Source of the DNA: an uncultured delta proteobacterium | GTDB taxonomy: Bacteria; Myxococcota_A; Polyangia; Fen-1088 | Reading direction: 5' to 3' | Length of the DNA: 64,000 nucleotides | NCBI GenBank assembly: GCA_963796685.1 | Contig: CAWCMR010000015.1 | Span: 256,001 to 320,000 of the forward strand | Shown here: piece by piece, positions 1 through 64,000 of the stretch | Layout of the letters: every line of letters begins with the position of its first letter | Position numbering within the stretch: position 1 is the stretch's first letter | Made by a program: the position numbers and the translations under genes | The notes under the pieces: model-generated | Database searches by the model: none | What the model was told of the DNA's origin: nothing | The model's input: only the letters and a program-made list of their open reading frames with translations

Positions 1-1
1 G

Positions 2-931
2 TTCGACACCAGCTTCAGCGCCGACCTCACCATCATGGAGGAGGCCTCCGAGTTGGTGCACCGGATCAAGACCGGCGGAAAGCTGCCGATGTTCACCAGT
101 TGTTCGCCAGGCTGGATCAAGTTCATGGAGACGTTCTACCCGGACATGCTCGGGCACTTGTCGACGTGCAAGAGCCCGCAGCAGATGCTGGGGGCCATCA
201 CCAAGAGCTACTTCGCTCAGCGCGAAGGCATCGATCCGACCAAGATCGTCAGCGTGTCCATCATGCCGTGCACGGCCAAGAAGTTCGAGGCGGGCCGGCC
301 CGAGATGACCCAGGCCTACAACCCCGATGTGGACTACGTCCTCACCACGCGCGAGGCGGCTCAGCTTCTGCGCATGAGCGGCGTGGGCATGACCGGCATC
401 GAACCGGAATCGGCCGACACGCCCTTCGGCGAGCGCTCGACGGCGGGCAAGATCTTCGGCGCCTCGGGTGGCGTGATGGAGGCGGCGGTTCGCACGGCGC
501 ACTGGATGATCACGGGCAAAGAGTTGCCCGGTCTCGACGTCCAGCCGCTGCGCGGGCTCGATGGCGCCAAGGAGCTGAAGGCCAACATCGGCGGCATCGA
601 GGTCGGCGCCGCGGTGGTCAGCGGTCTCGGCAACGCACGCGCCCTGGTCGAGCAGATCCGCGCGGGTCGCAAAGACCTTCACTTCATCGAGGTCATGACC
701 TGTCCCGGCGGCTGCATCAACGGCGGCGGTCAGCCGCTGCACTCCGACAAACAGGCGGTCCTCGCGCGCATGAAGAAGCTGTACAACCTGGACAAGGACG
801 CCACCTTGCGCGTCAGCCACGACAACAAGTCGGTCAAGCGCCTGTACGAGGAATTCCTGGGTGCGCCCCTCGGTGAAAAGAGCCACCATCTGCTGCACAC
901 GCATTACTCGGCGAGAGAGGTCTTGGTGTAA
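2..931 (+). CDS. hydA: [FeFe]-hydrogenase catalytic subunit, C-terminal H-domain (5' partial)
   Basis: Frame is open from base 2 (FDTSFSADLTIMEE). H-cluster motifs FTSCSPGW, MPCTAKKFE and EVMTCPGGCINGGGQP are present, with a small-subunit-like tail SHHLLHTHY. Confidence 0.95.
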   Translation, partial: FDTSFSADLTIMEEASELVHRIKTGGKLPMFTSCSPGWIKFMETFYPDMLGHLSTCKSPQQMLGAITKSYFAQREGIDPTKIVSVSIMPCTAKKFEAGRPEMTQAYNPDVDYVLTTREAAQLLRMSGVGMTGIEPESADTPFGERSTAGKIFGASGGVMEAAVRTAHWMITGKELPGLDVQPLRGLDGAKELKANIGGIEVGAAVVSGLGNARALVEQIRAGRKDLHFIEVMTCPGGCINGGGQPLHSDKQAVLARMKKLYNLDKDATLRVSHDNKSVKRLYEEFLGAPLGEKSHHLLHTHYSAREVLV

Positions 932-933
932 CC

Positions 934-1350
934 ATGAGCGAAACAAAGACGATCCTGATTGTTGACGACGACCTCGACATCCTCGAGCAATACACCCTGC
1001 TCCTCAAGGCGGACGGCCACACGGTCGTGCAAGCCAGCAGCCTGGCCGAGGCCGAGGAGACCATCCTGACGGTTCGCCCCGATCTGGCCATCTTGGACCT
1101 GATGATGGACGAAAAGGACGCGGGCTTCGTGCTGTGCAACCAGCTCAAGCGCTTGTATGCCAACCTGCCGGTCATCATCGTGTCCAACGTCACGCCCATC
1201 ACCGGGCTCGACTTCAGGCCGCGCAACCAGGAAGAGCACTCATGGGTGCGCGCGGATGCGATTCTGAACAAGCCCATCGTCGCCGAGCGTTTGCGCGGCG
1301 AAATTGCCCGGCTGCTCAATCAAGGGCAGGCCGCGGCTGCCGTACACTAG
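934..1350 (+). CDS. Single-domain response regulator (receiver only)
   Basis: ILIVDDD...PDLAILDLMM...LNKP receiver motifs; starts 2 nt after the hydA stop. Confidence 0.9.
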   Translation: MSETKTILIVDDDLDILEQYTLLLKADGHTVVQASSLAEAEETILTVRPDLAILDLMMDEKDAGFVLCNQLKRLYANLPVIIVSNVTPITGLDFRPRNQEEHSWVRADAILNKPIVAERLRGEIARLLNQGQAAAAVH

Positions 1351-1405
1351 GGCGTGGAGAAAGCACGGCGGGTGAAGTAACCGGCATGCAAAGATGGGAG
1401 CTTCC

Positions 1406-3451
1406 ATGACCATCGCGCAGCCGAAGTGCTTCACCAAGACCGTGAAAGATCGCTGCCACGTCTGCTACACCTGCGTACGCGGTTGCCCGGCCAAGGCCAT
1501 CCGGATCCTGGACCGCCAGGCCGAGATCGTCGCCGATCGCTGCATCGGCTGCGGCAACTGCGTGCGGGTGTGCGGGCGGGGCGCCAAGAAGGTCGTCAAC
1601 ACTGTTCCCGACGTCGAAACCCTGCTCGCCGGGGGCGGGCGTGTGGCGGCCCTGGTGGCCCCCAGCTTCGCGGCCGAGTTCTACGATGTGTGCGAGGCGC
1701 AGAATCCCCAGGTGCTGGTGGGGATGCTGCGCAAGCTCGGCTTCGATCTCGTGACGGAAGTGGCGTTCGGCGCCGACCTGGTCGCGCATGCCTACCGCAA
1801 GCTCCTCGATTCGCGTCCAGCCGGGACGCGCTACATCGCCACCACGTGCCCCGCGGTGGTCGGCTACGTCGAGCGCTACTGGCCCGAGCTGGTTGGCCAT
1901 TTGGCGCCGCTGGTGTCCCCCATGGTGGCCATGGCGCGCGTCCTGCGTGCCATGCATGGGCCGGATCTGCGCACGGTCTTCATCGGGCCTTGCCTGGCCA
2001 AGAAGGTCGAGGCCAGCATGCCCGAGCTCGCTGGCGAGGTGGACGCCGTGATCACCTTCGCCGAGTTGCGCACCATGTTCCTGTCCCATGCCGTGGAGGC
2101 GGCCTCGACGCCGGGAAGCGATTTCGATCCGCCTCACGCCGGGACCGGCACCTTGTTCCCGCTCAACCGCGGGCTGTTCCAGGCCGCCGGCATCAGCGAG
2201 GATTTGGCCAGCACCGAGGCCGTGGCGGCCCACGGCGGGCCAGGGTCGTTCGTGAACGCCATCGAGGAGTTCGCGGGTGGCGACGTCGACTTCGGCCTGG
2301 TCGAGGTGCTGTGCTGCAACGGCTGCGTGTCGGGGCCGGGCATGACCTCGCACGAGAAGACCTTCCGCCGCCGTGCCCGGGTGGCCAAGTACGCCAACGA
2401 GAGCAAACGCACGCGCGACGCGACCAAGTGGTACGACGAGATGGATCGATTTTCCACCGTCGACCTCGCGCGCAAGTTCATTCCCTTCGATCAGCGCACC
2501 GCCATGCCGTCCGAGGAGGAAATTCGCCACATCCTGCGCGGCATGGGCAAGGAGAGCGAGGCCGACGAGCTCGACTGCAAGGCGTGCGGGTATTCGACCT
2601 GCCGCGAGCACGCCATCGCGATCTATCGCGGACTGGCCGAAACGCAGATGTGCCTGCCTTACGTCATCGATCGCTTCGACCACACCGTACGCCAGCTCTC
2701 CGAATCGAACCGACAGCTCGAAACCACGCAAGAGCAGCTCATGCACTCGGAGCGCCTGGCCAGCATGGGGCAGCTCGCCGCCGGCGTGGCCCACGAGCTC
2801 AACAATCCGCTCGGCGTGGTGTTGCTCTACGCGCACCTCTTGCGTGACGAGGCGAGCGAGGACTCGGGCATGCGCAAGGAGCTGACCTTGATCAGCGATC
2901 AGGCCACGCGGTGCAAGCGCATCGTGTCGGATCTGCTCGACTTCGCGCGCGAGAACAAGCTGCTGCTCGAACAGATCAGCGTCGAAGAGCTGATCAAGCG
3001 CAGTCTGGCCGGCCTGCCGTTGCCGCAGGAGATCAACATCGTCCTCGAGCTGGGCCACGTCCACCCCGAGTGCGAGGTCGATCCCGCGCAGATGATCCAG
3101 GTGCTGACCAACCTCTACAGCAATGCCTTTGCCGCCATGCCGAACGGCGGTACTCTGACCATCGCCACGCACGAGGAGGGCGAGCGCCTGATCATCAGCG
3201 TGCACGATACGGGCACGGGCATTCCGGCCGAGAACATGAAGCACATCTTCCAGCCCTTCTTCACCACCAAGCAAATCGGCAAGGGCACGGGGCTTGGCCT
3301 GGCGGTGGTATACGGAATCGTGAAAATGCACCGGGGCGACATCGTGCTCGAATCCAATGCCGATGCGGCGCGCGGTCCCACCTGGACCCGTTTCAAGGTG
3401 TCGATTCCGCACAATCAGGTCATGCAGGGCGCCGAGACGAGGATTGGCTGA
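1406..3451 (+). CDS. Sensory-type [FeFe]-hydrogenase (HydS-like, group C) fused to a histidine kinase
   Basis: N-terminal 2x[4Fe-4S] motifs (CHVCYTCVRGCP, CIGCGNCVRVC), H-domain motifs ATTCPAVV, GPCLAKKVE and EVLCCNGCVSGPG, FeS domain DCKACGYSTC...MCLPY, H-box AHELNNPL, and HATPase motifs DTGTGI and GKGTGLGL. GGAG precedes ATG 1406; ATG 1394 is an alternative start. Confidence 0.9.
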   Translation: MTIAQPKCFTKTVKDRCHVCYTCVRGCPAKAIRILDRQAEIVADRCIGCGNCVRVCGRGAKKVVNTVPDVETLLAGGGRVAALVAPSFAAEFYDVCEAQNPQVLVGMLRKLGFDLVTEVAFGADLVAHAYRKLLDSRPAGTRYIATTCPAVVGYVERYWPELVGHLAPLVSPMVAMARVLRAMHGPDLRTVFIGPCLAKKVEASMPELAGEVDAVITFAELRTMFLSHAVEAASTPGSDFDPPHAGTGTLFPLNRGLFQAAGISEDLASTEAVAAHGGPGSFVNAIEEFAGGDVDFGLVEVLCCNGCVSGPGMTSHEKTFRRRARVAKYANESKRTRDATKWYDEMDRFSTVDLARKFIPFDQRTAMPSEEEIRHILRGMGKESEADELDCKACGYSTCREHAIAIYRGLAETQMCLPYVIDRFDHTVRQLSESNRQLETTQEQLMHSERLASMGQLAAGVAHELNNPLGVVLLYAHLLRDEASEDSGMRKELTLISDQATRCKRIVSDLLDFARENKLLLEQISVEELIKRSLAGLPLPQEINIVLELGHVHPECEVDPAQMIQVLTNLYSNAFAAMPNGGTLTIATHEEGERLIISVHDTGTGIPAENMKHIFQPFFTTKQIGKGTGLGLAVVYGIVKMHRGDIVLESNADAARGPTWTRFKVSIPHNQVMQGAETRIG

Positions 3452-4614
3452 TGGGAGAGCGACTACGGGTTCTGGTTGTCGATGACGAAGAGGGTATTCG
3501 TCTCGGCGTGGCTAGGGTTCTCGAACGCTTCGTCGCCAGCTTTCCCGACATCGCGGCCGAGATCAGCTACGACATCGAGTCCGCAGCAAGCGGCGAGGAC
3601 GCGGTGGAACGCCTGCGCGATTCGCCGCCCGACATCCTGCTGCTCGATCTGAAATTGCCGGGCATCGGCGGCCTCGACGTCCTGCGCGAGGCGCGCAATC
3701 TGGAGCCACCCGTCCTGACCATCATGATCACGGCCTACGCCTCGGTGACCACCGCGGTCGAGGCGACGCGCGGCGGGACTTTCGATTTTCTGCCCAAGCC
3801 GTTCACGCCGAACGAAATCAAGGCTTGCGTCCGCCGCGCCACACGCGACCTGGTCTTGAGTCGGCAGGCGAAAAAATTGGCGGCCGAGCAGCGACGCACG
3901 CGCTTCGAGCTCATCCGGGTCCTGGTGCACGAGCTGAAGGCGCCGCTCGGCGCCGTCGAGGGCTATTTGGCCTCGATTCTGGATGGCGTGGTCAACGACG
4001 AGGAGACGCGTCGCCATGTGGTGACCCGATCCATCGCGCGCATCCAGGGCATGCGCCAGCTCATCCTCGACCTGCTCGACGTGACCCGCCTGGAGGCCGG
4101 GATGAAGGCGCGCGATTTCTCGACCGTGTCGCTGACCGACCTGGCGCGCGAGTGCGTGGATGCCCTGCGCCCGCAGGCCGAGGCCAAGCATCTGACCTTG
4201 GAGATCGTCGGTGCCCCCGATCTCGAGCTGGTCGCCGTGCGCGCCGAGCTGGAAATCGTGCTCAACAACCTGCTGACCAACGCCATCAAATACAACCGCG
4301 AGGGCGGCAGCGTGCGCGTGTCGCTGGGGCGGCACGAGGATGTCTTCGTGATCGCCGTGCACGACACCGGCTTCGGGCTTTCGCGCGACGACGCTGCCAA
4401 GCTGTTCAACGACTTCGTGCGCATCAAGAACGTGAAGACCCGCGGCATCGAGGGCTCGGGCCTCGGCCTGGCGACCGTCAAGCGCATCGCGGGCCTGTAC
4501 CACGGCGACGCCACGGTAGACTCGCAGCTCGACCAAGGAAGCACTTTCACCGTCACCCTCAAGGCAGCTGTGCCCGCAAAGGCACTGCTGCCGGAAAAGC
4601 AAGCGCAAGCATGA
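3451..4614 (+). CDS. Hybrid sensor: N-terminal receiver plus histidine kinase
   Basis: ATG overlaps the upstream TGA. Receiver motifs VLVVDDE, LLDLKLPG and FLPKPF; H-box VHELKAPL; NAIKY, DTGFG and GSGLGL boxes. Confidence 0.9.
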   Translation: MGERLRVLVVDDEEGIRLGVARVLERFVASFPDIAAEISYDIESAASGEDAVERLRDSPPDILLLDLKLPGIGGLDVLREARNLEPPVLTIMITAYASVTTAVEATRGGTFDFLPKPFTPNEIKACVRRATRDLVLSRQAKKLAAEQRRTRFELIRVLVHELKAPLGAVEGYLASILDGVVNDEETRRHVVTRSIARIQGMRQLILDLLDVTRLEAGMKARDFSTVSLTDLARECVDALRPQAEAKHLTLEIVGAPDLELVAVRAELEIVLNNLLTNAIKYNREGGSVRVSLGRHEDVFVIAVHDTGFGLSRDDAAKLFNDFVRIKNVKTRGIEGSGLGLATVKRIAGLYHGDATVDSQLDQGSTFTVTLKAAVPAKALLPEKQAQA

Positions 4615-4874
4615 AAGATCACCGCATCGTAGGTGTCCACATCACCGACCGCGCCACCCACGCCGGCGAGGTCCAAACCATCCTGAGCAAATATGGCAAG
4701 AACATCCGCACCCGGCTCGGCCTGCACGAGGTCAGCGAGGACTCGGCAGCGCCGAATGGCCTCATCATCCTGGAAGCCGTGGGAACCAACCAGGAAATCG
4801 ACGCCCTCTCCGACGAGCTGCGCCACCTCAAAGGCGTGCAAGTGCAGAGCATGTTTTTTTCACATCCTGAGTAG
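4611..4874 (+). CDS. Iron-only hydrogenase system regulator-like small protein (TM1266 family, ACT-like)
   Basis: 87 aa, MKDHRIVGVHITDR...VQTILSKYGKNIRTRLGLHEV; ATGA overlap with the upstream gene; lies before hydG. Confidence 0.75.
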   Translation: MKDHRIVGVHITDRATHAGEVQTILSKYGKNIRTRLGLHEVSEDSAAPNGLIILEAVGTNQEIDALSDELRHLKGVQVQSMFFSHPE

Positions 4875-4877
4875 ATT

Positions 4878-4981
4878 TTTCACCACAGAGGGCACAGAGA
4901 GCGCGGAGGTCGGAATGGAAGAATTTCGGATTCAAGAGCCGAAAGCCTCCTACTCTCGGCCTCGGTGCCTTTGCGGTGAAA
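4878..4981. repeat. REP-like imperfect inverted-repeat element 1 (CACAGAG type)
   Basis: Left arm TTTCACCACAGAGGGCACAGAG pairs imperfectly with right arm CTCGGTGCCTTTGCGGTGAAA. Confidence 0.65.
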
Positions 4982-5063
4982 TTCACGAGAACATTCGCCT
5001 AGAGCACCATGGGATTGCCTGGCGCTGCCGGGCCGCCGTGCAGAACGCATACAAGCCATTTTT

Positions 5064-5169
5064 TAACCACAGAGAACACAGAGGTCCGGAGAGTGAAGGG
5101 TTTTCCGGATCTCGATCCGAACCCTTCATTCCTCATCCGTCTCCGTGTTCTCTGTGTCCTCTGTGGTTA
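5064..5169. repeat. REP-like long hairpin element 2 (CACAGAG type)
   Basis: TAACCACAGAGAACACAGAG...CTCTGTGTCCTCTGTGGTTA outer stem with nested stems TGAAGGGTT/AACCCTTCA and CGGATC/GATCCG. Confidence 0.8.
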
Positions 5170-5307
5170 GAATCCGGAAATTGCCCGGGTTTCAACCCGT
5201 TCGGTGCTCTAGTGTCCCTGCCTTGCGAGGAACTCCAGGTCCTCGCGGTAAACCTGGCAGGGCAATGCAGTCTGCGCTAGTCTATCGAGGAAAGAAAGGA
5301 TTTTTCG

Positions 5308-6732
5308 ATGTTGCCCCTATCCAAAACGCTGAGCCAGCATGCCGAGGATTTTATCGACGACGCCCATTTGGAAAGGCTGGCCGGCGCCGCGGATCTGGTC
5401 GATGTGGGGCGCCTGCGCGGCGTCATCGCCAAGGCGCTCGACAAGCAGGCTTTGACCGTCGAGGAAACCGCGGTCCTTCTGCACGCCCGCGATCCGGAGC
5501 TGCGCGAGGAAGTGTTCGCGGCGGCGCGCGATCTCAAACAGCGCGTGTACGGCAACCGCATCGTCCTCTTCGCGCCGCTCTACCTCGGCAATCTGTGCGT
5601 GAACAACTGCGCCTACTGCGGCTTTCAGAGCAACAACAAGGACATGGTCCGACGTACGCTGGGCATGGAGGAGATCCGCCAGCAGGTGGTGGCCATGGAA
5701 AATCAGGGCCACAAGCGCCTCATCGTGGTGTTCGGCGAGCACCCGCGCTACGACGCCGACTTCATCGCCAGTTGCATCCGCGATATCTACGACGTGACGA
5801 GCGGGCACGGCGAGATCCGGCGCGCCAACGTGAACGCGGCCCCGTTCGACCACGCGGGTTTCAAGACCATCAAGGCCGCCGGCATCGGCACGTATCAGAT
5901 CTTCATGGAGACGTACCATCACAAGACCTACGCGCGCGTCCATCCCCACGGCACGCCGAAGGGCGACTACCTGTGGCGGCTCGATGCCCTGAGCCGCGCT
6001 TTCGAGGTGGGGCAGGACGACCTCGGCATCGGCGCGCTCTTCGGTCTGGCGAATTGGCGCTTCGATGTGCTCGGCCTGGTCAGCCATGCGGTCTTCCTGA
6101 AAGAGCGCTACGGCTGCGGGCCGCACACCATCAGCTTTCCGCGTTTGCGGCCCGCCTCTGGCGTGGATCTGGGGAACGAGAACCTGGTCGGCGACGAGGA
6201 CTTCAAATTCCTGATCGCGGTGCTGCGCCTGGCTGTGCCTTACACCGGGCTCATCCTCACCGCGCGCGAGACCGCCGATCTGCGCAAGAGCGCCATGGAA
6301 TTCGGCGTGTCCCAGATCGACGCCGGCTCGTGCGTCGAGCTGGGGGGCTACACCGAACAGACCTGCGGTCAGCGCATGGAGCGCGAGCAGTTCACGCTCG
6401 GCGACATGCGCCCGCTCGATACCGTCATTCGCGAGCTCACCGAGCAGGGGCACGTGCCCAGCTTCTGCACCGCCTGCTACCGCCTGGGCCGCACCGGCGA
6501 GCACTTCATGGAGTTCGCCATCCCCGGCTTCATCAAGCGCTTCTGCACGCCCAATGCCCTGACCACGTTCATGGAATACCTCGTCGACTACGCGACGCCG
6601 GAAACCGCCAAGTCCGGCTTGGCGCAGATTCAGGTCGAGCTCGACAAGCTGGAGGACTCGCCCATGAAGCAAACGTTGATCGAGCGGTTGGCCAAGGTGC
6701 GGGAGACCAACGAGCGGGACATGGTCTTCTAA
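5308..6732 (+). CDS. hydG: [FeFe]-hydrogenase H-cluster radical SAM maturase HydG
   Basis: FAPLYLGNLCVNNCAYC (CxxxCxxC), GPHTISFPR, and a C-terminal CxxCx22C motif (CTAC...RFC). Confidence 0.95.
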   Translation: MLPLSKTLSQHAEDFIDDAHLERLAGAADLVDVGRLRGVIAKALDKQALTVEETAVLLHARDPELREEVFAAARDLKQRVYGNRIVLFAPLYLGNLCVNNCAYCGFQSNNKDMVRRTLGMEEIRQQVVAMENQGHKRLIVVFGEHPRYDADFIASCIRDIYDVTSGHGEIRRANVNAAPFDHAGFKTIKAAGIGTYQIFMETYHHKTYARVHPHGTPKGDYLWRLDALSRAFEVGQDDLGIGALFGLANWRFDVLGLVSHAVFLKERYGCGPHTISFPRLRPASGVDLGNENLVGDEDFKFLIAVLRLAVPYTGLILTARETADLRKSAMEFGVSQIDAGSCVELGGYTEQTCGQRMEREQFTLGDMRPLDTVIRELTEQGHVPSFCTACYRLGRTGEHFMEFAIPGFIKRFCTPNALTTFMEYLVDYATPETAKSGLAQIQVELDKLEDSPMKQTLIERLAKVRETNERDMVF

Positions 6733-6733
6733 G

Positions 6734-7891
6734 TCACAGCAGTTTGTCGTTCCACAGCTCGTCGAGGAATGTTCGCCAGGGGAGGCAACGGATGGAGCCT
6801 TGCTTGGTTTCGATGGGATCTTCGGAAACGAGAAAGAACTGGCGCAAGATTTTCTCTTCGGCGAGCGCGGTCAGCCCGCGGAGGTCGGAGGCTCCAACAT
6901 GCCGGGTGGCCTTGGTTTCGACAGCGAGGTGATCGCCGACGACGAAGTCGACCTCGTGGTCGGCGGTGGAGCGCCAATAGCGGAGCTCTTCATGACGGCG
7001 TCGGTAGCCGAGATAGGCCCGTAGCTCCATGGCGATCCATTGCTCGAAGCTGCGGCCGTAGAGGTCGGAATTGCGGTCGAGAGTGCGCGTTCCGCTGAGC
7101 GCGTGCGCGACGCCGGTGTCGAAGAAGTAGAACTTGGCGGTAGCAATGGCTTTCCGCTTCTTCGACTTGGTCCAGGCGGGAAGCAGAAACCCCACCAGGG
7201 TGTCTTCCAGGAGGAAATAGTGCTCGCGCACCGTGGCCGCGGGCAGACCGGCATCGTTGCCGATCTTGGCGAAGTTCAGCATCTGGCCGTTGGTCGAGGC
7301 CGCCGTGGTCAGGAATCGGGTGAAGGCCGGAAGACGGCGTACCAGGCCTTCTGCCTGGATCTCCTCGTGCAAGTAGGTTCGCACGTAGGCGTGCAACTCC
7401 TCCTCGGGCTCATCGCTCAGCACGACCGGAGGGAGGCCTCCATAGCGAAGAAATCTCGGCAGGTCGAACTTGGGGATCTCCGCGTAGGTCAAGGGATAGA
7501 GGTTCGCCGTCCAGGCGCGTCCACCAAGGAGGTTGGCGTGGCCGTGCCTGAGCTTGCGGGCGCTGCTCCCCGTGAGAACGAAGCGCATGCCACGCTCCTC
7601 GATCAACCGGTGGACTTCGTCGAGAATGTGCGGAATCTTCTGAACCTCGTCGATCACGATGGGCGCGGTCGCTGCCCGGCGGTCCGCATCGATCATCGCT
7701 TCAAGGAGGTTGGGGCTGGCGGAGAGCCGGAGAAAGAGATCGGAACGTAGGAGGTCGATGACGACCGCCTGGCCGCCGAGCTGTTGGCGGACGAGGAAGC
7801 TCTTCCCCGTCATGCGCGGTCCGAGGAGGAAGAAGGACTTCTTCTTGACCAGCGCGGCGAGATCCAGGGCCCGTCTGATGTTGGATATCAT
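6734..7891 (-). CDS. AAA_14 / DUF4143 ATP-binding protein
   Basis: Walker A GPRMTGKS, IDEVQK, LTGSSARKL, KFYFFDTG, and C-terminal EVDFVV...VETK (nuclease-like motif). Confidence 0.85.
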   Translation of the reverse strand: MISNIRRALDLAALVKKKSFFLLGPRMTGKSFLVRQQLGGQAVVIDLLRSDLFLRLSASPNLLEAMIDADRRAATAPIVIDEVQKIPHILDEVHRLIEERGMRFVLTGSSARKLRHGHANLLGGRAWTANLYPLTYAEIPKFDLPRFLRYGGLPPVVLSDEPEEELHAYVRTYLHEEIQAEGLVRRLPAFTRFLTTAASTNGQMLNFAKIGNDAGLPAATVREHYFLLEDTLVGFLLPAWTKSKKRKAIATAKFYFFDTGVAHALSGTRTLDRNSDLYGRSFEQWIAMELRAYLGYRRRHEELRYWRSTADHEVDFVVGDHLAVETKATRHVGASDLRGLTALAEEKILRQFFLVSEDPIETKQGSIRCLPWRTFLDELWNDKLL

Positions 7892-8017
7892 AGTTAATGA
7901 TTATGATGATAAACAGCGATAGCCACAATGGCTATATGGACGTTCGAGGTCCATCCGGAACGCGCCGGTTGCACCAGGTGGACGTCGCCGCGAAATCGGC
8001 TAAGGTCTTCGTGGACC

Positions 8018-8980
8018 ATGCGGAAGACAAGACGCTACGCCATCCTGGGCACGGGCGCGCTGGGGGGATTTTACGGCGCGCGACTTGCCCGCGCCGGAGC
8101 CGATGTGTGCTTCCTGCTGCGCGGCGATTTCGAGCACGTGCGCACGCACGGCTTAGTGATTGACTCGAAGGACGGCGACTTCACGTTGCCCTCGGTGCAG
8201 GCGTATCGCAATGTCCGCGAGATGCCCCCCTGCGATGTCGCCGTCGTGGCGCTCAAGGCCACGCAGAATCACTTGCTGCCCTCGCTGTTGCCGCCCGTGC
8301 TGGCCGACGATGGCGTGGTGTTGTTGATGCAGAACGGGCTGGGCGGCGAGAAGGAGGCGGCACGGGCGGCGCCCGGGCACGCGGTGCTGGCGGGGCTGTG
8401 CTTCTTGTGCTCGAACAAGGTCGGGCCGGGCCACATCCGCCATCTCGACTACGGCACCGTGCGCTTCGCCGCCTACTCGACCAGCGGGGAAACCGCCGAG
8501 ACCGCCGAGGTGAGGGAGCGCATGCAGGGGATCGCCAAGGATTTCGCCGATGCCGGCCTCCAAGTCGACATCAAGGACGACCTCCTGCTGGCGCGCTGGC
8601 AGAAGCTGGTGTGGAACGTGCCCATGAGCGGTCTTTCGGTGGTGCTGGACGCGAATACGCAGGCGCTGATGGCAGACCCGCATACGCGAGCCCTGGCCGA
8701 GGACATCATGCGCGAGGTGGTGGCGGGGGCGCGGGCCTGCGGCCGGGCCATCCACGATAGCTTCGTGCGGAAGATGCTCGACATGACCCTGGCCATGCCA
8801 CCCTATCGGGCCAGCATGAAGATCGATTTCGACGAGGGTAAACCCATGGAGGTCGAAGCCATCTACGGCAATCCTCTGCGCGCTGCCCGTCAGGCCGGGG
8901 CCGCTCTTCCGCTCATCGAAACGCTCTACCGGCAGCTCAAGTTCCTCGATGCGCGGACGACGAAACCCAAGCCGGGGTAG
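8018..8980 (+). CDS. panE: 2-dehydropantoate 2-reductase (ApbA/PanE family)
   Basis: GTGALGGFYG, ALKA, QNGLG, WQKLVWN and SMKID...PMEVEAI motifs; start chosen at ATG 8018. Confidence 0.85.
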   Translation: MRKTRRYAILGTGALGGFYGARLARAGADVCFLLRGDFEHVRTHGLVIDSKDGDFTLPSVQAYRNVREMPPCDVAVVALKATQNHLLPSLLPPVLADDGVVLLMQNGLGGEKEAARAAPGHAVLAGLCFLCSNKVGPGHIRHLDYGTVRFAAYSTSGETAETAEVRERMQGIAKDFADAGLQVDIKDDLLLARWQKLVWNVPMSGLSVVLDANTQALMADPHTRALAEDIMREVVAGARACGRAIHDSFVRKMLDMTLAMPPYRASMKIDFDEGKPMEVEAIYGNPLRAARQAGAALPLIETLYRQLKFLDARTTKPKPG

Positions 8981-9016
8981 TCGCGGAGCGAAGGCGCGCG
9001 TGCTAGAGCCTAGGCA

Positions 9017-9991
9017 ATGAGCTCCCCGTCGATCCTTCGTATCGAGCAGGATGCGGTGGCCTTCTTTCTCGACTTGCAAGACAAGATGGTCGCCGGATTG
9101 CAGGCGCTCGATGGCCGCCCTTTTCGCGAGGACGCTTGGCAGCGGCCGGGCGGCGGGGGAGGGCGGTCGCGCGTGCTTGCGGACGGTGGCTTGTTCGAGA
9201 AGGCGGGGGTGAATTTCTCGGACGTGCACGGCAGCATGCGACCGGAGCTGGCGCGCAGCTTGCCGGGTGACGGCGCCGAGTTTCGCGCCACCGGGATCTC
9301 GCTGGTGTTGCATCCGTGCAGCCCGCGCGTGCCCACGGTGCACGCCAATCTGCGCTTCATCAGACGGGGAAGCGCGGCCTGGTTCGGCGGCGGTACGGAT
9401 CTCACGCCCTACTACGTGGTGGCCGAGGACGCGCGGCTGTTTCATCGCAGTCTCGAGGCGATCTGCGCTCGCCACGAGCCCGGCCTGTACCCGCGTTTCA
9501 AGGGCTGGTGCGATCGGTATTTCTTTCTTCCCCACCGCAATGAGCCGCGCGGGGTCGGAGGCATCTTCTTCGACTATCTCGGCGCGGGCGCGGAGGCTGC
9601 CGCCGGCGAACCGCTGCCGCCCTCGACCACCGGGCTCGAAACCGATGTGGCGAAGGTGTTCGCCTTCGTGCGCGACCTCGGGGAGCACATGCTGGATGCA
9701 TACACCACCATTGTCGGGCGCCGCCGCGAGGAGACCTGGGGCGAGCGCGAGCGAGAATGGCAGCTGCTCCGGCGCGGGCGCTACGTCGAATTCAACCTGG
9801 TCTACGACCGGGGAACCCTGTTCGGCCTGCGCACCGACGGCCGCACCGAATCGATTCTGATGTCGTTGCCCCCCGAGGTGAAATGGCGATACGGCGCCGT
9901 TCCCGAGGCCGGCTCTCCCGAAGCGCGTTCGCTGGAGGCCATCTGTGCGCGGCGCGACTGGGCGCGGGAAGAACGGGAAGAAGTCGAATAG
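9017..9991 (+). CDS. hemF: Oxygen-dependent coproporphyrinogen III oxidase
   Basis: [32 protein letters not shown] and [20 protein letters not shown]...ESILMSLPP. Confidence 0.95.
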
Positions 9992-10037
9992 TTGCACGCT
10001 CGACTTGACGGGCGGCCATTCTCGTCGCACCCTAGAG

Positions 10038-10109
10038 ATGCTCATGCGGTCGATTGCTCAGCTTCTCGCTCTCTCGGTGCTGCTCCTTAGCGGCGCGAGA
10101 GAGGTCTGA
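10038..10109 (+). CDS. leuL: Leucine-rich attenuator leader peptide MLMRSIAQLLALSVLLLSGAREV
   Basis: 23 codons with 7 Leu including an LLL run, about 110 nt upstream of leuA and followed by a terminator hairpin. Confidence 0.8.
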   Translation: MLMRSIAQLLALSVLLLSGAREV

Positions 10110-10170
10110 GCGCGATCGCTTCCACCAAACCCTCTCTCGCGGAAATCCCGGAGAGGGTTTTGGTGTATTT
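10095..10170 (+). promoter_or_regulatory. leu attenuator: antiterminator and terminator hairpins
   Basis: GCGAGAGAGG (10095-10104) is perfectly complementary to CCTCTCTCGC (10131-10140), which competes with terminator stem AAACCCTCTC...GAGAGGGTTT followed by a T-rich tail. Confidence 0.8.
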
Positions 10171-10217
10171 GGACCCAAGGCTGTCTCCGGCAAACCCAAA
10201 GCAAAAGGAGACGCCCG

Positions 10218-11876
10218 ATGTTCGATGCACGGAAATATCGCCCCAATTCGGTACCCACGCTCTCGCAAAGGACCTGGCCGGAGCGCACGCTCGCGCGTCC
10301 GCCCATCTGGTGCAGCGTGGATCTGCGCGATGGCAACCAAGCCCTGGTCGAGCCCATGGGGCAGGAGCGCAAGCTGCGCATGTTCGAGAAGCTGGTAGCG
10401 GTTGGCTTCACGGAGATCGAGGTCGGCTTTCCCGCTGCTTCCCAGACCGACTTCGATTTCGTCCGCTTGCTCATCGATGAACGGCGCATTCCGAGCCACG
10501 TCACCATCCAGGTGCTGACCCAGGCGCGCGAAGGCCTGATTCGACGTACCCTGGAATCGCTGCGGGGCACCCGGCGGGCCATCGTCCATCTCTACAATTC
10601 GACCAACCCGGTGCAACGCAAGGTCGTGTTCGGCATGAGCCGCGAGCAAGTGCGCGCTCTGGCCGTGCAAGGGACGAAATGGGTTCAAACCCTGGCCGCC
10701 GCCATGCCTGAAACCGAGATCGTGCTCGAGTACTCGCCCGAGAGCTTCAGCATGACCGAGCTGGATTTCGCCGTCGAGGTGGTGGACGCTGTCGTGGACG
10801 CCTGGGATCCGAGCCCGCTGCGCAAGATGATCGTCAATCTGCCCTCGACGGTCGAGTCCTCGACGCCCAACGTGTACGCCGACCAGATCGAGTGGATGGG
10901 CACGCACGTCGCGCGACGGAAGGATGTGGTGCTGAGCGTGCACACGCACAACGATCGCGGCTGCGCGGTGGCGGCCGCCGAATTGGCCATGCTGGCCGGC
11001 GCGGAGCGCGTGGAGGGAACGCTGTTCGGGAACGGCGAGCGCACCGGCAATGCCGATGTCGTCACCTTGGCGATGAATCTGTACGCGCAGGGCGTGGCGC
11101 CGGGGCTGGATTTCTCGGACCTGCCGTCGCTGGTCGAAACCTTCCAGGTCTGCAACCAGATGCCGGTGCCGGCCCGCCACCCCTACGCGGGCGAGCTGGT
11201 GTTCACCGCCTTTTCGGGCTCGCACCAGGACGCCATCGCCAAGGGGCTGGCGACGCGCGCCCGCGAAGGTGCGACCATCTGGGAGGTGCCGTACCTGCCC
11301 GTGGATCCCTCGGATGTAGGACGGGCCTACGAGCCACTCATCCGCATCAACAGCCAGTCGGGCAAGAGCGGCGTGAGCTACGTCGTGGAGCAGGGCTACG
11401 GCTACCGCGTACCCAAGGAACTGGCCGTCGAGCTGAGCCGAGTCGTGCAAGAGGCAGCCGACGCAAGCGGCAAGGAGCTGGCGCCCGATGTGATCTTCGC
11501 CATCTTCGAGCGTACCTACCTCGACGCGACCGGGCGGCTGGTCCTGCTCGACTACGAGGTTCAGCACCCGGCTCCCGACCGCTGCCACCTGGCCGCCAAG
11601 ATCCGCGACGGCGAAGCCACCGTGGTCGCGACCGGCGAGGGCAAGGGCGCCATCGAAGCCTTCGTGCACGCGCTCGAGACGGTGCGCAAGATGCCATTGC
11701 AAGTCGCCGATTACAGCGAGCATGCGCTCGGTGCGGGCAGCGACGCGGAGGCCGTGGCCTACGTAAAGGTGGCCGCGCCCGGGCGAGCACCAGCCTGGGG
11801 CGCCGGCCGCGATCGCGACATCGTGACCGCCTCGCTGCGTGCCGTGGTGCGGGCTGTGAATCGACTCGGGCTGTGA
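10218..11876 (+). CDS. leuA: 2-isopropylmalate synthase (yeast/actinobacterial-type)
   Basis: WCSVDLRDGNQAL, EIEVGFP, HTHNDRG, EGTLFGNGERTGN and IRINSQSGKSGV. Confidence 0.95.
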   Translation: MFDARKYRPNSVPTLSQRTWPERTLARPPIWCSVDLRDGNQALVEPMGQERKLRMFEKLVAVGFTEIEVGFPAASQTDFDFVRLLIDERRIPSHVTIQVLTQAREGLIRRTLESLRGTRRAIVHLYNSTNPVQRKVVFGMSREQVRALAVQGTKWVQTLAAAMPETEIVLEYSPESFSMTELDFAVEVVDAVVDAWDPSPLRKMIVNLPSTVESSTPNVYADQIEWMGTHVARRKDVVLSVHTHNDRGCAVAAAELAMLAGAERVEGTLFGNGERTGNADVVTLAMNLYAQGVAPGLDFSDLPSLVETFQVCNQMPVPARHPYAGELVFTAFSGSHQDAIAKGLATRAREGATIWEVPYLPVDPSDVGRAYEPLIRINSQSGKSGVSYVVEQGYGYRVPKELAVELSRVVQEAADASGKELAPDVIFAIFERTYLDATGRLVLLDYEVQHPAPDRCHLAAKIRDGEATVVATGEGKGAIEAFVHALETVRKMPLQVADYSEHALGAGSDAEAVAYVKVAAPGRAPAWGAGRDRDIVTASLRAVVRAVNRLGL

Positions 11877-11917
11877 ATCGACTCGGGCTGTGAATCGACT
11901 CGGGCTGTGAATCGACT
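11850..11917. repeat. 17-bp tandem repeat, 4 exact copies, spanning the leuA stop codon
   Basis: CGGGCTGTGAATCGACT at 11850, 11867, 11884 and 11901. Confidence 0.95.
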
Positions 11918-12075
11918 GTGTCAACCGAACGCGGCGTGCGTGTCGGGGACCTGCCGCGGCGTAGGAAGTCGATTCCTTCCAATCGATGAGCCGGTGTTTG
12001 GCCTTCGTGAGCACTACCACGTGCTCGCGATGCACTTCAGCGCCACGGCCGAGCAACAACAGGAAGGGAAAGTTC

Positions 12076-13715
12076 ATGAAAACCTCGCCATACCTACCGC
12101 TGGCAGCCATTTTGATGGTGGCTTGCTCAAATTCGACTGGAAGTCCGCAGCCCGGGACCGGCGGAAATGGTGCCGGTGGATTCGAGCTCCACCGGCGGTG
12201 CATCGTCTGGCGGGGTGATTGGCGCGGGTGGAAAGTCTGGTAGTGGCGGGGATTCGCAGCCAGGCGGCGTGTCCGGCTCGGGTGGCAGGGTGGAGACCGG
12301 CGGGGCTCAAGGTGGAGGAGGCGCCAACCCAGGTACGGGCGGTTCGGGTACCGGCGGAGCGTCCAAGAGCGGTTCGGGGGGCTCGGGTGCTGGCGGCGTG
12401 TCAACCTCGGGTGCGGGTGGTTCGGGTGCAGGCGGTGCGTCCAACCCGGGTTCGGGCGGTGGCAAGACCGACGGCGGGTCCAACCCGGGCTCGGGCGGTG
12501 CCAATACCGACGGCGGGTCGAATCCCGGTTCGGGCGGCACAGGCACCGGCGGTGGGTCCAACCCGGCTTCGGGTGGAGTAGGAGGCGGCTCCAATCCCGC
12601 CGAGAACAGCGGTGCCTCCTGCAATGCGACTTCCGCCGCCCTCCTGTCGGCAGACTATGCCAAGCTACCCAATCCATTCACCATGCACGATGGAACCGCC
12701 ATCACCACCAAGGCGCAATGGGAATGCAGAAGGAACGAGATCCTTCAGGATATATACAAGTACGAAATCGGTCCCAAACCGGATCCGTCGGAGACAACTG
12801 TTGCGGCCACGCTTTCCGGCTCCAACCTGAGCGTCAAAGTGACATCGAGCTCGGGCTCCCTCACGATCAAGTCGGCGGTCTCTGGCAGTGGCAGTTGTGT
12901 GGTTATCGCTACGGATATGGACCTGGGCATCATAACCGGCTGCACCAAGCTCACATTCTCGACCAACGACGTGATCCCCTACAACAATGGCAGCGGCTCG
13001 CAAAGCCAATCCGATCCCTTCTACAAAGTGTTTCCGTCATTGTGGGGAAAGATCGGAAACTACACCGCCTGGTCCTGGGGTGTCAGTCGCATGATCGACG
13101 GTCTTGATCAGGTGAAAGATCAGCTCAAGATCGACATGACCAAGATCGCCACGCACGGCTGCTCGTACGCTGGAAAGATGTCCCTGTTTGCCGGGGCGCT
13201 CGATGAGCGCGTCGCGTTGGTCGTCGTGGAGGAATCAGGTGGTGGCGGCATCGACGCCTGGAGAGCGTCGGCGGACTTCACCAAGCGCACGGGCGTGAGC
13301 GTCGAAAAGATCGACAACACCAACTATGCTTGGTTCATGTCCAGCATGAAGAGCCTGGACCCCTACAAGCTGCCCCACGATCATCACGAGCTGCATTGCG
13401 GCGATTGCTCCCCGAGCCACCATCATCTTGGGAAACCCCGGCTATCAATGGTTGGGTGACGAATCCGGATACAAATCGACCATGGCCGCCGTGGAGGTTT
13501 TCAAAGCTCTGGGGGTCGCAGACAATATTGGCTACGATTTTACCGGCGGCCACGCCCACTGCTCGGCCCCCACGAGTCAAGTGAACAGTATCAATGCATT
13601 TGCCGACAAGTTCCTCAAGGGAAAGAGCACCAGCACCAGCGTGGCCATCAAGCCCTCCGATAGCTCATTCCAGTTGACCGCCGACTTCGACTGGACGACC
13701 CCGACTCTACAATAG
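12076..13715 (+). pseudogene. CE15 glucuronoyl-esterase-like lipoprotein with Gly-rich linker; two apparent +1 frameshifts (about 12181 and 13394), possibly sequencing errors
   Basis: Signal MKTSPYLPLAAILMVAC. LPNPF...QWECRRNEI, AWSWGVSRMIDGL, nucleophile motif GCSYAGK and EESGGGG. DHHEL/IAAIAPR is restored by removing one C. Confidence 0.8.
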
Positions 13716-13763
13716 GGTTCAGTCACTGAAAATCGCGAGAAACCCGAGACCGCTGGTCTCTCG

Positions 13764-15104
13764 ATGGCACGCAGACACCTCCTTCTCGCTGCTTTCGTTT
13801 TGGTCACGTCACCCGGCTGCGAGGGAGGTGCGTCCTCGGAGTACGGGAGCTGCCTTGAGCTCGCCGTGAGCAAGAACGAGGTGAGCTCCCGGATCCCAAC
13901 GGTCGGCGTGATCGAATGGTCCATGGCGGGGGGCAGCCCCTCGAGCTCCAAGATTGTCTACAAGCTGAAGAACGCTGCCAGCTCGATTTTGAACCAAGGT
14001 GGTGAGGCTCCGGTCAACCTCGGCAACCCCAACTATCGAACCCTGCTCCTCGGTCTCAAGCAATCCGAGGACTATTCGTTTCATATCGAAGCTGTCCGCA
14101 AGGGACGGACCTGCGTCAGCCCCGACTATGACCTCCCCACCACGGGCAGCTTCGCGACTTCGCCGTCCGTCACCATGGATGTGGCTCAAGCCGGCAAGCG
14201 AGAGCCTGGGTTCATCGTGACCAGCTCGGGAACCTTCGAGCCGAGCAGCGCCTTCATCATCGACGCCGATGGAGACGTTGTTTGGTACGTCGAAGCCCCC
14301 CTGAATCCCACGCGTGCGCAGATGGACTACGAGGGCGATACGATGTGGATGGTGGCCCTCAACCTGGACAATGGAGATGGGGAGGTGCGCTCCGTATCGA
14401 TGGACGGGGAGCAGGAGCAGAGGAATGTTCCAGGCCTCGAGCACGCGCACCATGACCTCACCGTGATGCCCGGGGGCAAGGTCGCCGTCCTCGTTTGGCG
14501 CGCTCCGGGCATCGATCCCGAGAGCGACCTCGTGGTTCGCTCGCCGGACGGCACGGTCAACACTCCCTTCACCATCGGGAGCAACCTCTACCTGTCGGAC
14601 ACGTTTCACGCCAACGCGATCCACTACGTCCCATTCGACGACAGCTTCACGATTGCGGATCGGAATCCGAACGTGTTCGTGAAAGTGAGCGCGGGTGGAA
14701 CCCCCGTGTGGCAACTTGGCGGCGTGTGCGACCAGGCGCCCACGGGCAACCAATGCGTCCCCCGGGATTGGCAGATCGTTCACGGTCACCACCTGCTCGA
14801 CGACGGGACGTTCCTGGCCTTCAACAATGACTACTTGGAGTCGTCGCATGTCTTCGAGCTCAAGCTGAGCGTCAGCCCCGGCGCGTTCGCCGCCACGTTG
14901 GTCAAGAACTACACCGGCAATCATTCGAGTAGCACCATGGGCGACGTGCAGCGCCTGCCGGGCGGCAACACCCTCGTTACCTATGCTACGGATGGAAAGA
15001 TTATCGAGCTCGATTCGAGCTGGAACGAAGTGCAGACGTTCTCGGCGCACATCGGCTACTCAAACTGGAGGCCGACGCTCTACGGCCCCCCGATCCGTAT
15101 GTGA
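13764..15104 (+). CDS. Arylsulfotransferase (ASST)-like beta-propeller exported protein
   Basis: Signal with Cys (VTSPGC); IIDADGDVVWY, HHDL, FHANAI and MGDVQRLPGGNTLVTY. Confidence 0.65.
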   Translation: MARRHLLLAAFVLVTSPGCEGGASSEYGSCLELAVSKNEVSSRIPTVGVIEWSMAGGSPSSSKIVYKLKNAASSILNQGGEAPVNLGNPNYRTLLLGLKQSEDYSFHIEAVRKGRTCVSPDYDLPTTGSFATSPSVTMDVAQAGKREPGFIVTSSGTFEPSSAFIIDADGDVVWYVEAPLNPTRAQMDYEGDTMWMVALNLDNGDGEVRSVSMDGEQEQRNVPGLEHAHHDLTVMPGGKVAVLVWRAPGIDPESDLVVRSPDGTVNTPFTIGSNLYLSDTFHANAIHYVPFDDSFTIADRNPNVFVKVSAGGTPVWQLGGVCDQAPTGNQCVPRDWQIVHGHHLLDDGTFLAFNNDYLESSHVFELKLSVSPGAFAATLVKNYTGNHSSSTMGDVQRLPGGNTLVTYATDGKIIELDSSWNEVQTFSAHIGYSNWRPTLYGPPIRM

Positions 15105-15122
15105 TCTCCGCGTTCGTTCTTG

Positions 15123-16297
15123 CTAGTGCTCGCGCACCGCCCGACGGTGCAGCGCCATGTGGCCGCGCTGGATGCCTTCGCCGGCCAGGGCCTTGAGCGC
15201 GGCGAGATTTTGCGCCAGACCCACGCTGCCGATGATCTCCGCCAGCTCGCGCGCGGACGTGACGCCCAGAACGCGAAGCGCGAGGCGGGCGCCGGGATGG
15301 ACCTGCAGCGTGCCTCCGACGGTGCCGACGGCCATGGGCATGGCCAGGTGGCCGATCAAGCCATCGGCTTCCGCGCGCCAGGTGGCGAGCGGCCGGTAGT
15401 GGCCATCGCGGGCGGCATACGCATGGGCACCGGCCTCGATGCCGCGCCAGTCGTTTCCCGTGGCGATCACCACCGGATCCACGCCATTCATGATGCCCTT
15501 GTTGTGGGTGGCCGCACGGTAGATGTCGTCCTCGGCGAGGCGGGAGGCCGCTTCGATCTCGCGGGCCAGCGACGCTCCGTCATCCGCGGACTTGTCGGCT
15601 ACCAGAGACGAAAACGGGACTCGGCCCGAGACGCGAACCATGCGCCTGTCGGAGAGATTGCTGAGGATCCGCAGCCCCACACGGGCAGACGCGATCTCGG
15701 CCAAGCGTCCGGCCACGGCCTCGGCCACGGTGTTGACCATGTTCGCGCCCATGGCCTCGCGGCAGTCGACGTGGATGTGTACGACCAGCCGCCTTTCGGG
15801 CAGGGTGCGAACCTCGAGATCCCGGCACCCACCCCCGCGCTCGCACAGCCGGGGCAGGGCCTGGTCGGCCCTGGCGAGGGCTCTGCACGCGCGTTCGTGA
15901 TGGCCGTGTGCGCGGCCACCGGGTCGTCCACGTCGCGCAGCTCGATCTGCGCGGTCATGATGGATTCGTCCCCTTCGGCGGTAAAACCACCACCTTCGCG
16001 CACCATGCGCGCCGCATTCGAGGCCGCCGCGATGACCGAGGGCTCCTCGACGGCCATGGGGATCAGTCGATCCACACCATTGACGAGGAAGTTCAGCCCC
16101 AGCCCGAGCGGCAGGGCGTAGATGCCGATGGCGTTCTCGACCATGCGGTCCGCGCCCACGGCCGCGATGCCGCCCGAGACGAACAGGGCGAGGTCTTCGG
16201 ACGAAAGGCCGGCTTGTCTGGCGAGCTCGGCTTGGCGCTCTTCGAGAGGTAGCCGGTAGAATCCAGGCAGACGCGAGGTCGGGTGCGGGTCAGACAT
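15123..16297 (-). CDS. mvaA: Class II HMG-CoA reductase (apparent frameshift near 15880)
   Basis: SRLPGFY, ENAIG and PMAVEEPSVIAAAS in one frame; DCREAMGANMVNT, RAATHNKGIMNG, GNDWRGIEAGAH and EGIQRGHMALH in the other. Confidence 0.9.
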
Positions 16298-17303
16298 AGA
16301 AGAGGCCCGAGCTCTCGGAGCTCGCTTCGTCTGGCAAACGACGGCGCACCCCGAGGCGATCCAGGTCGACGTCGAGTGCAACCAACGGTTTGGGCAGGGC
16401 GCGCGCGAACAGGCGCGCGGTCTCGGGTGTGGCGAACATGGCGATGCCGATGTCTCCTCCGCCCGCGCCGGACGGCTTGGCGATGCCACCCAGCTCCTTG
16501 GCCAATTCGGAGGCACGGTTGAACGCCTCGGTCACGATGGGCACCGAGGCCGCGGCGCCCAGCACGGCCAACCGCCTGCCGTACCGCCCCGCCGCAGCCA
16601 CGGCGCCGGTCGCGCTGCCGGCGCGCAGCTCGGCCACGAAGCGTTCGGCGGCTTCTCGTAAGGTCTCGATCATCTGGTGGTAGGCCGAGGGATCTTTCCT
16701 GGCGAACTTCTGCACGCCTTCGATCATGCTCGTGGTCGCGACCGACTGCCCGGTCCAGAACACGACCAGGTGCAATCCCGGAGGTGCCGTCAGGGATTCC
16801 ACCAGCGGCGTCCCGGTGGGCTGACGCTCGACCTTGACGATCCCACCATGAACCGCGGTGGCCACATCGGCGCCCGAGCCGGCTCCGCCCTGTGCGGTCC
16901 GGTGGGCTCGCAGCGCGATGGCGTAGACGCGATCGCGGTTCTTGTCGACGGGAATGCCCGCCGATTCGAACAGCGCCCCCACGGCGGCCACCGCGGTCGC
17001 CGAGCTGGAGCCCAGCCCTATCTTCTTGTCGTCCTGTCGGAAATCGTCGGTGTTCACCAGCACGGAGCCGGGAGGCAGAGCCGAGGAGGCTTCTCCGATT
17101 TCCGTCCTGGCCTGCTGGACCGCCTCGCGAACCACGTTCGACATGGGATCCATGCCAGGCACGTACTGGGCCACGGCGTGCCGGGTGACCGCGGCCAGCA
17201 CCGCCGGACCTTCCTCGAGAATGGCATATTCGCCGACCAGGAAGATCTTTCCTGGCGCAATGACCACCGGAGTACCTACGAGGGTGCTGCGTTCGCCGCC
17301 CAT
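16290..17303 (-). CDS. Phosphomevalonate kinase (GHMP kinase)
   Basis: APGKIFLVGEYAIL, KIGLGSSSA, GSGADVA and KPSGAGGGD; lies inside the mevalonate operon. Confidence 0.85.
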   Translation of the reverse strand: MGGERSTLVGTPVVIAPGKIFLVGEYAILEEGPAVLAAVTRHAVAQYVPGMDPMSNVVREAVQQARTEIGEASSALPPGSVLVNTDDFRQDDKKIGLGSSSATAVAAVGALFESAGIPVDKNRDRVYAIALRAHRTAQGGAGSGADVATAVHGGIVKVERQPTGTPLVESLTAPPGLHLVVFWTGQSVATTSMIEGVQKFARKDPSAYHQMIETLREAAERFVAELRAGSATGAVAAAGRYGRRLAVLGAAASVPIVTEAFNRASELAKELGGIAKPSGAGGGDIGIAMFATPETARLFARALPKPLVALDVDLDRLGVRRRLPDEASSESSGLFYV

Positions 17304-18320
17304 TCAGTTCTCGTTGAGGATATGCGCCCCTTGGCCAGGGGCAAGGAGCAAGACTCTCATGACTCCGGGGGTGGCGGCCAGCGCGGCCTGAACGTGGGAC
17401 GCGTCGACGGCCTTGCACAGCACCTTGACGTGTGGTCCCGCGTCGATGGTGAAGAAGGCCGACGTGCCGCCGTCGCGCAGGCTCTTCACCGTTGCCATGG
17501 CGGCCACGGTCGCCGGGTTCCAGTACAGGATGTACGGATCCGCGGCGAGGGCGCAGGCATGCATGCGCAGGGCGCTCCGCTCGGCCACGGCGCCGAGCGC
17601 GACCAGATCGCGAGACGCGACGGCGGCGCGCGCCTCGGCCAGATCGACGGGCACGGAGCCCAGCCAACCCTGGTAGTAGGGCGAGGTCAGCGCGGTTCGT
17701 TCCATGGCAGCCGTCGAGCCGATGGCCTTCTCGCCTTCGGCCGTGATGGCCACGCACAGCCGGACGTCCCATGCCGCTTCGTCGAGTAGCCCATGTGCGA
17801 CGGCGTCCGAGCCGTCGGCGCGCGACCCGGCCGACATCTCGACGAAGCCACCGAAGATCGATCGCGCCGCGGAGCCTGACCCCCTGCGGGCGAGCGCCGA
17901 AAGCTCGGCGGGCGGCAGTCTCAAGCCGGCGGCTCGCGATGCCGCCAGGGCCAGGGCCGCGAAGCCAGCCGCCGACGAAGCCAGGCCTGCCGCGGTCGGT
18001 ACACTGTTCGCGGTCGTCACCTCGGCGGGAAGGCGAATGCCCGCGCGGGCACGCACCAGGTCGAGGAAGCGCTGCACACGCTCGGCGAATCTTGGCTCGG
18101 CGAGAGCTTCCCCGAACAGGACGCGGTCGCGGCCATCGGACTCGCCGAGGTCGGTCGCGAAGCGAACCGTGGTTTCGCTACCCAGGTCCGCGAGGGTGAG
18201 CGACAGGCTGCCGGCTGCGGGCAAGTTGAGCGCGGCATCGCGCTTGCCCCAGTACTTGACCAGGGCGATGTTGGTGCCCGCGCGCGCGGTCACGGATTTG
18301 GGCAAAGGGATGTCAGTCAT
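17304..18320 (-). CDS. mvaD: Diphosphomevalonate decarboxylase
   Basis: NIALVKYWGK, PTAAGLASSA, ARRGSGSAARS and FTIDAGPHV. Confidence 0.93.
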   Translation of the reverse strand: MTDIPLPKSVTARAGTNIALVKYWGKRDAALNLPAAGSLSLTLADLGSETTVRFATDLGESDGRDRVLFGEALAEPRFAERVQRFLDLVRARAGIRLPAEVTTANSVPTAAGLASSAAGFAALALAASRAAGLRLPPAELSALARRGSGSAARSIFGGFVEMSAGSRADGSDAVAHGLLDEAAWDVRLCVAITAEGEKAIGSTAAMERTALTSPYYQGWLGSVPVDLAEARAAVASRDLVALGAVAERSALRMHACALAADPYILYWNPATVAAMATVKSLRDGGTSAFFTIDAGPHVKVLCKAVDASHVQAALAATPGVMRVLLLAPGQGAHILNEN

Positions 18321-19232
18321 GGCCGATGGTGGTGGTGAACCCGTAGTAACCCTTGCCGCGCCAGCGGCGCAAGACCTCGTCGCCATGCTCGACCGCGAGT
18401 GCGATGACCGCGCCGCCACCACCGGCCCCGGTCAGCTTGGCGCCGAGCGCGCCGGCCGCGCGCGCGGTGTGGACCAGGTCGTCGAGCGCGGGGGTGGAGA
18501 CGCCCACTCCGGAAAGCAGCCCGTGCGCCATGTTGAACAGGCGCGCCAGCGCGGCGATGTCGCCCACGGCCAGGGCGTCCATGCCCGCGCGCGCGAGATC
18601 CCCCATGGCATCGACCAAACGTCGCGCGACCGGTGTGCCGGTACAGAGAGCCGCCACGCCTGCGACCAGGACGCCCGTGTCATGGGACTGGCCGGAAAGC
18701 CCGATGCACAGCTCGAAGGGCGTCCTGAGAGGAGATCCCTCCAGCCATTCTGCTTGTCGAATTGGCCGAGCCGGCCGCGGCTGGCGGCGGCGGCGTCGAT
18801 GCCCGAGGGGGTCCGGTGAAAGACCGACTCGGCGGCCGCGACGGCGGCCAGCATGTCGCTGTCGCCCGCACCCGTGCGAGCGGCGATGGCCCGCGCGATG
18901 GCCACGGCCATGGCGGCCGAGCTACCTAAGCCGGCCCGTGCCGGGACTTCCGATTCCAACCAGAAATCCAGGCCAGCGCCGTCCGTGTTCAGGCGTTCGA
19001 GCAATCGGTGCACGGCCTGGCCGGGCAACGAGTCGTCGCCCACCTGCGCTTCCAGCGCCCAGGCCGGGGCCGAAATGGCCCCGCTGCCCGCTTCGACGTG
19101 GGCGCGAACCCCGGCGCGAATTCCGGCGGCCACCGCGGGATGGCCGAACACGACGGCGTGCTCGCCGAGCAGGATGACCTTGCCGTGCCCGAAGCCGGTC
19201 GAGCTGTCTGCGACTCCGCTCATGACGGGCAT
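18313..19232 (-). CDS. mvk: Mevalonate kinase (apparent frameshift near 18725-18735)
   Basis: [25 protein letters not shown] and TPSGID in one frame; GVSTPALD and [11 protein letters not shown] in a shifted frame. Confidence 0.88.
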
Positions 19233-20302
19233 TGCGCGAGCCAGTCGCGGAGCTCGCCCGTGACGACTTTCGGTGCCTGGGCCAGAGCCGAAGCCCGCGC
19301 CACTCCGGCCAACATGCACGCCGTGCGGAGCCCGTCGATGACCGAGGCCAGGAAGCGGGTCGCGCCCGCTGCGCCGCCCTTGCCCGCAGCCACGAGGACC
19401 GGTTGGGCCAGTCCCACCACGCGCGCGCCAAGAGCCAGGGCGCGCGCCACGTCGAGCCCGCTGCGAATGCCGCCCGAGGCGATGATTTCGGGGCGCAGCT
19501 TGGAATCGGCGAGCCAACCCACGCAGGCCGCGGTGGGAAGGCCCCATTCGTGAAAGAGGGCGCCGCGCGACGCTTGCTCACCCTTGGCGCGCAGGGCCTC
19601 GATGGCGATCCACGAGGTTCCGCCAGCGCCCGACACGTCGATGGCGGCGACGCCGGCCTCGTCCAGGCTGCGCGCGACCGCCGGCGAAATTCCGCAACCG
19701 GTCTCCTTGACGACGACGGGCTTGCCCAATTCCCTGGCCAGCCGCCGGATGGTGGCAAGGCCGGCGCGGAAGTCGGTGTCCCCTCCGGGCTGCGCCAGCT
19801 CCTGCCCGACGTTCAGGTGGATGGCCAGGGCGTCTGCGCCCACGCGCTCGACGGCCGCGACGACGGCGCTGGTCTTCATGCCCGCCAGCTGCACGACGCC
19901 GAAATTGGCGAGCAGGAGCACGTCCGGGGCCACGTCGCGCACCTCGTAGGTCGCGGCCAGCTCGGGCTTGTCCAGCATGGGGCGCTGGCTGCCGAGGCCG
20001 AAGGCGATGCCGAGCGACTGGGCCGCCCTGGCCAGGTCACGGTTGATGGCGCGACCCTCGCGGGTGCCTCCCGTCATGCCGGTGATGAGGATGGGCGCGG
20101 CAAGCTTGCGGCCGAGGAGCGTGGTGCCGAGCTCGATATCGGCGAAGGCCAGCTCGGGCAGGGCACAGTGAACGAGGTGTACATGCTCGAGCAAGGTCGA
20201 GCGCTGGTAGGCGCCCGCGCCAGAACGGGCGATCTGGATGTGATCGGCCTTGCGTTGGGCAATGTCGGTCGGTGGTTTGCGCGGCATGCGAAAGACGGAC
20301 AT
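19220..20302 (-). CDS. fni: Type 2 isopentenyl-diphosphate delta-isomerase
   Basis: RKADHI, ITGMTGG, GLGSQR, HLN..QE, VKETGCG, GAGGTSW and ASGGIR. Confidence 0.93.
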
Positions 20303-20344
20303 TTGAGCACGCGGGTGGCTGCTCGTCGAGGGGCGAGGTTGGTG

Positions 20345-20425
20345 CCTAGGAGGCTGGTGTCAAACGGCTCCCGTCGCTTGGCGGGCTGCGGGACCCGCCC
20401 GCTTCGTTGCTCGTCGGTTAAATAC
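20345..20425. repeat. Half copy (81 bp, inverted) of the MITE-like element at 25077-25244
   Basis: CCTAGGAGGCTGGTGTCAAACGGCTCCCGTCG...GTCGGTTAAATAC matches the reverse complement of 25164-25244 with about 2 mismatches. Confidence 0.85.
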
Positions 20426-21748
20426 CTAGCGTTCCTGAGCGGTCTTGGCTGTCTTCAAAAACTCTTGCCACCCGACCAGGTGGTTGATTTCGGCGAGCAC
20501 GCGGCCGTCGGGGGTGGCCACGCGCACCGCGGGCAGGGTATCGACGTGGTACTTGGCCTTGATGGGAGCAAGCGAAACGTCCTCGCTCTCGCGGCTGAGA
20601 TCGATACGAAGCAGAACGAAGTCGGCCAGGGTGGGGGCGACGTCGGGACGGCCGAAGACCTTCACGTCCATTTCCTGGCACGGCAGGCACCAGTCGGCCA
20701 TGAAGTCCACCAGCATGGGTTTTCCCTGGGCGCGTGCCGCGGCCACGGCGGCGGGCTCGGAGCGCAGCCAGTCGATGTGAATCGCCGGTGTCAGAAGGTA
20801 GTTGATGAACCCGAGGAGACCGGCCGCGACCAGCACGATGCCGGCCGCCTTGCGCACCGCCTGCCGGACGCCGGCCGAAAATGAAAGGTGTACGGCGCCG
20901 AGAACGAGACCGGCGCCTACTGCGACGGCGGTGCCAACCAGGAAGGGGTTGCCGCGTCCGGTGAGCCGCCCGAGCGCGGGCACGATGGGGCGCAAGTAGT
21001 AGAGCCCAGCCACGACCAGCGCGATGCCGAACACGCTCTTGACCGCGTTCATCCACGGACCGGATTTCGGCAATTGCATCGAGAAGCCGGCGATGGCCCA
21101 GAAGGGGACACCGATCCCGGCAGCGTAGGTGGCGAGCAGGAGGAATCCGTTCCCGGCATCGTGCGTAGTCGCGACGTAGGCCAAGATCCCGGCCAGCGGC
21201 GGGCCGGTACAGGGTGCGGCGATGAGACCGCCCACCAGGCCCATGAAGAAGGCGCCTACCAAGCCTCGGCCACCGACGCGCGACAGGCGCTCGTGCACGG
21301 ACGCCGGCAGAGCCAAATCGAAGGCGCCGAACATGGAGGCCGCCATGGCGAAGAAGAACAACGCCAGCGGCACGACGACGAAGGGGTTGGCCAAGAATGT
21401 TCCGAAGGCCCTGCCGAGCAGGGCGAAGGTCGTGCCCAGCGTTCCGAACATGACGGCGATTCCGGCAACGTAGGCCGTGGCAAGCAGAAAAGCTCGCCCG
21501 CGCGACGAGGCGCCGCGCGCGCCGAAGATGCTGATGGTGATGGGAATCATCGGATACACGCAAGGCGTGAGCGAGGTCAGAAACCCCGCGGTCAAGGCGA
21601 AAACGAAGGCGTTCAGTGTTCCCCTGCTGGCCGCGGTGGCGAAGTCGCCCGCGTGCGCGGCGGTGGGCAGCAGGAGCGCGGTGATGAATGCCCCGAAGCC
21701 CTCGACTGCCAGCCAAGCAGAGCCCGGACGATTGCAAATGTTCGGCAC
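20426..21748 (-). CDS. dsbD: DsbD-like thiol:disulfide interchange protein (membrane domain plus thioredoxin); start uncertain
   Basis: SLTPCVYPMIP, APCTGP, LPKSGPWM and VDFMADWCLPC. Confidence 0.85.
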   Translation of the reverse strand: MPNICNRPGSAWLAVEGFGAFITALLLPTAAHAGDFATAASRGTLNAFVFALTAGFLTSLTPCVYPMIPITISIFGARGASSRGRAFLLATAYVAGIAVMFGTLGTTFALLGRAFGTFLANPFVVVPLALFFFAMAASMFGAFDLALPASVHERLSRVGGRGLVGAFFMGLVGGLIAAPCTGPPLAGILAYVATTHDAGNGFLLLATYAAGIGVPFWAIAGFSMQLPKSGPWMNAVKSVFGIALVVAGLYYLRPIVPALGRLTGRGNPFLVGTAVAVGAGLVLGAVHLSFSAGVRQAVRKAAGIVLVAAGLLGFINYLLTPAIHIDWLRSEPAAVAAARAQGKPMLVDFMADWCLPCQEMDVKVFGRPDVAPTLADFVLLRIDLSRESEDVSLAPIKAKYHVDTLPAVRVATPDGRVLAEINHLVGWQEFLKTAKTAQER

Positions 21749-21807
21749 CCTTCAGATCTAGCACACGAGGTCCGGCTGTGACATCGACCACACGATGCGC
21801 GGGCGAC

Positions 21808-22578
21808 CTATGGCTTGGGCTCGGCAGGGATGGGGCGAAGGATCTGTCCCTGCTTGGGCACGCCATTGCCCTTTTCCCACTTCCCCTGCGCGACCATCAC
21901 CTGGTAGTCGGAAAAACGCATGGGGCGCGTGGCGATGGGTTGGTACGAGCCGAGAAAACCGAAGTGCAAGTGCGGCGTCACGGCGTTGCCGGAGTTTCCA
22001 CAGCGGCCGATCATTTGGCCGGCGTGAACGATGTCCCCGACCTTCACCGCGATCGAGCCGCGCTGAAGGTGGCGAAACTCGCTGAGCTCGTCAGGCGTGT
22101 GCTCGAGGATGACGAAGTTGCCCGGCTCGTGCTTGCGCGACTCGTGAAACGGCAGCAGCTCGCGTTCGCCGTCTCTGGCCCACACCACGCGGCCGTCGGC
22201 CGGGGCCAAGATCGGCCTGCCGTAGCACGGATGATCGGCCAAGCGCTTGCGCTTGCGGAACACGCTCTCGCTCACGATGGGCTCGGCGGGAACGAAGTCG
22301 AGCGCGTAGGCGGCATAGCCGCTGTGGGTGCCGCCGCTGTCCATGCCTTGCAGCACCCCCCAGGCACCGTCGAAGGGCAGGCGCAACTTGGTCTTCTGCT
22401 CAGGCGCCGAGCTCAGGGCGACGGCGCCAGCCGGCGGCTCGCGCAGCGGTCGGGCCTTGGCGGTTTTCGACGGATTGGCGAGCGTCGTGGACGGGGACAG
22501 TCCGAGCAGTCCGACAAGGCTCCACGCCGGCCAGCCGAGGCCGGCCGAGCCCTTTCGCGGAATGCGTCGAGCGAGCAT
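21808..22578 (-). CDS. M23 family metallopeptidase
   Basis: H...YALDF, GNFVILEH, HLQRGS and GNSGNAVTPHLHF; N-terminal signal peptide. Confidence 0.85.
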   Translation of the reverse strand: MLARRIPRKGSAGLGWPAWSLVGLLGLSPSTTLANPSKTAKARPLREPPAGAVALSSAPEQKTKLRLPFDGAWGVLQGMDSGGTHSGYAAYALDFVPAEPIVSESVFRKRKRLADHPCYGRPILAPADGRVVWARDGERELLPFHESRKHEPGNFVILEHTPDELSEFRHLQRGSIAVKVGDIVHAGQMIGRCGNSGNAVTPHLHFGFLGSYQPIATRPMRFSDYQVMVAQGKWEKGNGVPKQGQILRPIPAEPKP

Positions 22579-22773
22579 GGCGCCCCTATCATAGGCACAT
22601 CGCCGGGTGCCGAGGCACGCCTCGACCAGACGCTCTCTCCTCCTGCTGGGATACATCTCGTTGACGATTCAATAGCCTCGGCCAGCTTGCTGCGTTGTGG
22701 CTCTATCCATGCCGATTGGGCTGGTAGGATTTTCTTGCCGCCCTGGGCCTAATTCATGGCATACTTCGTCACT

Positions 22774-23016
22774 ATGCGAATCATCAGACGTTACTCCAAC
22801 CGCAAGCTGTACGACACGCAGGAGAGCCACTATGTGACTCTCACTCAGGTCGCCGCACTGGTCCGCAACGGTGAAGAAATCCGAGTCATCGCCAAGGACA
22901 CGAACAGCGACCTGACCGCCGCCACCCTCGCTCTCATCATTTTCGAGGAGGAGAAGCGCGGGCCGCGCCTGCCGGTTGCGGGATTGCGCCGGATCATCCA
23001 GACCGGCGAGATCTAG
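22774..23016 (+). CDS. PhaR-like (PHA synthesis regulator) DNA-binding domain protein
   Basis: [23 protein letters not shown]...[11 protein letters not shown]. Confidence 0.85.
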
Positions 23017-25006
23017 CTCGCTTCCGATTGGTGAATCGGTTCTCATGCCCCGGGCGCTCCGGCGGCACGAGGCAATCCTTGCCGTGACCAATGAGCTCCC
23101 TGCGCCCCATGCGCGCAAGAGACTGACGTATGAGTGGCCAGTTGGCCGGATCGTGGTAGCGCAAGAACGCCTTGTGCAGCCTTCGCCGAGTCTCTCCCTT
23201 GATGATCGGCATGTCGCCATGGGTCGTCGGATCTGCGCGTTGTAGGGGATTGTGTCCGGTGTGGTACATGGCGGTTGCCAAGGCCATGGGTGTGGGCAAG
23301 AAGGCCTGGACCTGGTCGGGCCGAAACCCGTTACGCTTGCACCACAGGGCCAGGTCCACCATGTCCTCGTCGGTCGTGCCGGGGTGGGCGGCCATGAAGT
23401 AGGGGATGAGGTACTGTTCCTTGCCGGCCTCGCGTGAGAATCGGTCGAACAGGGCGCGAAACTTTTCGTAGCTGGCGATGCCCGGTTTTTGCATCTTGGC
23501 CAGGGGCCCGGGCTGCGTGTGCTCGGGCGCGATCTTGAGATAGCCCCCCACGTGATGCTTGACCAGCTCTTCGACGTATTCCGGGGATCGGACCGCGAGG
23601 TCGTAGCGGATCCCGGAGCCGATGGTGATCTTCTTGACACCCTTGATCTGGCGCGCTCGCCGATAAAGGCGAATGAGTGCGCCGTGGTCGGTGTCGAGGT
23701 TGGAGCAGACGCCGGGATAGACGCAGGAAAGACGACGGCAGGCGGCCTCGAAGGCGGGGTCGCGGCACGCCAGGCGGTACATGTTGGCGGTCGGGCCGCC
23801 CAAATCGGAAATGACCCCGGTGAATCCAGGGGTCTTGTCGCGCACGGCTTCGATCTCGCGCACGATGGAGGTTTCCGAGCGGTTCTGGATGATGCGGCCT
23901 TCGTGCTCGGTGAGCGAGCAGAACGTACAGCCACCGAAACATCCACGCATGATGGCCACCGAGCTCTTGATCATCTCGTAGGCCGGGATCGGCTGGTTGC
24001 CGTAGCCGGGATGGGGCCGGCGCGAGTAAGGAAGATCGTAGACCGCGTCCAGATCGGCGGTGGGCAAGGGCAGGGTGGGTGGGTTCAGCCACACGTCGCG
24101 ATCGGCGTGTCGTTGAACCAGGGCACGCGCGTTGCCGGGGTTGGACTCGAGGTGCAGTACGCGCGAGGCGTGGGCATAGAGGCGCGCCGAGCGCGACACC
24201 GCCTCGAAGCTCGGGATGCGCACCACCGTGGTTGCGGCGGACAGCCCGGCGGCGTGCAACGACTGGCCAGGTGCGCGCGCGTCCAGCTCCGAAAATCCCT
24301 CGGGGCGGCTGCCCGCCGGCCGTGAGAACGCGGTGCCTCGGATGTCCATGAGGTCGCGCACCTTCTCGCGGCCGGCCAGGCGGTGGGCGATCTCGACCAC
24401 CTGTCGCTCGCCATTGCCGAACACCAAGAGATCGGCCTTGGCATCGAGCAGGATCGACCGGCGGACCTTCTCCGACCAGTAGTCGAAATGGGCGGCGCGC
24501 CGCAAGCTCGCCTCGATGCCGCCGAGGATGATGGGGACGTCCGGGAAGGCCTCGCGACAGCGCTGGGCGTAGACCACGGCCGCGCGGTCGGGGCGCATCC
24601 CCGCCTTGCCGCCCGGCGAGTAGGCATCGTCGCTGCGGATGCGGCGTTCGGAGGTGTAGTGGTTGACCATGGAGTCCATGTTGCCCGCGGTGATGCCGAG
24701 CATGACGGTGGGCTCGCCCAGGGCGGCGAAGGATTTGGCCGAGCGCCAATCCGGCTGCGCGATGATACCGACCCGAAAGCCCTGCTCTTCGAGCACCCGC
24801 CCAATCAAGGCGGCGCCGAAGCTCGGGTGATCGATGTACGCGTCGCCGCTTACCAGGATGACGTCGCAGGCATCCCAGCCAAGCGCATCCATTTCCTGAC
24901 GGGACATGGGCAACACCGTCGACGGCCCCAAACGTTTCGCCCAGTGTTTGCGCCGGGCGAAGAGCGACGGGCGCAGATGCGCCGGGGAAACGACGAGCTC
25001 GTGCAT
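22994..25006 (-). CDS. ygiQ: YgiQ family (UPF0313) radical SAM protein
   Basis: [42 protein letters not shown] and [12 protein letters not shown]; start set at ATG 25006. Confidence 0.92.
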
Positions 25007-25076
25007 GGCCCCATCCCGCGATCTCGTCCGGCCGGTCTTGGGAGGCTGTTCTTGCACGGCTGCCAACTCTAGCAGG

Positions 25077-25244
25077 CCTAGGAGGTTGGTGTTAAATGGC
25101 GGACCGAGCTCTGGCGGAGCGAGGCGCCCCGGCCGCGAGGCGCGAGGAGGGCGAATACTGGACGTATTTAACCGACGAGCAACGAAGCGGACGGGGCCCG
25201 CAGCCCGCCAAGCGACGGGAGCCGTTTGACACCAGCCTCCTAGG
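25077..25244. mobile_element. 168-bp MITE-like non-autonomous element with terminal inverted repeats
   Basis: CCTAGGAGGTTGGTGTTAAATGGC ... GCCGTTTGACACCAGCCTCCTAGG (24-bp imperfect TIRs, CTAG at both ends); a second partial copy is at 20345. Confidence 0.75.
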
Positions 25245-25362
25245 ATGGGTTCGTGGTCGTCCCGAGCACGATGTCCGTCGCTGAGCTGCACAAATAGGCA
25301 TCGACAGGCCGATAAACCAAGATGTAGCATGCCTTACCCTTTTCACCTGTCTCTCGGAGCAA

Positions 25363-27087
25363 ATGATGAATCATCGGCGTTTTCCTTCCCACGACCTGAG
25401 TCTGGTACTGGCGCTCGGATGCGCCTTGGCCATCGGGGGCTTGGCATGTGCTGGCACGCGAGCCAGCGACGGTGGCGGCGGGGACGGAGGCACAACCGGC
25501 CAGGGTGGGGCTGGCGGCACCGGTGGTGATACCTCGGTCGGCGGCGGGCATGGAGGCGAGGGTGGGGGCGGGGGCTCGTCGGTGGGCGGTTCGGGTGGCA
25601 GCACCACCATCCCAACCATCGCGTGCACCACGGACGCCGAGTGCGCCTCGGACAGCCTGTTCTGCGAGCCGGCCACGAAGCTATGCGTGCGGTGTGTAAA
25701 GAGCGCGGATTGTGCGTCGGGCGGGCACTGCCTTGGCAATGCCTGTGTTTCCGTGGCGGCATGCAACAGCACCCGCGATTGCGGCGGGGATCGAGTTTGC
25801 GATCCGGGTCGCGGCGTCTGCGTCCAGTGCACGACGAACAACGACTGTTCCAGTGGGCAGACGTGCATCTCCAATCAATGCATCGCGGGTTGCCAGCAAT
25901 CCAGCGACTGCGGCGCGGGCAAGGTGTGCGACACCGCCGCCAGCAAGTGCGTGCAGTGTGCGGCTGACAGCGATTGCGACGCCAGCACCCAGCACTGCGT
26001 CCAAAACACTTGCCGAACCACGTGCGACTCGGACAAGACCTGTGCGCCGCAAGACATGCTGTGCGACATGGCCAACTCGGACTGCGTGATGTGCAAGACC
26101 GACTCGGATTGTCCGGCCTCCTCGTTCTGCGACGCCGGAACCTGCAAGGCCGACCTGTGCGACGCAACCCAGGCCATGTGCCTCGGCACCAGCCTGGTGC
26201 CGTGCACGGCCAATGGCAACGGCTGGGGGCCGGTCTCGAATTGCCCCGCCGACAAGCCATGCACGGCCTACGGCAGCGTCGCGAGCTGCGGCGGTTCGTC
26301 GGACGGCGGCGTGCTGCCGCCCATCGATGGCGGCCAAACCGGCGACGGACCGATCGGAGCCTGCACCACGGCGACCCTGAATCCGTGTACGACCATCTCC
26401 AAGTTGACCGGGACGCAAACGCTGGATGGCAAGGATGACGATCTTTGCCAGGTGCCGTCCTTCCAGTTCAGCGCGACCAACGCGGCCAAGGTGAACAACT
26501 ACAACAACGTTCCGCTCACCCAGTTCGAGACCGTCACGGGTCGCGTGGCCTGGTCCTCGGCCGGTTTCAGCGCGTTCTTCGATGTCGCGGATACCAGCGT
26601 TCAGACCGTGAACATGGCCGACCCGAGCCAGGCCATCAGCAAGACCTACCAGGGCGACTCCCTCGAGATCATGATCTCGTCGAACAACAACGTGACCGGA
26701 CTGACCGGCACCGACAACAACGCGCTTCACGTCATCATTCCGGCCAACGGCCCGGCCGTGTCGGTGAAGACCAGCAACAACGGCGGCTCCAGCTCGGGGA
26801 CGCCGACGGCGCTTCCCGCGGGCCAATACAAGCAGGCCGTCACCAGCACCGGCTACGCCATCGAGGTCCAGCTACCCTGGCCGGGCGGTGCTCCCAATTC
26901 CGGAACGCAGGTTCGCTTCGATCTGGCCTTGAACAGCGCCGATAGCACCTTCGGCTCCATCGATGACATGCGCGACGGCCAGTTGTCCTATTACGTGGGA
27001 ACCGTCGGCGGCACCTCGACCTGTCAGGGCACCGACACCGTGCCTTTCTGCGATGACCGCGCCTGGTGCACGACCTCGTTGCAATAG
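25363..27087 (+). CDS. Lipoprotein: Gly-rich stalk, Cys-rich repeats, C-terminal CBM9/DOMON-like sugar-binding domain
   Basis: GLAC lipobox; repeated CVQC..DSDC units; LDG..DD, YQGDSLEI and GYAIEVQLPW...FDLALN. Confidence 0.7.
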   Translation: MMNHRRFPSHDLSLVLALGCALAIGGLACAGTRASDGGGGDGGTTGQGGAGGTGGDTSVGGGHGGEGGGGGSSVGGSGGSTTIPTIACTTDAECASDSLFCEPATKLCVRCVKSADCASGGHCLGNACVSVAACNSTRDCGGDRVCDPGRGVCVQCTTNNDCSSGQTCISNQCIAGCQQSSDCGAGKVCDTAASKCVQCAADSDCDASTQHCVQNTCRTTCDSDKTCAPQDMLCDMANSDCVMCKTDSDCPASSFCDAGTCKADLCDATQAMCLGTSLVPCTANGNGWGPVSNCPADKPCTAYGSVASCGGSSDGGVLPPIDGGQTGDGPIGACTTATLNPCTTISKLTGTQTLDGKDDDLCQVPSFQFSATNAAKVNNYNNVPLTQFETVTGRVAWSSAGFSAFFDVADTSVQTVNMADPSQAISKTYQGDSLEIMISSNNNVTGLTGTDNNALHVIIPANGPAVSVKTSNNGGSSSGTPTALPAGQYKQAVTSTGYAIEVQLPWPGGAPNSGTQVRFDLALNSADSTFGSIDDMRDGQLSYYVGTVGGTSTCQGTDTVPFCDDRAWCTTSLQ

Positions 27088-27101
27088 GGCGAAAAGAACA
27101 C

Positions 27102-28070
27102 CTACGGGGTGCCGTAGACCGCGCTGAACAGCGTCTCGGCTGCGTTCAGCATGGCGAGGCCGGGCTCGTCCAGAAGCTCGCCCGGCAGCTCGACGATGCG
27201 GCCCTGACCGCGGCAAGGGGGCGCATGGTTCATGCCAGGATACTTGCACACGCGCTCTGCGGAACCCTCGCGCGTGACGATGATTTCCGGCGCCAACGCC
27301 AGAACCTGTTCGGCCGCGTAGGCCGGCCAATCGCGATAGCCCGCGGCCGCGACGTCGATGAGGCCCGCCGCCACCAGGATGTCGTGGTACGAGGTGCCGA
27401 GCGTGCCTCCCTGCAGATCGGGGCCCAGGGTCGAAAGGTACATGGCGCGAAGGGGCTTGCGCGTTCCCAGGCCGGAGCTGACCCTGCGCATGCGCCAGGT
27501 GAATTCGTGCATGAGCCGCTGCGCGCGCTCGGGCGCTTCGAGGAGCTCGCCCAGGCCCAGGGCCACATAGGACAAACTTCTCTCCCCGCGCAGCTCGCCC
27601 AGATCGAAGACCTCGATGCCGGCGTCGCGCAGGCGTTCCGCGTACCCGGGTGACCCGAAGCTGTTGGTCAGCACGAGATCGGGTTTCAAAGCCACCATGG
27701 CCTCGGCGGGACCAAAACCGTCGACGGTGGTCATGCCCTGGTAGCGGAAACCGTCGCGCTTGCGTTCGGCCGCCGCCCGACTGACGGCGAGGATGCGCGT
27801 GGGCTCGCACAGCTCGAGGAGCAGGTGGTCGGTCACGAGATTGGTCGAGACGATGCGCTGGTAGTGGCGCAGGGAAACCAGGTGGCCGGTGGCGTCGGCG
27901 ATGGCGAAACCTCCGGAACCGAGCCGGACGCGGGGCGGCCCGCCCGCGACGGTCGGGGTGGATGCGCGCACGGGGTGCACGCGTGGACGGACATGCGGCC
28001 AGCCCAGGGACAGCGTGCCCGCCACGGCCAGGAGCAAGGCCGCGCCATTCAAGGCGCTGACCCGGTTCAC
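27102..28070 (-). CDS. ABC transporter substrate-binding protein (BtuF/heme/siderophore type)
   Basis: RIVSTNLVTDHLLLEL, EAMVALKPDLVL and EQVLALAPEII; GTG start overlaps the ATPase stop. Confidence 0.8.
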   Translation of the reverse strand: MNRVSALNGAALLLAVAGTLSLGWPHVRPRVHPVRASTPTVAGGPPRVRLGSGGFAIADATGHLVSLRHYQRIVSTNLVTDHLLLELCEPTRILAVSRAAAERKRDGFRYQGMTTVDGFGPAEAMVALKPDLVLTNSFGSPGYAERLRDAGIEVFDLGELRGERSLSYVALGLGELLEAPERAQRLMHEFTWRMRRVSSGLGTRKPLRAMYLSTLGPDLQGGTLGTSYHDILVAAGLIDVAAAGYRDWPAYAAEQVLALAPEIIVTREGSAERVCKYPGMNHAPPCRGQGRIVELPGELLDEPGLAMLNAAETLFSAVYGTP

Positions 28071-28843
28071 CGCTCTCGCCCCGCGATCACGCGATACCCG
28101 AAGTGCGCACCCGGAAGGAGATCCACGCCAAAGACCTCGCGTACCGGCGCGGCGGCGATCACCTCGGCCACCGGGCCGACGCACACGGCGCGGCCCTGAC
28201 GAAGAAGCAAGGCCCGGTCGCAGAACTCGCCCACCTCGTCGAGATGGTGCAGGGCCACGATGATGGCGTGCCCGCCTGCGGCGAGCTCACGCAGGCGGTG
28301 GAGCAGGGAAAGCGCGTGGGCGACATCGAGCGCGGCGGTGGGCTCGTCGAGGAGCAGGACGGGGGCGCCCGTCGCCAGGGCCCGGGCCAACAACACGAGA
28401 CGGCGCTCACCGTAGGACAGGCGCGAGAAGGGGCGATCGGCGAGATGGGCAGCCCCGGTCGCTTCCAGGGCGTGGACGACCGCGGCGGCATCGTCGCGAC
28501 TGGCGCGCCCCCAGGCATCGCGATGGGCAAAACGGCCCTGCGTCACCACCTCGCGGGCCAGCATGGGTGCATCGAGGGTCGAGTGCTGCGGGACGTAGGC
28601 CAGGCCTCGCGCGCGCGCTTGGCGCGTGAGCGCGTTGGCCGAATTCCCGTCGAGGAGCATCTCGCCTTCGTAGGGCAGGATTCCCGCCAGGGCCTTCATG
28701 AGCGTGCTCTTGCCCGCGCCGTTGGGGCCGACCAGGGCCAGTACCTCTCCGGCCTCGACCGAGACGGAAATATCGTCGAGCAGACGCCGCGTTCCGCGCA
28801 CCACGCCGAGCTTGTGCGCTTCGAGGCGCGGCGGGCTAGCCAT
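28067..28843 (-). CDS. ABC transporter ATP-binding protein (FecE/HmuV/BtuD type)
   Basis: GPNGAGKST, LSYGE, LLLDEPT and H-loop. Confidence 0.9.
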   Translation of the reverse strand: MASPPRLEAHKLGVVRGTRRLLDDISVSVEAGEVLALVGPNGAGKSTLMKALAGILPYEGEMLLDGNSANALTRQARARGLAYVPQHSTLDAPMLAREVVTQGRFAHRDAWGRASRDDAAAVVHALEATGAAHLADRPFSRLSYGERRLVLLARALATGAPVLLLDEPTAALDVAHALSLLHRLRELAAGGHAIIVALHHLDEVGEFCDRALLLRQGRAVCVGPVAEVIAAAPVREVFGVDLLPGAHFGYRVIAGRER

Positions 28844-29816
28844 GCTCGACCTCGCGGTACGAGCGGGCGAGCAGGTAGAGGAACACCGGGGCCCCGATGA
28901 TGCCGGTGACCACGCCCAAGGGCAGCTCGCTGCGACTCGGGAAGACCCGGGCGATGAGGTCGCACAGGACCAGGAAGCTGCCGCCCAGAAGCGCGGCCGC
29001 CGGAATCAGGCGCCGGTGGCGCACGCCCACGATGGGACGCAAGACGTGAGGAACAACCAGGCCGACGAAGGCGATGTTGCCGCCCACGGCGATGGCGGCC
29101 GAGGTCAGCACCGCGACCCAGACCACGGTCCATCGTCGCGCCTGGCCGACCTCGACCCCGAGGGTGCGCGCCTCGTCCTCACCCGAGAGCAACACGTCGA
29201 GCGTCCCGCTCCACGACCAGCAGGCGAACAGCCCGACGAGCACGAAGGGCAGGGCGGCCAGCACCTGGCGCGGTCCCGTTCCACCCACGCCCCCCAAGGT
29301 GAAGGAGACCACGGCGCGGCTCAGATCCCACTGATCCTGGGCCAGGCTGGTGACGAAACCGCCCATGGCGAGAAAGAGCGACGACAGGATGAAGCCGGTC
29401 AGGATGAGCACCAGGGTGCCGGTCCGATCGCGACAGAAGACCATCAGGATGCCGAGCGAGATCCCGGCGCCGACGAAGCAGCCGAGCGGGAGCACCAGCT
29501 CGGACGGGATCGCCGAGCCGGCCGCGCCCCAGGCCAGGGCGAGCAAGGCGAGCTGTCCACCCAGGCTGGCGCCCGCCGTGGTGCCCAGGATGGCCGGGCT
29601 GACGAGAGGGTTGCGAAACATGCCTTGAACCACGACCCCACCCACGGCCAGGGCAGCCCCGGCGAGCAAGGCAGCGGCGACCCGGGTGGCCCGCAGCTCG
29701 AGCAGAGTGTCCCGCAGGGCAGGGTCCCACAGGGTGCCGTGTCCGACGGCAAGCGCCAGCGCCGCGACCGCGACGAGCAGGGCGAGAAGAACCGCGTAGA
29801 CAGTTGCGATTTTCAT
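28836..29816 (-). CDS. Iron/cobalamin chelate ABC permease (FecCD/BtuC family)
   Basis: QGMFRNPLVSP, GEDEARTLGV, IAFVGLVVPH and ELPLGVVT. Confidence 0.9.
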   Translation of the reverse strand: MKIATVYAVLLALLVAVAALALAVGHGTLWDPALRDTLLELRATRVAAALLAGAALAVGGVVVQGMFRNPLVSPAILGTTAGASLGGQLALLALAWGAAGSAIPSELVLPLGCFVGAGISLGILMVFCRDRTGTLVLILTGFILSSLFLAMGGFVTSLAQDQWDLSRAVVSFTLGGVGGTGPRQVLAALPFVLVGLFACWSWSGTLDVLLSGEDEARTLGVEVGQARRWTVVWVAVLTSAAIAVGGNIAFVGLVVPHVLRPIVGVRHRRLIPAAALLGGSFLVLCDLIARVFPSRSELPLGVVTGIIGAPVFLYLLARSYREVEHG

Positions 29817-29842
29817 GGCCTGGCCTTGCTCGGAGAGCGGCC

Positions 29843-29872
29843 AAGCTAGTCCGCCGTCCGGGCGGGTGTCAA
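29843..29872 (-). promoter_or_regulatory. Putative sigma70 promoter for the ABC operon
   Basis: Minus-strand TTGACA-N18-TAGCTT about 27 nt upstream of the permease ATG. Confidence 0.45.
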
Positions 29873-29934
29873 GGCAGGCGCCGCCAAGCACGCGTTTTCT
29901 CAGTTTTCCGGATCGGTTCTGTTAATGTCCGGCC

Positions 29935-32415
29935 ATGAGCACCGAGGACGAAAGCAAGTCGGGCGCTGGCCAGGAGATACCGGATGTTCTTCCGCTGCTT
30001 CCGGTCCGAGATCTGGTCGTCTTCCCCTATATGATCGCGCCGCTGCGCGTATCGCGGCCGGTCTCCCTGGAGGCCGTGAATCAGGCCCTGGCCTCCGAGC
30101 ACCGCATGTGCTTCATCGTCGCCCAGCGCGACTCGACCGAGGAGGATCCCAAGCCGGGCTCGCTCTACCGCACCGGGACCGTGGGCATCGTCATGCGCAT
30201 GCGCAAGCTCTCCGACGGTGGCATCAAGATCCTGGTGCAGGGGCTCTGCCGCGCGCGCATCCAGCGTTTCCTTTCCGATGTGCCGAACTACAAGGTTCGG
30301 CTCGACGTCATCGAGGAGGAGCACACGCCGCCCTCGGTGGAGGTCGAGGCCCTTGTGCGAACGGTCAAGCAGAACGTCGAGCGGGTGGCCGAGCTGGGGC
30401 GCACCGTGCAGCCGGAGCTGGCGCTGGTGCTGCAGAACGTGGACGAGCCTGGGCGCATGTCCGATCTGGTCGCTTCCAATCTCACGCTCAAGCTGGCCGA
30501 TGCGCAGGCCATCCTCGAGACCGAGGATCCGGTGGCTCGGCTCTCCAAGGTCAACCAGTCCCTGGAAAACGAAATCGGCATCTTGGAGATGCAGAATCGT
30601 ATCCAGAGCAAGGCCAAGGAGGAGATGTCCAAGACCCAGCGCGACTACTACTTGCGCGAGCAGTTGCGCCAGATCAGGCACGAGCTGGGCGACGACAATT
30701 CCTTCCGCGACGAGGTCGAGGAGGTTCGGCACAAGATCGAGGCGGCGGGCTTGCCCGCGGAGGCGCGCGCCGAGGCCGACAAACAGGTGCGGCGGCTCGA
30801 ACAGATGAGCTCGGAAAGCGCCGAGGCCGCGGTGGTGCGAAGTTACCTCGACCTGGTGGTGGAGTTGCCGTGGAAAGAGCCCGAGGCTTCGTCCGTGGAT
30901 CTGGCAGCGGCGCGCGCGGTGCTCGACGAAGATCACTACGATCTCGAGCACGTGAAGGAACGAATCCTGGACTATCTGGCCGTGTACAAGCTGCGCAAGG
31001 ATGGCCGGGGGCCGATCCTTTGCTTCCTCGGGCCTCCCGGCGTCGGCAAGACCTCGCTCGGCCGCTCCATCGCCCGTGCGCTGGGGCGCAAGTTCGTGCG
31101 TATCTCCCTGGGCGGCGTTCGTGACGAGGCCGAGATCCGCGGACACCGAAGGACGTACGTGGGCGCCCTGCCGGGACGCATTCTGCAGGGGCTCAAGACC
31201 GCGGGCGCCAGAAATCCGATCTTCATGCTCGATGAGGTGGACAAGCTCGGTTCGGACTATCGCGGTGACCCGTCGGCAGCGTTGCTCGAGGTCCTGGATC
31301 CCGAGCAGAACCACACCTTCCGCGACCACTACCTGGGTGTGCCCTACGATCTGTCGAAGGTGCTGTTCATCGCGACCGCCAACCTGGCGGACACCATTCC
31401 TGCTCCGCTGCGCGACCGCATGGAGACCCTGCGCCTTGCCGGCTACAGCGAAGAGGAGAAGCTGGCCATCGCCGAGCGGTACCTTCTGCCCAAGCAGATT
31501 CGCGAGGCCGGGCTCTCCGACAAGGACTTGTCGATCGGCAGACCGGTGTTGCGCAAGGTGATCGCCGAGTACACGCGCGAAGCGGGCTTGCGCGACCTGG
31601 AGAGACAGGTGGCGCAGCTTGCCCGCAAGACGGCCCGGCGGATCGTCGAGAAGGGCGGGTCGGCGGATGCAAGAGGCAAAGCCAAGCGCGCCGCACCTCT
31701 CGGGTTGGACGACTTGGCCAAGTTCCTGGGGCCGCCCAAGTTCATCCCCGACGAGCGACAGCGCGTGGATGAGGTTGGCATCGCCAGCGGGCTGGCGTGG
31801 ACCCAGGCCGGCGGCGAAGTGCTGCACGTCGAGGCGCAGATCATGGCCGGCAAGGGGACGCTGATTCTGACCGGGCAGCTCGGCGACGTGATGAAGGAAT
31901 CGGCGCAGACGGCCCTTTCCTACGCCCGCGTACAGGCCGGCAACCTCGGTATCGAGGGCGACTTCTTTACCGACCGGCAGATTCACATCCACGTTCCCGC
32001 CGGCGCCGTGCCCAAGGACGGCCCATCGGCGGGCATCACCATGGCGTGCGTGCTCGTGTCGCTTGCCTCCGGCATTCCCATCCGGCGGGATGTGGCCATG
32101 ACCGGCGAGCTCACGCTGCGCGGTCGGGTTCTTCCCGTAGGCGGTCTCAAGGAAAAGCTGTTGGCGGCCGCACGCGCCGGCATGCATGTCGCCATCGTGC
32201 CCGCGGGCAATCTGGCCGAGCTGGGTGAGATCCCGGCTTTCCTACGCCAGCGCATCAAGCTGGAGCCCGTGCATTCCATGACCCAGGTCCTGGCCATCGC
32301 CCTGGCCCGGCCCTTGCCGACGGCCAAGTGGCAGGCCGTGAGCCAAGCGGCCACGGCGGCGCGCCGCCAGCCGGGGAAGGACCTGACCCATCACCGCCGC
32401 GGTGGAGCTGCCTGA
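29935..32415 (+). CDS. lon: ATP-dependent Lon protease
   Basis: LPLLPVRDLVVFP, GPPGVGKTS, RGHRRTYVGALPG and PKDGPSAG catalytic Ser motif. Confidence 0.97.
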   Translation: MSTEDESKSGAGQEIPDVLPLLPVRDLVVFPYMIAPLRVSRPVSLEAVNQALASEHRMCFIVAQRDSTEEDPKPGSLYRTGTVGIVMRMRKLSDGGIKILVQGLCRARIQRFLSDVPNYKVRLDVIEEEHTPPSVEVEALVRTVKQNVERVAELGRTVQPELALVLQNVDEPGRMSDLVASNLTLKLADAQAILETEDPVARLSKVNQSLENEIGILEMQNRIQSKAKEEMSKTQRDYYLREQLRQIRHELGDDNSFRDEVEEVRHKIEAAGLPAEARAEADKQVRRLEQMSSESAEAAVVRSYLDLVVELPWKEPEASSVDLAAARAVLDEDHYDLEHVKERILDYLAVYKLRKDGRGPILCFLGPPGVGKTSLGRSIARALGRKFVRISLGGVRDEAEIRGHRRTYVGALPGRILQGLKTAGARNPIFMLDEVDKLGSDYRGDPSAALLEVLDPEQNHTFRDHYLGVPYDLSKVLFIATANLADTIPAPLRDRMETLRLAGYSEEEKLAIAERYLLPKQIREAGLSDKDLSIGRPVLRKVIAEYTREAGLRDLERQVAQLARKTARRIVEKGGSADARGKAKRAAPLGLDDLAKFLGPPKFIPDERQRVDEVGIASGLAWTQAGGEVLHVEAQIMAGKGTLILTGQLGDVMKESAQTALSYARVQAGNLGIEGDFFTDRQIHIHVPAGAVPKDGPSAGITMACVLVSLASGIPIRRDVAMTGELTLRGRVLPVGGLKEKLLAAARAGMHVAIVPAGNLAELGEIPAFLRQRIKLEPVHSMTQVLAIALARPLPTAKWQAVSQAATAARRQPGKDLTHHRRGGAA

Positions 32416-32444
32416 GGACGCGACAGCGCGGAAGGTACGACCGG

Positions 32445-32492
32445 CCACGGCCACGACCACGACCACGACCACGGCCACGACCACGGCCACGG
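32445..32492. repeat. Hexamer tandem repeat (CCACGR) x8
   Basis: Mixed CCACGG/CCACGA units in the lon-lipoprotein intergenic region. Confidence 0.9.
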
Positions 32493-32557
32493 CCTTCTGC
32501 GACTATCGCGGGAATATGCACTGGACCGTACCTTCGCGTGTGGGCAAAATCCGCCGC

Positions 32558-33265
32558 ATGAGGAAGACAGCCGCGCGCCACACCATCCTGCTCCTGGTCG
32601 GTTCCGCATTCTTGTTGGCCTGCGGTCCCAGCATCGACAAGGCGGCCAAGTCCGACATCGATCAGCGCGTCGCCGTGCTTGCGCACACGGGCCAAACCTT
32701 CCCAGCGCCCACATCCTTCGTGCCCAAGCCCTTGGCGATGGGGCAGTGGACGCAGTACAAGCTGGTGAACGACAAGGGCGAGCCGTCGCTGGTCACCTAC
32801 AAGATCGTCGGCGAGGACAACGGCGCCTTCTGGGTGGAGATCGCGAACGAGAGCTACTACGGCAAGACGGTCATGAAGATTCTGCTCTTTCCAGGCGATC
32901 GCATGAATCCCAGCACCATGGAGGTTCGCGCGGTCAAGATGAAGGACAAGAAGGGCCAAGTAACGGAAATCCAAGGGCCGATACTTCAGCTCATGAAATC
33001 CATGTGGCAAAGCTCGATCGACATGCTCGCGGTTTCGTGGCAAGGGTTGCCCCAGGAAAGCATGCCCGTCATCGCGGGCACCTTCATCGGGTGCTTCAAG
33101 GCGAGAACCGATGCCAGTTGGGGCATGTGGCATTCGGCTTCGATGACCTGGATGCACGCCCTCGTCCCCATCAGCGGTCTGGTCAAGAGCGCGGGCATCG
33201 ACCACCCCACGTCCATGGAGCTGGTCGGCTTCGGCGAAACCGGCGCGACCAGCGAGATCCCGTAA
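32558..33265 (+). CDS. Hypothetical lipoprotein
   Basis: MRKTAARHTILLLVGSAFLLAC lipobox; strong GC3 codon bias; no recognised domain. Confidence 0.75.
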   Translation: MRKTAARHTILLLVGSAFLLACGPSIDKAAKSDIDQRVAVLAHTGQTFPAPTSFVPKPLAMGQWTQYKLVNDKGEPSLVTYKIVGEDNGAFWVEIANESYYGKTVMKILLFPGDRMNPSTMEVRAVKMKDKKGQVTEIQGPILQLMKSMWQSSIDMLAVSWQGLPQESMPVIAGTFIGCFKARTDASWGMWHSASMTWMHALVPISGLVKSAGIDHPTSMELVGFGETGATSEIP

Positions 33266-33349
33266 GGAGAGGGCGTAGAGATTTCTGAGCACGCAGAGAC
33301 AGCGCGTAAGGAGCTCGGGCTTCAACGCGAAGTCCACCCACCGGCGCCA

Positions 33350-33458
33350 GCCATGGTGATATGACTCTGAGCTGACGACAACCGCGGGACGCTGCTTGGT
33401 GGCGGTCTGGTCGGTGAATTGGAACGGCACGACGATGACGTCTCCGTCGGTAGGGCAT
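33350..33458 (-). pseudogene. PemK/MazF-family toxin remnant (frameshifted near start, truncated)
   Basis: ATG CCC TAC CGA is followed out of frame by GDVIVVPFQFTDQTATKQRPAVVVSSESYH; similarity then ends. Confidence 0.75.
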
Positions 33459-33472
33459 GGTGCTATCGACCT

Positions 33473-33676
33473 TCAGATGTCGTTGTAGACGTCGTCCTCG
33501 GGATTGTCCCAGACCTTGGCGAAGGCGGGCACGGCCGCCGCAGTGGCGGCGTGGGCCAGCTCGCGATTGGTGTTTCGCGAGGAGAGGAAGTCGACGAAAT
33601 CCTCGACTTCTGCAACACGGGCAGGAAGCAGACGCGCGATCTTCTCGAAAAGCTGCTGAGGTGCGGGTGCGGCCAT
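33473..33676 (-). CDS. Putative antitoxin (DUF2281-like), 67 aa
   Basis: LPARVAEVEDFVDFL...FAKVWDNPEDDVYNDI, directly upstream of the MazF remnant. Confidence 0.7.
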   Translation of the reverse strand: MAAPAPQQLFEKIARLLPARVAEVEDFVDFLSSRNTNRELAHAATAAAVPAFAKVWDNPEDDVYNDI

Positions 33677-33711
33677 GACGATCTCCGTTGGCAATTCCGA
33701 AACGGGATGCG

Positions 33712-34773
33712 TCAGCAGATCCTCGGCAACTGCTCGCCGCTGTGCATGTCCAGGATGCGCTTGGTGCCGATGCGGCTTTGTAGGGTGACCAGGGCGGCGG
33801 GTGATTCGGACACGACGCCGATGGCGGCGGCCGTCGCGGAAACCGGGTGGCTGTGGAGAATCTGCAGGGCGCGCTCGGCATCTGCGGAGGGGACGAAGGC
33901 GACGAAGCGGCCTTCGTTGGCCAGGTAGAGGGGGTCGAGGCCGAGGATCTCGCAGGCGCCGCACACGTTCTCCTCGACGGCGATGTCGCGCTCGGCGATG
34001 TCGATGTGCAACCGGCTCGATTCGGCGATCTCGATGAGCGTGGTGGCCAGGCCGCCGCGGGTCAGGTCGCGTAGGCAGTGGACCGCGATGCCGGCCGCGA
34101 ACAGGGCCAGCACGGGATCGGCGAGGGGGGCGCAGTCGGTTTCGATGGTGGTCTCGAATTGCAGGCCCTCGCGCACGGCCATGATGGCCACGCCGTGGCG
34201 GCCGACGTCGCCGCTGAGCAGGATGGCGTCGCCTGCGCGCACGCTGGTGGGCGCGATGACCAGGTTGTGCTCGACGACGCCGATGCCCGCGGTGTTGACG
34301 AACAGGCCGTCGCCCTTGCCGCGGTCCACGACCTTGGTGTCGCCGGTGACGATGCCGACGTTGGCGGCCTTGGCGGTGCGGGCCATGGAAGCCACCACGC
34401 GTTCGAGGGTGGCGATGGGCAGTCCTTCCTCCAGAATGAATCCCGCGGAGAGGCACAGCGGGCGTGCGCCACACATGGCCAGGTCGTTCACCGTGCCGGT
34501 GACGGCCAGGGTGCCGATGTCGCCGCCGGGAAAGAAGAGCGGGTGAACCACATAGGAGTCGGTGGTGAAGGCGAGCCGTCCCTTGTCGATCTTCATCACC
34601 GCGCCGTCGTGACGTGACTCGAGCGGCTGGTTGCCGAACGCGGGAAGGACGACGCGGTCGAGCAGACCGTGCATCATCCGGCCGCCACCGCCGTGGGCCA
34701 GGGTGACGAAATCCTGGTTGGTGATGGGGACGGGGCAGCTGACGGCGAAGGGCGCATCCGACTTGTCGGCCAT
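33712..34773 (-). CDS. hypE: Hydrogenase maturation protein HypE
   Basis: [31 protein letters not shown] and C-terminal PRIC. Confidence 0.96.
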
Positions 34774-34775
34774 GC

Positions 34776-35903
34776 TCAGCTCCGTTTCCCGGCGGCAAGG
34801 GCGGTCTGCGAGGTCTGTTGATGGCGTCGGTACTGGTAGTAGGCCGCGCACGCGCCTTCGCTCGAAACCATGGTGGCGCCGAGCGGCCGCTCGGGCGTGC
34901 AGCGCGTGCCGAAGGCCGGGCATTCTTGCGGCTTCTTCACCCCGCGCAGGACTTGCCCGCTGATGCACTCGGAATCCTCGTCGACGTGGTAACCGGCCAC
35001 GCCGAAGCGCGCCTCGGCGTCGTAGGCGGCGAATTCATCGCGCAGGGCATAGCCGCTGTTCGGGATTTCGCCCACCCCGCGCCACTTGCGCGGGACCACG
35101 CGGAAGACCTTTGCCATCAACCGTTGCGCGGGTCGATTCCCTTCGCGCTGCACCGAGCGCGCGTACTGGTTCTCGACCTCGGCGCGGCCCTGCTCGAGCT
35201 GCTGCACGCACATGAGGATCCCTTGCAGAATATCCACCGGCTCGAAGCCGGTCACCACGATGGGAACGCGGTATTTCGCGGCGAGGGGCAGGTACTCCTC
35301 GAAGCCCATCACCGTGCACACGTGCCCGGCGGCCAGGAACCCCTGGGTGCGGTTGTCGGGCGCGGCGAGAATCGCGGCCATGGCCGGCGGCACCAGCACG
35401 TGCGAGACCAAGACCGAGAAGTTCGGGAGCTTCTGCGCGTGGGCCTGGAACACGGCCATGGCGTTGGCCGGCGCGGTGGTCTCGAAGCCCACCGCGAAGA
35501 ACACGACTTGCCGTTCGGGATGGTCGCGCGCGACCTTCAGGGCATCGAGCGGCGAGTAGACGATGCGCACGTCGGCGCCCTTGGCCTTGACCGAGAACAG
35601 GTCGCCGCCGCTGCCCGGCACACGCAGCATGTCGCCGAAGGAGCAGAAGGTGACCTCGGGGCGCGCGGCGATCTGCAACGCCTTGTCGATGAGCTCGAGC
35701 GGGGTCACGCACACCGGGCAGCCCGGGCCGTGCAGCAGGGTGATGTGCCCGGGCAGAAGCTCGTCGATGCCGTACTTGACGATGCTGTGGGTCTGGCCGC
35801 CGCACACCTCCATGATCGACCACGGCTTGGTGGTGATGCGCGCGATGGCCTGGGCCAATCCCTCGGCCTTGGCCTGGTCGCGGTATTCGTCGACAAACTT
35901 CAT
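34776..35903 (-). CDS. hypD: Hydrogenase maturation protein HypD
   Basis: [21 protein letters not shown] and [15 protein letters not shown]. Confidence 0.96.
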
Positions 35904-36151
35904 GTCTTGTTGTCCTCGAGCTCGCCCAGCTCGCCGATCTGGCGGAAGTATTCCAGGGTCTGCGCGGCCTCGGCCTCGTCGACCACGCTGATGGCGAAGC
36001 CGGCGTGCACCAGCACGTAGTCTCCGACTTTGGCCTCGGGGACGAAGGCCAGGCTGGCCTCCTTGCTGACACCGCCGAAGCTGACGGCGCCCATGCGCGT
36101 GGCGTCGTCACCGCTGATGCTGAGGATCTTTCCCGGGACCGCAAGACACAT
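35900..36151 (-). CDS. hypC: Hydrogenase chaperone HypC
   Basis: MCLAVPG...[12 protein letters not shown]. Confidence 0.95.
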
Positions 36152-36153
36152 GC

Positions 36154-38460
36154 TCAATCCTTTCGCGCTTCATGCGCCGCTTGCGCCGCCATGATCTGTC
36201 CCAGCGCGAGGCCGCCGTCGTTGGGCGGCACGCGCTGATGCCAGTACGGACGATAACCCGCGCCGAGCAAGCGCGACACCATGCGCTCGGTCAAATAGCG
36301 GTTCTGAAAGCAGCCACCGCTCAGCACGATGTTGGTCTCGCCGATTCGCGTCGCTACGTCGACCGCCATGTCCACGAGGGTGTTGTGAAAGCGGGCCGAC
36401 GCACGCGCAACGTCGATCCCCGGCTCGGCCAGCACGGCGCGCACCATGGGCTCCCAGTCCAGCCACAGGGTTTCGCCCTCGCCGCGCAGGACATAGGGAT
36501 AGGAATCGTCCACGTTCACGTCGGCCAAGGCAAATTCCAGCTCCATGGCTGCTTGACCTTCGAAGCTGGCTGCTTGACGCAGGTTCAGCAGCGAGGCGAA
36601 GGCGTCGAACAGGCGGCCGGCGCTGGAGGTGGTGGGCGTGTTGAGGCGCTGGCGCAGCATGGTCCGCAGGGTCCCGAGCTCGGCCGGCGAGAACGAACAC
36701 AGCGTCGGAAGGTCGAGGGCAAAGGCCTTGTCGCCGAAGACTTCGTAGAGAATGGCCAGCGCCACCCGGCGCGGCTCGCGCACGGCCTTGGCGTTGCCGG
36801 GCAAGAGGAAGGGGCGAATATGGGCAACCCGGCGAAAGCCCGCGCCCGTCACGTGCAGAAATTCGCCCCCCCACACCGTGCCGTCGCTGCCCAGGCCGCT
36901 GCCATCCCAGGCAATCCCCAGCACGGGCGGGCGCAGCCGATTCTCGGCCATGCAGGCGAGGACGTGTGCGTGGTGGTGTTGCACCTTGACCACGGGCAGA
37001 CACGAACGTTCGGCATGTTGGGTCGAGAGGTAGTCCGGGTGTAGGTCGCAGGCGAGGGTCGTGGGTGTGAAGGCATAGAGGCTTTGGAAGGCGTCGATGA
37101 CCGACACGAAGGCTTGATGCGATTCCGCGGTCTCTAAATCGCCGATGTGTTGGCTGATGAACACCTGCGTGCCGAGGGCCGCGGCGATGGTGTTCTTCTG
37201 GTGCCCGCCGACGGCGAGCACGGGCGCAAGCTCGTGGTCGACGGAGATGGGCAGGGGGGCGAAGCCGCGGGCGCGGCGGAGAACCAGCTCGCGCCCAGCC
37301 ACTTCGCGCACGATTGAATCGTCCACGTGACGCAAAATGGGTCGGTCGTGGACCAGGAAGACCTCGGCGATGCCACGCAGCCGTTCGACGGCTTCGTGCT
37401 CGTCGGTGCACATGGGCTCTTCGGAGAGGTTGCCGCTGGTGGCGACGACCGGAAACCCGAGCTCGCGCAATAACAGGTGGTGCAGCGGCGTGCCTGGCAG
37501 CATCACCCCCAAGGTCGGATTCCCCGGCGCGACGGATTTGGCGATGTCGCTGGGGCCCGGCAGGCGCGAAAGCAGGACGATGGGACGTTCGGGCGAACGC
37601 AGCAACCGTCGCTCGACCTCGGAGGCCGAGCAGGTGCGCAGGGCCTGCACGAGGTCGACGGCCATGATGGCGAAGGGCTTTTCCTCGCGCCGCTTGCGCT
37701 CGCGCAGCTCGCGCACGGCGGTCTCGTTTCGCGCATCCACCATCAGGTGAAATCCGCCCAGCCCCTTCACGGCGGCGATCTTCCCGGCGCGAATCGCGCC
37801 GGCCGCCGCCACCAGCGCCTCGTGCTTTTGCGCGCTCTCGACGCCGTCGCCGTTCCACAGCGCAAGCTGCGGGCCGCAGGCCGGGCATGCGTTGGGCTGG
37901 GCGTGGAACCGCCGGTCCGCCGGATCGCGGTACTCGAGCGCGCACTCGGCACACATCGTGAAGCGGGCCATGGTGGTGGCCGCGCGGTCGTAGGGCAGGC
38001 CGGCGATGATGCTGAAGCGCGGTCCGCAGTGGGTGCAATTGGTGAACGGGTAGCGATAGCGGCGATTGGCGGGATCGAGGATGTCGTTCAGGCACAGGGG
38101 GCAGGTGGCCAGGTCGGGCAGCACCAAGGCGCGCTTTTCGCCACCTGTGCTGGCGCGAATCTCGAACCCTGAATAGCCGACGGGATCCAGGAACGTCGCC
38201 TCCAGGCTCTGGATGATGGCGATGTCGGGTTTGTCGTCCTCAAGCCTGCGCACGAGCTCGCGCACCCTCTGCGCTTGGCCTTCGGCCTCGACGAACACGC
38301 CAGCGGCCGAGTTGTTGACCCAGCCACGCAGTCCGAGCTCTCGCGCCAGCCTGTAGACGAAGGGCCTGAACCCGACGCCTTGGACCGCGCCGCGAATGGC
38401 GACGTGGACGCGCACGGCGTCGGGCACGGAGTCGGGCACGGTTGGCTGAGCGGGCGCCAC
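36154..38460 (-). CDS. hypF: Carbamoyltransferase HypF
   Basis: GAVQGVGFRPFVY, zinc fingers CPLC/CTHC and CAEC/CPAC, KGLGGFHL, QHHHAH and PPNDGG. Confidence 0.96.
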   Translation of the reverse strand: MAPAQPTVPDSVPDAVRVHVAIRGAVQGVGFRPFVYRLARELGLRGWVNNSAAGVFVEAEGQAQRVRELVRRLEDDKPDIAIIQSLEATFLDPVGYSGFEIRASTGGEKRALVLPDLATCPLCLNDILDPANRRYRYPFTNCTHCGPRFSIIAGLPYDRAATTMARFTMCAECALEYRDPADRRFHAQPNACPACGPQLALWNGDGVESAQKHEALVAAAGAIRAGKIAAVKGLGGFHLMVDARNETAVRELRERKRREEKPFAIMAVDLVQALRTCSASEVERRLLRSPERPIVLLSRLPGPSDIAKSVAPGNPTLGVMLPGTPLHHLLLRELGFPVVATSGNLSEEPMCTDEHEAVERLRGIAEVFLVHDRPILRHVDDSIVREVAGRELVLRRARGFAPLPISVDHELAPVLAVGGHQKNTIAAALGTQVFISQHIGDLETAESHQAFVSVIDAFQSLYAFTPTTLACDLHPDYLSTQHAERSCLPVVKVQHHHAHVLACMAENRLRPPVLGIAWDGSGLGSDGTVWGGEFLHVTGAGFRRVAHIRPFLLPGNAKAVREPRRVALAILYEVFGDKAFALDLPTLCSFSPAELGTLRTMLRQRLNTPTTSSAGRLFDAFASLLNLRQAASFEGQAAMELEFALADVNVDDSYPYVLRGEGETLWLDWEPMVRAVLAEPGIDVARASARFHNTLVDMAVDVATRIGETNIVLSGGCFQNRYLTERMVSRLLGAGYRPYWHQRVPPNDGGLALGQIMAAQAAHEARKD

Positions 38461-38552
38461 GCCGGCAATCTACCTCAAGATGCCAATGACTTTGGTCGAT
38501 CCGTGCTCCTTTGCGGTATCGTTCGTATCCTCACCGCGCCCGAGGAGGACCG

Positions 38553-39617
38553 ATGCGAGCAGTCAGTCGTTTCGCGCTCATGACGTTGCTTCTGATTCTC
38601 CAGGCATGCGGCAGCAGCTCGCACGGTCAGGGGACGGGCACCGGGGGCGCAAACGGCACGGGAGGCGTGACGGCCAGCGGCGGGGTACCGGGCGGCGGCG
38701 GGTCTGGCACGGGTGGAGCGCTCGGTGGTACTGGCGGCGCGACGAAGGGCAGTGGAGGCTCGATGGGGATCGGCGGAACGAGCAGCGCTGGCGGCACAGG
38801 AAGCGGCGGCGTGGGTGGTGGAACGGGCGGCAAGGCCGGCGGCGGTGTGACAGGAAGCGGCGGCGACAGCGCCGGCGGATCCACCGGCCCCGACGGGGGC
38901 GGTACCACGGTCTGCAAGCGAGGCATCGCCGCGAACACGGCGCCCGACCCCGCGTTCTTCCCCGCGGTTGCGTGGTGGTACAACTGGGCCGCGCAAGGCA
39001 GCGGCTCGAGCGGCATGGAATTCGTGCCCATGCTCTGGGGCAAGGACAGTCTGAGCTCCAGCATTCCGGCCGGGTCGAAGTACCTGCTCACCTTCAACGA
39101 GCCCAATTTCATGGCCCAGTCGAACCTGACCGCCGCCCAGGCCGCCAGCTACTGGCCCACCATCCAGACCAAGGCAGCCGGGATTCCCATCGTCGGTCCA
39201 GGCATGAATTTCTGCGGCCCCGCGAACCAGTGCAACGGCACCGATCCCTATCAGTATCTGACGGACTTCTTCGCTGCGTGCCCGACCTGCGAGGTCGATT
39301 ACGTCGCGGTCCACTGGTACAACTGCGACTTGCCGTCGCTCAAGGACTACCTGGAGCCCGGCGGCAGCCTGGCCGGCTTCGAGCAATTCGGCAAGCCGAT
39401 CTGGCTGACCGAATTTTCCTGCGACACGACTGCCTCGGCGGCCCAGCAAGAAGCCTACATGCGCGCCGCGATCCCGTACCTCGAAGGCAATCCCAGGGTG
39501 TTCCGTTATTCCTGGTTCAGCGCCGACCCGATCCCGAACGCCAAGCTCGTCAACAGCGACGGCTCGCCCACGGCGCTCGGACAAGTGTACATGGGCTTGC
39601 CCCAGAGCTGCCGCTGA
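38553..39617 (+). CDS. GH128-like (Glyco_hydro_cc) beta-1,3-glucanase lipoprotein with Gly-rich stalk
   Basis: LQAC lipobox; KRG, WWYNW, FVPMLWG, FNEPN, AVHWY, KPIWLTEF and RYSWF. Confidence 0.8.
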   Translation: MRAVSRFALMTLLLILQACGSSSHGQGTGTGGANGTGGVTASGGVPGGGGSGTGGALGGTGGATKGSGGSMGIGGTSSAGGTGSGGVGGGTGGKAGGGVTGSGGDSAGGSTGPDGGGTTVCKRGIAANTAPDPAFFPAVAWWYNWAAQGSGSSGMEFVPMLWGKDSLSSSIPAGSKYLLTFNEPNFMAQSNLTAAQAASYWPTIQTKAAGIPIVGPGMNFCGPANQCNGTDPYQYLTDFFAACPTCEVDYVAVHWYNCDLPSLKDYLEPGGSLAGFEQFGKPIWLTEFSCDTTASAAQQEAYMRAAIPYLEGNPRVFRYSWFSADPIPNAKLVNSDGSPTALGQVYMGLPQSCR

Positions 39618-39672
39618 CGTGCGACGTAAACGCACGTCGTTCCTCCGTCGAGAAAAAAGATCATCACGGGAC

Positions 39673-39710
39673 TTGCCAAATCGGAGCCGATTCGTTACGT
39701 TTTTCACGTG
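39673..39710 (+). promoter_or_regulatory. Putative sigma70 promoter of the hox operon with overlapping operator-like motifs
   Basis: TTGCCA-N17-TACGTT; spacer palindrome AATCGG-AG-CCGATT; Rex-like TTCGTTACGTTTTTCACG overlaps the -10 box. Confidence 0.4.
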
Positions 39711-39878
39711 CGCAGTGCTTGCGCCATGGATCGTGGTTCCGTGTAGGTCTAGTTTGGGTTCAGTGTAGTTTCGACAGTTTGAGTAACTAGCCCGAATCGC
39801 GAAGCGGCGGAAACCGTGTTTCCGTCGGGGTTCGGGGACGGTAGTCCGACTCGACGAGAGTCAGAAGCAGGAAGGGCC

Positions 39879-41708
39879 ATGGCAGACAACTCCGGTGTCA
39901 CTAGGCAGATCTGCGAGAGGTTCGGCAACGACAAGGGCCGGCTGATGGACATCTTCTTGAATGTCCAGGCGGAGGCCGGGTGCATCGCCTCCGGCGCCCT
40001 GGACGACATCGCCAAATCCCTATCGATCGGCCGGGTCGAGGTCGAAAGCGCGGCGACGTTTTACGCCTTCTTTTCGCGCGAGCCGCGCGGGCGATTCGTG
40101 ATCCGTCTGTGCAACGACATCATCGATCAGATCAAGGGCATGGACCGCATCGCCGCGGCCTTCCGCGCCGAGCTGGGAATCGACTTCGGCCAGACCACGC
40201 CCGACGGCCTGTTTTCCCTCGAATACACGCCTTGTATCGGCATGTGCGATCAGGCCCCGGCGCTGCTCGTCAACCACAAGGTCGTCACCCGCGTGTCCAC
40301 GGACATGGTGCACGAGATCGTGCAGACCCTGCGTGCCACCAAGAACCTGGAACAGCTCAAGCTCACCCTCGGGGACGGCAACAACGGCCATCCTCTCGTG
40401 CGTTCGATGGTGGTCAACAATCTGCGCGAGCCCGGCGCAGTGGTGTTCGCGCCGTCGACGCCTGGGGTCGCGTTGCAACGTGCGCTGTCCGAGCAGCCCG
40501 TCGAGCTCATCAAGATCGTCAAGGCGTCGCGCTTGCGCGGGCGTGGGGGCGCCGGTTTCCCGACCGGGATGAAGTGGGAATTCACCCGCGGCGCCGCCGG
40601 CGAGCGCAAGTTCGTGGTGTGCAATGCCGACGAGGGCGAGCCGGGGACGTTCAAGGACCGCGTGATCCTCACCGAGGCCGCGGGGCTGATGTTCGAGGGC
40701 ATGACCATCGCGGGTTATGCCATCGGCGCCAGCGAGGGCATCGTGTACCTGCGCGGCGAGTACGCCTACTTGCTGCAATTCCTCGAGGAGATCCTGGCCA
40801 AGCGGCGTGCCGCCGGATTGCTCGGCCGCGACATTCTCGGCAAATCGGGATTCAAGTTCGACATTCGCATCCAGCTTGGCGCCGGCGCCTACGTGTGCGG
40901 CGAGGAGACCGCGCTGCTCAGCTCGTGCGAAGGCAAGGCCGGCGACCCCAAGACCCGGCCGCCCTTCCCGGCGCAAAGGGGATATCTCGGCATGCCCACG
41001 GTGATCAACAACGTCGAGACCTTCTGTGCCGTTGCCCGCATCATCGAGAACGGCACGGGCTGGTTTACGTCGATGGGCACCCAGGGCAGCGCCGGCACCA
41101 AGGTGTTCAGCGTGTCCGGAGACTGCAACAGCCCCGGGGTCTACGAGCTTCCCTTCGGCATCACGGTCAGCGATCTGCTCGCCCGCGTGGGCGCGACCGA
41201 CACGCAAGCCGTGCAGGTGGGCGGCGCGTCCGGCCGCATGATCGGGCCGGCGGAATTCGGGCGCAAGCTGTGCTACGACGACCTCGCCACCGGCGGCTCG
41301 GTGATGGTGTTCGGGGCTGGGCGTGACGTGCTCGCCATCGCCCACGCCTTCATGGAGTTCTTCGTCGAGGAAAGCTGCGGCTACTGCACGCCCTGCCGGG
41401 TCGGCACGAGCCTGCTGTGCGAGAGGCTCGGGCGGTTCCTGGGCGGGAACGCAAGCCTGGCGGACATCGACTACCTGGAGAAGACCGGCAAAACCATGAA
41501 GACCGCCAGCCGCTGTGGTCTCGGGCAGACCGCAGCCAATCCGGTGCTGGGAACGATTCAAAGCTTCCGCAAAGAATACGAACGCAGGGTCAAGAGCAAC
41601 GGAAGCACGTTCGTTTCGTCGTTCGATCCCAGCAAGGCGGTGGCGATGGCGGCCGGGCTGGCAGGGCACGCATCCGAACATTTCGCCACCCAGAAAGGCG
41701 GGGTGTAG
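39879..41708 (+). CDS. hoxF: NAD-reducing [NiFe]-hydrogenase diaphorase subunit HoxF (NuoE+NuoF-like fusion)
   Basis: ATFYAFF, CIGMCDQAP, LRGRGGAGFPTG, CNADEGEPGTFKDR, GAYVCGEET and ESCGYCTPCR. Confidence 0.93.
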   Translation: MADNSGVTRQICERFGNDKGRLMDIFLNVQAEAGCIASGALDDIAKSLSIGRVEVESAATFYAFFSREPRGRFVIRLCNDIIDQIKGMDRIAAAFRAELGIDFGQTTPDGLFSLEYTPCIGMCDQAPALLVNHKVVTRVSTDMVHEIVQTLRATKNLEQLKLTLGDGNNGHPLVRSMVVNNLREPGAVVFAPSTPGVALQRALSEQPVELIKIVKASRLRGRGGAGFPTGMKWEFTRGAAGERKFVVCNADEGEPGTFKDRVILTEAAGLMFEGMTIAGYAIGASEGIVYLRGEYAYLLQFLEEILAKRRAAGLLGRDILGKSGFKFDIRIQLGAGAYVCGEETALLSSCEGKAGDPKTRPPFPAQRGYLGMPTVINNVETFCAVARIIENGTGWFTSMGTQGSAGTKVFSVSGDCNSPGVYELPFGITVSDLLARVGATDTQAVQVGGASGRMIGPAEFGRKLCYDDLATGGSVMVFGAGRDVLAIAHAFMEFFVEESCGYCTPCRVGTSLLCERLGRFLGGNASLADIDYLEKTGKTMKTASRCGLGQTAANPVLGTIQSFRKEYERRVKSNGSTFVSSFDPSKAVAMAAGLAGHASEHFATQKGGV

Positions 41709-41710
41709 CC

Positions 41711-42439
41711 ATGGCCGAGAAGGTCACCTTTACGATTGATGGCAAGGACGTCCAAGGCGAGCAGGGTCAGACCATTCTGCAGGCGGCGTCCCTATCCGGC
41801 ATCTACATCCCTCACCTGTGCGCCATGAAGGGCCTGACCCCCTGGGGAAGCTGCCGCGTGTGCACAGTGCTGGTCAACGGGCGACCGCAAGCTGCCTGCA
41901 CCATGCCCATCGCCGAGGGTATGGTGGTGGAAAACGAGACGGTCGAGCTGAAGGATCTGCGCAGCAGCCTGGTGGAGATGCTCTTCGTCGAGGGCAACCA
42001 CTACTGCATGTTCTGCGAGAAGAGCGGCAACTGCGAGCTGCAAGCCACGGCCTATCGCATGGGGATCCTGACGCCGCGCCACCCGTACATGTTCCCATCG
42101 CGCGAGGTGGACGCCAGCCATCCCGACGTGATGCTGGACTACAACCGCTGCATCCTGTGCGCGCGCTGCATTCGCGCCTCGCAAGAGCAGGACGGCAAGC
42201 ACGTGTTCCAGTTCATCGGCCGGGGTGCCCACAAGCGCCTCGGCGTGAATGCCGCGACCGGGGCCGGCGGGACCAACCTCAGCGTCACCGACAAGGCCGC
42301 CGAATCGTGTCCGGTCGGCTGCATCGTCAAGAAGCGCGTGGGCTTCGCCGTTCCCGTGGGCCAGCGCATGTACGACCAGAAACCCATCGGCAGCGAAATC
42401 GAATCCCGCAAGGCGGTCGCCCGCCAGGCGAGCAAGTAG
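41711..42439 (+). CDS. hoxU: NAD-reducing hydrogenase FeS subunit HoxU
   Basis: IPHLC...GSCRVC...AAC, EGNHYCMFCEKSGNCELQ and RCILCARC. Confidence 0.93.
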   Translation: MAEKVTFTIDGKDVQGEQGQTILQAASLSGIYIPHLCAMKGLTPWGSCRVCTVLVNGRPQAACTMPIAEGMVVENETVELKDLRSSLVEMLFVEGNHYCMFCEKSGNCELQATAYRMGILTPRHPYMFPSREVDASHPDVMLDYNRCILCARCIRASQEQDGKHVFQFIGRGAHKRLGVNAATGAGGTNLSVTDKAAESCPVGCIVKKRVGFAVPVGQRMYDQKPIGSEIESRKAVARQASK

Positions 42440-42447
42440 GTAGCACC

Positions 42448-42996
42448 ATGGCAAACAAACCAAAGTTGGCGACGGTTTCCCTTGCAGGCTGCTTCGGTTG
42501 TCACATGTCGGTGCTCGACATCGACGAGCGCATCCTCAAGCTGATAGAGCTGGTCGACTTCGACCGCTCGCCCATCAACGACATCAAGAAGATCGAGGGT
42601 CGCTGCGCGGTCGGCATCGTCGAGGGTGGCTGTTGCAACGAGGAGAACGTCCACGTGCTGCAGCACTTCCGCGAGCACTGCGATGTGCTCATTTCGACCG
42701 GCGACTGCGCCACCATGGGCGGAATCCCGGCCCTGCGCAACACCATCCCGCTTCAGGAGTGTCTCGAGGAGGCGTACCTCAAGGGGCCGACGGTGTACAA
42801 CCCGCGTGGCAAGATCCCGAGCGATCCCGAGATCCCGCTCTTGCTCGACAAGGTCTACCCCTGCCACGAGGTGGTCAAGATGGACTACCACTTGCCCGGG
42901 TGCCCGCCCTCGGCGGACACGCTTTGGGAGGCCTTGGTGGCGCTGTTGACCGGCAAGCCCATCGCGCTGCCTTACGAGCTCATCAAGTACGACTGA
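42448..42996 (+). CDS. hoxY: [NiFe]-hydrogenase small subunit HoxY
   Basis: SLAGCFGCHMS, GDCA and LPGCPP; 182 aa. Confidence 0.93.
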   Translation: MANKPKLATVSLAGCFGCHMSVLDIDERILKLIELVDFDRSPINDIKKIEGRCAVGIVEGGCCNEENVHVLQHFREHCDVLISTGDCATMGGIPALRNTIPLQECLEEAYLKGPTVYNPRGKIPSDPEIPLLLDKVYPCHEVVKMDYHLPGCPPSADTLWEALVALLTGKPIALPYELIKYD

Positions 42997-43003
42997 TGGA
43001 CGG

Positions 43004-43047
43004 TAGGACGACGATAGGACGACGATAGGACGACGATAGGACGACGA
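43004..43047. repeat. 11-bp tandem repeat x4 between hoxY and hoxH
   Basis: TAGGACGACGA at 43004, 43015, 43026 and 43037, followed by degenerate TAGGATGA TAGGA. Confidence 0.95.
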
Positions 43048-43072
43048 TAGGATGATAGGAGAAGGAATTCCG

Positions 43073-44506
43073 ATGAACGTTGCCAAGCGAATCGTCATCG
43101 AGCCTGTGACCCGGGTTGAGGGACACGGGAAGGTCACCATCCTGCTCGACGAGAACAAGAAGGTCATCCAGGCCCGCCTGCACGTCGTCGAGTTCCGCGG
43201 CTTCGAGCGCTTCATCCAGGGGCGTCCGTTCTGGGAGGTCCCGGTGTTGGTGCAGCGGCTGTGCGGCATCTGTCCGGTCAGCCACCACCTGGCGGCGGCC
43301 AAGGCCATGGACCGCATCGTGGGCGCCGAGAAGCTGACGCCCACGGCAGAGAAGATCCGCCGCCTCATGCACTACGGGCAGATGTACCAGTCGCACGCCT
43401 TGCACTTCTTTCACCTGTCGTCGCCCGATCTGTTGTTCGGCTTCGACGCGGACGTGGCGGTTCGCAACGTCATCGGCGTGGCGGGCAAGTTCCCGGATCT
43501 GGCCGTGCAGGCCGTGCTCATGCGCAAGTACGGGCAAGAGCTCATCAAGGCCACGGCGGGCAAGAAGATCCACGGTACGGGGGCCATCCCCGGCGGCGTG
43601 AACAAGAATCTGTCCGTTGCCGAGCGCGACGTATTTCTCAAGGACATCGACCAACAGCTCAAGTGGGCAAAGTCGGCGGTCAAGATCGCCAAGGACTACA
43701 CGGTCGAGAACCTGGCCAAGCTGGCGCCCTTCGGGTCATTCGATTCGAATCACTTGTCGCTGGTTCGCGCCGACGGCGCCATGGATCTCTACCATGGCAA
43801 CCTGCGCGCCATCGACGCCCAGGGCGGGACCATCTTCGACCAGGTCGACTACCAGCGGTACATCGACTTCATCGCCGAGGAAGTACGCGACTGGTCGTAC
43901 ATGAAGTTCCCCTTCATCCGCTCCATCGGACCGGAAAAGGGCTGGTACCGCGTGGGACCTTTGGCTCGTCTCAACACCGCCAGCTTCATCGACACGCCGC
44001 TGGCCGAAATCGAGCGCAAGGAATTTCGCGCGGTGACGGGCGGCAAGCCGAACAACATCACCATGGCCTACCACTGGGCGCGCATGGTCGAGCTTCTGCA
44101 CTCCATCGAGAAGATTCAGGAGCTGCTGAACCACAAGGATCTGCAAGGCAAGGATCTGGTGACCAAGGGCGAGCGGCGCGAGGTGGGCATCGGGCTCATC
44201 GAGGCGCCGCGCGGGACCTTGTTCCACCACTACAAGGTGGACAAGAACGATCAGGTCGTGTCGGCCAACCTCATCGTGTCGACCACCAACAACAACGAGC
44301 CCATGAACCGCGCCGTGGCCAAGGTGGCCCAGGATCACCTGCAAGGCGTGGAGATCACCGAGGGACTGCTCAACCACGTCGAGGTGGCCATTCGCGCCTA
44401 CGACCCGTGTCTGTCGTGCGCGACCCACGCGCTCGGTCAGATGGCCATGGAAATGACCCTGCTCGATCACCAGGGCCAGATCCTAGACCGAAAGAGCAGG
44501 GGATGA
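43073..44506 (+). CDS. hoxH: [NiFe]-hydrogenase large subunit HoxH (group 3d)
   Basis: EPVTRVEGHG, L1 motif RLCGICPVSH, EAPRGTLFHHY, and L2 motif DPCLSCATH followed by a cleavable tail. Confidence 0.95.
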   Translation: MNVAKRIVIEPVTRVEGHGKVTILLDENKKVIQARLHVVEFRGFERFIQGRPFWEVPVLVQRLCGICPVSHHLAAAKAMDRIVGAEKLTPTAEKIRRLMHYGQMYQSHALHFFHLSSPDLLFGFDADVAVRNVIGVAGKFPDLAVQAVLMRKYGQELIKATAGKKIHGTGAIPGGVNKNLSVAERDVFLKDIDQQLKWAKSAVKIAKDYTVENLAKLAPFGSFDSNHLSLVRADGAMDLYHGNLRAIDAQGGTIFDQVDYQRYIDFIAEEVRDWSYMKFPFIRSIGPEKGWYRVGPLARLNTASFIDTPLAEIERKEFRAVTGGKPNNITMAYHWARMVELLHSIEKIQELLNHKDLQGKDLVTKGERREVGIGLIEAPRGTLFHHYKVDKNDQVVSANLIVSTTNNNEPMNRAVAKVAQDHLQGVEITEGLLNHVEVAIRAYDPCLSCATHALGQMAMEMTLLDHQGQILDRKSRG

Positions 44507-45048
44507 CCCACACACCGGCCAAGATCCTTCTGTACGGCTTCGGCAATCCCGCCCGTGGTGACGATGGCCTGGGGCCGGCGTTGGCCGCGGCCATCGAGGA
44601 GCTTGGTATTCCGGACCTCACGGTGGACGCCAACTACCAACTGACAGTGGAAGACGCCGCCGAGATTGCCGGGTATGATGCCGTCGTGTTCGCCGATGCT
44701 GCCACCCAGGGACCCACGCCCTTCTGGTTCTCGCGTATCGACGACACGACCGTCGCGCGGGCCGGGAGCACCCTCGGATGGACCAGCCACAGCGTCAGCC
44801 CAGTGCAGGTCGTGGCCCTGGCACACGGCATGTTCGCCAGCAAGGTCGCGGCCTATACCCTCGGCATCCGCGGCTACGAGTTCTGCGAGCTCGACGAGGC
44901 CTTGTCTTCGCAGGCGATAGACAACTTGACCGAGGCCGTGACGTTTGCCCGCAAGGCGCTCGTCGAGCGCCGCTTCGACCACTACGTGCAGGAATTGGGC
45001 CCCCCCGCCGCCGGTCTTGTCGCCAGCGGCTCAACCTGGAAGGCGTAA
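44503..45048 (+). CDS. hoxW: Hydrogenase maturation protease
   Basis: GFGNPARGDDGLG, QLTVE, VFADA and SHS; ATGA overlap with hoxH. Confidence 0.88.
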   Translation: MTHTPAKILLYGFGNPARGDDGLGPALAAAIEELGIPDLTVDANYQLTVEDAAEIAGYDAVVFADAATQGPTPFWFSRIDDTTVARAGSTLGWTSHSVSPVQVVALAHGMFASKVAAYTLGIRGYEFCELDEALSSQAIDNLTEAVTFARKALVERRFDHYVQELGPPAAGLVASGSTWKA

Positions 45049-45050
45049 AC

Positions 45051-45428
45051 ATGAGAGATGGAAAGCACCTCATCCTTTGCGTCGATGACGACGCGGATCT
45101 TCTCGATCTTCTGCGCATGCAATTGGAGAAGGGCGGCTACGTGGTCGAGGCCGCGTTTTCCGCCGAAGAAGGCCTGGCCAAGTTCAAGCAGGTGAAACCC
45201 GACCTCATCATCCTCGATCTGATGATGGAAGAGATCGACGCCGGGACGAACCTGGTCAAGGAGCTGAAGCTCGCCGGAAATCAGGCGCCCATCCTCCTGC
45301 TCAGCTCGATGGGCGACCAGCTCAACCTGTCGACCGGGTACCGCGAGCTCGGCCTGGATGCCGTGTTCCAGAAGCCGGTGAACGCAGAAGCGCTATTGCG
45401 CACCATCAAGGCCAAATTGACGAAATAG
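45051..45428 (+). CDS. Single-domain response regulator (receiver only)
   Basis: ILCVDDD...PDLIILDLMMEEIDAG...QKPV; starts 2 nt after the hoxW stop. Confidence 0.9.
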   Translation: MRDGKHLILCVDDDADLLDLLRMQLEKGGYVVEAAFSAEEGLAKFKQVKPDLIILDLMMEEIDAGTNLVKELKLAGNQAPILLLSSMGDQLNLSTGYRELGLDAVFQKPVNAEALLRTIKAKLTK

Positions 45429-45467
45429 CGCTTGCGTCGGGGTGTTATCCGTCGGACAACCCCAAGC

Positions 45468-46841
45468 ATGGAATCGAGGACTAGCGAGGCCCTGATTCTC
45501 ACGCACAGTCTGTTGCTGGGTGAAAGGCTGTACCTATTCGCCCGGCTGCGCTTCGTTGCCGCCGCAGGGATTCTGGTAGGCGCGCTCTTCGCCACGTATG
45601 TCGTCGGAGTGCGGGGTCTCGACATTCCTGCGTTGGCGGGGGCTGCCGCGTTCCTGGCGGCGAACAACGTCTGGGTATTCCTCACGGTTCGCCCCTACCG
45701 TCGCCCAGGTGGCGGCAAATCAACCGAGCGCCGTCTGGTTTATGTCGCGCACCTTTCGATCCTGCTCGATTACCTGGTGCTGACCTTCGCCATCTGGCAG
45801 GTGGGCGGGGGACATTCGCCATTTCTCGCCTTCTACCTGCTGCATGCGATTCTGGCGTCCGTGCTGCTGTCCCGGGGCGCGGCCTATGGACACGCGGCCG
45901 TGGGGTATCTGCTTCTGGCCGGCCTCGTGCTTGGGGAATGGTACGGCGTGATCCCAAGGCACCGGCCGCTCGGGGCCGTTCACGCCGGGGGCGAAGGCGA
46001 CGTGTCGGTGGTCCTGACCGTGCTGTTCGTCTACGGCTTGCTCACCGCCGTTACGACCGTGCTCACCACCGGAATCGTTCGGCTGTTGCGCCACAACGAA
46101 CAGGGGTTGCTCGAGGCGAGCGAGCGGCTCGAAGGGTTGGCGGACCTGCGGCGGTCGTTTCTGCACGTGGTCCTGCACGATCTGCGCAGCCCCGTCGGTA
46201 CCGTGGTCACCATGCTGGAGGGGCTGGGCAGTGGGGTGGACGGCGAGTTGGGCGAGGCTGCCAAGACACGCGTGGATAGGGCAGGGGAAAAGTTGCGGGG
46301 CGTGCTCGAGCTGCTACGCAGCCTACGCGTCCTTGCCGATCTCGAAACCGAGCGACTCGAGGGCATGATGGCTCCCGTGGATGTGCTGGCCACGCTGCGC
46401 GCTGCGGTCGAGGAGCAGTCGGAGGCCGCCGAACAGAAGGGACAGCACCTGCAAATGGATCTGCCGGCAACGCTGCCGGCGATCCGCGGAATCGAGCGGC
46501 TTCTCCGCGAGGCCGTGGCGAACTACCTCACCAACGCCATCAAGTACGCCGATCCCAGCGGTCCCATCGAGGTTCGCGCGGCGCAAGCTGGCTCCTTCGT
46601 GCGCATCGAGGTCAGCGACCACGGTCCTGGCATCTCTGCGGAGGACCAAGCCCGCCTGTTCCAGGAGTTCGCCCGGGTCGGAAAACCGGGCTCTCGGCCG
46701 AGCAAGGCCACGGGGATCGGCCTCGGGCTCTCCATCGTACGCCGCATCGCGGAGGCGCATGAGGGCCGCGCTGGTGTCGAGAGCCAGGCCGGGAAGGGCA
46801 GTACGTTCTTCATCGAATTGCCGATAATCCGCCAAGTCTAG
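45468..46841 (+). CDS. Multi-pass membrane sensor histidine kinase
   Basis: Several N-terminal hydrophobic helices; H-box LHDLRSP; NAIKY, DHGPGI and GIGLGL. Confidence 0.9.
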   Translation: MESRTSEALILTHSLLLGERLYLFARLRFVAAAGILVGALFATYVVGVRGLDIPALAGAAAFLAANNVWVFLTVRPYRRPGGGKSTERRLVYVAHLSILLDYLVLTFAIWQVGGGHSPFLAFYLLHAILASVLLSRGAAYGHAAVGYLLLAGLVLGEWYGVIPRHRPLGAVHAGGEGDVSVVLTVLFVYGLLTAVTTVLTTGIVRLLRHNEQGLLEASERLEGLADLRRSFLHVVLHDLRSPVGTVVTMLEGLGSGVDGELGEAAKTRVDRAGEKLRGVLELLRSLRVLADLETERLEGMMAPVDVLATLRAAVEEQSEAAEQKGQHLQMDLPATLPAIRGIERLLREAVANYLTNAIKYADPSGPIEVRAAQAGSFVRIEVSDHGPGISAEDQARLFQEFARVGKPGSRPSKATGIGLGLSIVRRIAEAHEGRAGVESQAGKGSTFFIELPIIRQV

Positions 46842-46938
46842 AGAGCAGGGCGCGCAACCCCGGGGTCTCTTCTACTACTACTGCACGATCCACCTGGCCG
46901 CGATGATTCCGGCCAATGGCATGATCACGGTCGAGTAG

Positions 46939-47736
46939 CTACCCGACGAGCTCGGCCATGTTCTGCGACAAGGCCAATTCGAAATTCTCGGGCGAGAGCG
47001 GAAGACGGCGGAAGTTGGCCAGCTCGGCGGCTTGGTCGTTCCACGGCGAATCGGTGCCGAAGAGGATTCGCCGCGGACTGTGGCGCGCCAGAATCGTGGC
47101 CATGATGTCGGGCGGGCACCACAAGGGCGTAAAGCTGGTTTCCAGGTAGATGTCGCAGCCCACCAGGTAGTCGAGGACGCCCTGCCAGTCGTCCATGCCG
47201 CCGAGGTGACAGCCCACCAAACGCAGCGCCGGCACGAGGTCGTGCAGTCGCCGCAACCTGAGCGGCGAGCCCTCGTCGTGTTTCTCGAATGCGGGATGGT
47301 AGCCCCCGTGGACCTCGATGATCAATCCCGCGCGCTCGGCGGCCCGAGCGATGCGCAGGCAGCGCGCATCATCGAGCGCGCAGTGCATGTACTGCGGATG
47401 AAACTTGAGGCCGCGTAGGCCGAGGGAGGCGATGCGCTCGATCTCGCGCTCGGGCTCGGGATAGTCGGGATGAATCGACGGAAAGGGAATCAATCGGTCG
47501 CTGGCCACGCTGGCGCTCCAGTCGGTGATCTTCTCGACTTGGGTCAGCTTGGTCGCCACCGAGCAGAGCACGGCCCGGCGGATGCCCGCCCGATCCATCG
47601 ACGCGAGCAGCGCGGCGACGGTGCCGTCATGATGATTGCGCATTTCGTGCCACAGCCCTTGCCCGCACAGGGAGGTGACGGCGTGCTTGGCAATGCCGTC
47701 GGGAAATGCGTGCGCATGAGCGTCGATGATGTCCAA
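46939..47736 (-). CDS. Amidohydrolase_2 family metal-dependent hydrolase (start uncertain, up to 47799)
   Basis: IIDAHAH, GLKFHP, CHLGG and ILFGTDSPW. Confidence 0.85.
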   Translation of the reverse strand: MDIIDAHAHAFPDGIAKHAVTSLCGQGLWHEMRNHHDGTVAALLASMDRAGIRRAVLCSVATKLTQVEKITDWSASVASDRLIPFPSIHPDYPEPEREIERIASLGLRGLKFHPQYMHCALDDARCLRIARAAERAGLIIEVHGGYHPAFEKHDEGSPLRLRRLHDLVPALRLVGCHLGGMDDWQGVLDYLVGCDIYLETSFTPLWCPPDIMATILARHSPRRILFGTDSPWNDQAAELANFRRLPLSPENFELALSQNMAELVG

Positions 47737-47933
47737 AGCGGCGCGAGAATAGGGCCCGCCGTCGCTTCCGACAAGGTCCAACGCAAGAACCACTTTCACG
47801 GTGGGGAAGGCCAGCCCCCACGCGGATGTTGCGGAGCCGCATGTTCCGGGCGTTTTTCGGCGGAAGAGCCGAGGACCCGATTGATCGAACGGACCATCCA
47901 GCGGATGATGGACCTACGGCCGGAACCTCGCCC

Positions 47934-49754
47934 ATGCCCGACAAAGATCCGCTCAACATCTCTGGACAGATTGTTGCCGAGAAGTATCGCATCGAGCATC
48001 TCGTCGGTGAGGGCGGCTTCGCCGTGGTGTACCTGGCCGAGCACACGATCTGGAAGCAACCGGTGGCCGTGAAATTCTTCAGCGGTCTTTCGCAAGCCCC
48101 CGCCGAATATCGTGACGAGCTGCTGCATCAGTTCTTCCAGGAGGGTGCTCTTCTGACCGAGCTGTCGAGCCAGACCGCGGGGATCGTGCAGGCGCGGGAC
48201 GTGGGTGCCTACACCACGCGCGCCGGCCAGTGGCTGCCCTTCATGGTCCTCGAGTGGCTCGACGGCACGCCCCTCGACGCCATCCTGGCAGAGGATCAGC
48301 GCCTGGAGAAGCCGTGGACAGAGGGCGAAACGGTGGGGTTCTTGCGGCGAATCTTGCCCATTCTCGACGTGGCCCATCGGCGAGGGATCACCCACCGCGA
48401 CATCAAACCGGCAAACATCTTCGTCATGGGCGGCGAAGCGCGCGCTACGGACACACCCTGCAAGCTGCTCGATTTCGGCGTCGCCAAGATGGTCTCCGAC
48501 CACGCCAAGATCAACGCCGCGCTCGCCAAGACCGGCGTGGCCATTACCTCCTTCACGCCCCGCTATGGAGCGCCCGAGCAATTCACGCGAAGCTACGGCG
48601 CCACCGGGCCATGGACAGACGTGTACGCGGTGGCACTCCTGGCGTGCGAGATGCTCACGGGCCGGGCTGCGCTCGAGGGGAGCAATCTCGTCCAGTTCGG
48701 ATTCTCCTCGGCCAATCCCGCGCAACGCCCCACCCCTCGCTTCCTCGGAGCCCCCGTTTCAAGTCCTGTCGAGGCGGTGTTCGCCAAGGCCCTGGCGGTC
48801 CGACCGGAGGACCGCTTTCAGCACGCGGGAGAATTTCTCGAGAGTCTCGATCGCGGTGTCCCTTCACCAGCCCACCCGGCTCCATCGACCAGTTTGCAGC
48901 TCGCCGCCACGGTCCTGGTCCGGACCGAAGAACGCGCGATTGCTCCTGCGACGAGCAAGGCCGAGCCTCCGCTGGCGACGGAGGTCGGGCCTGCGCCTCC
49001 CGCGACGACCAAGGCCGAGCCTGCACCGCCTGCGACGACGAAGGCCGAGCGTCTACCGAAAGAAGGCAAATCCGGGGTGGGCTCCTTCATCCTCATCCTC
49101 GTCGTGCTCGTGGGCGGTTTCGTCGGCTACAGCACCACCGAGCTTCGGGGGGCAAGAGAGGTGCGTGAGCTCTTCTCTCCGGTGTTTCGCCTTGCCAGGA
49201 AAGAGGCAGCCCGGCAGCTTCCCAAGCTGCGGGAGAAAACCCGAAGGGTCATGGACGATGCCGCGGACATTCTGGCCGGAGCGGGCGGCCAGGCCGGAAC
49301 AGCGATCGCGTGCCCTCCCGGCACGCGACTCGTGACCTCGCTGCCAGTGCAAGGCGCGGTCGCCCCACCTGCCGAGCACGACCCGGGCGAACCGGTCTGT
49401 GTCGATGAGCATAGGGTCAGCGAAATCGACTACGAGGAGTGCCGCCTATGCGAGCAGCCGAGGCGCTCGCGGGCGAAGAGAAGGACCCGGGGGCACGCCG
49501 GATTCTGCTTCGACGGCAAGGCTCCCACGACCGATCCGATTCGATGTGTGTCCTGGAAGCAGGCAGACATCTATTGTGCAGCCCGCGGAGGCAGGCTTCC
49601 CACCGAAGGTGAGCTGCGCGCGCTGGCGCCGACGGTGACGATGGCGCCGATGGAGTGGACACAAGCGACGCCCGTGGCCGGTCGCGGAAAGCGGGGCCGC
49701 TTTCGCTGCGTTCGCGAGCAGGCGGGGCAGGGCGCTCCGATGCGGAAGCCGTGA
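47934..49754 (+). CDS. Membrane Ser/Thr protein kinase with short FGE-sulfatase-like extracellular domain
   Basis: GEGGFAVVY, VAVK, HRDIKPAN, DFG, APE and DVY; TM helix FILILVVLVGGFV; CVSWKQADIYCAARGGRLPTE. Confidence 0.88.
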   Translation: MPDKDPLNISGQIVAEKYRIEHLVGEGGFAVVYLAEHTIWKQPVAVKFFSGLSQAPAEYRDELLHQFFQEGALLTELSSQTAGIVQARDVGAYTTRAGQWLPFMVLEWLDGTPLDAILAEDQRLEKPWTEGETVGFLRRILPILDVAHRRGITHRDIKPANIFVMGGEARATDTPCKLLDFGVAKMVSDHAKINAALAKTGVAITSFTPRYGAPEQFTRSYGATGPWTDVYAVALLACEMLTGRAALEGSNLVQFGFSSANPAQRPTPRFLGAPVSSPVEAVFAKALAVRPEDRFQHAGEFLESLDRGVPSPAHPAPSTSLQLAATVLVRTEERAIAPATSKAEPPLATEVGPAPPATTKAEPAPPATTKAERLPKEGKSGVGSFILILVVLVGGFVGYSTTELRGAREVRELFSPVFRLARKEAARQLPKLREKTRRVMDDAADILAGAGGQAGTAIACPPGTRLVTSLPVQGAVAPPAEHDPGEPVCVDEHRVSEIDYEECRLCEQPRRSRAKRRTRGHAGFCFDGKAPTTDPIRCVSWKQADIYCAARGGRLPTEGELRALAPTVTMAPMEWTQATPVAGRGKRGRFRCVREQAGQGAPMRKP

Positions 49755-49903
49755 CGATGAAGCTCGTCATGGTCGTCCTCGCCTGAAGGCTTCTGCAATT
49801 CGGAGAACGCCAGTCCGAGAATGAACGACGGTGGCGGACGAGGACTTGCACCGGTCGCTTCGCCTGCCATAATTCGGGCATTTCCATTGGCAAGGAGGCG
49901 AAG

Positions 49904-50374
49904 ATGCGTGTTGCAGAACTGATGACCAAGCAAGTGGCGAGCTGCAAGCCGGAGGATCGTCTTAGCGCGGCGGCGAAGCTGATGTGGGATGCGGACTGCG
50001 GGGCCGTTCCCGTGGTGGGCTCCGACGGCAACGTGAAGGGCATGATTACCGACCGAGACATATGCATGGCGTGCTACACGCGCAACCAGGCACCCGGGAC
50101 CGTCTCGGTTCAGGAGGCCATGTCGCGGAAGCTGTACTTCTGCAAAACCAACAGCCAGGTCAGCGAAGCCGAGGACATCATGCGCACCAACCAGGTGAGA
50201 CGAATTCCGGTCGTCGACCAACAGGGCAGGCTGGCAGGCGTACTGTCGCTGGCCGACATCGCTCGGGAGGTAGAGCGCAGCCGCGGCAAGTCCTCGCAGG
50301 AGATCACCGCGGATGATGTCGCCTCGATTCTCGGCGGCATCAGTCGGCCGCAAGCGGCAATGCGTCCGCATTAG
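49904..50374 (+). CDS. CBS-domain pair protein
   Basis: MRVAELMT, DCGAVPVV, GMITDRDI and VRRIPVVD; SD AAGGAGG upstream. Confidence 0.9.
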   Translation: MRVAELMTKQVASCKPEDRLSAAAKLMWDADCGAVPVVGSDGNVKGMITDRDICMACYTRNQAPGTVSVQEAMSRKLYFCKTNSQVSEAEDIMRTNQVRRIPVVDQQGRLAGVLSLADIAREVERSRGKSSQEITADDVASILGGISRPQAAMRPH

Positions 50375-50661
50375 GCGCAAGCAGCCAAGCTGTGTGCGCA
50401 GATAGCTCGTAGAAACGTACAGACAATACCGACGGTCGTTCGGGCGCAGTCGCCGCCGGCCGTCGGCGGTGCGACAGGGGTTCGCACTGCTTTGCCGAAA
50501 ATCGGGCTGGAAATGCGGATTTGGTGCGTCGGATGCGAGTATTCCTGCGCGTCAGGCTGTATACTCTGCTTGATTTGAGTGTGGGCAGCGCCTCGGGCAA
50601 CATCCTGCCGAGGGTTCTTCGTGAGCTTTCGGGGGAATTGCACGGGACGAAGGAACCCGTC

Positions 50662-52191
50662 ATGAAGCATCAAAAGCAGTACGAATCGGCCTTCGGGTCT
50701 CGCGCGATCCTTGCAGCGTTTCTGTCGAGTGGGTTGGTGGTCGCGTGCTCCAGTGCCAAGGGCTCCGGCGGTTCGCCGCCTGGAACCGGTGGTGCGTCCG
50801 CTGGCACCGGCGGAGAACACCCGCAGCCGTCCGCCGGGGCCGGCGGTGCCGGAGGCGCGCGAGCAACCACCGCCGACGCGGCGGACACCGGGGGCGTGTC
50901 GGGAACGGGTGGGCTCGGCAGCGGGGGCGCGGGTCTGGGCGGTCAAGCAGGCCTGGGCGGAACACCCGATGCGGCTTCGAGTGGCGCCGGCGGCGGCACC
51001 GGTGGCGGCGGGTCGCAGGCCCTGTTCGATGCGGGCAGCAGCGATGTCGCGATCGGGGCCGATGTCGGCGCGCCTGACGGGGTCGGCAAGTCTGCCGGTT
51101 TTCTCCATGTCGATGGCAGCAAGCTGGTGGATTCCCATGGTAACAGCGTGCGCTTGACCGGCGTCAATTGGTTCGGGCTCGAGACCAACAACCAGGAGCC
51201 GCACGGAATCTGGGTGCGCGACTACCGCAGCATGGTGAAGCAGATCGCCGACCTGGGTTTCAACGCAATCCGCTTGCCATTTTCCAATCAAATCCTGCGC
51301 AGTGATGCCAAGGCATCCGACTCTGGCGGCTTCGGCAGCTCGGGTCCTGACGCCTACGACGGCACCAACCCCATCAACGCGGCATTGGTTGGCAAGTCAC
51401 CCCTCGAAATCATGGACAAGGTGATCGAGGCGGCCGGGGAATTCGGCGTGAAGATCATCTTGGACGACCATTCGCGCGAACCGGACGGCTACATGAACGA
51501 GCAGGTCTGGTACACCGACAAGACGCCGGAAAAGCAATGGATCGACGACTGGATCTCCCTGGCCAAGCGTTACGCCGGTAACACCACCGTGGTGGCGGCC
51601 GACTTGGACAACGAGCCGCACGGCATCGCCTCGTGGGGGACGGGCGACGCGACCACCGATTGGAACAGCGCTGCCGAGAGATGCGGCAATGCCATCCTGG
51701 CCGCCAACCCCGACTGGGTCATTGTCGTCGAGGGCGTGGAGAAGGTCGGCAGTGATGGCTATTGGTGGGGCGGGAACCTGAGCGGCGCGAAAGACTATCC
51801 CATCAAGTTGTCGGATCCGAGCAAGCTGATGTATTCGGCACACGAGTATGGTCCGGAGGTACACGACCAACCTTGGTTCAGCGACGCCAATTTTCCCGGC
51901 AATTTAGCCTCGGTGTGGACGACCCATTTCGACTTCATCATGCAACAGAACCTCGGCCACATCCTGCTTGGCGAGTTCGGAATCAAAGATCGCACTGCCG
52001 ATGGGGGCAGGTCCGGCCAATGGTTCGACACCGTGTTGTCGAAGCTGGGCAAGACCTATTCATGGACCTTCTGGTGTTGGAACCCCAACTCGGGCGACAC
52101 GGAAGGCCTGCTCGCCTACGACTGGGTCACGCCCGTGCAGTGGAAGATCGACGCGCTCAAGCCGGCCATGGCGCCCATGATCGGCAAGTAA
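50662..52191 (+). CDS. GH5 endoglucanase lipoprotein with Gly-rich stalk
   Basis: VVAC lipobox; GVNWFGLET, NEPH (acid/base), WWGGNL, YSAHEYG, GEFG (nucleophile) and WCWNPNSGDT. Confidence 0.92.
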   Translation: MKHQKQYESAFGSRAILAAFLSSGLVVACSSAKGSGGSPPGTGGASAGTGGEHPQPSAGAGGAGGARATTADAADTGGVSGTGGLGSGGAGLGGQAGLGGTPDAASSGAGGGTGGGGSQALFDAGSSDVAIGADVGAPDGVGKSAGFLHVDGSKLVDSHGNSVRLTGVNWFGLETNNQEPHGIWVRDYRSMVKQIADLGFNAIRLPFSNQILRSDAKASDSGGFGSSGPDAYDGTNPINAALVGKSPLEIMDKVIEAAGEFGVKIILDDHSREPDGYMNEQVWYTDKTPEKQWIDDWISLAKRYAGNTTVVAADLDNEPHGIASWGTGDATTDWNSAAERCGNAILAANPDWVIVVEGVEKVGSDGYWWGGNLSGAKDYPIKLSDPSKLMYSAHEYGPEVHDQPWFSDANFPGNLASVWTTHFDFIMQQNLGHILLGEFGIKDRTADGGRSGQWFDTVLSKLGKTYSWTFWCWNPNSGDTEGLLAYDWVTPVQWKIDALKPAMAPMIGK

Positions 52192-52243
52192 CGCCAGGCA
52201 AGTACGCCACAAGAAGGGCGGAACAGCCTAGCCCCATGTGCGG

Positions 52244-54118
52244 TTACTTGGCGACCGCGTGCACCAGCGGCGGCGTAATGCGATCCGCTCGGTAGACGCC
52301 GGTACTGGGGGGAAGGCGGAATTCCCACACCACCTTGCCATCGGCCTTGGTCACCTCGAAGACGCGTGCATCACCGGCATTCGCGCCCAACGACCCCGCG
52401 GTGATCAGCACGTTGCCGTTGGCAAGCCGATCGGCGTCGCCGAAGTAGGCCGTGTACCAGGTGTTCTTGTACCAGGTGTCGACGCTGAACGTGCCCGGGA
52501 ACTCCCAATCGAGAGTCGCGGTCTTGGCGTTCTCGTCGACCTTGTACTCCACCGCGCGGGAGTGGTAGGTGGTCGTCGAACCGCCCGGAAAACCGGACGT
52601 CGCGTAGCCGCCATTGTCGAAGAACAGGATGGTGCCGTCGTCGTGGATCTCGGGATCGTGGGTATCACTGTACTGCGATGTCGTGGGTGAGAACGTCAGG
52701 GTGCCGGTCGCCCCGCCGTGGCTGGCGGCCAGGTGCCAGATGAGCGAGCCCGGGTTCTTGTAGCTGGTCTTGATGAGCCCCATCCACCGACAGTTCGCGT
52801 AGACCACATCCTTGGCAATGTCGACACTGATGAAGTTGCCGTGGCACCAGTCGCCCGACGCTCCCGAGGGCATGGGCACGAGCTTGCCGTAGTCCAAGGA
52901 CCACACCACCTTGCCGCTGGCGTCGAGCTCCTCGAACACCGGAGACTGGTTCCCGCCGAAGCCGCTGCTCCCGCTGGTCACCCAGCGGTTGACGACGTGG
53001 TCGCCATTCGAAAGCTTGATGGCGTCATGGGTCAGCTCACCGGTGCCGCCGCACAACGGATCCTTGCACTCCCAAAGGGTGTTGCCCGCGAAATCGACCT
53101 CACGCGGCGATTCGCCGGTACCGGTGGTCTGACCTACGACCGGGCCGATGAACACGCCCTGGTCGGTCAGGTAGGTGGCGATGGCGCCGCCAAAGTCATT
53201 GGTCGTGCCATCGATGTAGTACCAAACCGGTTGGCCGGTAGCATCGAACATCACGGCTGCGGCCGGGTAGTTGGATATGGGCGCGGTGGCGCTGCTGCCT
53301 ACGACGATGTTCGTGAGCGTCCAGCCCGGCTGCGACTTGGTCGTGTCGTTGATGGTGACATCGGCGACCGGGATCTGGGTCGGCAGGATCCCCGTCTTGA
53401 AGGTCCCGGTCGCACTGCCGGTACAACCGCTGGCGGAGGACATGGCCTTGATCTGGTAGCTCGTGTTGGCGTGCATGCCGATGACCAGCACCTTGTGACT
53501 GGTGACGGCCGTGGAATCGGAGATCTCCCAGTCGTAGCTGCTCTCGCCGAACTGGACCGTCGAGTCGGCCGGCTTGTCAGTCGTCCAGCTCACGAACGCG
53601 GACAGCACATTCTTGGCGTTCGCATCGACCTTCATGCCGGTGACGGTTATCGGGGTGGTGCACGTGCCCGAGCCGCCGCCGCCCGAGCCGGCCCCGCCTC
53701 CAGTTCCGCCGGCCCCTCCAACTCCACCCGAAGACTGGACGCCACCACCACCCGAGCTTCCGCTGGCACCTCCGGAGGTCAGTCCTCCCGCGCCACTCTT
53801 CCCGCCGGAGCCGCTTTTTCCCCCCGAGCCGACGGTGCTGTCGCCGCCCGAGCCGCTCTTTCCGCCCGAGCCGACGGTGCTGTCGCCGCCCGAGCCGCTC
53901 TTTCCGCCCGAGCCGACGGTGCTGTCGCCGCCCTTGCCGCTCTTCCCGCCCGAGCCGGCACTAGCACCTCCCGCGCCACCTCCTTTGCTGCCTCCCGTGC
54001 CAGTCGTGCCGCCAGCGCCCTTGGTCGAGGTTTGTTTTTGGGCGCATGCTCCCAGAAGAAGGCATGACAGCGCCACGGAGACGAGAGATCGACACTTTAT
54101 GCCCTGTTGCATCATCAT
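52244..54118 (-). CDS. Arylsulfotransferase (ASST)-like lipoprotein with Gly-rich stalk and Fn3/Ig-like N-domain
   Basis: LGAC lipobox; THDAI, DWCHGN, THDPE, FFDNG and GDADRLANGNVLIT. Confidence 0.7.
   Translation of the reverse strand: MMMQQGIKCRSLVSVALSCLLLGACAQKQTSTKGAGGTTGTGGSKGGGAGGASAGSGGKSGKGGDSTVGSGGKSGSGGDSTVGSGGKSGSGGDSTVGSGGKSGSGGKSGAGGLTSGGASGSSGGGGVQSSGGVGGAGGTGGGAGSGGGGSGTCTTPITVTGMKVDANAKNVLSAFVSWTTDKPADSTVQFGESSYDWEISDSTAVTSHKVLVIGMHANTSYQIKAMSSASGCTGSATGTFKTGILPTQIPVADVTINDTTKSQPGWTLTNIVVGSSATAPISNYPAAAVMFDATGQPVWYYIDGTTNDFGGAIATYLTDQGVFIGPVVGQTTGTGESPREVDFAGNTLWECKDPLCGGTGELTHDAIKLSNGDHVVNRWVTSGSSGFGGNQSPVFEELDASGKVVWSLDYGKLVPMPSGASGDWCHGNFISVDIAKDVVYANCRWMGLIKTSYKNPGSLIWHLAASHGGATGTLTFSPTTSQYSDTHDPEIHDDGTILFFDNGGYATSGFPGGSTTTYHSRAVEYKVDENAKTATLDWEFPGTFSVDTWYKNTWYTAYFGDADRLANGNVLITAGSLGANAGDARVFEVTKADGKVVWEFRLPPSTGVYRADRITPPLVHAVAK
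53823..53957. repeat. 42-bp coding tandem repeat (about 3 copies; GGKSGSGGDSTVGS)
   Basis: CCCGAGCCGACGGTGCTGTCGCCGCCCGAGCCGCTCTTTCCG at 53823 and 53865, with a variant at 53907. Confidence 0.85.
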
Positions 54119-54235
54119 TTCCTGCCGCGAAGGAAGATTGTCTGATAACGCCGTTGCCGAGCACAAGAACCATCGGCCGAAGGCCGCCACTTTTTGGGCC
54201 TTGTCCTCACCTCCACGATGTCGCGCCTTGGTCGA

Positions 54236-54361
54236 CGGATCATGCCCTACCGCACGACGGACAACAGAATCGACGGAATCGTGATGACGTTTGCCGACAT
54301 CACGGCATCAAAGAGGCTGGAGACGGCATTGCGACAGAAGCAGGCAGGCCACTCAGCATGA
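54236..54361 (+). pseudogene. C-terminal PAS fragment of a CheB/CheR fusion protein (gene scar)
   Basis: RIMPYRTTDNRIDGIVMTFADITASKRLETALR...TGA; the rest of the gene is absent. Confidence 0.7.
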
Positions 54362-54385
54362 CCGCGACAGGCACGCGAGGGAGTG

Positions 54386-56602
54386 ATGAAGGAGAACAAG
54401 GGGCACCAGGGAGGGCCTGATGAGCTGCGGCGCCGGGCGGTGCAGAAGGCCCTGACGCTCCATCGCGAGCCCGATGCCGGCGAGCTGGCCATGCCGCCCG
54501 AGAAGCGGCGCCTGGTTCAGGAGCTGCAGGTTCACCAGATCGAATTGGAGCTCCAGAACGACGAGCTGCAGCGCGCTCGCGAGGAAACCGAGCAAGCGCT
54601 GGCACGCTACACCGACCTTTACGAGTTCGCCCCCGTCGGGTATCTGACCTTGGATCGCGGTGGGCTCATCCAGCAAGTCAATCTCTCGGGCGCGCGCCTG
54701 GTAGGCGTGGAGCGCGGACGCTTGGTCGGGATGCGACTGTCGGTCTTGATTTCAGCGGAAAGCCGGCGACCTTTCGAGGCGCTGTTCGCCAAGGTGTTCG
54801 AGAGCCGCACCAAGCAGTCCTGTGAAGTGGTCATGCGATGGGGGGAAAAGGAGCCTGTCACCGTGGAAATCGTGGCCCAGGTCTCCGAGGACGGGCAAGC
54901 GTGCCGCATCATCGCCGCCGACATCAGCGAGCGAAAACGTGCCCAGGAAATCCTGTCCATCCACTTGCAGCTCCAGCAGTTTGCCCTGGTGCACTCGCGT
55001 GCCGAGCTGCTGCGAAGAGTGCTCGATGAAATCGAGCGCATGACCGGTGGTGGGGTGGGCGTATGCTACTCGCTTGCCGATGACCAGCGTGTCCTCGTGC
55101 GCGAAGCATGGTCCACGAGCACGCAGGGCAAACTGCAGGGGGTTCAAGCAGACGTCCAGCGTTGCGCCTTGGCAGACGCCGGTGTCTGGGCCGACTGTGT
55201 GAGCCAACGCCGTTCGGTGGTCTACAACGACAACGCTTGGCCGTCGGAGAAGATGGGCCTCCCCGAGCTTCGCATCCACGTGCTGCGTGTATTGGTGGTG
55301 CCGATTCTGCGTGTCGGTCAGGTCGTCGCGCTCGTGGGCGTCGCCAACAAAGCGACCGATTTCACCCAGGACGACGTCAAGACGGTCGACTATTTGGCAG
55401 ACGTGGCATGGGAGATCGCCGAGCACAAGAAGGCGGCGGACGAGCGTAGGGATCTGCAACTGCAGCTGCAACTTGCCGAATCGCAGAAGATGGAGGCCAT
55501 CGGCACGCTCGCGGGGGGGATCGCCCACGACTTCAACAACATCCTCGCCGGCCTTCTGGGCGGGCTCACGTTGCTCGATATCGAGCTGCAACCGACCAAC
55601 GAGAACCACGGCTTCATTCAGGACATGATGGACCTGGTCACCCGAGGTTCGGATCTGACCAGGCAGCTTCTCGGGTTTGCCCGCCGGGGCAAGTACGACG
55701 TAAGGCCTCTCGACCTGGCTCGTGTGGTGGCGAAGACAAGTGCCATGTTCGGGCGCACGCGAAAGGAAGTGTCCATCCACCTCGACTTTCCCCCTGGGTT
55801 GATGGCGGTGCTCATGGACCACACGCAGATCGAGCAGGTGTTGCTCAACCTCTTCCTGAACGCCGCACAAGCCATGCCCCACGGTGGCACGCTGGAGGTG
55901 CGTGCCGAGAATGCGGATCTCAGCGACTCGACCACGCGCCCGAGTGCGCTTGGGCCCGGCCCCTTCGTCAAGCTGGCGGTTCAAGACACGGGGGTCGGCA
56001 TGGACGCCGCGACCCAAGCACGGATCTTCGAGCCCTTTTTCACGACCAAGGAGCCGGGCAAGGGCACCGGGCTCGGGCTCGCCTCGGTGTACGGCATCGT
56101 CAGGAGTCACGGCGGCTTCATCACCGTCGACAGCGCCCTCGGGAAGGGCACGACTTTCTCGGTCTATTTGCCGGGGACGGATCTTCCCACCAGCGAGGAG
56201 AAGACCCCGGCGGCGGTGATCGAGCGAGGCGTGGGCACCATCCTGGTCGTGGACGACGAGCCGCACATCCTGGATGTGCTCACCCGCGTGCTGAAGAAGA
56301 TCGGCTATGAGGTTTTGGCCGCGTCTGGCGGACGCCAGGCCGTCGAGATGGTGCGCCAGCACGGCGCCAGTATTTCACTGGTCATCCTCGACATGATCAT
56401 GCCCGAGATGAGCGGCAGCCAGACCTACGATGCGCTTCGCGAGGTCATGCCGAACGTCAAGGTGTTGGTGTCGAGCGGCTACAGCATCGACGAACAAGCC
56501 CGGGAAATGCTCGCGCGCGGTTGCAAGGGATTCATCAAGAAACCCTTCGATATCGCGACCCTGTCATCGAAGTTGAGGGCGCTGTCGCAGCAGCAAGGAT
56601 GA
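54386..56602 (+). CDS. Hybrid histidine kinase (PAS-GAF-HisKA-HATPase-REC)
   Basis: ELQVHQIELELQNDEL, YTDLYEFAPVGY, AHDFNN, GKGTGLGL and ILVVDDE...LDMIMP. Confidence 0.92.
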   Translation: MKENKGHQGGPDELRRRAVQKALTLHREPDAGELAMPPEKRRLVQELQVHQIELELQNDELQRAREETEQALARYTDLYEFAPVGYLTLDRGGLIQQVNLSGARLVGVERGRLVGMRLSVLISAESRRPFEALFAKVFESRTKQSCEVVMRWGEKEPVTVEIVAQVSEDGQACRIIAADISERKRAQEILSIHLQLQQFALVHSRAELLRRVLDEIERMTGGGVGVCYSLADDQRVLVREAWSTSTQGKLQGVQADVQRCALADAGVWADCVSQRRSVVYNDNAWPSEKMGLPELRIHVLRVLVVPILRVGQVVALVGVANKATDFTQDDVKTVDYLADVAWEIAEHKKAADERRDLQLQLQLAESQKMEAIGTLAGGIAHDFNNILAGLLGGLTLLDIELQPTNENHGFIQDMMDLVTRGSDLTRQLLGFARRGKYDVRPLDLARVVAKTSAMFGRTRKEVSIHLDFPPGLMAVLMDHTQIEQVLLNLFLNAAQAMPHGGTLEVRAENADLSDSTTRPSALGPGPFVKLAVQDTGVGMDAATQARIFEPFFTTKEPGKGTGLGLASVYGIVRSHGGFITVDSALGKGTTFSVYLPGTDLPTSEEKTPAAVIERGVGTILVVDDEPHILDVLTRVLKKIGYEVLAASGGRQAVEMVRQHGASISLVILDMIMPEMSGSQTYDALREVMPNVKVLVSSGYSIDEQAREMLARGCKGFIKKPFDIATLSSKLRALSQQQG

Positions 56603-56675
56603 CCCGCCAGCGGCCAGCCGCCCCCTTGGCGGGCTCGTCGTCCGAGGGCCGTTTTCGGCCTGAGGCTCGATTGCG

Positions 56676-58580
56676 CTAAGGCCCGTCAACGCCCCCGTCG
56701 ATCCCACCCGCCTCGGTTTCGGTGTTCGCGTCGGGTTCGGTGTCCGGGCCGGCGTCGATGCCGGCATCCGGTGGGACGTAGCCGGGAGGGAAGAGCTGGC
56801 TTGCCGGGACGACCTCCTCGGGTTGACAGGGCGAGAACCAAAGCAACTTGATGAGGGCGTTCTCGAGATTCTCGTGGAACTCCAGCTTGATGTCGTAGAG
56901 CTGCCCCGCGACCAGGTACGCCAGTCCCCCGTCCTCCGCGGCTTGGTGATCGACGTAGTCGTCGATGATGAGCTGTCCGTCGATCCACAGGCGCACACCA
57001 TCGTCCGACCAGGTGCGGAAGGTCGTGCCTCCCGTGTAGCGGGCGAGGAGCTTTCCCGTCCAGCGCACGGAAAAGGTATCGGCCCCGACGGCGGGGTCGG
57101 GCGCGCCCATCCCCCAGTCGAAATTAATCGTCTCCGCCGCGTGGGTGGCCGCGAGACTCGTGAAATCGGGGTTGTCGTAGTAGTCGCCGCGCAATCCTAT
57201 ACCGGTGCCCGTCACGGGAACGGAGCAGTCCATGCCGGTGTAGGACGGGTAGAGCTGTGTCGTCGGAACGATCTCCTTGGCCTGGCAGGAACCGCCCCAC
57301 AGCAGCTGGACTTGGCCGCCGCCGCTTTGCTCGTAGTATTCGAGCCTGAGGTTGTAGGTCTGGCCCGCGGTGGTGGCGAAGGTGGCCACATCCTCGGTGG
57401 TCGCGTGCGCGGTCCAGTCGTCAAAGGCCAGAGCGTCGTTGACGAACAGCCGTGCGCCACCGTGGGAGGCCACGTAGAACGTGGTGAATCCCATGTACCG
57501 AGCTTGCACCTGGCCGGTCCAGAGCGCGGAATAGTTGCCGGGTGCAATCGCCGGGTCTGGAGAGGTTCCGTCCGGCCATACGAAGGAGATCGTCGGGTCG
57601 GTGCGGGTCACCTGCAGACTGGTGAGGTCTTGGTTGTCGAAGTACTGCCCCACCAGGCCGCTGCCGGTGCCGATCGCGGGAGTGGGGCATGCGGCGGGGG
57701 GACTGTAAAGTTGGCTCTGCGGAATGATCTCGCGCGCCTGGCACGGGCTCGACCAGGCGAGTTGCGCGCTGGCGAGCTGGGCCGCTTCGTAGTACTCCAT
57801 CTTGAGGTCGTACTTCTGACCCGCCACCAGATCGACCGTTCCGGAGCTCTCGGTGGCCATGTGGTCGTTCCAATCATCGATGATCAGGCTGCCGTGGATC
57901 CACAGCCGGACCCCGTCGTCCGTGGTGGTGTAGAAGGTGTAGCGACCCGAGAAGCGCGGCTGCACTTGCCCGGTCCAGCGCACGGAGAATCCGTCGGCGG
58001 GCAGTCCCATGTCCGGGGCGCCAGACCCCCAGTCGTAATCGATGGTGGCGTCGATGCGCGAGAGCACCTGGCCGGTCAGCGACGACGTCGCGAAGTAGTC
58101 GCCCTGCAGGCCGTTGCCCGTGCCTTGGATTCCGGGCGGGGAGCACCCGGACGGATTGGTCGTAGCGTCCCCAACCATCGGGACATCCGTGGCCGCATCG
58201 TGGCCTACGCCGCCCTGACCAGTCGTGCCACCTGCGGGTGTCGAGCCGCCGGTGCTTGCGCCGGATTGGCCGCCGTTGCCGGGTGAGCCACCCGCGTTCG
58301 GCGCGTCCCCCGCGTTCGGTACCCCGCCGTCGGCGCCGCCCCCTCCGGTGCCGGCTGCTCCCCCCGCCGCCTTTAGGCCGCCGCCACTTCCTCCCTGGCT
58401 TCCACCCGCGCCGATGGAGCCACCGGACGGGCCGGCATCGCCGAAGCGGCCACCGGTATTCGTCCCGGTTGCACCGCCCGCGGCGACCCTTCGGTCACCG
58501 ATCCCGGCAACCATTTCACAAGCCGACGACGCCAGGGCGAGAAGCACCAGCGCGGAAAGCGGTCGCACGGCTGTCACCAC
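56676..58580 (-). CDS. Lipoprotein with Gly-rich stalk and three tandem PA14 domains
   Basis: ASSAC lipobox; three repeats of GLxGxY(F/Y)...SxxWTG...DDG/HGG.RL...EIIP.xQL. Confidence 0.85.
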   Translation of the reverse strand: MVTAVRPLSALVLLALASSACEMVAGIGDRRVAAGGATGTNTGGRFGDAGPSGGSIGAGGSQGGSGGGLKAAGGAAGTGGGGADGGVPNAGDAPNAGGSPGNGGQSGASTGGSTPAGGTTGQGGVGHDAATDVPMVGDATTNPSGCSPPGIQGTGNGLQGDYFATSSLTGQVLSRIDATIDYDWGSGAPDMGLPADGFSVRWTGQVQPRFSGRYTFYTTTDDGVRLWIHGSLIIDDWNDHMATESSGTVDLVAGQKYDLKMEYYEAAQLASAQLAWSSPCQAREIIPQSQLYSPPAACPTPAIGTGSGLVGQYFDNQDLTSLQVTRTDPTISFVWPDGTSPDPAIAPGNYSALWTGQVQARYMGFTTFYVASHGGARLFVNDALAFDDWTAHATTEDVATFATTAGQTYNLRLEYYEQSGGGQVQLLWGGSCQAKEIVPTTQLYPSYTGMDCSVPVTGTGIGLRGDYYDNPDFTSLAATHAAETINFDWGMGAPDPAVGADTFSVRWTGKLLARYTGGTTFRTWSDDGVRLWIDGQLIIDDYVDHQAAEDGGLAYLVAGQLYDIKLEFHENLENALIKLLWFSPCQPEEVVPASQLFPPGYVPPDAGIDAGPDTEPDANTETEAGGIDGGVDGP

Positions 58581-59647
58581 GACCCCCGCAAGGCAAGGCC
58601 GGCCTCACGCGGACCCAGCGCGGCGGCCACCTGCACGGCCGGTGCCACGGCCGATGCGGTTGGAGGCGAAGGCGCGACTGGTCGCAGCAGAAGGTAGGTC
58701 GCCACGGCGACCGTGACCAGTCCGACGCCGAGGCTGATGTCGGCCACGCGCGCGGCCGTCTTTGCCTGGTTGTTGAGGTCCACCCCGGTCTGCGTACATT
58801 GGTTCTGGGGGCAGCTCGAATCGCTGTCGTGACGCTTGGAAATGGCCTCGACGCCGTACACCCCGCCCATGGCCAGCGCGGCGACGCCGACGCCGCCGAG
58901 CGCGTAGGCGACGAGCTTTCTCGTGGGAGATGCCGTCGCGAGAGGCGGAGCGGGCGGAGCGGTCGTGGTCTCTGTCGGGCGCGTTGGCTCGGGGGATGGT
59001 ACGCTTTCGGCCGTCGGCGCCGCCGAGGTGGGCTCGGGGGTGACCGGTGCGGCGGCTGCCACCGGTGCTGTCGCGGTGGTTTCGACCCGGTCCAGGCGGA
59101 TTTCGAGGTCGCGTTTCTCGCCACCGGCCAGCTCTAGTGGCTGGTCCCAGGGGAGGTACCCGTCGACCGACGCCGACAGGAAGTGCGGGCCCGCCTTGAG
59201 CTCGAGGGGGTCCGGCAGCGGGGTCTTGCCCACCGCGATCCCGTCGACACGCAGGACCACCCCGTCGACGGCGGCGTGAATGGTCACGCTGGCGATGCGA
59301 CGTTGCTGGGTGGCGATGACCGACTCGGCCTGCTTGCGGCGGGTCGCCGGCACCTGTTTGCCGCCCTCGTCGAGAAACTTCCTCAGCGTCTTGACCGCGA
59401 ACACCGGTTGGTCCATGGCCACGTAGGCTTGGCCGATGTCGTAGAGCACGGCGAAGTCATGCCCGAGATCGTAGGCTTGGTTGAGCTCGGCGATGGCCTC
59501 TCCGTAGGCCTTCTTCTTCATGCAGGACAGTCCGAGATCGTGATGCACACGCGCCTCGGCTCTGCTGTTGGTCTGTGCAAGGCTAGGGCGTGGAGTCAAG
59601 CACAGGCAGACCCAAAACCCGAGAACCACGCTGAAGACATGCCTCAT
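58574..59647 (-). CDS. TPR plus PEGA domain exported protein (myxobacterial type)
   Basis: Signal peptide, TPR helices (YGEAIAELNQAY..VLYDIGQAY), PEGA (VDGIAVGKTPL), Pro-rich linker, hydrophobic C-terminus ending LRGSW; overlaps the PA14 gene start. Confidence 0.8.
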   Translation of the reverse strand: MRHVFSVVLGFWVCLCLTPRPSLAQTNSRAEARVHHDLGLSCMKKKAYGEAIAELNQAYDLGHDFAVLYDIGQAYVAMDQPVFAVKTLRKFLDEGGKQVPATRRKQAESVIATQQRRIASVTIHAAVDGVVLRVDGIAVGKTPLPDPLELKAGPHFLSASVDGYLPWDQPLELAGGEKRDLEIRLDRVETTATAPVAAAAPVTPEPTSAAPTAESVPSPEPTRPTETTTAPPAPPLATASPTRKLVAYALGGVGVAALAMGGVYGVEAISKRHDSDSSCPQNQCTQTGVDLNNQAKTAARVADISLGVGLVTVAVATYLLLRPVAPSPPTASAVAPAVQVAAALGPREAGLALRGSW

Positions 59648-59763
59648 CACGCCTTCTCCTACATGATTCACGCCCTCCCTTCAATCGGCACACGACCAGG
59701 CGCCGCAAGTCAGGTGCCATTTCGGGCTTCGAACCGGGGGATCGGCCCCCGGTTGCCGCGAGC

Positions 59764-60780
59764 CTACGTCTTGCGCCCGCGCGAAATGGCCATCTCCGCG
59801 ATCTTCTCGATCAGCTGCGGGTAGGGCTCGCCGCCTTCTTCCGCGGCCCACGCCAGATCCTCCCCGTCGGCCAGATAGGGATTCGGGTTGGCCTCGACGA
59901 TGTAGATCTCGTCGTCGTGGGCCAATCGCACGTCGATGCGGCCGTAGTCGCGCAGGCCGGCGGCCTGGTAGGTGCGCACCGCCACATCGGCCAGGTGATC
60001 CTTCAGCTCCTTCGACAGATTCTTGGCGATGCAGTTCTGGATTCCGCGCGCCTCGCGGTACTTGTGGCTCCATTTGGCCTTGAAGGTGGCGATTCGGCTC
60101 TCCTCGGAGGTCTCGTCGCCGAACACCATCTCGATGGGCGGCAGCGCGCGCGGCGGATCGTTGCCAATCACGCCCACGTACAATTCACGACCGGCGATGA
60201 ACTCCTCGACGATGGCTGCGGTGTTGTGGCGCGTGTGAATGAAGGCCACCCGCTCGGTCAGCGCCGGATCGTCGTGCACCACCGACCGCTGCGCAATGCC
60301 GACCGAGGCGTCTTCGTCGAGGGGCTTGACGATGAGCGGAAAGCGCACGTCGCTCGGTCGCTGCACGGGTTGGCCACGCGGGCACACGAAGAAGTGCGGG
60401 ATGCGCAGCCCTTGGTAGGCCAGCACCATCTTGGTGAGCGCCTTATTGCGTGCCAGCATCAGCCCCTCGGACGAGGCGCCCGTGTAGGGTAGCCCCAGCA
60501 TCTCCATCAGCGCGGCCACGCCGTAGTCCAAGCTCGATTGGTTGCGGAAGCGTTCGGACAGGTTGAACACCACGTCCACCGGGGCGGCACGCAGGCCCGT
60601 GAGCAACGCCTCCAAATCGTTGCGGAAGCCGAACAGGCGCACCTCGTGGCCCTGACCCCGCAGCGCGCGGGCCACGTCGAACTCGGCCTCGTCCGCGGAT
60701 TCGATCTGGCGCGCGTAGTCTTGCCCCGCTGGCGGTTCAGCATCGGTGTCGAACAGGACGAGTATGCACAGCTTCTTCAT
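59764..60780 (-). CDS. D-Ala-D-Ala ligase-like ATP-grasp protein
   Basis: VVFNLSE, PYTG, NKALTK, FPLIVKP, VEEFIAGRE, DYGRID and EANPNP. Confidence 0.82.
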   Translation of the reverse strand: MKKLCILVLFDTDAEPPAGQDYARQIESADEAEFDVARALRGQGHEVRLFGFRNDLEALLTGLRAAPVDVVFNLSERFRNQSSLDYGVAALMEMLGLPYTGASSEGLMLARNKALTKMVLAYQGLRIPHFFVCPRGQPVQRPSDVRFPLIVKPLDEDASVGIAQRSVVHDDPALTERVAFIHTRHNTAAIVEEFIAGRELYVGVIGNDPPRALPPIEMVFGDETSEESRIATFKAKWSHKYREARGIQNCIAKNLSKELKDHLADVAVRTYQAAGLRDYGRIDVRLAHDDEIYIVEANPNPYLADGEDLAWAAEEGGEPYPQLIEKIAEMAISRGRKT

Positions 60781-60867
60781 GCCGCGGTCGTGGGCGGAGC
60801 CCACCCACCATCATTTTGTACTATGCCCTCGGTGCAGCAGGAAGAACGAAGTTGCGATCCGCAACGT

Positions 60868-61074
60868 TCAGCGCTTCTTCACGCGCACGACGTGCACGCT
60901 ACACATCGTCCTGGCCGTGACCGCCGATGCCACCGACTGCGACCATGCGCGGCCGCTCTCGGAGGGGGCGCCGAGGACGACGAGGTCCGCGTTGTTGTGC
61001 CTGGCGAAATCGACGATGACCTCTGCGGGGGTGCTGGACTCGACTGCGTGCAGGGAGAGTCGTTGGGTGGGCAG
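60868..61074 (-). pseudogene. Truncated universal stress protein (USP) domain, no start codon
   Basis: LPTQRLSLHAVESSTPAEVIVDFARHNNADLVVLGAP...SVASAVTARTMCSVHVVRVKKR*; an in-frame TGA lies upstream with no start between. Confidence 0.7.
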
Positions 61075-61270
61075 GCAACTCGGGCATTCGGGGGAGGATG
61101 CACGGATTGACGCTTGACCCTGCTCTCAAGCTCTCCGATTCTTGGGGAAATTTTTGGCCAGTTGTAAGAAAATCCGTGGACAAGTCGATGCGCTCCGTCG
61201 CTCTAATCGGGACACATCCTTATCGCCCCACTGCTTCGGAGCCCCCAACCGTCAGCCCCCAGGAGTACCA

Positions 61271-62575
61271 ATGCCCAAATCGAGATGGATCCTCTTCTGC
61301 GCTTGCCTCGTCGCGTCGTTTTCGCTTGCTGAATGTGGCGGTGGGGGCGGGTCGGGTGGAACATCGCAAGGCGGCACGGGCTTGGGCGGATCGAGCTCCA
61401 CGGGCGGCACGACCTCCGCGGGTGGCACAACCTCCGCGGGCGGAGCCAGCGGATCGGGCGGCATAAGCTCCACGGGCGGCATGAAGGCCACGGGCGGCAC
61501 AACCTCCGCGGGCGGTGCGAGCGGATCGGGCGGCACGAGCTCCACGGGCGGCACGAAGGCCACGGGTGGCACGACTTCCGGCGGCGGTACGACGTCCTCG
61601 GGTGGCACCACGCCCTCCGGTGGAACGAGCGGATCGGGTGGTACGACCTCCGCGGGCGGCACCACGTCCGCGGGCGGCACGACGTCCATGGGTGGAACGA
61701 CATCATCAGGCGGTACGACCACCGCCACCACGGACTGCTTGGGTCAAGCCCTGGCAAAGCCCGGCGATTCGACCAGCACGTCGAAGCAATACCTGAATCT
61801 GGGTGACATGCGCCTGATCGACAATCGATGGGGAGCCGACGCGCTCAACTGCACCAGTGCAGCGACCTACAAGGTCTACGTCAACACGGACAAGACCATC
61901 GGCTATGATTTCAACCGCGGCAAGTGCGACAACAACCCGCCCGCCCAGCAGAAAGGGCACCCTGACTACCCGGAGATCGAGTTCGGGGTCGCGCCTTTCG
62001 GCTCCAGCAGCTCGAACTTGACCTCCCCGCCGTGTCCTTCCACCGCTCTGCTGCCCAGACAGATCAAGGACATCACGAGCGCGAGCGTGACCATCGACAG
62101 CTTCGCCAGCACGTACCAGCAGTCCACCAACTACGACACCAACTTCGAGTTCTGGATCAGCAAGAACAATCCCGCCACGAGCGCCGACGGAGGTGTCTTC
62201 GCCGAAATCATCGTCTTCTTGAGCTGGGATAGCAGCCGAGCGGCAGGAGGTTGCGACAAGAGCGGGAACGTGACCGCCAGCGGAATCTCGTACAAACTTT
62301 GTCACCAGAGCGACACGTGGGCCAATGGTCAGTGGCGCTTCTACAATTTCTACCTCAGCAACGGCCCCCAGAACACCTTCTCGGGCAAGGGCGATGTCAA
62401 GGGGATCCTCGATTGGGTGATGCAAAACTACACTGGCGGCATCACCTCGGACATGTGGCTGACGCGTATCGAAGTCGGGAGCGAGATCGACGACAACACC
62501 CAAGGCACGGTCAAGATCAACAACCTCACCTTCGAGGTGAACGGTACCTCCAAGCCCATCCAGCTCGCCCAGTAG
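61271..62575 (+). CDS. GH12-like glycoside hydrolase lipoprotein with Gly/Thr-rich stalk
   Basis: AGGAG SD; signal ending LAEC; GGTTS repeats; DNRWG, YPEI, AEIIVFLSW and LTRIEVGSE. Confidence 0.65.
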   Translation: MPKSRWILFCACLVASFSLAECGGGGGSGGTSQGGTGLGGSSSTGGTTSAGGTTSAGGASGSGGISSTGGMKATGGTTSAGGASGSGGTSSTGGTKATGGTTSGGGTTSSGGTTPSGGTSGSGGTTSAGGTTSAGGTTSMGGTTSSGGTTTATTDCLGQALAKPGDSTSTSKQYLNLGDMRLIDNRWGADALNCTSAATYKVYVNTDKTIGYDFNRGKCDNNPPAQQKGHPDYPEIEFGVAPFGSSSSNLTSPPCPSTALLPRQIKDITSASVTIDSFASTYQQSTNYDTNFEFWISKNNPATSADGGVFAEIIVFLSWDSSRAAGGCDKSGNVTASGISYKLCHQSDTWANGQWRFYNFYLSNGPQNTFSGKGDVKGILDWVMQNYTGGITSDMWLTRIEVGSEIDDNTQGTVKINNLTFEVNGTSKPIQLAQ

Positions 62576-62582
62576 TGGGCTG

Positions 62583-62617
62583 CCGGGCGACGTTTCGACA
62601 GCGAAACGTCGGCCCGG
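62583..62617. terminator. Hairpin between convergent genes (possible bidirectional terminator)
   Basis: CGACGTTTCG-ACAG-CGAAACGTCG with flanking CCGGG/CCCGG; no U-tract. Confidence 0.5.
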
Positions 62618-62621
62618 GAGA

Positions 62622-63959
62622 TCAGATCATCTGCCAGTACATCATCGCTATCTGAAGCGTGCCGAAACCGATCAGGAAAGTCCATTGAGCATAGCGTCGG
62701 CCGGCCGAGTCGTCGCGTTCCCACGCGGGCAGTGCGAGTAGCAGCCAGCATCCGAGCACGTGTGCGTAGTAGCGGCCCCAGAATGGCCCGCGTACCGCAA
62801 CCATGCTGGCAAAGAACAGGACCACGAACAAGGCGAGGCCCTGGTAGGCGGGCTCGCGCCAGCTTCGATTGCGCCACACCAGGCCAATATAGGGACCAAG
62901 CAGGAAGCCCGAGGCGAAAACGAATCGTTGCCACGAGAAATCGATCTCGTTCCATCCCGTGCCCATGAGCGTGACTTGCGACAGAAAATTGCCCTGGAAA
63001 CGGAACACGCCGAGGTAGACCAGGAACAGCAACACGGGGACCAGCGCGGTCCAGAAGCCGGTGACGAACAGACGCGCAAAATCGAGGCGGCGCGCATTCG
63101 CCGGTTCCACGACAGCGACCAGGGTCGGAATCGCCAGCAACGGGAAAAGCGTGGTCTTTTGCAGCACGCCGAGTGCGAGCACGGTGCACAGTACCGCAAG
63201 GCGGCGCCGCGTCGGCTGTTCTCGCCAGCGCAACCACGCGTGAAAAAACAGCAGTACGAAAAAGCCGTTAATCGCGTCGAGCTGGATGAAGAAGGCGTTG
63301 CGCATGGTCGCGACGTTGGTCAGGAACAGAACGCCCAGCGGCCAGAAGGTCGCGCTAGGCGCCAGTCGGCGCGCCAGCGCGCGCAGGAGCACAAGCGAGA
63401 GCACGGTCGCCGCCGCGCTGAAGATCTGCATGAGCAGCAGCGAATGTGGAAGAACGAACATTCCCAGCGCGACCGCGAAGGGCGTCAGCGGGCTGGCAGA
63501 ATGCGGGTACTCGCGTGCGAAGCTCCGCACCACGGCGAGTACGTGGGGGTTCGGGTGGCGCATCAAGTGGTGCAGCTGCTCACCGAATTCCCAGTAGAGA
63601 TCCCATGTCGGATACGACCAATAGGCGTAGTGGCGCCACGAGAGCCAAGCTCCGAGTAGCAGCAGGGCGCCGTAGAGGATCGTCTCGTGGGCCGGGGAGA
63701 GCCTACGAAACACCGGGCCGCGCGCAGGTCGCCGGGCATCGAGCAGAGTCGCCACGGCGATTGCCGCCACCACGGCCGCCGCGAAGAGGATCGCATACGG
63801 CAGATCGGCCAACAACTGCAGGTAGGCGCGGGAAAGCGTGGGGTCCGAATACGGGACCTTGAGGCACGCAACGAACCAGGCGGGGAAGATCCTCCAAGCC
63901 AGGCCGAGCGCGGCCAGGGCGCCGGCCAAAACAAAAGTCAGGCGGTTGCGAGCGTTCAC
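62622..63959 (-). CDS. Polytopic membrane protein, probable GT-C (ArnT/PMT-like) glycosyltransferase
   Basis: About 11-12 hydrophobic segments; WDLY after an early TM; GVLQK and RY motifs. Confidence 0.55.
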   Translation of the reverse strand: MNARNRLTFVLAGALAALGLAWRIFPAWFVACLKVPYSDPTLSRAYLQLLADLPYAILFAAAVVAAIAVATLLDARRPARGPVFRRLSPAHETILYGALLLLGAWLSWRHYAYWSYPTWDLYWEFGEQLHHLMRHPNPHVLAVVRSFAREYPHSASPLTPFAVALGMFVLPHSLLLMQIFSAAATVLSLVLLRALARRLAPSATFWPLGVLFLTNVATMRNAFFIQLDAINGFFVLLFFHAWLRWREQPTRRRLAVLCTVLALGVLQKTTLFPLLAIPTLVAVVEPANARRLDFARLFVTGFWTALVPVLLFLVYLGVFRFQGNFLSQVTLMGTGWNEIDFSWQRFVFASGFLLGPYIGLVWRNRSWREPAYQGLALFVVLFFASMVAVRGPFWGRYYAHVLGCWLLLALPAWERDDSAGRRYAQWTFLIGFGTLQIAMMYWQMI

Positions 63960-64000
63960 GGTTCCTCGGGTGGAGTTGGATATCGGGGCAACCTTCTACC

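Follow-up and report, generated by a model that had tools for sequence, protein, structure and literature searches.

Positions 934–4874 of the window (the whole stretch of DNA analysed, 64,000 nucleotides) contain four closely packed genes on the + strand, with hydA on the 5' side of the set and hydG on the 3' side (Table 1). The lone receiver gene begins two bases past the hydA stop. The sensor kinase and REC-kinase genes overlap as TGATG at 3451, and the REC-kinase and TM1266-like genes as ATGA at 4611. A check of open reading frames and overlaps agreed with a first-pass annotation of the sequence on every gene position and on the + strand. It also agreed on the sensor start, for which 1406 is preferred over 1394 because GGGAG lies five bases upstream and because 681 amino acids is also the length of 16 among the 40 closest listed homologues.

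Table 1. Coordinates of features at the locus (window numbering)
Feature	Positions	Strand	Details
hydA, 3' part	2-931	+	catalytic subunit, group A [FeFe]-hydrogenase; Pfam Fe_hyd_lg_C 3.5e-78, Fe_hyd_SSU 1.1e-23
Lone receiver (REC), 138 aa	934-1350	+	Pfam Response_reg 7.7e-15
Sensor kinase	1394-3451, 685 aa; likelier ATG 1406, 681 aa	+	HydS-type sensory [FeFe]-hydrogenase module fused to HisKA/HATPase transmitter
Sensor: N-terminal 2x[4Fe-4S] ferredoxin-like domain	1445-1585	+	C21, C24, C27, C31, C50, C53, C56, C60; Pfam Fer4 family
Sensor: H-domain	1643-2338	+	H-cluster ligand positions C152, C200, C308, C311; K203, E206; Pfam 3e-45
Sensor: C-terminal Cx2Cx4Cx16C motif, presumed fourth [4Fe-4S] site	2570-2659	+	C395, C398, C403, C420; PF04060 1e-07
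Sensor: predicted signalling helix, residues 421-446	2654-2731	+	AlphaFold2 secondary structure
Sensor: transmitter HisKA/DHp + HATPase	2765-3412	+	Pfam HisKA 8.3e-16, HATPase_c 2.2e-22
REC-HisKA-HATPase kinase, 387 aa	3451-4614	+	Pfam Response_reg 1.5e-21, HisKA 3.4e-09, HATPase_c 7.6e-24
TM1266-like / CPF_0552 family small protein, 87 aa	4611-4874	+	Pfam PF21699 7e-08
Dispersed inverted-repeat element copies (REP/MITE-like)	4876-5172	no strand	direct + inverted repeats
hydG, H-cluster radical SAM maturase, 474 aa	5308-6732	+	NCBIfam TIGR03955 476.7 bits, cut-off 312

The hydA gene starts 790 bases 5' of the window and encodes 573 amino acids at full length. The complete gene (L007:11210-12931) adds Fer2_4, NADH-G_4Fe-4S_3, and Fer4 domains, and the best PDB matches of its product are HDCR HydA2 and bifurcating HydA1 chains. 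Farther upstream lies the operon head, consisting of rex, hydC, and a hydB-gltD fusion. Start and stop codons that overlap or nearly touch, together with the lack of any + strand terminator-like site in 1–7000, suggest that the genes of this run are co-transcribed. Neither a Rex operator nor a sigma-54 promoter was detected at the window locus.

A gap of 433 bases separates hydG from the TM1266-like gene and is filled by the repeat element. The 18-base core of this element has 90 copies in the genome, against 0 for the reversed control, and the copies often pair up in inverted orientation ~90 bases apart. The TM1266-like protein scores 93 bits against NCBIfam CPF_0552_fam (cut-off 85) and 38.2 bits against TIGR03959, under its cut-off of 60.8; among 57 related loci, BLAST matched its gene in just 6. 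The genome also has hydF (535 bits) and a hydE that is split across two frames in the assembly. This split in the present assembly is a point against the reading favoured below.

Domains and conserved residues of the sensor kinase

Pfam matched all the domains for which the first-pass annotation had proposed a check: Fer4 models within residues 18–64, Fe_hyd_lg_C at 84–315, FeS (PF04060) at 393–422, HisKA at 458–520, and HATPase_c at 563–673. As had been noted from the sequence, there is no PAS domain; Pfam finds none at E ≤ 0.01, and the mere 35 residues between the FeS motif and HisKA leave no room for one.

The H-domain retains the four H-cluster cysteine positions along with the L2 lysine and glutamate, and also bears sensory-type substitutions (T151, G198, and L306); the cysteines and the substitutions had been seen correctly at first pass. 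These substitutions lie within the motifs T150-T151-C152-P153 and G198-P199-C200-x-A-K203-K204 and, for L306, at the L3 Met position. Among 82 aligned sensors, C152-P153, S175-P176, G198-P199-C200, K203, E206, C308, G310, and C311 are invariant, as are the eight N-terminal cysteines. C395, C398, and C420 are likewise found in 82/82, and C403 in 81/82. Across the sensors, T, S, N, A, or P stands in place of the proton-relay cysteine, and glycine at the M353 position. TmHydS is likewise reported, in the accessible text of PMC10055695 and PMC8163306, to lack the proton-relay cysteine and to have glycine at the M353 position.

The L3 loop has the form CxGC, with two residues between the cysteine ligands, in all 82 sensors. 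The interval is three residues long in all 70 neighbouring HydA ORFs whose L3 motif could be read, and the loop is CxGGC in 30/30 PAS-type HydS proteins. The CxGC loop sets the kinase-fused family apart from catalytic and PAS-type CxGGC enzymes, a point specific to the present work. We know of no characterised enzyme with CxGC spacing, and the H-cluster geometry of the sensor is therefore a prediction only.

The transmitter contains H467, N573, N577, D605-x-G607-x-G609, and G631-x-G633-x-G635; none of the 82 sensors departs from H467 or from the residues of the N, G1, and G2 boxes. In NCBIfam the transmitter scores highest against AtoS (196.7 bits), followed by ZraS (178.7 bits), and in the PDB it is closest to the cytoplasmic domain of ZraS. 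The AlphaFold2 model has pLDDT values of 73–97 (means of 10-residue blocks, residues 11–390), except for ~50 at residues 251–260. It resembles solved [FeFe]-hydrogenases with a probability of 1.00 and a TM-score of up to 0.68, and its kinase half matches ZraS. In this model a helix begins right after ligand C420 and heads to the DHp domain; with pLDDT < 50 in the monomer, the helix (residues 421–446) is a prediction only.

Signalling partners and conservation of gene order

The catalytic residues of the kinase and of both receivers are retained. The lone receiver has D11-D13, D55, S84, and K113, which are conserved in 73 sequences extracted as lone receivers beside the sensor from 82 loci, and its best NCBIfam matches include DVU0259/DivK-like and PhoB families. 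The REC-kinase has D11, D12, D66, T94, and K116 in its receiver and H160 in its kinase. The receiver alone is closest to AtoC (81.7 bits) and NtrC (72.6 bits), and the kinase core to PnpS and PhoR.

Relatives of the sensor are encoded in 590 of 599 candidate stretches of species genomes. Neighbours were counted in 80 fetched loci, with smaller denominators in the individual counts (65, 71, 66, 53, and 57); that of 65 comprises the loci with enough upstream flank. hydA lies directly 5' of the sensor in 59/65 loci and does not adjoin it in the other 6 (e.g., L043 and L082). A REC-kinase lies 3' of the sensor in 67/71 loci, and at locus L032 the sensor is accompanied by a lone receiver but by no REC-kinase. 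A lone receiver adjoins the sensor in 49/66 loci and is absent beside it in 17. Its position tracks the type of HydB, an observation specific to the present work. Rex lies upstream in 38/53 loci, and in 27/57 the relay is followed by hydG or hydE-like genes.

This gene order, on which the first-pass interpretation depended, is kept across loci with 15 phylum labels. It is unchanged in five Hydrogenedentota loci (L024, L033, L036, L044, and L074), whose sensors are 53–56% identical to the window protein. Within the same genome, a second module, 43% identical, occupies the corresponding position in a further operon of the order rex-REC-hydC-hydB-hydA; its presence at another hydrogenase operon is also specific to the present work. 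The family is common in Myxococcota MAGs and widespread overall. The earlier impression of rarity, "least of all in Myxococcota", was therefore overstated. The first pass had also found no DNA-binding output regulator in the cluster. This stands insofar as the conserved neighbours at related loci include no response regulator that carries a DNA-binding domain; it does not extend to Rex at the operon head, just 5' of the window, which is DNA-binding but is not a response regulator.

Proposed signalling and relation to known systems

The protein is probably a hydrogen or redox sensor. We favour, with somewhat better than even confidence, its being a soluble, presumably dimeric histidine kinase with a sensor-type [FeFe]-hydrogenase input, belonging to the kinase-fused group C "HydS" branch and relaying to the REC-kinase and lone receiver. 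HydE, HydF, and HydG would mature the H-cluster in the H-domain, where H2 would be bound and slowly oxidised, the fast proton relay of catalytic enzymes being absent. A resulting redox or conformational change would pass through the C-terminal four-cysteine domain, whose last ligand, C420, is at the start of the predicted helix leading into DHp, and would alter autophosphorylation at H467. According to the accessible text of PMC13104023 (2026), the C-terminal cluster of the group D protein TamHydS is not reduced by H2, which weakens a simple redox relay through this cluster. The phosphoryl group would then enter a relay of the REC-kinase (D66 and H160) and lone receiver (D55). Family likeness suggests as the likeliest wiring that the AtoS/ZraS-like sensor kinase acts on the NtrC-type receiver of the REC-kinase, and its PhoR-like kinase on the DivK/PhoB-like lone receiver. 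This wiring, drawn only from that likeness, may hold; the REC-kinase is absent in L032, and 17/66 loci have no adjoining lone receiver. The lone receiver would act by protein contact. Overall, the relay would feed back on the co-transcribed rex-hydC-hydB(gltD)-hydA operon, and perhaps on maturation too.

The signal might instead be the reductant pool and not H2, with electrons from ferredoxin or HydABC entering the N-terminal 2x[4Fe-4S] domain, the kinase reporting redox poise, and the H-cluster site serving as a vent or being irrelevant. The invariance of the eight N-terminal cysteines in all 82 sensors is consistent with this, as is putative co-transcription with the NADH sensor Rex and with a hydrogenase linked to NAD(P)H and ferredoxin. 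The two signals are also hard to separate, because any H2 sensor needs an electron sink. We nonetheless consider this reading unlikely: the H-cluster cysteines, K203, E206, and S175-P176 are conserved as strictly as the ferredoxin cysteines, more than a plain FeS redox sensor would need, and maturase genes (hydG or hydE-like) follow the relay in nearly half of the loci (27/57). A sensor of oxygen or oxidants, in which oxidative damage to, or inactivation of, the H-cluster or FeS clusters would act as the switch for the kinase and confine synthesis of an O2-sensitive hydrogenase to anoxia, as with NreB or FNR, seems distinctly improbable. H-clusters are O2-sensitive, and the 7.3-Mb genome and an oxygen-dependent-type coproporphyrinogen oxidase encoded in the window (Pfam PF01218) indicate that the organism may meet oxygen. 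However, the same module occurs in Fermentibacterota, Caldisericota, and Hydrogenedentota, which are taken as strict anaerobes, and a simple FeS domain would suffice for sensing O2.

It is more doubtful still that the H-domain, like Nar1, holds a [4Fe-4S] cluster and never receives the 2Fe subcluster, given that maturase genes are linked to the module and that K203, E206, S175-P176, and A89-P90-S91, positions we take to be CN-ligand contacts in CpI, are retained. Such an FeS-only sensor would fit the shortened CxGC loop, unseen in the catalytic or PAS-type enzymes examined, and the report, in the accessible text of PMC11406978, that standard H-cluster motifs were hard to find in some group C1 proteins with a kinase domain. 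The same text treats the protein as the T subunit ("BfuT") of BfuABC clusters. As a bound subunit of the hydrogenase complex, it would read the state of HydABC by contact or add low-rate catalysis, with no independent sensing of free H2. Its place directly after hydA in most loci agrees with this, as does the measurable turnover that TmHydS and TamHydS keep, according to the accessible descriptions. We give this proposal little credence, as hydA does not adjoin in 6/65 loci and the conservation of the REC and REC-kinase partners suggests a signalling role rather than a catalytic one.

The first-pass annotation regarded the kinase-linked kind as predicted from genomes and uncharacterised, and the literature bears this out; we found no bench test of any kinase-fused member. 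Kinase-domain group C [FeFe]-hydrogenases beside group A3 enzymes are already described in three papers, here as given in their accessible text: "BfuT" of the sub-type V BfuABC clusters in Hydrogenedentota and Caldithrix abyssi, a kinase-domain group C3 protein (PMC11406978); a C3 enzyme with a kinase domain in Ca. Lernaella stagnicola (PMC9324843); and a kinase-domain enzyme of lineage V Elusimicrobia, with Rex nearby (bioRxiv 10.1101/765248). The window protein shares with the C3 enzymes an H-domain and a histidine-kinase domain in one polypeptide and an adjoining group A3-type hydrogenase gene, the C3 label being only a candidate for it. The accessible text of these papers makes no mention of the lone receiver, the REC-kinase, the hydB-gltD variant, or the CxGC loop.

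Among characterised proteins, the putatively sensory TmHydS of Thermotoga maritima (group C, M2f), as far as the accessible text describes it, has the same N-terminal 2x[4Fe-4S] domain, H-domain features at the proton-relay and M353 positions, and C-terminal Cx2Cx4Cx16C motif. TmHydS ends in a PAS domain, whereas the window sensor ends in HisKA and HATPase; the two also differ at the M497 position (Ser and Leu, respectively) and the relay position (Ala and Thr). A PAS-type HydS is 38% identical to the window sensor module and collinear with it through the fourth cysteine. TamHydS of Thermoanaerobacter mathranii (group D, M2e), similarly as described in accessible text, resembles the window sensor in having no PAS domain, Leu at the M497 position, a C-terminal [4Fe-4S] motif, and signalling genes nearby. 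However, the M353 position is Ser or Thr in group D and Gly in the window sensor, and TamHydS has no fused transmitter, a histidine-kinase-like ATPase being encoded by a separate neighbouring gene.

A [NiFe] counterpart is HydDB group 2b, listed as "histidine kinase-linked" regulatory [NiFe]-hydrogenase in the table of PMC5037454, in its accessible part. The HoxBC-HoxJ-HoxA system has the same logic as that proposed here, in that hydrogenase genes are controlled by a histidine kinase to which a slow hydrogenase reports H2, although its metal site and fold are unrelated to those of the window sensor. In the [NiFe] HoxJ/HoxA system, the sensor is a protein distinct from the kinase, and signalling ends in a known DNA-binding regulator.

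Operon layout and conservation of gene order

The sensor is encoded on the forward strand between a receiver gene and a gene for a REC-HisKA-HATPase protein, in a run of genes that extends from hydA to hydG and has rex, hydC, and a hydB-gltD fusion in the DNA upstream of the window. The overlaps between neighboring genes described in the first-pass annotation are present, as TGATG at 3449-3453 and ATGA at 4611-4614. The start codon preferred there for the sensor, ATG 1406, is also favored here over the beginning of the open reading frame at 1394, as it is preceded by GGGAG five bases upstream. A length of 681 aa is found in 16 of the 40 closest homologs listed in a protein search with the sensor, and ATG 1406 is the more likely start. 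No terminator-like site was found on the forward strand within positions 1-7000, and co-transcription of the operon is predicted from gene spacing.

Features of the hydrogenase operon in and upstream of the window, and the second operon of the same genome (L007, own locus including upstream DNA; L008, locus on contig C3)
Feature	Coordinates	Strand	Remarks
rex	upstream of window		Put_DNA-bind_N + CoA_binding
hydC	upstream of window		2Fe-2S thioredoxin-like
hydB-gltD fusion, 1095 aa	L007:7894-11181		HydB + GltD-like NAD(P)H oxidoreductase (Fer4_20 + Pyr_redox_2)
hydA, last 309 codons	2-931	+	
Receiver (lone REC), 138 aa	934-1350	+	
Sensor ORF, 685 aa	1394-3451	+	
REC-HisKA-HATPase protein, 387 aa	3451-4614	+	
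TM1266-like protein, 87 aa	4611-4874	+	
hydG	5308-6732	+	preceded by 433-base gap
Second operon	G000:C3:66001-86000 (L008), about 4630-14097		own sensor kinase, two lone RECs, REC-PAS-kinase

The TM1266-like protein scores above the curated cut-off of CPF_0552_fam (93 vs. 85 bits) and above that of Pfam PF21699 (32.8 vs. 27), and falls under the TIGR03959 cut-off (38.2 vs. 60.8 bits). Between its gene and hydG, positions 4876-5172 are occupied by copies of a short inverted repeat whose core is ACCACAGAGrrCACAGAG. This core is present 90 times genome-wide and its reversed control 0 times; the copies often form inverted pairs ~90 bases apart, and the element looks like a REP or a MITE-like sequence. 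In a close relative (locus L011), the distance from the TM1266-like gene to hydG is ~100 bases. A few kilobases from the operon, which encodes an O2-sensitive hydrogenase, positions 9017-9991 encode an oxygen-dependent-type coproporphyrinogen III oxidase (Pfam PF01218, 7.4e-115), which hints at a facultative lifestyle.

The source genome (7.3 Mb, 26 contigs, completeness 88.6%, contamination 6.5%), of which the window is G000:C15:256001-320000, carries a second module on contig C3, with the order rex, REC, hydC, hydB, hydA, sensor kinase (674 aa), lone REC, and REC-PAS-kinase. The two sensors of the genome are 43% identical, and the CxGC loop, which contains two of the H-cluster Cys, is kept in the paralog. 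The receiver of the paralogous REC-PAS-kinase changes frame part-way (L008, about 12640-12800), meaning that the gene is either misassembled or broken. A third HydA in the genome is 1006 aa in length. Among the maturase genes, hydF is intact (C15:162508-163680, 535 bits). The only good candidate for hydE in the genome (G000:C5:309031-310024; L093 and L094) lies in two frames, with pieces scoring 233.8 and 78.8 bits, and this split is due to a frameshift or an assembly error. The two frame breaks in this MAG, in hydE and the REC-PAS-kinase gene, suggest assembly errors.

A protein search with the sensor gave 7136 matches at E ≤ 0.001 among 8000 scored candidates. Among the matches listed, 119 of 120 have PF02906, PF00512, and PF02518 together, with identities of 54-93%. 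A pattern search of contigs from one genome per species yielded at least 599 stretches, and at least 590 of 599 encode a relative. The best 80 of these at least 590 loci, which bear 15 phylum labels, were kept for analysis of synteny, in which stop-to-stop ORFs were compared with the window proteins by BLASTP and only loci with enough flanking sequence were counted. The gene order seen in the window is kept among these loci: hydA is directly upstream of the sensor in 59 of 65 loci, and the REC-kinase follows within 1.8 kb downstream in 67 of 71. A lone REC adjoins the sensor in 49 of 66 loci (14 upstream, 36 downstream, and 1 both). Rex occurs within 7 kb upstream in 38 of 53 loci. On the downstream side, 27 of 57 loci have a HydG or HydE-like gene no more than 6 kb away, and the TM1266-like gene is found in 6 of 57.

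The placement of the lone REC correlates with the type of HydB. Of the 15 loci that have a HydB-GltD fusion and enough upstream flank, 12 have the lone REC upstream of the sensor, 1 has it downstream, and 2 lack it; among the 33 loci without the fusion, the corresponding numbers are 0, 26, and 7. In a quick tree, the window sensor belongs to a clade of 12 (SH-aLRT 100), 10 of which are of the GltD type, alongside sensors from Myxococcota, Holophagaceae, and Fibrobacterota. That the hydB-gltD type forms a single clade is ruled out by the tree of 82 sensors, which requires 8 changes, with starred branches forcing at least 3.

Sensor domains and the H-cluster site

Pfam assigns Fer4 family models to residues 18-64 of the sensor, Fe_hyd_lg_C to residues 84-315 (3e-45), and PF04060 to residues 393-422, and the transmitter consists of HisKA (458-520) and HATPase_c (563-673), with scores above the cut-offs. 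The four-Cys motif of the sensor is Cx2Cx4Cx16C. As the first-pass annotation had claimed, there is no sign of a PAS domain between the FeS domain and the kinase: Pfam detects none in the sensor, and the spacing between the FeS motif and HisKA is 35 residues. An AlphaFold2 model of the sensor, for which a 15-sequence alignment served as input, has a mean pLDDT of 74.5; means over 10-residue blocks are 73-97 across residues 11-390, but ~50 at 251-260. In a Foldseek search, [FeFe]-hydrogenases were the matches for the front half of the model (probability 1.00, target TM up to 0.68), and the cytoplasmic domain of ZraS was the match for its back half. A predicted helix (residues 421-446), of low confidence in the monomer, begins directly after the ligand C420 and leads to the predicted DHp helices (residues 454-486 and 492-522).

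Conservation was assessed in an alignment of 82 sensors, 80 from public species genomes and the two of the source genome. The H-cluster Cys ligand positions, which are C152 in L1, C200 in L2, and C308 and C311 in L3, are occupied by Cys in all 82, and P153, S175, P176, M177, G198, P199, K203, E206, and G310 are likewise invariant (82/82). The same is true of the eight N-terminal Cys and of C395, C398, and C420, with C403 and L306 each present in 81 of 82. A89-P90-S91 is invariant in the 15 aligned sequences (15/15). We take K203, E206, S175-P176, and A89-P90-S91 to be second-sphere residues around the 2Fe site, with roles as in CpI. The H-domain of the sensor keeps ligand and second-sphere residues for the H-cluster, and is predicted to bind it.

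Aligned with the HydA of the window, the sensor has ATTCP vs. TSCSP, GPCLAKKVE vs. MPCTAKKFE, and EVLCCNGC vs. EVMTCPGGC. Prototypical catalytic group A enzymes are defined by the relay Cys in L1 and by Met at M353 and M497; the corresponding residues of the sensor are T151, G198, and L306. Among the 82 sensors, the proton-relay position is occupied by T (43), S (24), N (7), A (6), or P (2). The L1 motif of the neighboring HydA, TSCSPGW instead of TSCCPGW, is not an oddity, as TSCSP occurs in 64 of 66 neighboring HydA ORFs with readable L1. The solved chain 7q4v_A also has TSCSP, which is normal for this enzyme type.

Kinase, receivers, and candidate output

The HisKA-type kinase residues H467, N573, N577, D605, G607, G609, G631, G633, and G635 are kept in 82 of 82 sensors, from which kinase activity is predicted. 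The receiver residues are D11-D13, D55, S84, and K113 in the lone REC, and D11, D12, D66, T94, and K116 in the REC-kinase; these columns are at the top level of conservation (commonest residue ≥90%) in 73 lone REC and 74 REC-kinase homologs. Gene order is kept, and H-cluster, kinase, and phosphotransfer residues are all retained. At the level of sequence, both the original observation and its reading as a candidate H2-sensing phosphorelay are correct.

The kinase core of the sensor is closest to those of AtoS (196.7 bits) and ZraS (178.7 bits), and the receiver of the REC-kinase is closest to those of AtoC (81.7 bits) and NtrC (72.6 bits). For the kinase core of the REC-kinase itself, the best family matches are PnpS and PhoR, and for the lone RECs they are the DVU0259/DivK-like, PhoB, and PleD families. 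Because of these family matches of kinase cores and receivers, the comparison points to a predicted phosphotransfer order from the sensor to D66 of the REC-kinase, and then from H160 of the REC-kinase to D55 of the lone REC. Helix 1 is conserved in both receivers, so its comparison gives no preference for the partner of the sensor, the DHp of which is nearly invariant.

Clustering of the unassigned ORFs of the 80 loci gave as further conserved neighbors only HydC, HydF (22 loci), and an aspartase-like lyase (13 loci). No conserved response regulator with a DNA-binding domain was found among the clustered ORFs, in agreement with the earlier remark that the cluster lacks a DNA-binding output regulator. 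At four Rex-less loci of Planctomycete type (L049, L052, L067, and L087), Pfam identifies a divergent NtrC-type sigma-54 activator upstream of hydC/hydB. The activator in L049 is paired with a Cache-HAMP kinase, and the same kinase occurs in L063, beside a truncated REC ORF.

No Rex operator (N4 spacing) was found at the window locus at ≤3 mismatches. At the second operon, a Rex-operator-like site with 1 mismatch occurs at L008 4710-4727, within the rex ORF (called from GTG) and close to its 5' end, and another with 3 mismatches at L008 5464-5481, before the first REC. Matches in a search for sigma-54 promoters were not above those in shuffled sequence, and none was upstream of the operons.

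A more elaborate reading, which we consider rather unlikely, is that these proteins make up a complete four-protein H2-sensing cascade that dispenses with a transcription factor and in which the CxGC loop is a switch adaptation. The AtoS/ZraS-like H-cluster kinase would phosphorylate the REC-kinase at its NtrC-type receiver, and the PhoR-like kinase part of the REC-kinase would charge the DivK-like lone REC. The lone REC would then work by direct contact, for example, with Rex, hydrogenase, or maturases, and it is through the CxGC loop that a catalytic site would have become a switch linked to the kinase helix.

Relation to known sensory [FeFe]-hydrogenases

Genome surveys have already revealed the kinase-fused type, which is common, and the surprise is small. 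HydDB has a group C1, 'histidine kinase-linked (putative)', and a group C3, 'phosphatase-linked (putative)' (PMC5037454). Group C enzymes with a kinase domain have been described in Hydrogenedentota as 'BfuT' of sub-type V, beside group A3 and with Caldithrix abyssi as reference (PMC11406978); in Ca. Lernaella stagnicola, beside group A3 genes (PMC9324843); and in lineage V Elusimicrobia, beside group A3 genes with Rex nearby (bioRxiv 10.1101/765248). Kinase-domain relatives are labeled C3 in PMC11406978 and PMC9324843. Caldithrix abyssi and Ignavibacterium album are listed in the Elusimicrobia and Hydrogenedentota papers as carriers of related enzymes. A literature search turned up no biochemical study of a kinase-fused member; gene-cluster figures in the supplements of these papers may show the REC genes. 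The present analysis contributes the CxGC signature, an association of REC position with HydB type, two modules within a single genome, and a proposed wiring.

The two characterized putative sensory [FeFe]-hydrogenases are without an enzymatic output domain, and how the signal leaves them is the question at stake; a 2026 study argues against the favored route via the C-terminal cluster (PMC13104023). In a histidine kinase fusion, autophosphorylation and phosphotransfer can be read out biochemically and directly, with H2 compared with N2, and such a readout could decide whether putative sensory [FeFe]-hydrogenases sense H2 at all. The value of the module is as an experimental handle on HydS signaling and not as a new kind, and the two diverged modules in one genome and the conserved set of candidate partners provide useful material.

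A Lentisphaerae locus (L043) encodes both types of sensor, a PAS-type HydS of 626 aa (5826-7703, reverse strand) and a kinase-fused sensor (8863-11007, forward strand), with rex between them. Residues 16-424 of the window sensor are 38% identical to this PAS-type HydS (E 8e-73), and the similarity stops just past the fourth Cys, after which one has PAS and the other a kinase. The L043 protein (refetched as L096) was combined with 29 relatives into a PAS-type set of 30, for which 201 genomes of the phylum of the L043 organism were searched, with a match in 69. All 30 PAS-type proteins have S-[ST]-A-C-P in L1 and C-x-G-G-C in L3. The L3 motif is C-x-G-C in 82 of 82 kinase-fused sensors and C-x-x-G-C in 70 of 70 neighboring HydA ORFs in which an L3 motif was found. 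Thus, the two H-cluster Cys of L3 are one residue closer together in the kinase-fused family, which usually has a hydroxyl where the PAS type has Ala. This combination was not found stated in text passages from papers on kinase-domain group C enzymes. CxGC together with a hydroxyl relay residue forms a clear signature that separates kinase-fused from PAS-type sensors.

Sensory enzymes of groups C and D have Cx2Cx4Cx16C as a common mark, and the sensor has the features by which group C is defined, namely N-terminal 2x[4Fe-4S] and C-terminal Cx2Cx4Cx16C flanking the H-domain (PMC8163306). Unlike group C HydS, the sensor has a kinase transmitter instead of PAS after the C-terminal cluster. The sensor resembles group D (TamHydS type) in lacking PAS; the M353 position, however, is Ser/Thr in group D and is occupied by Gly (residue 198) in all 82 sensors. 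TmHydS, with A131 and G177, is likewise reported to have Gly here and no relay Cys, in line with sensory enzymes in general (PMC10055695). The closest likeness is to the kinase-fused 'BfuT' type, in which, as here, the H-domain and histidine kinase occur in one polypeptide adjoining a group A hydA (bfuA).
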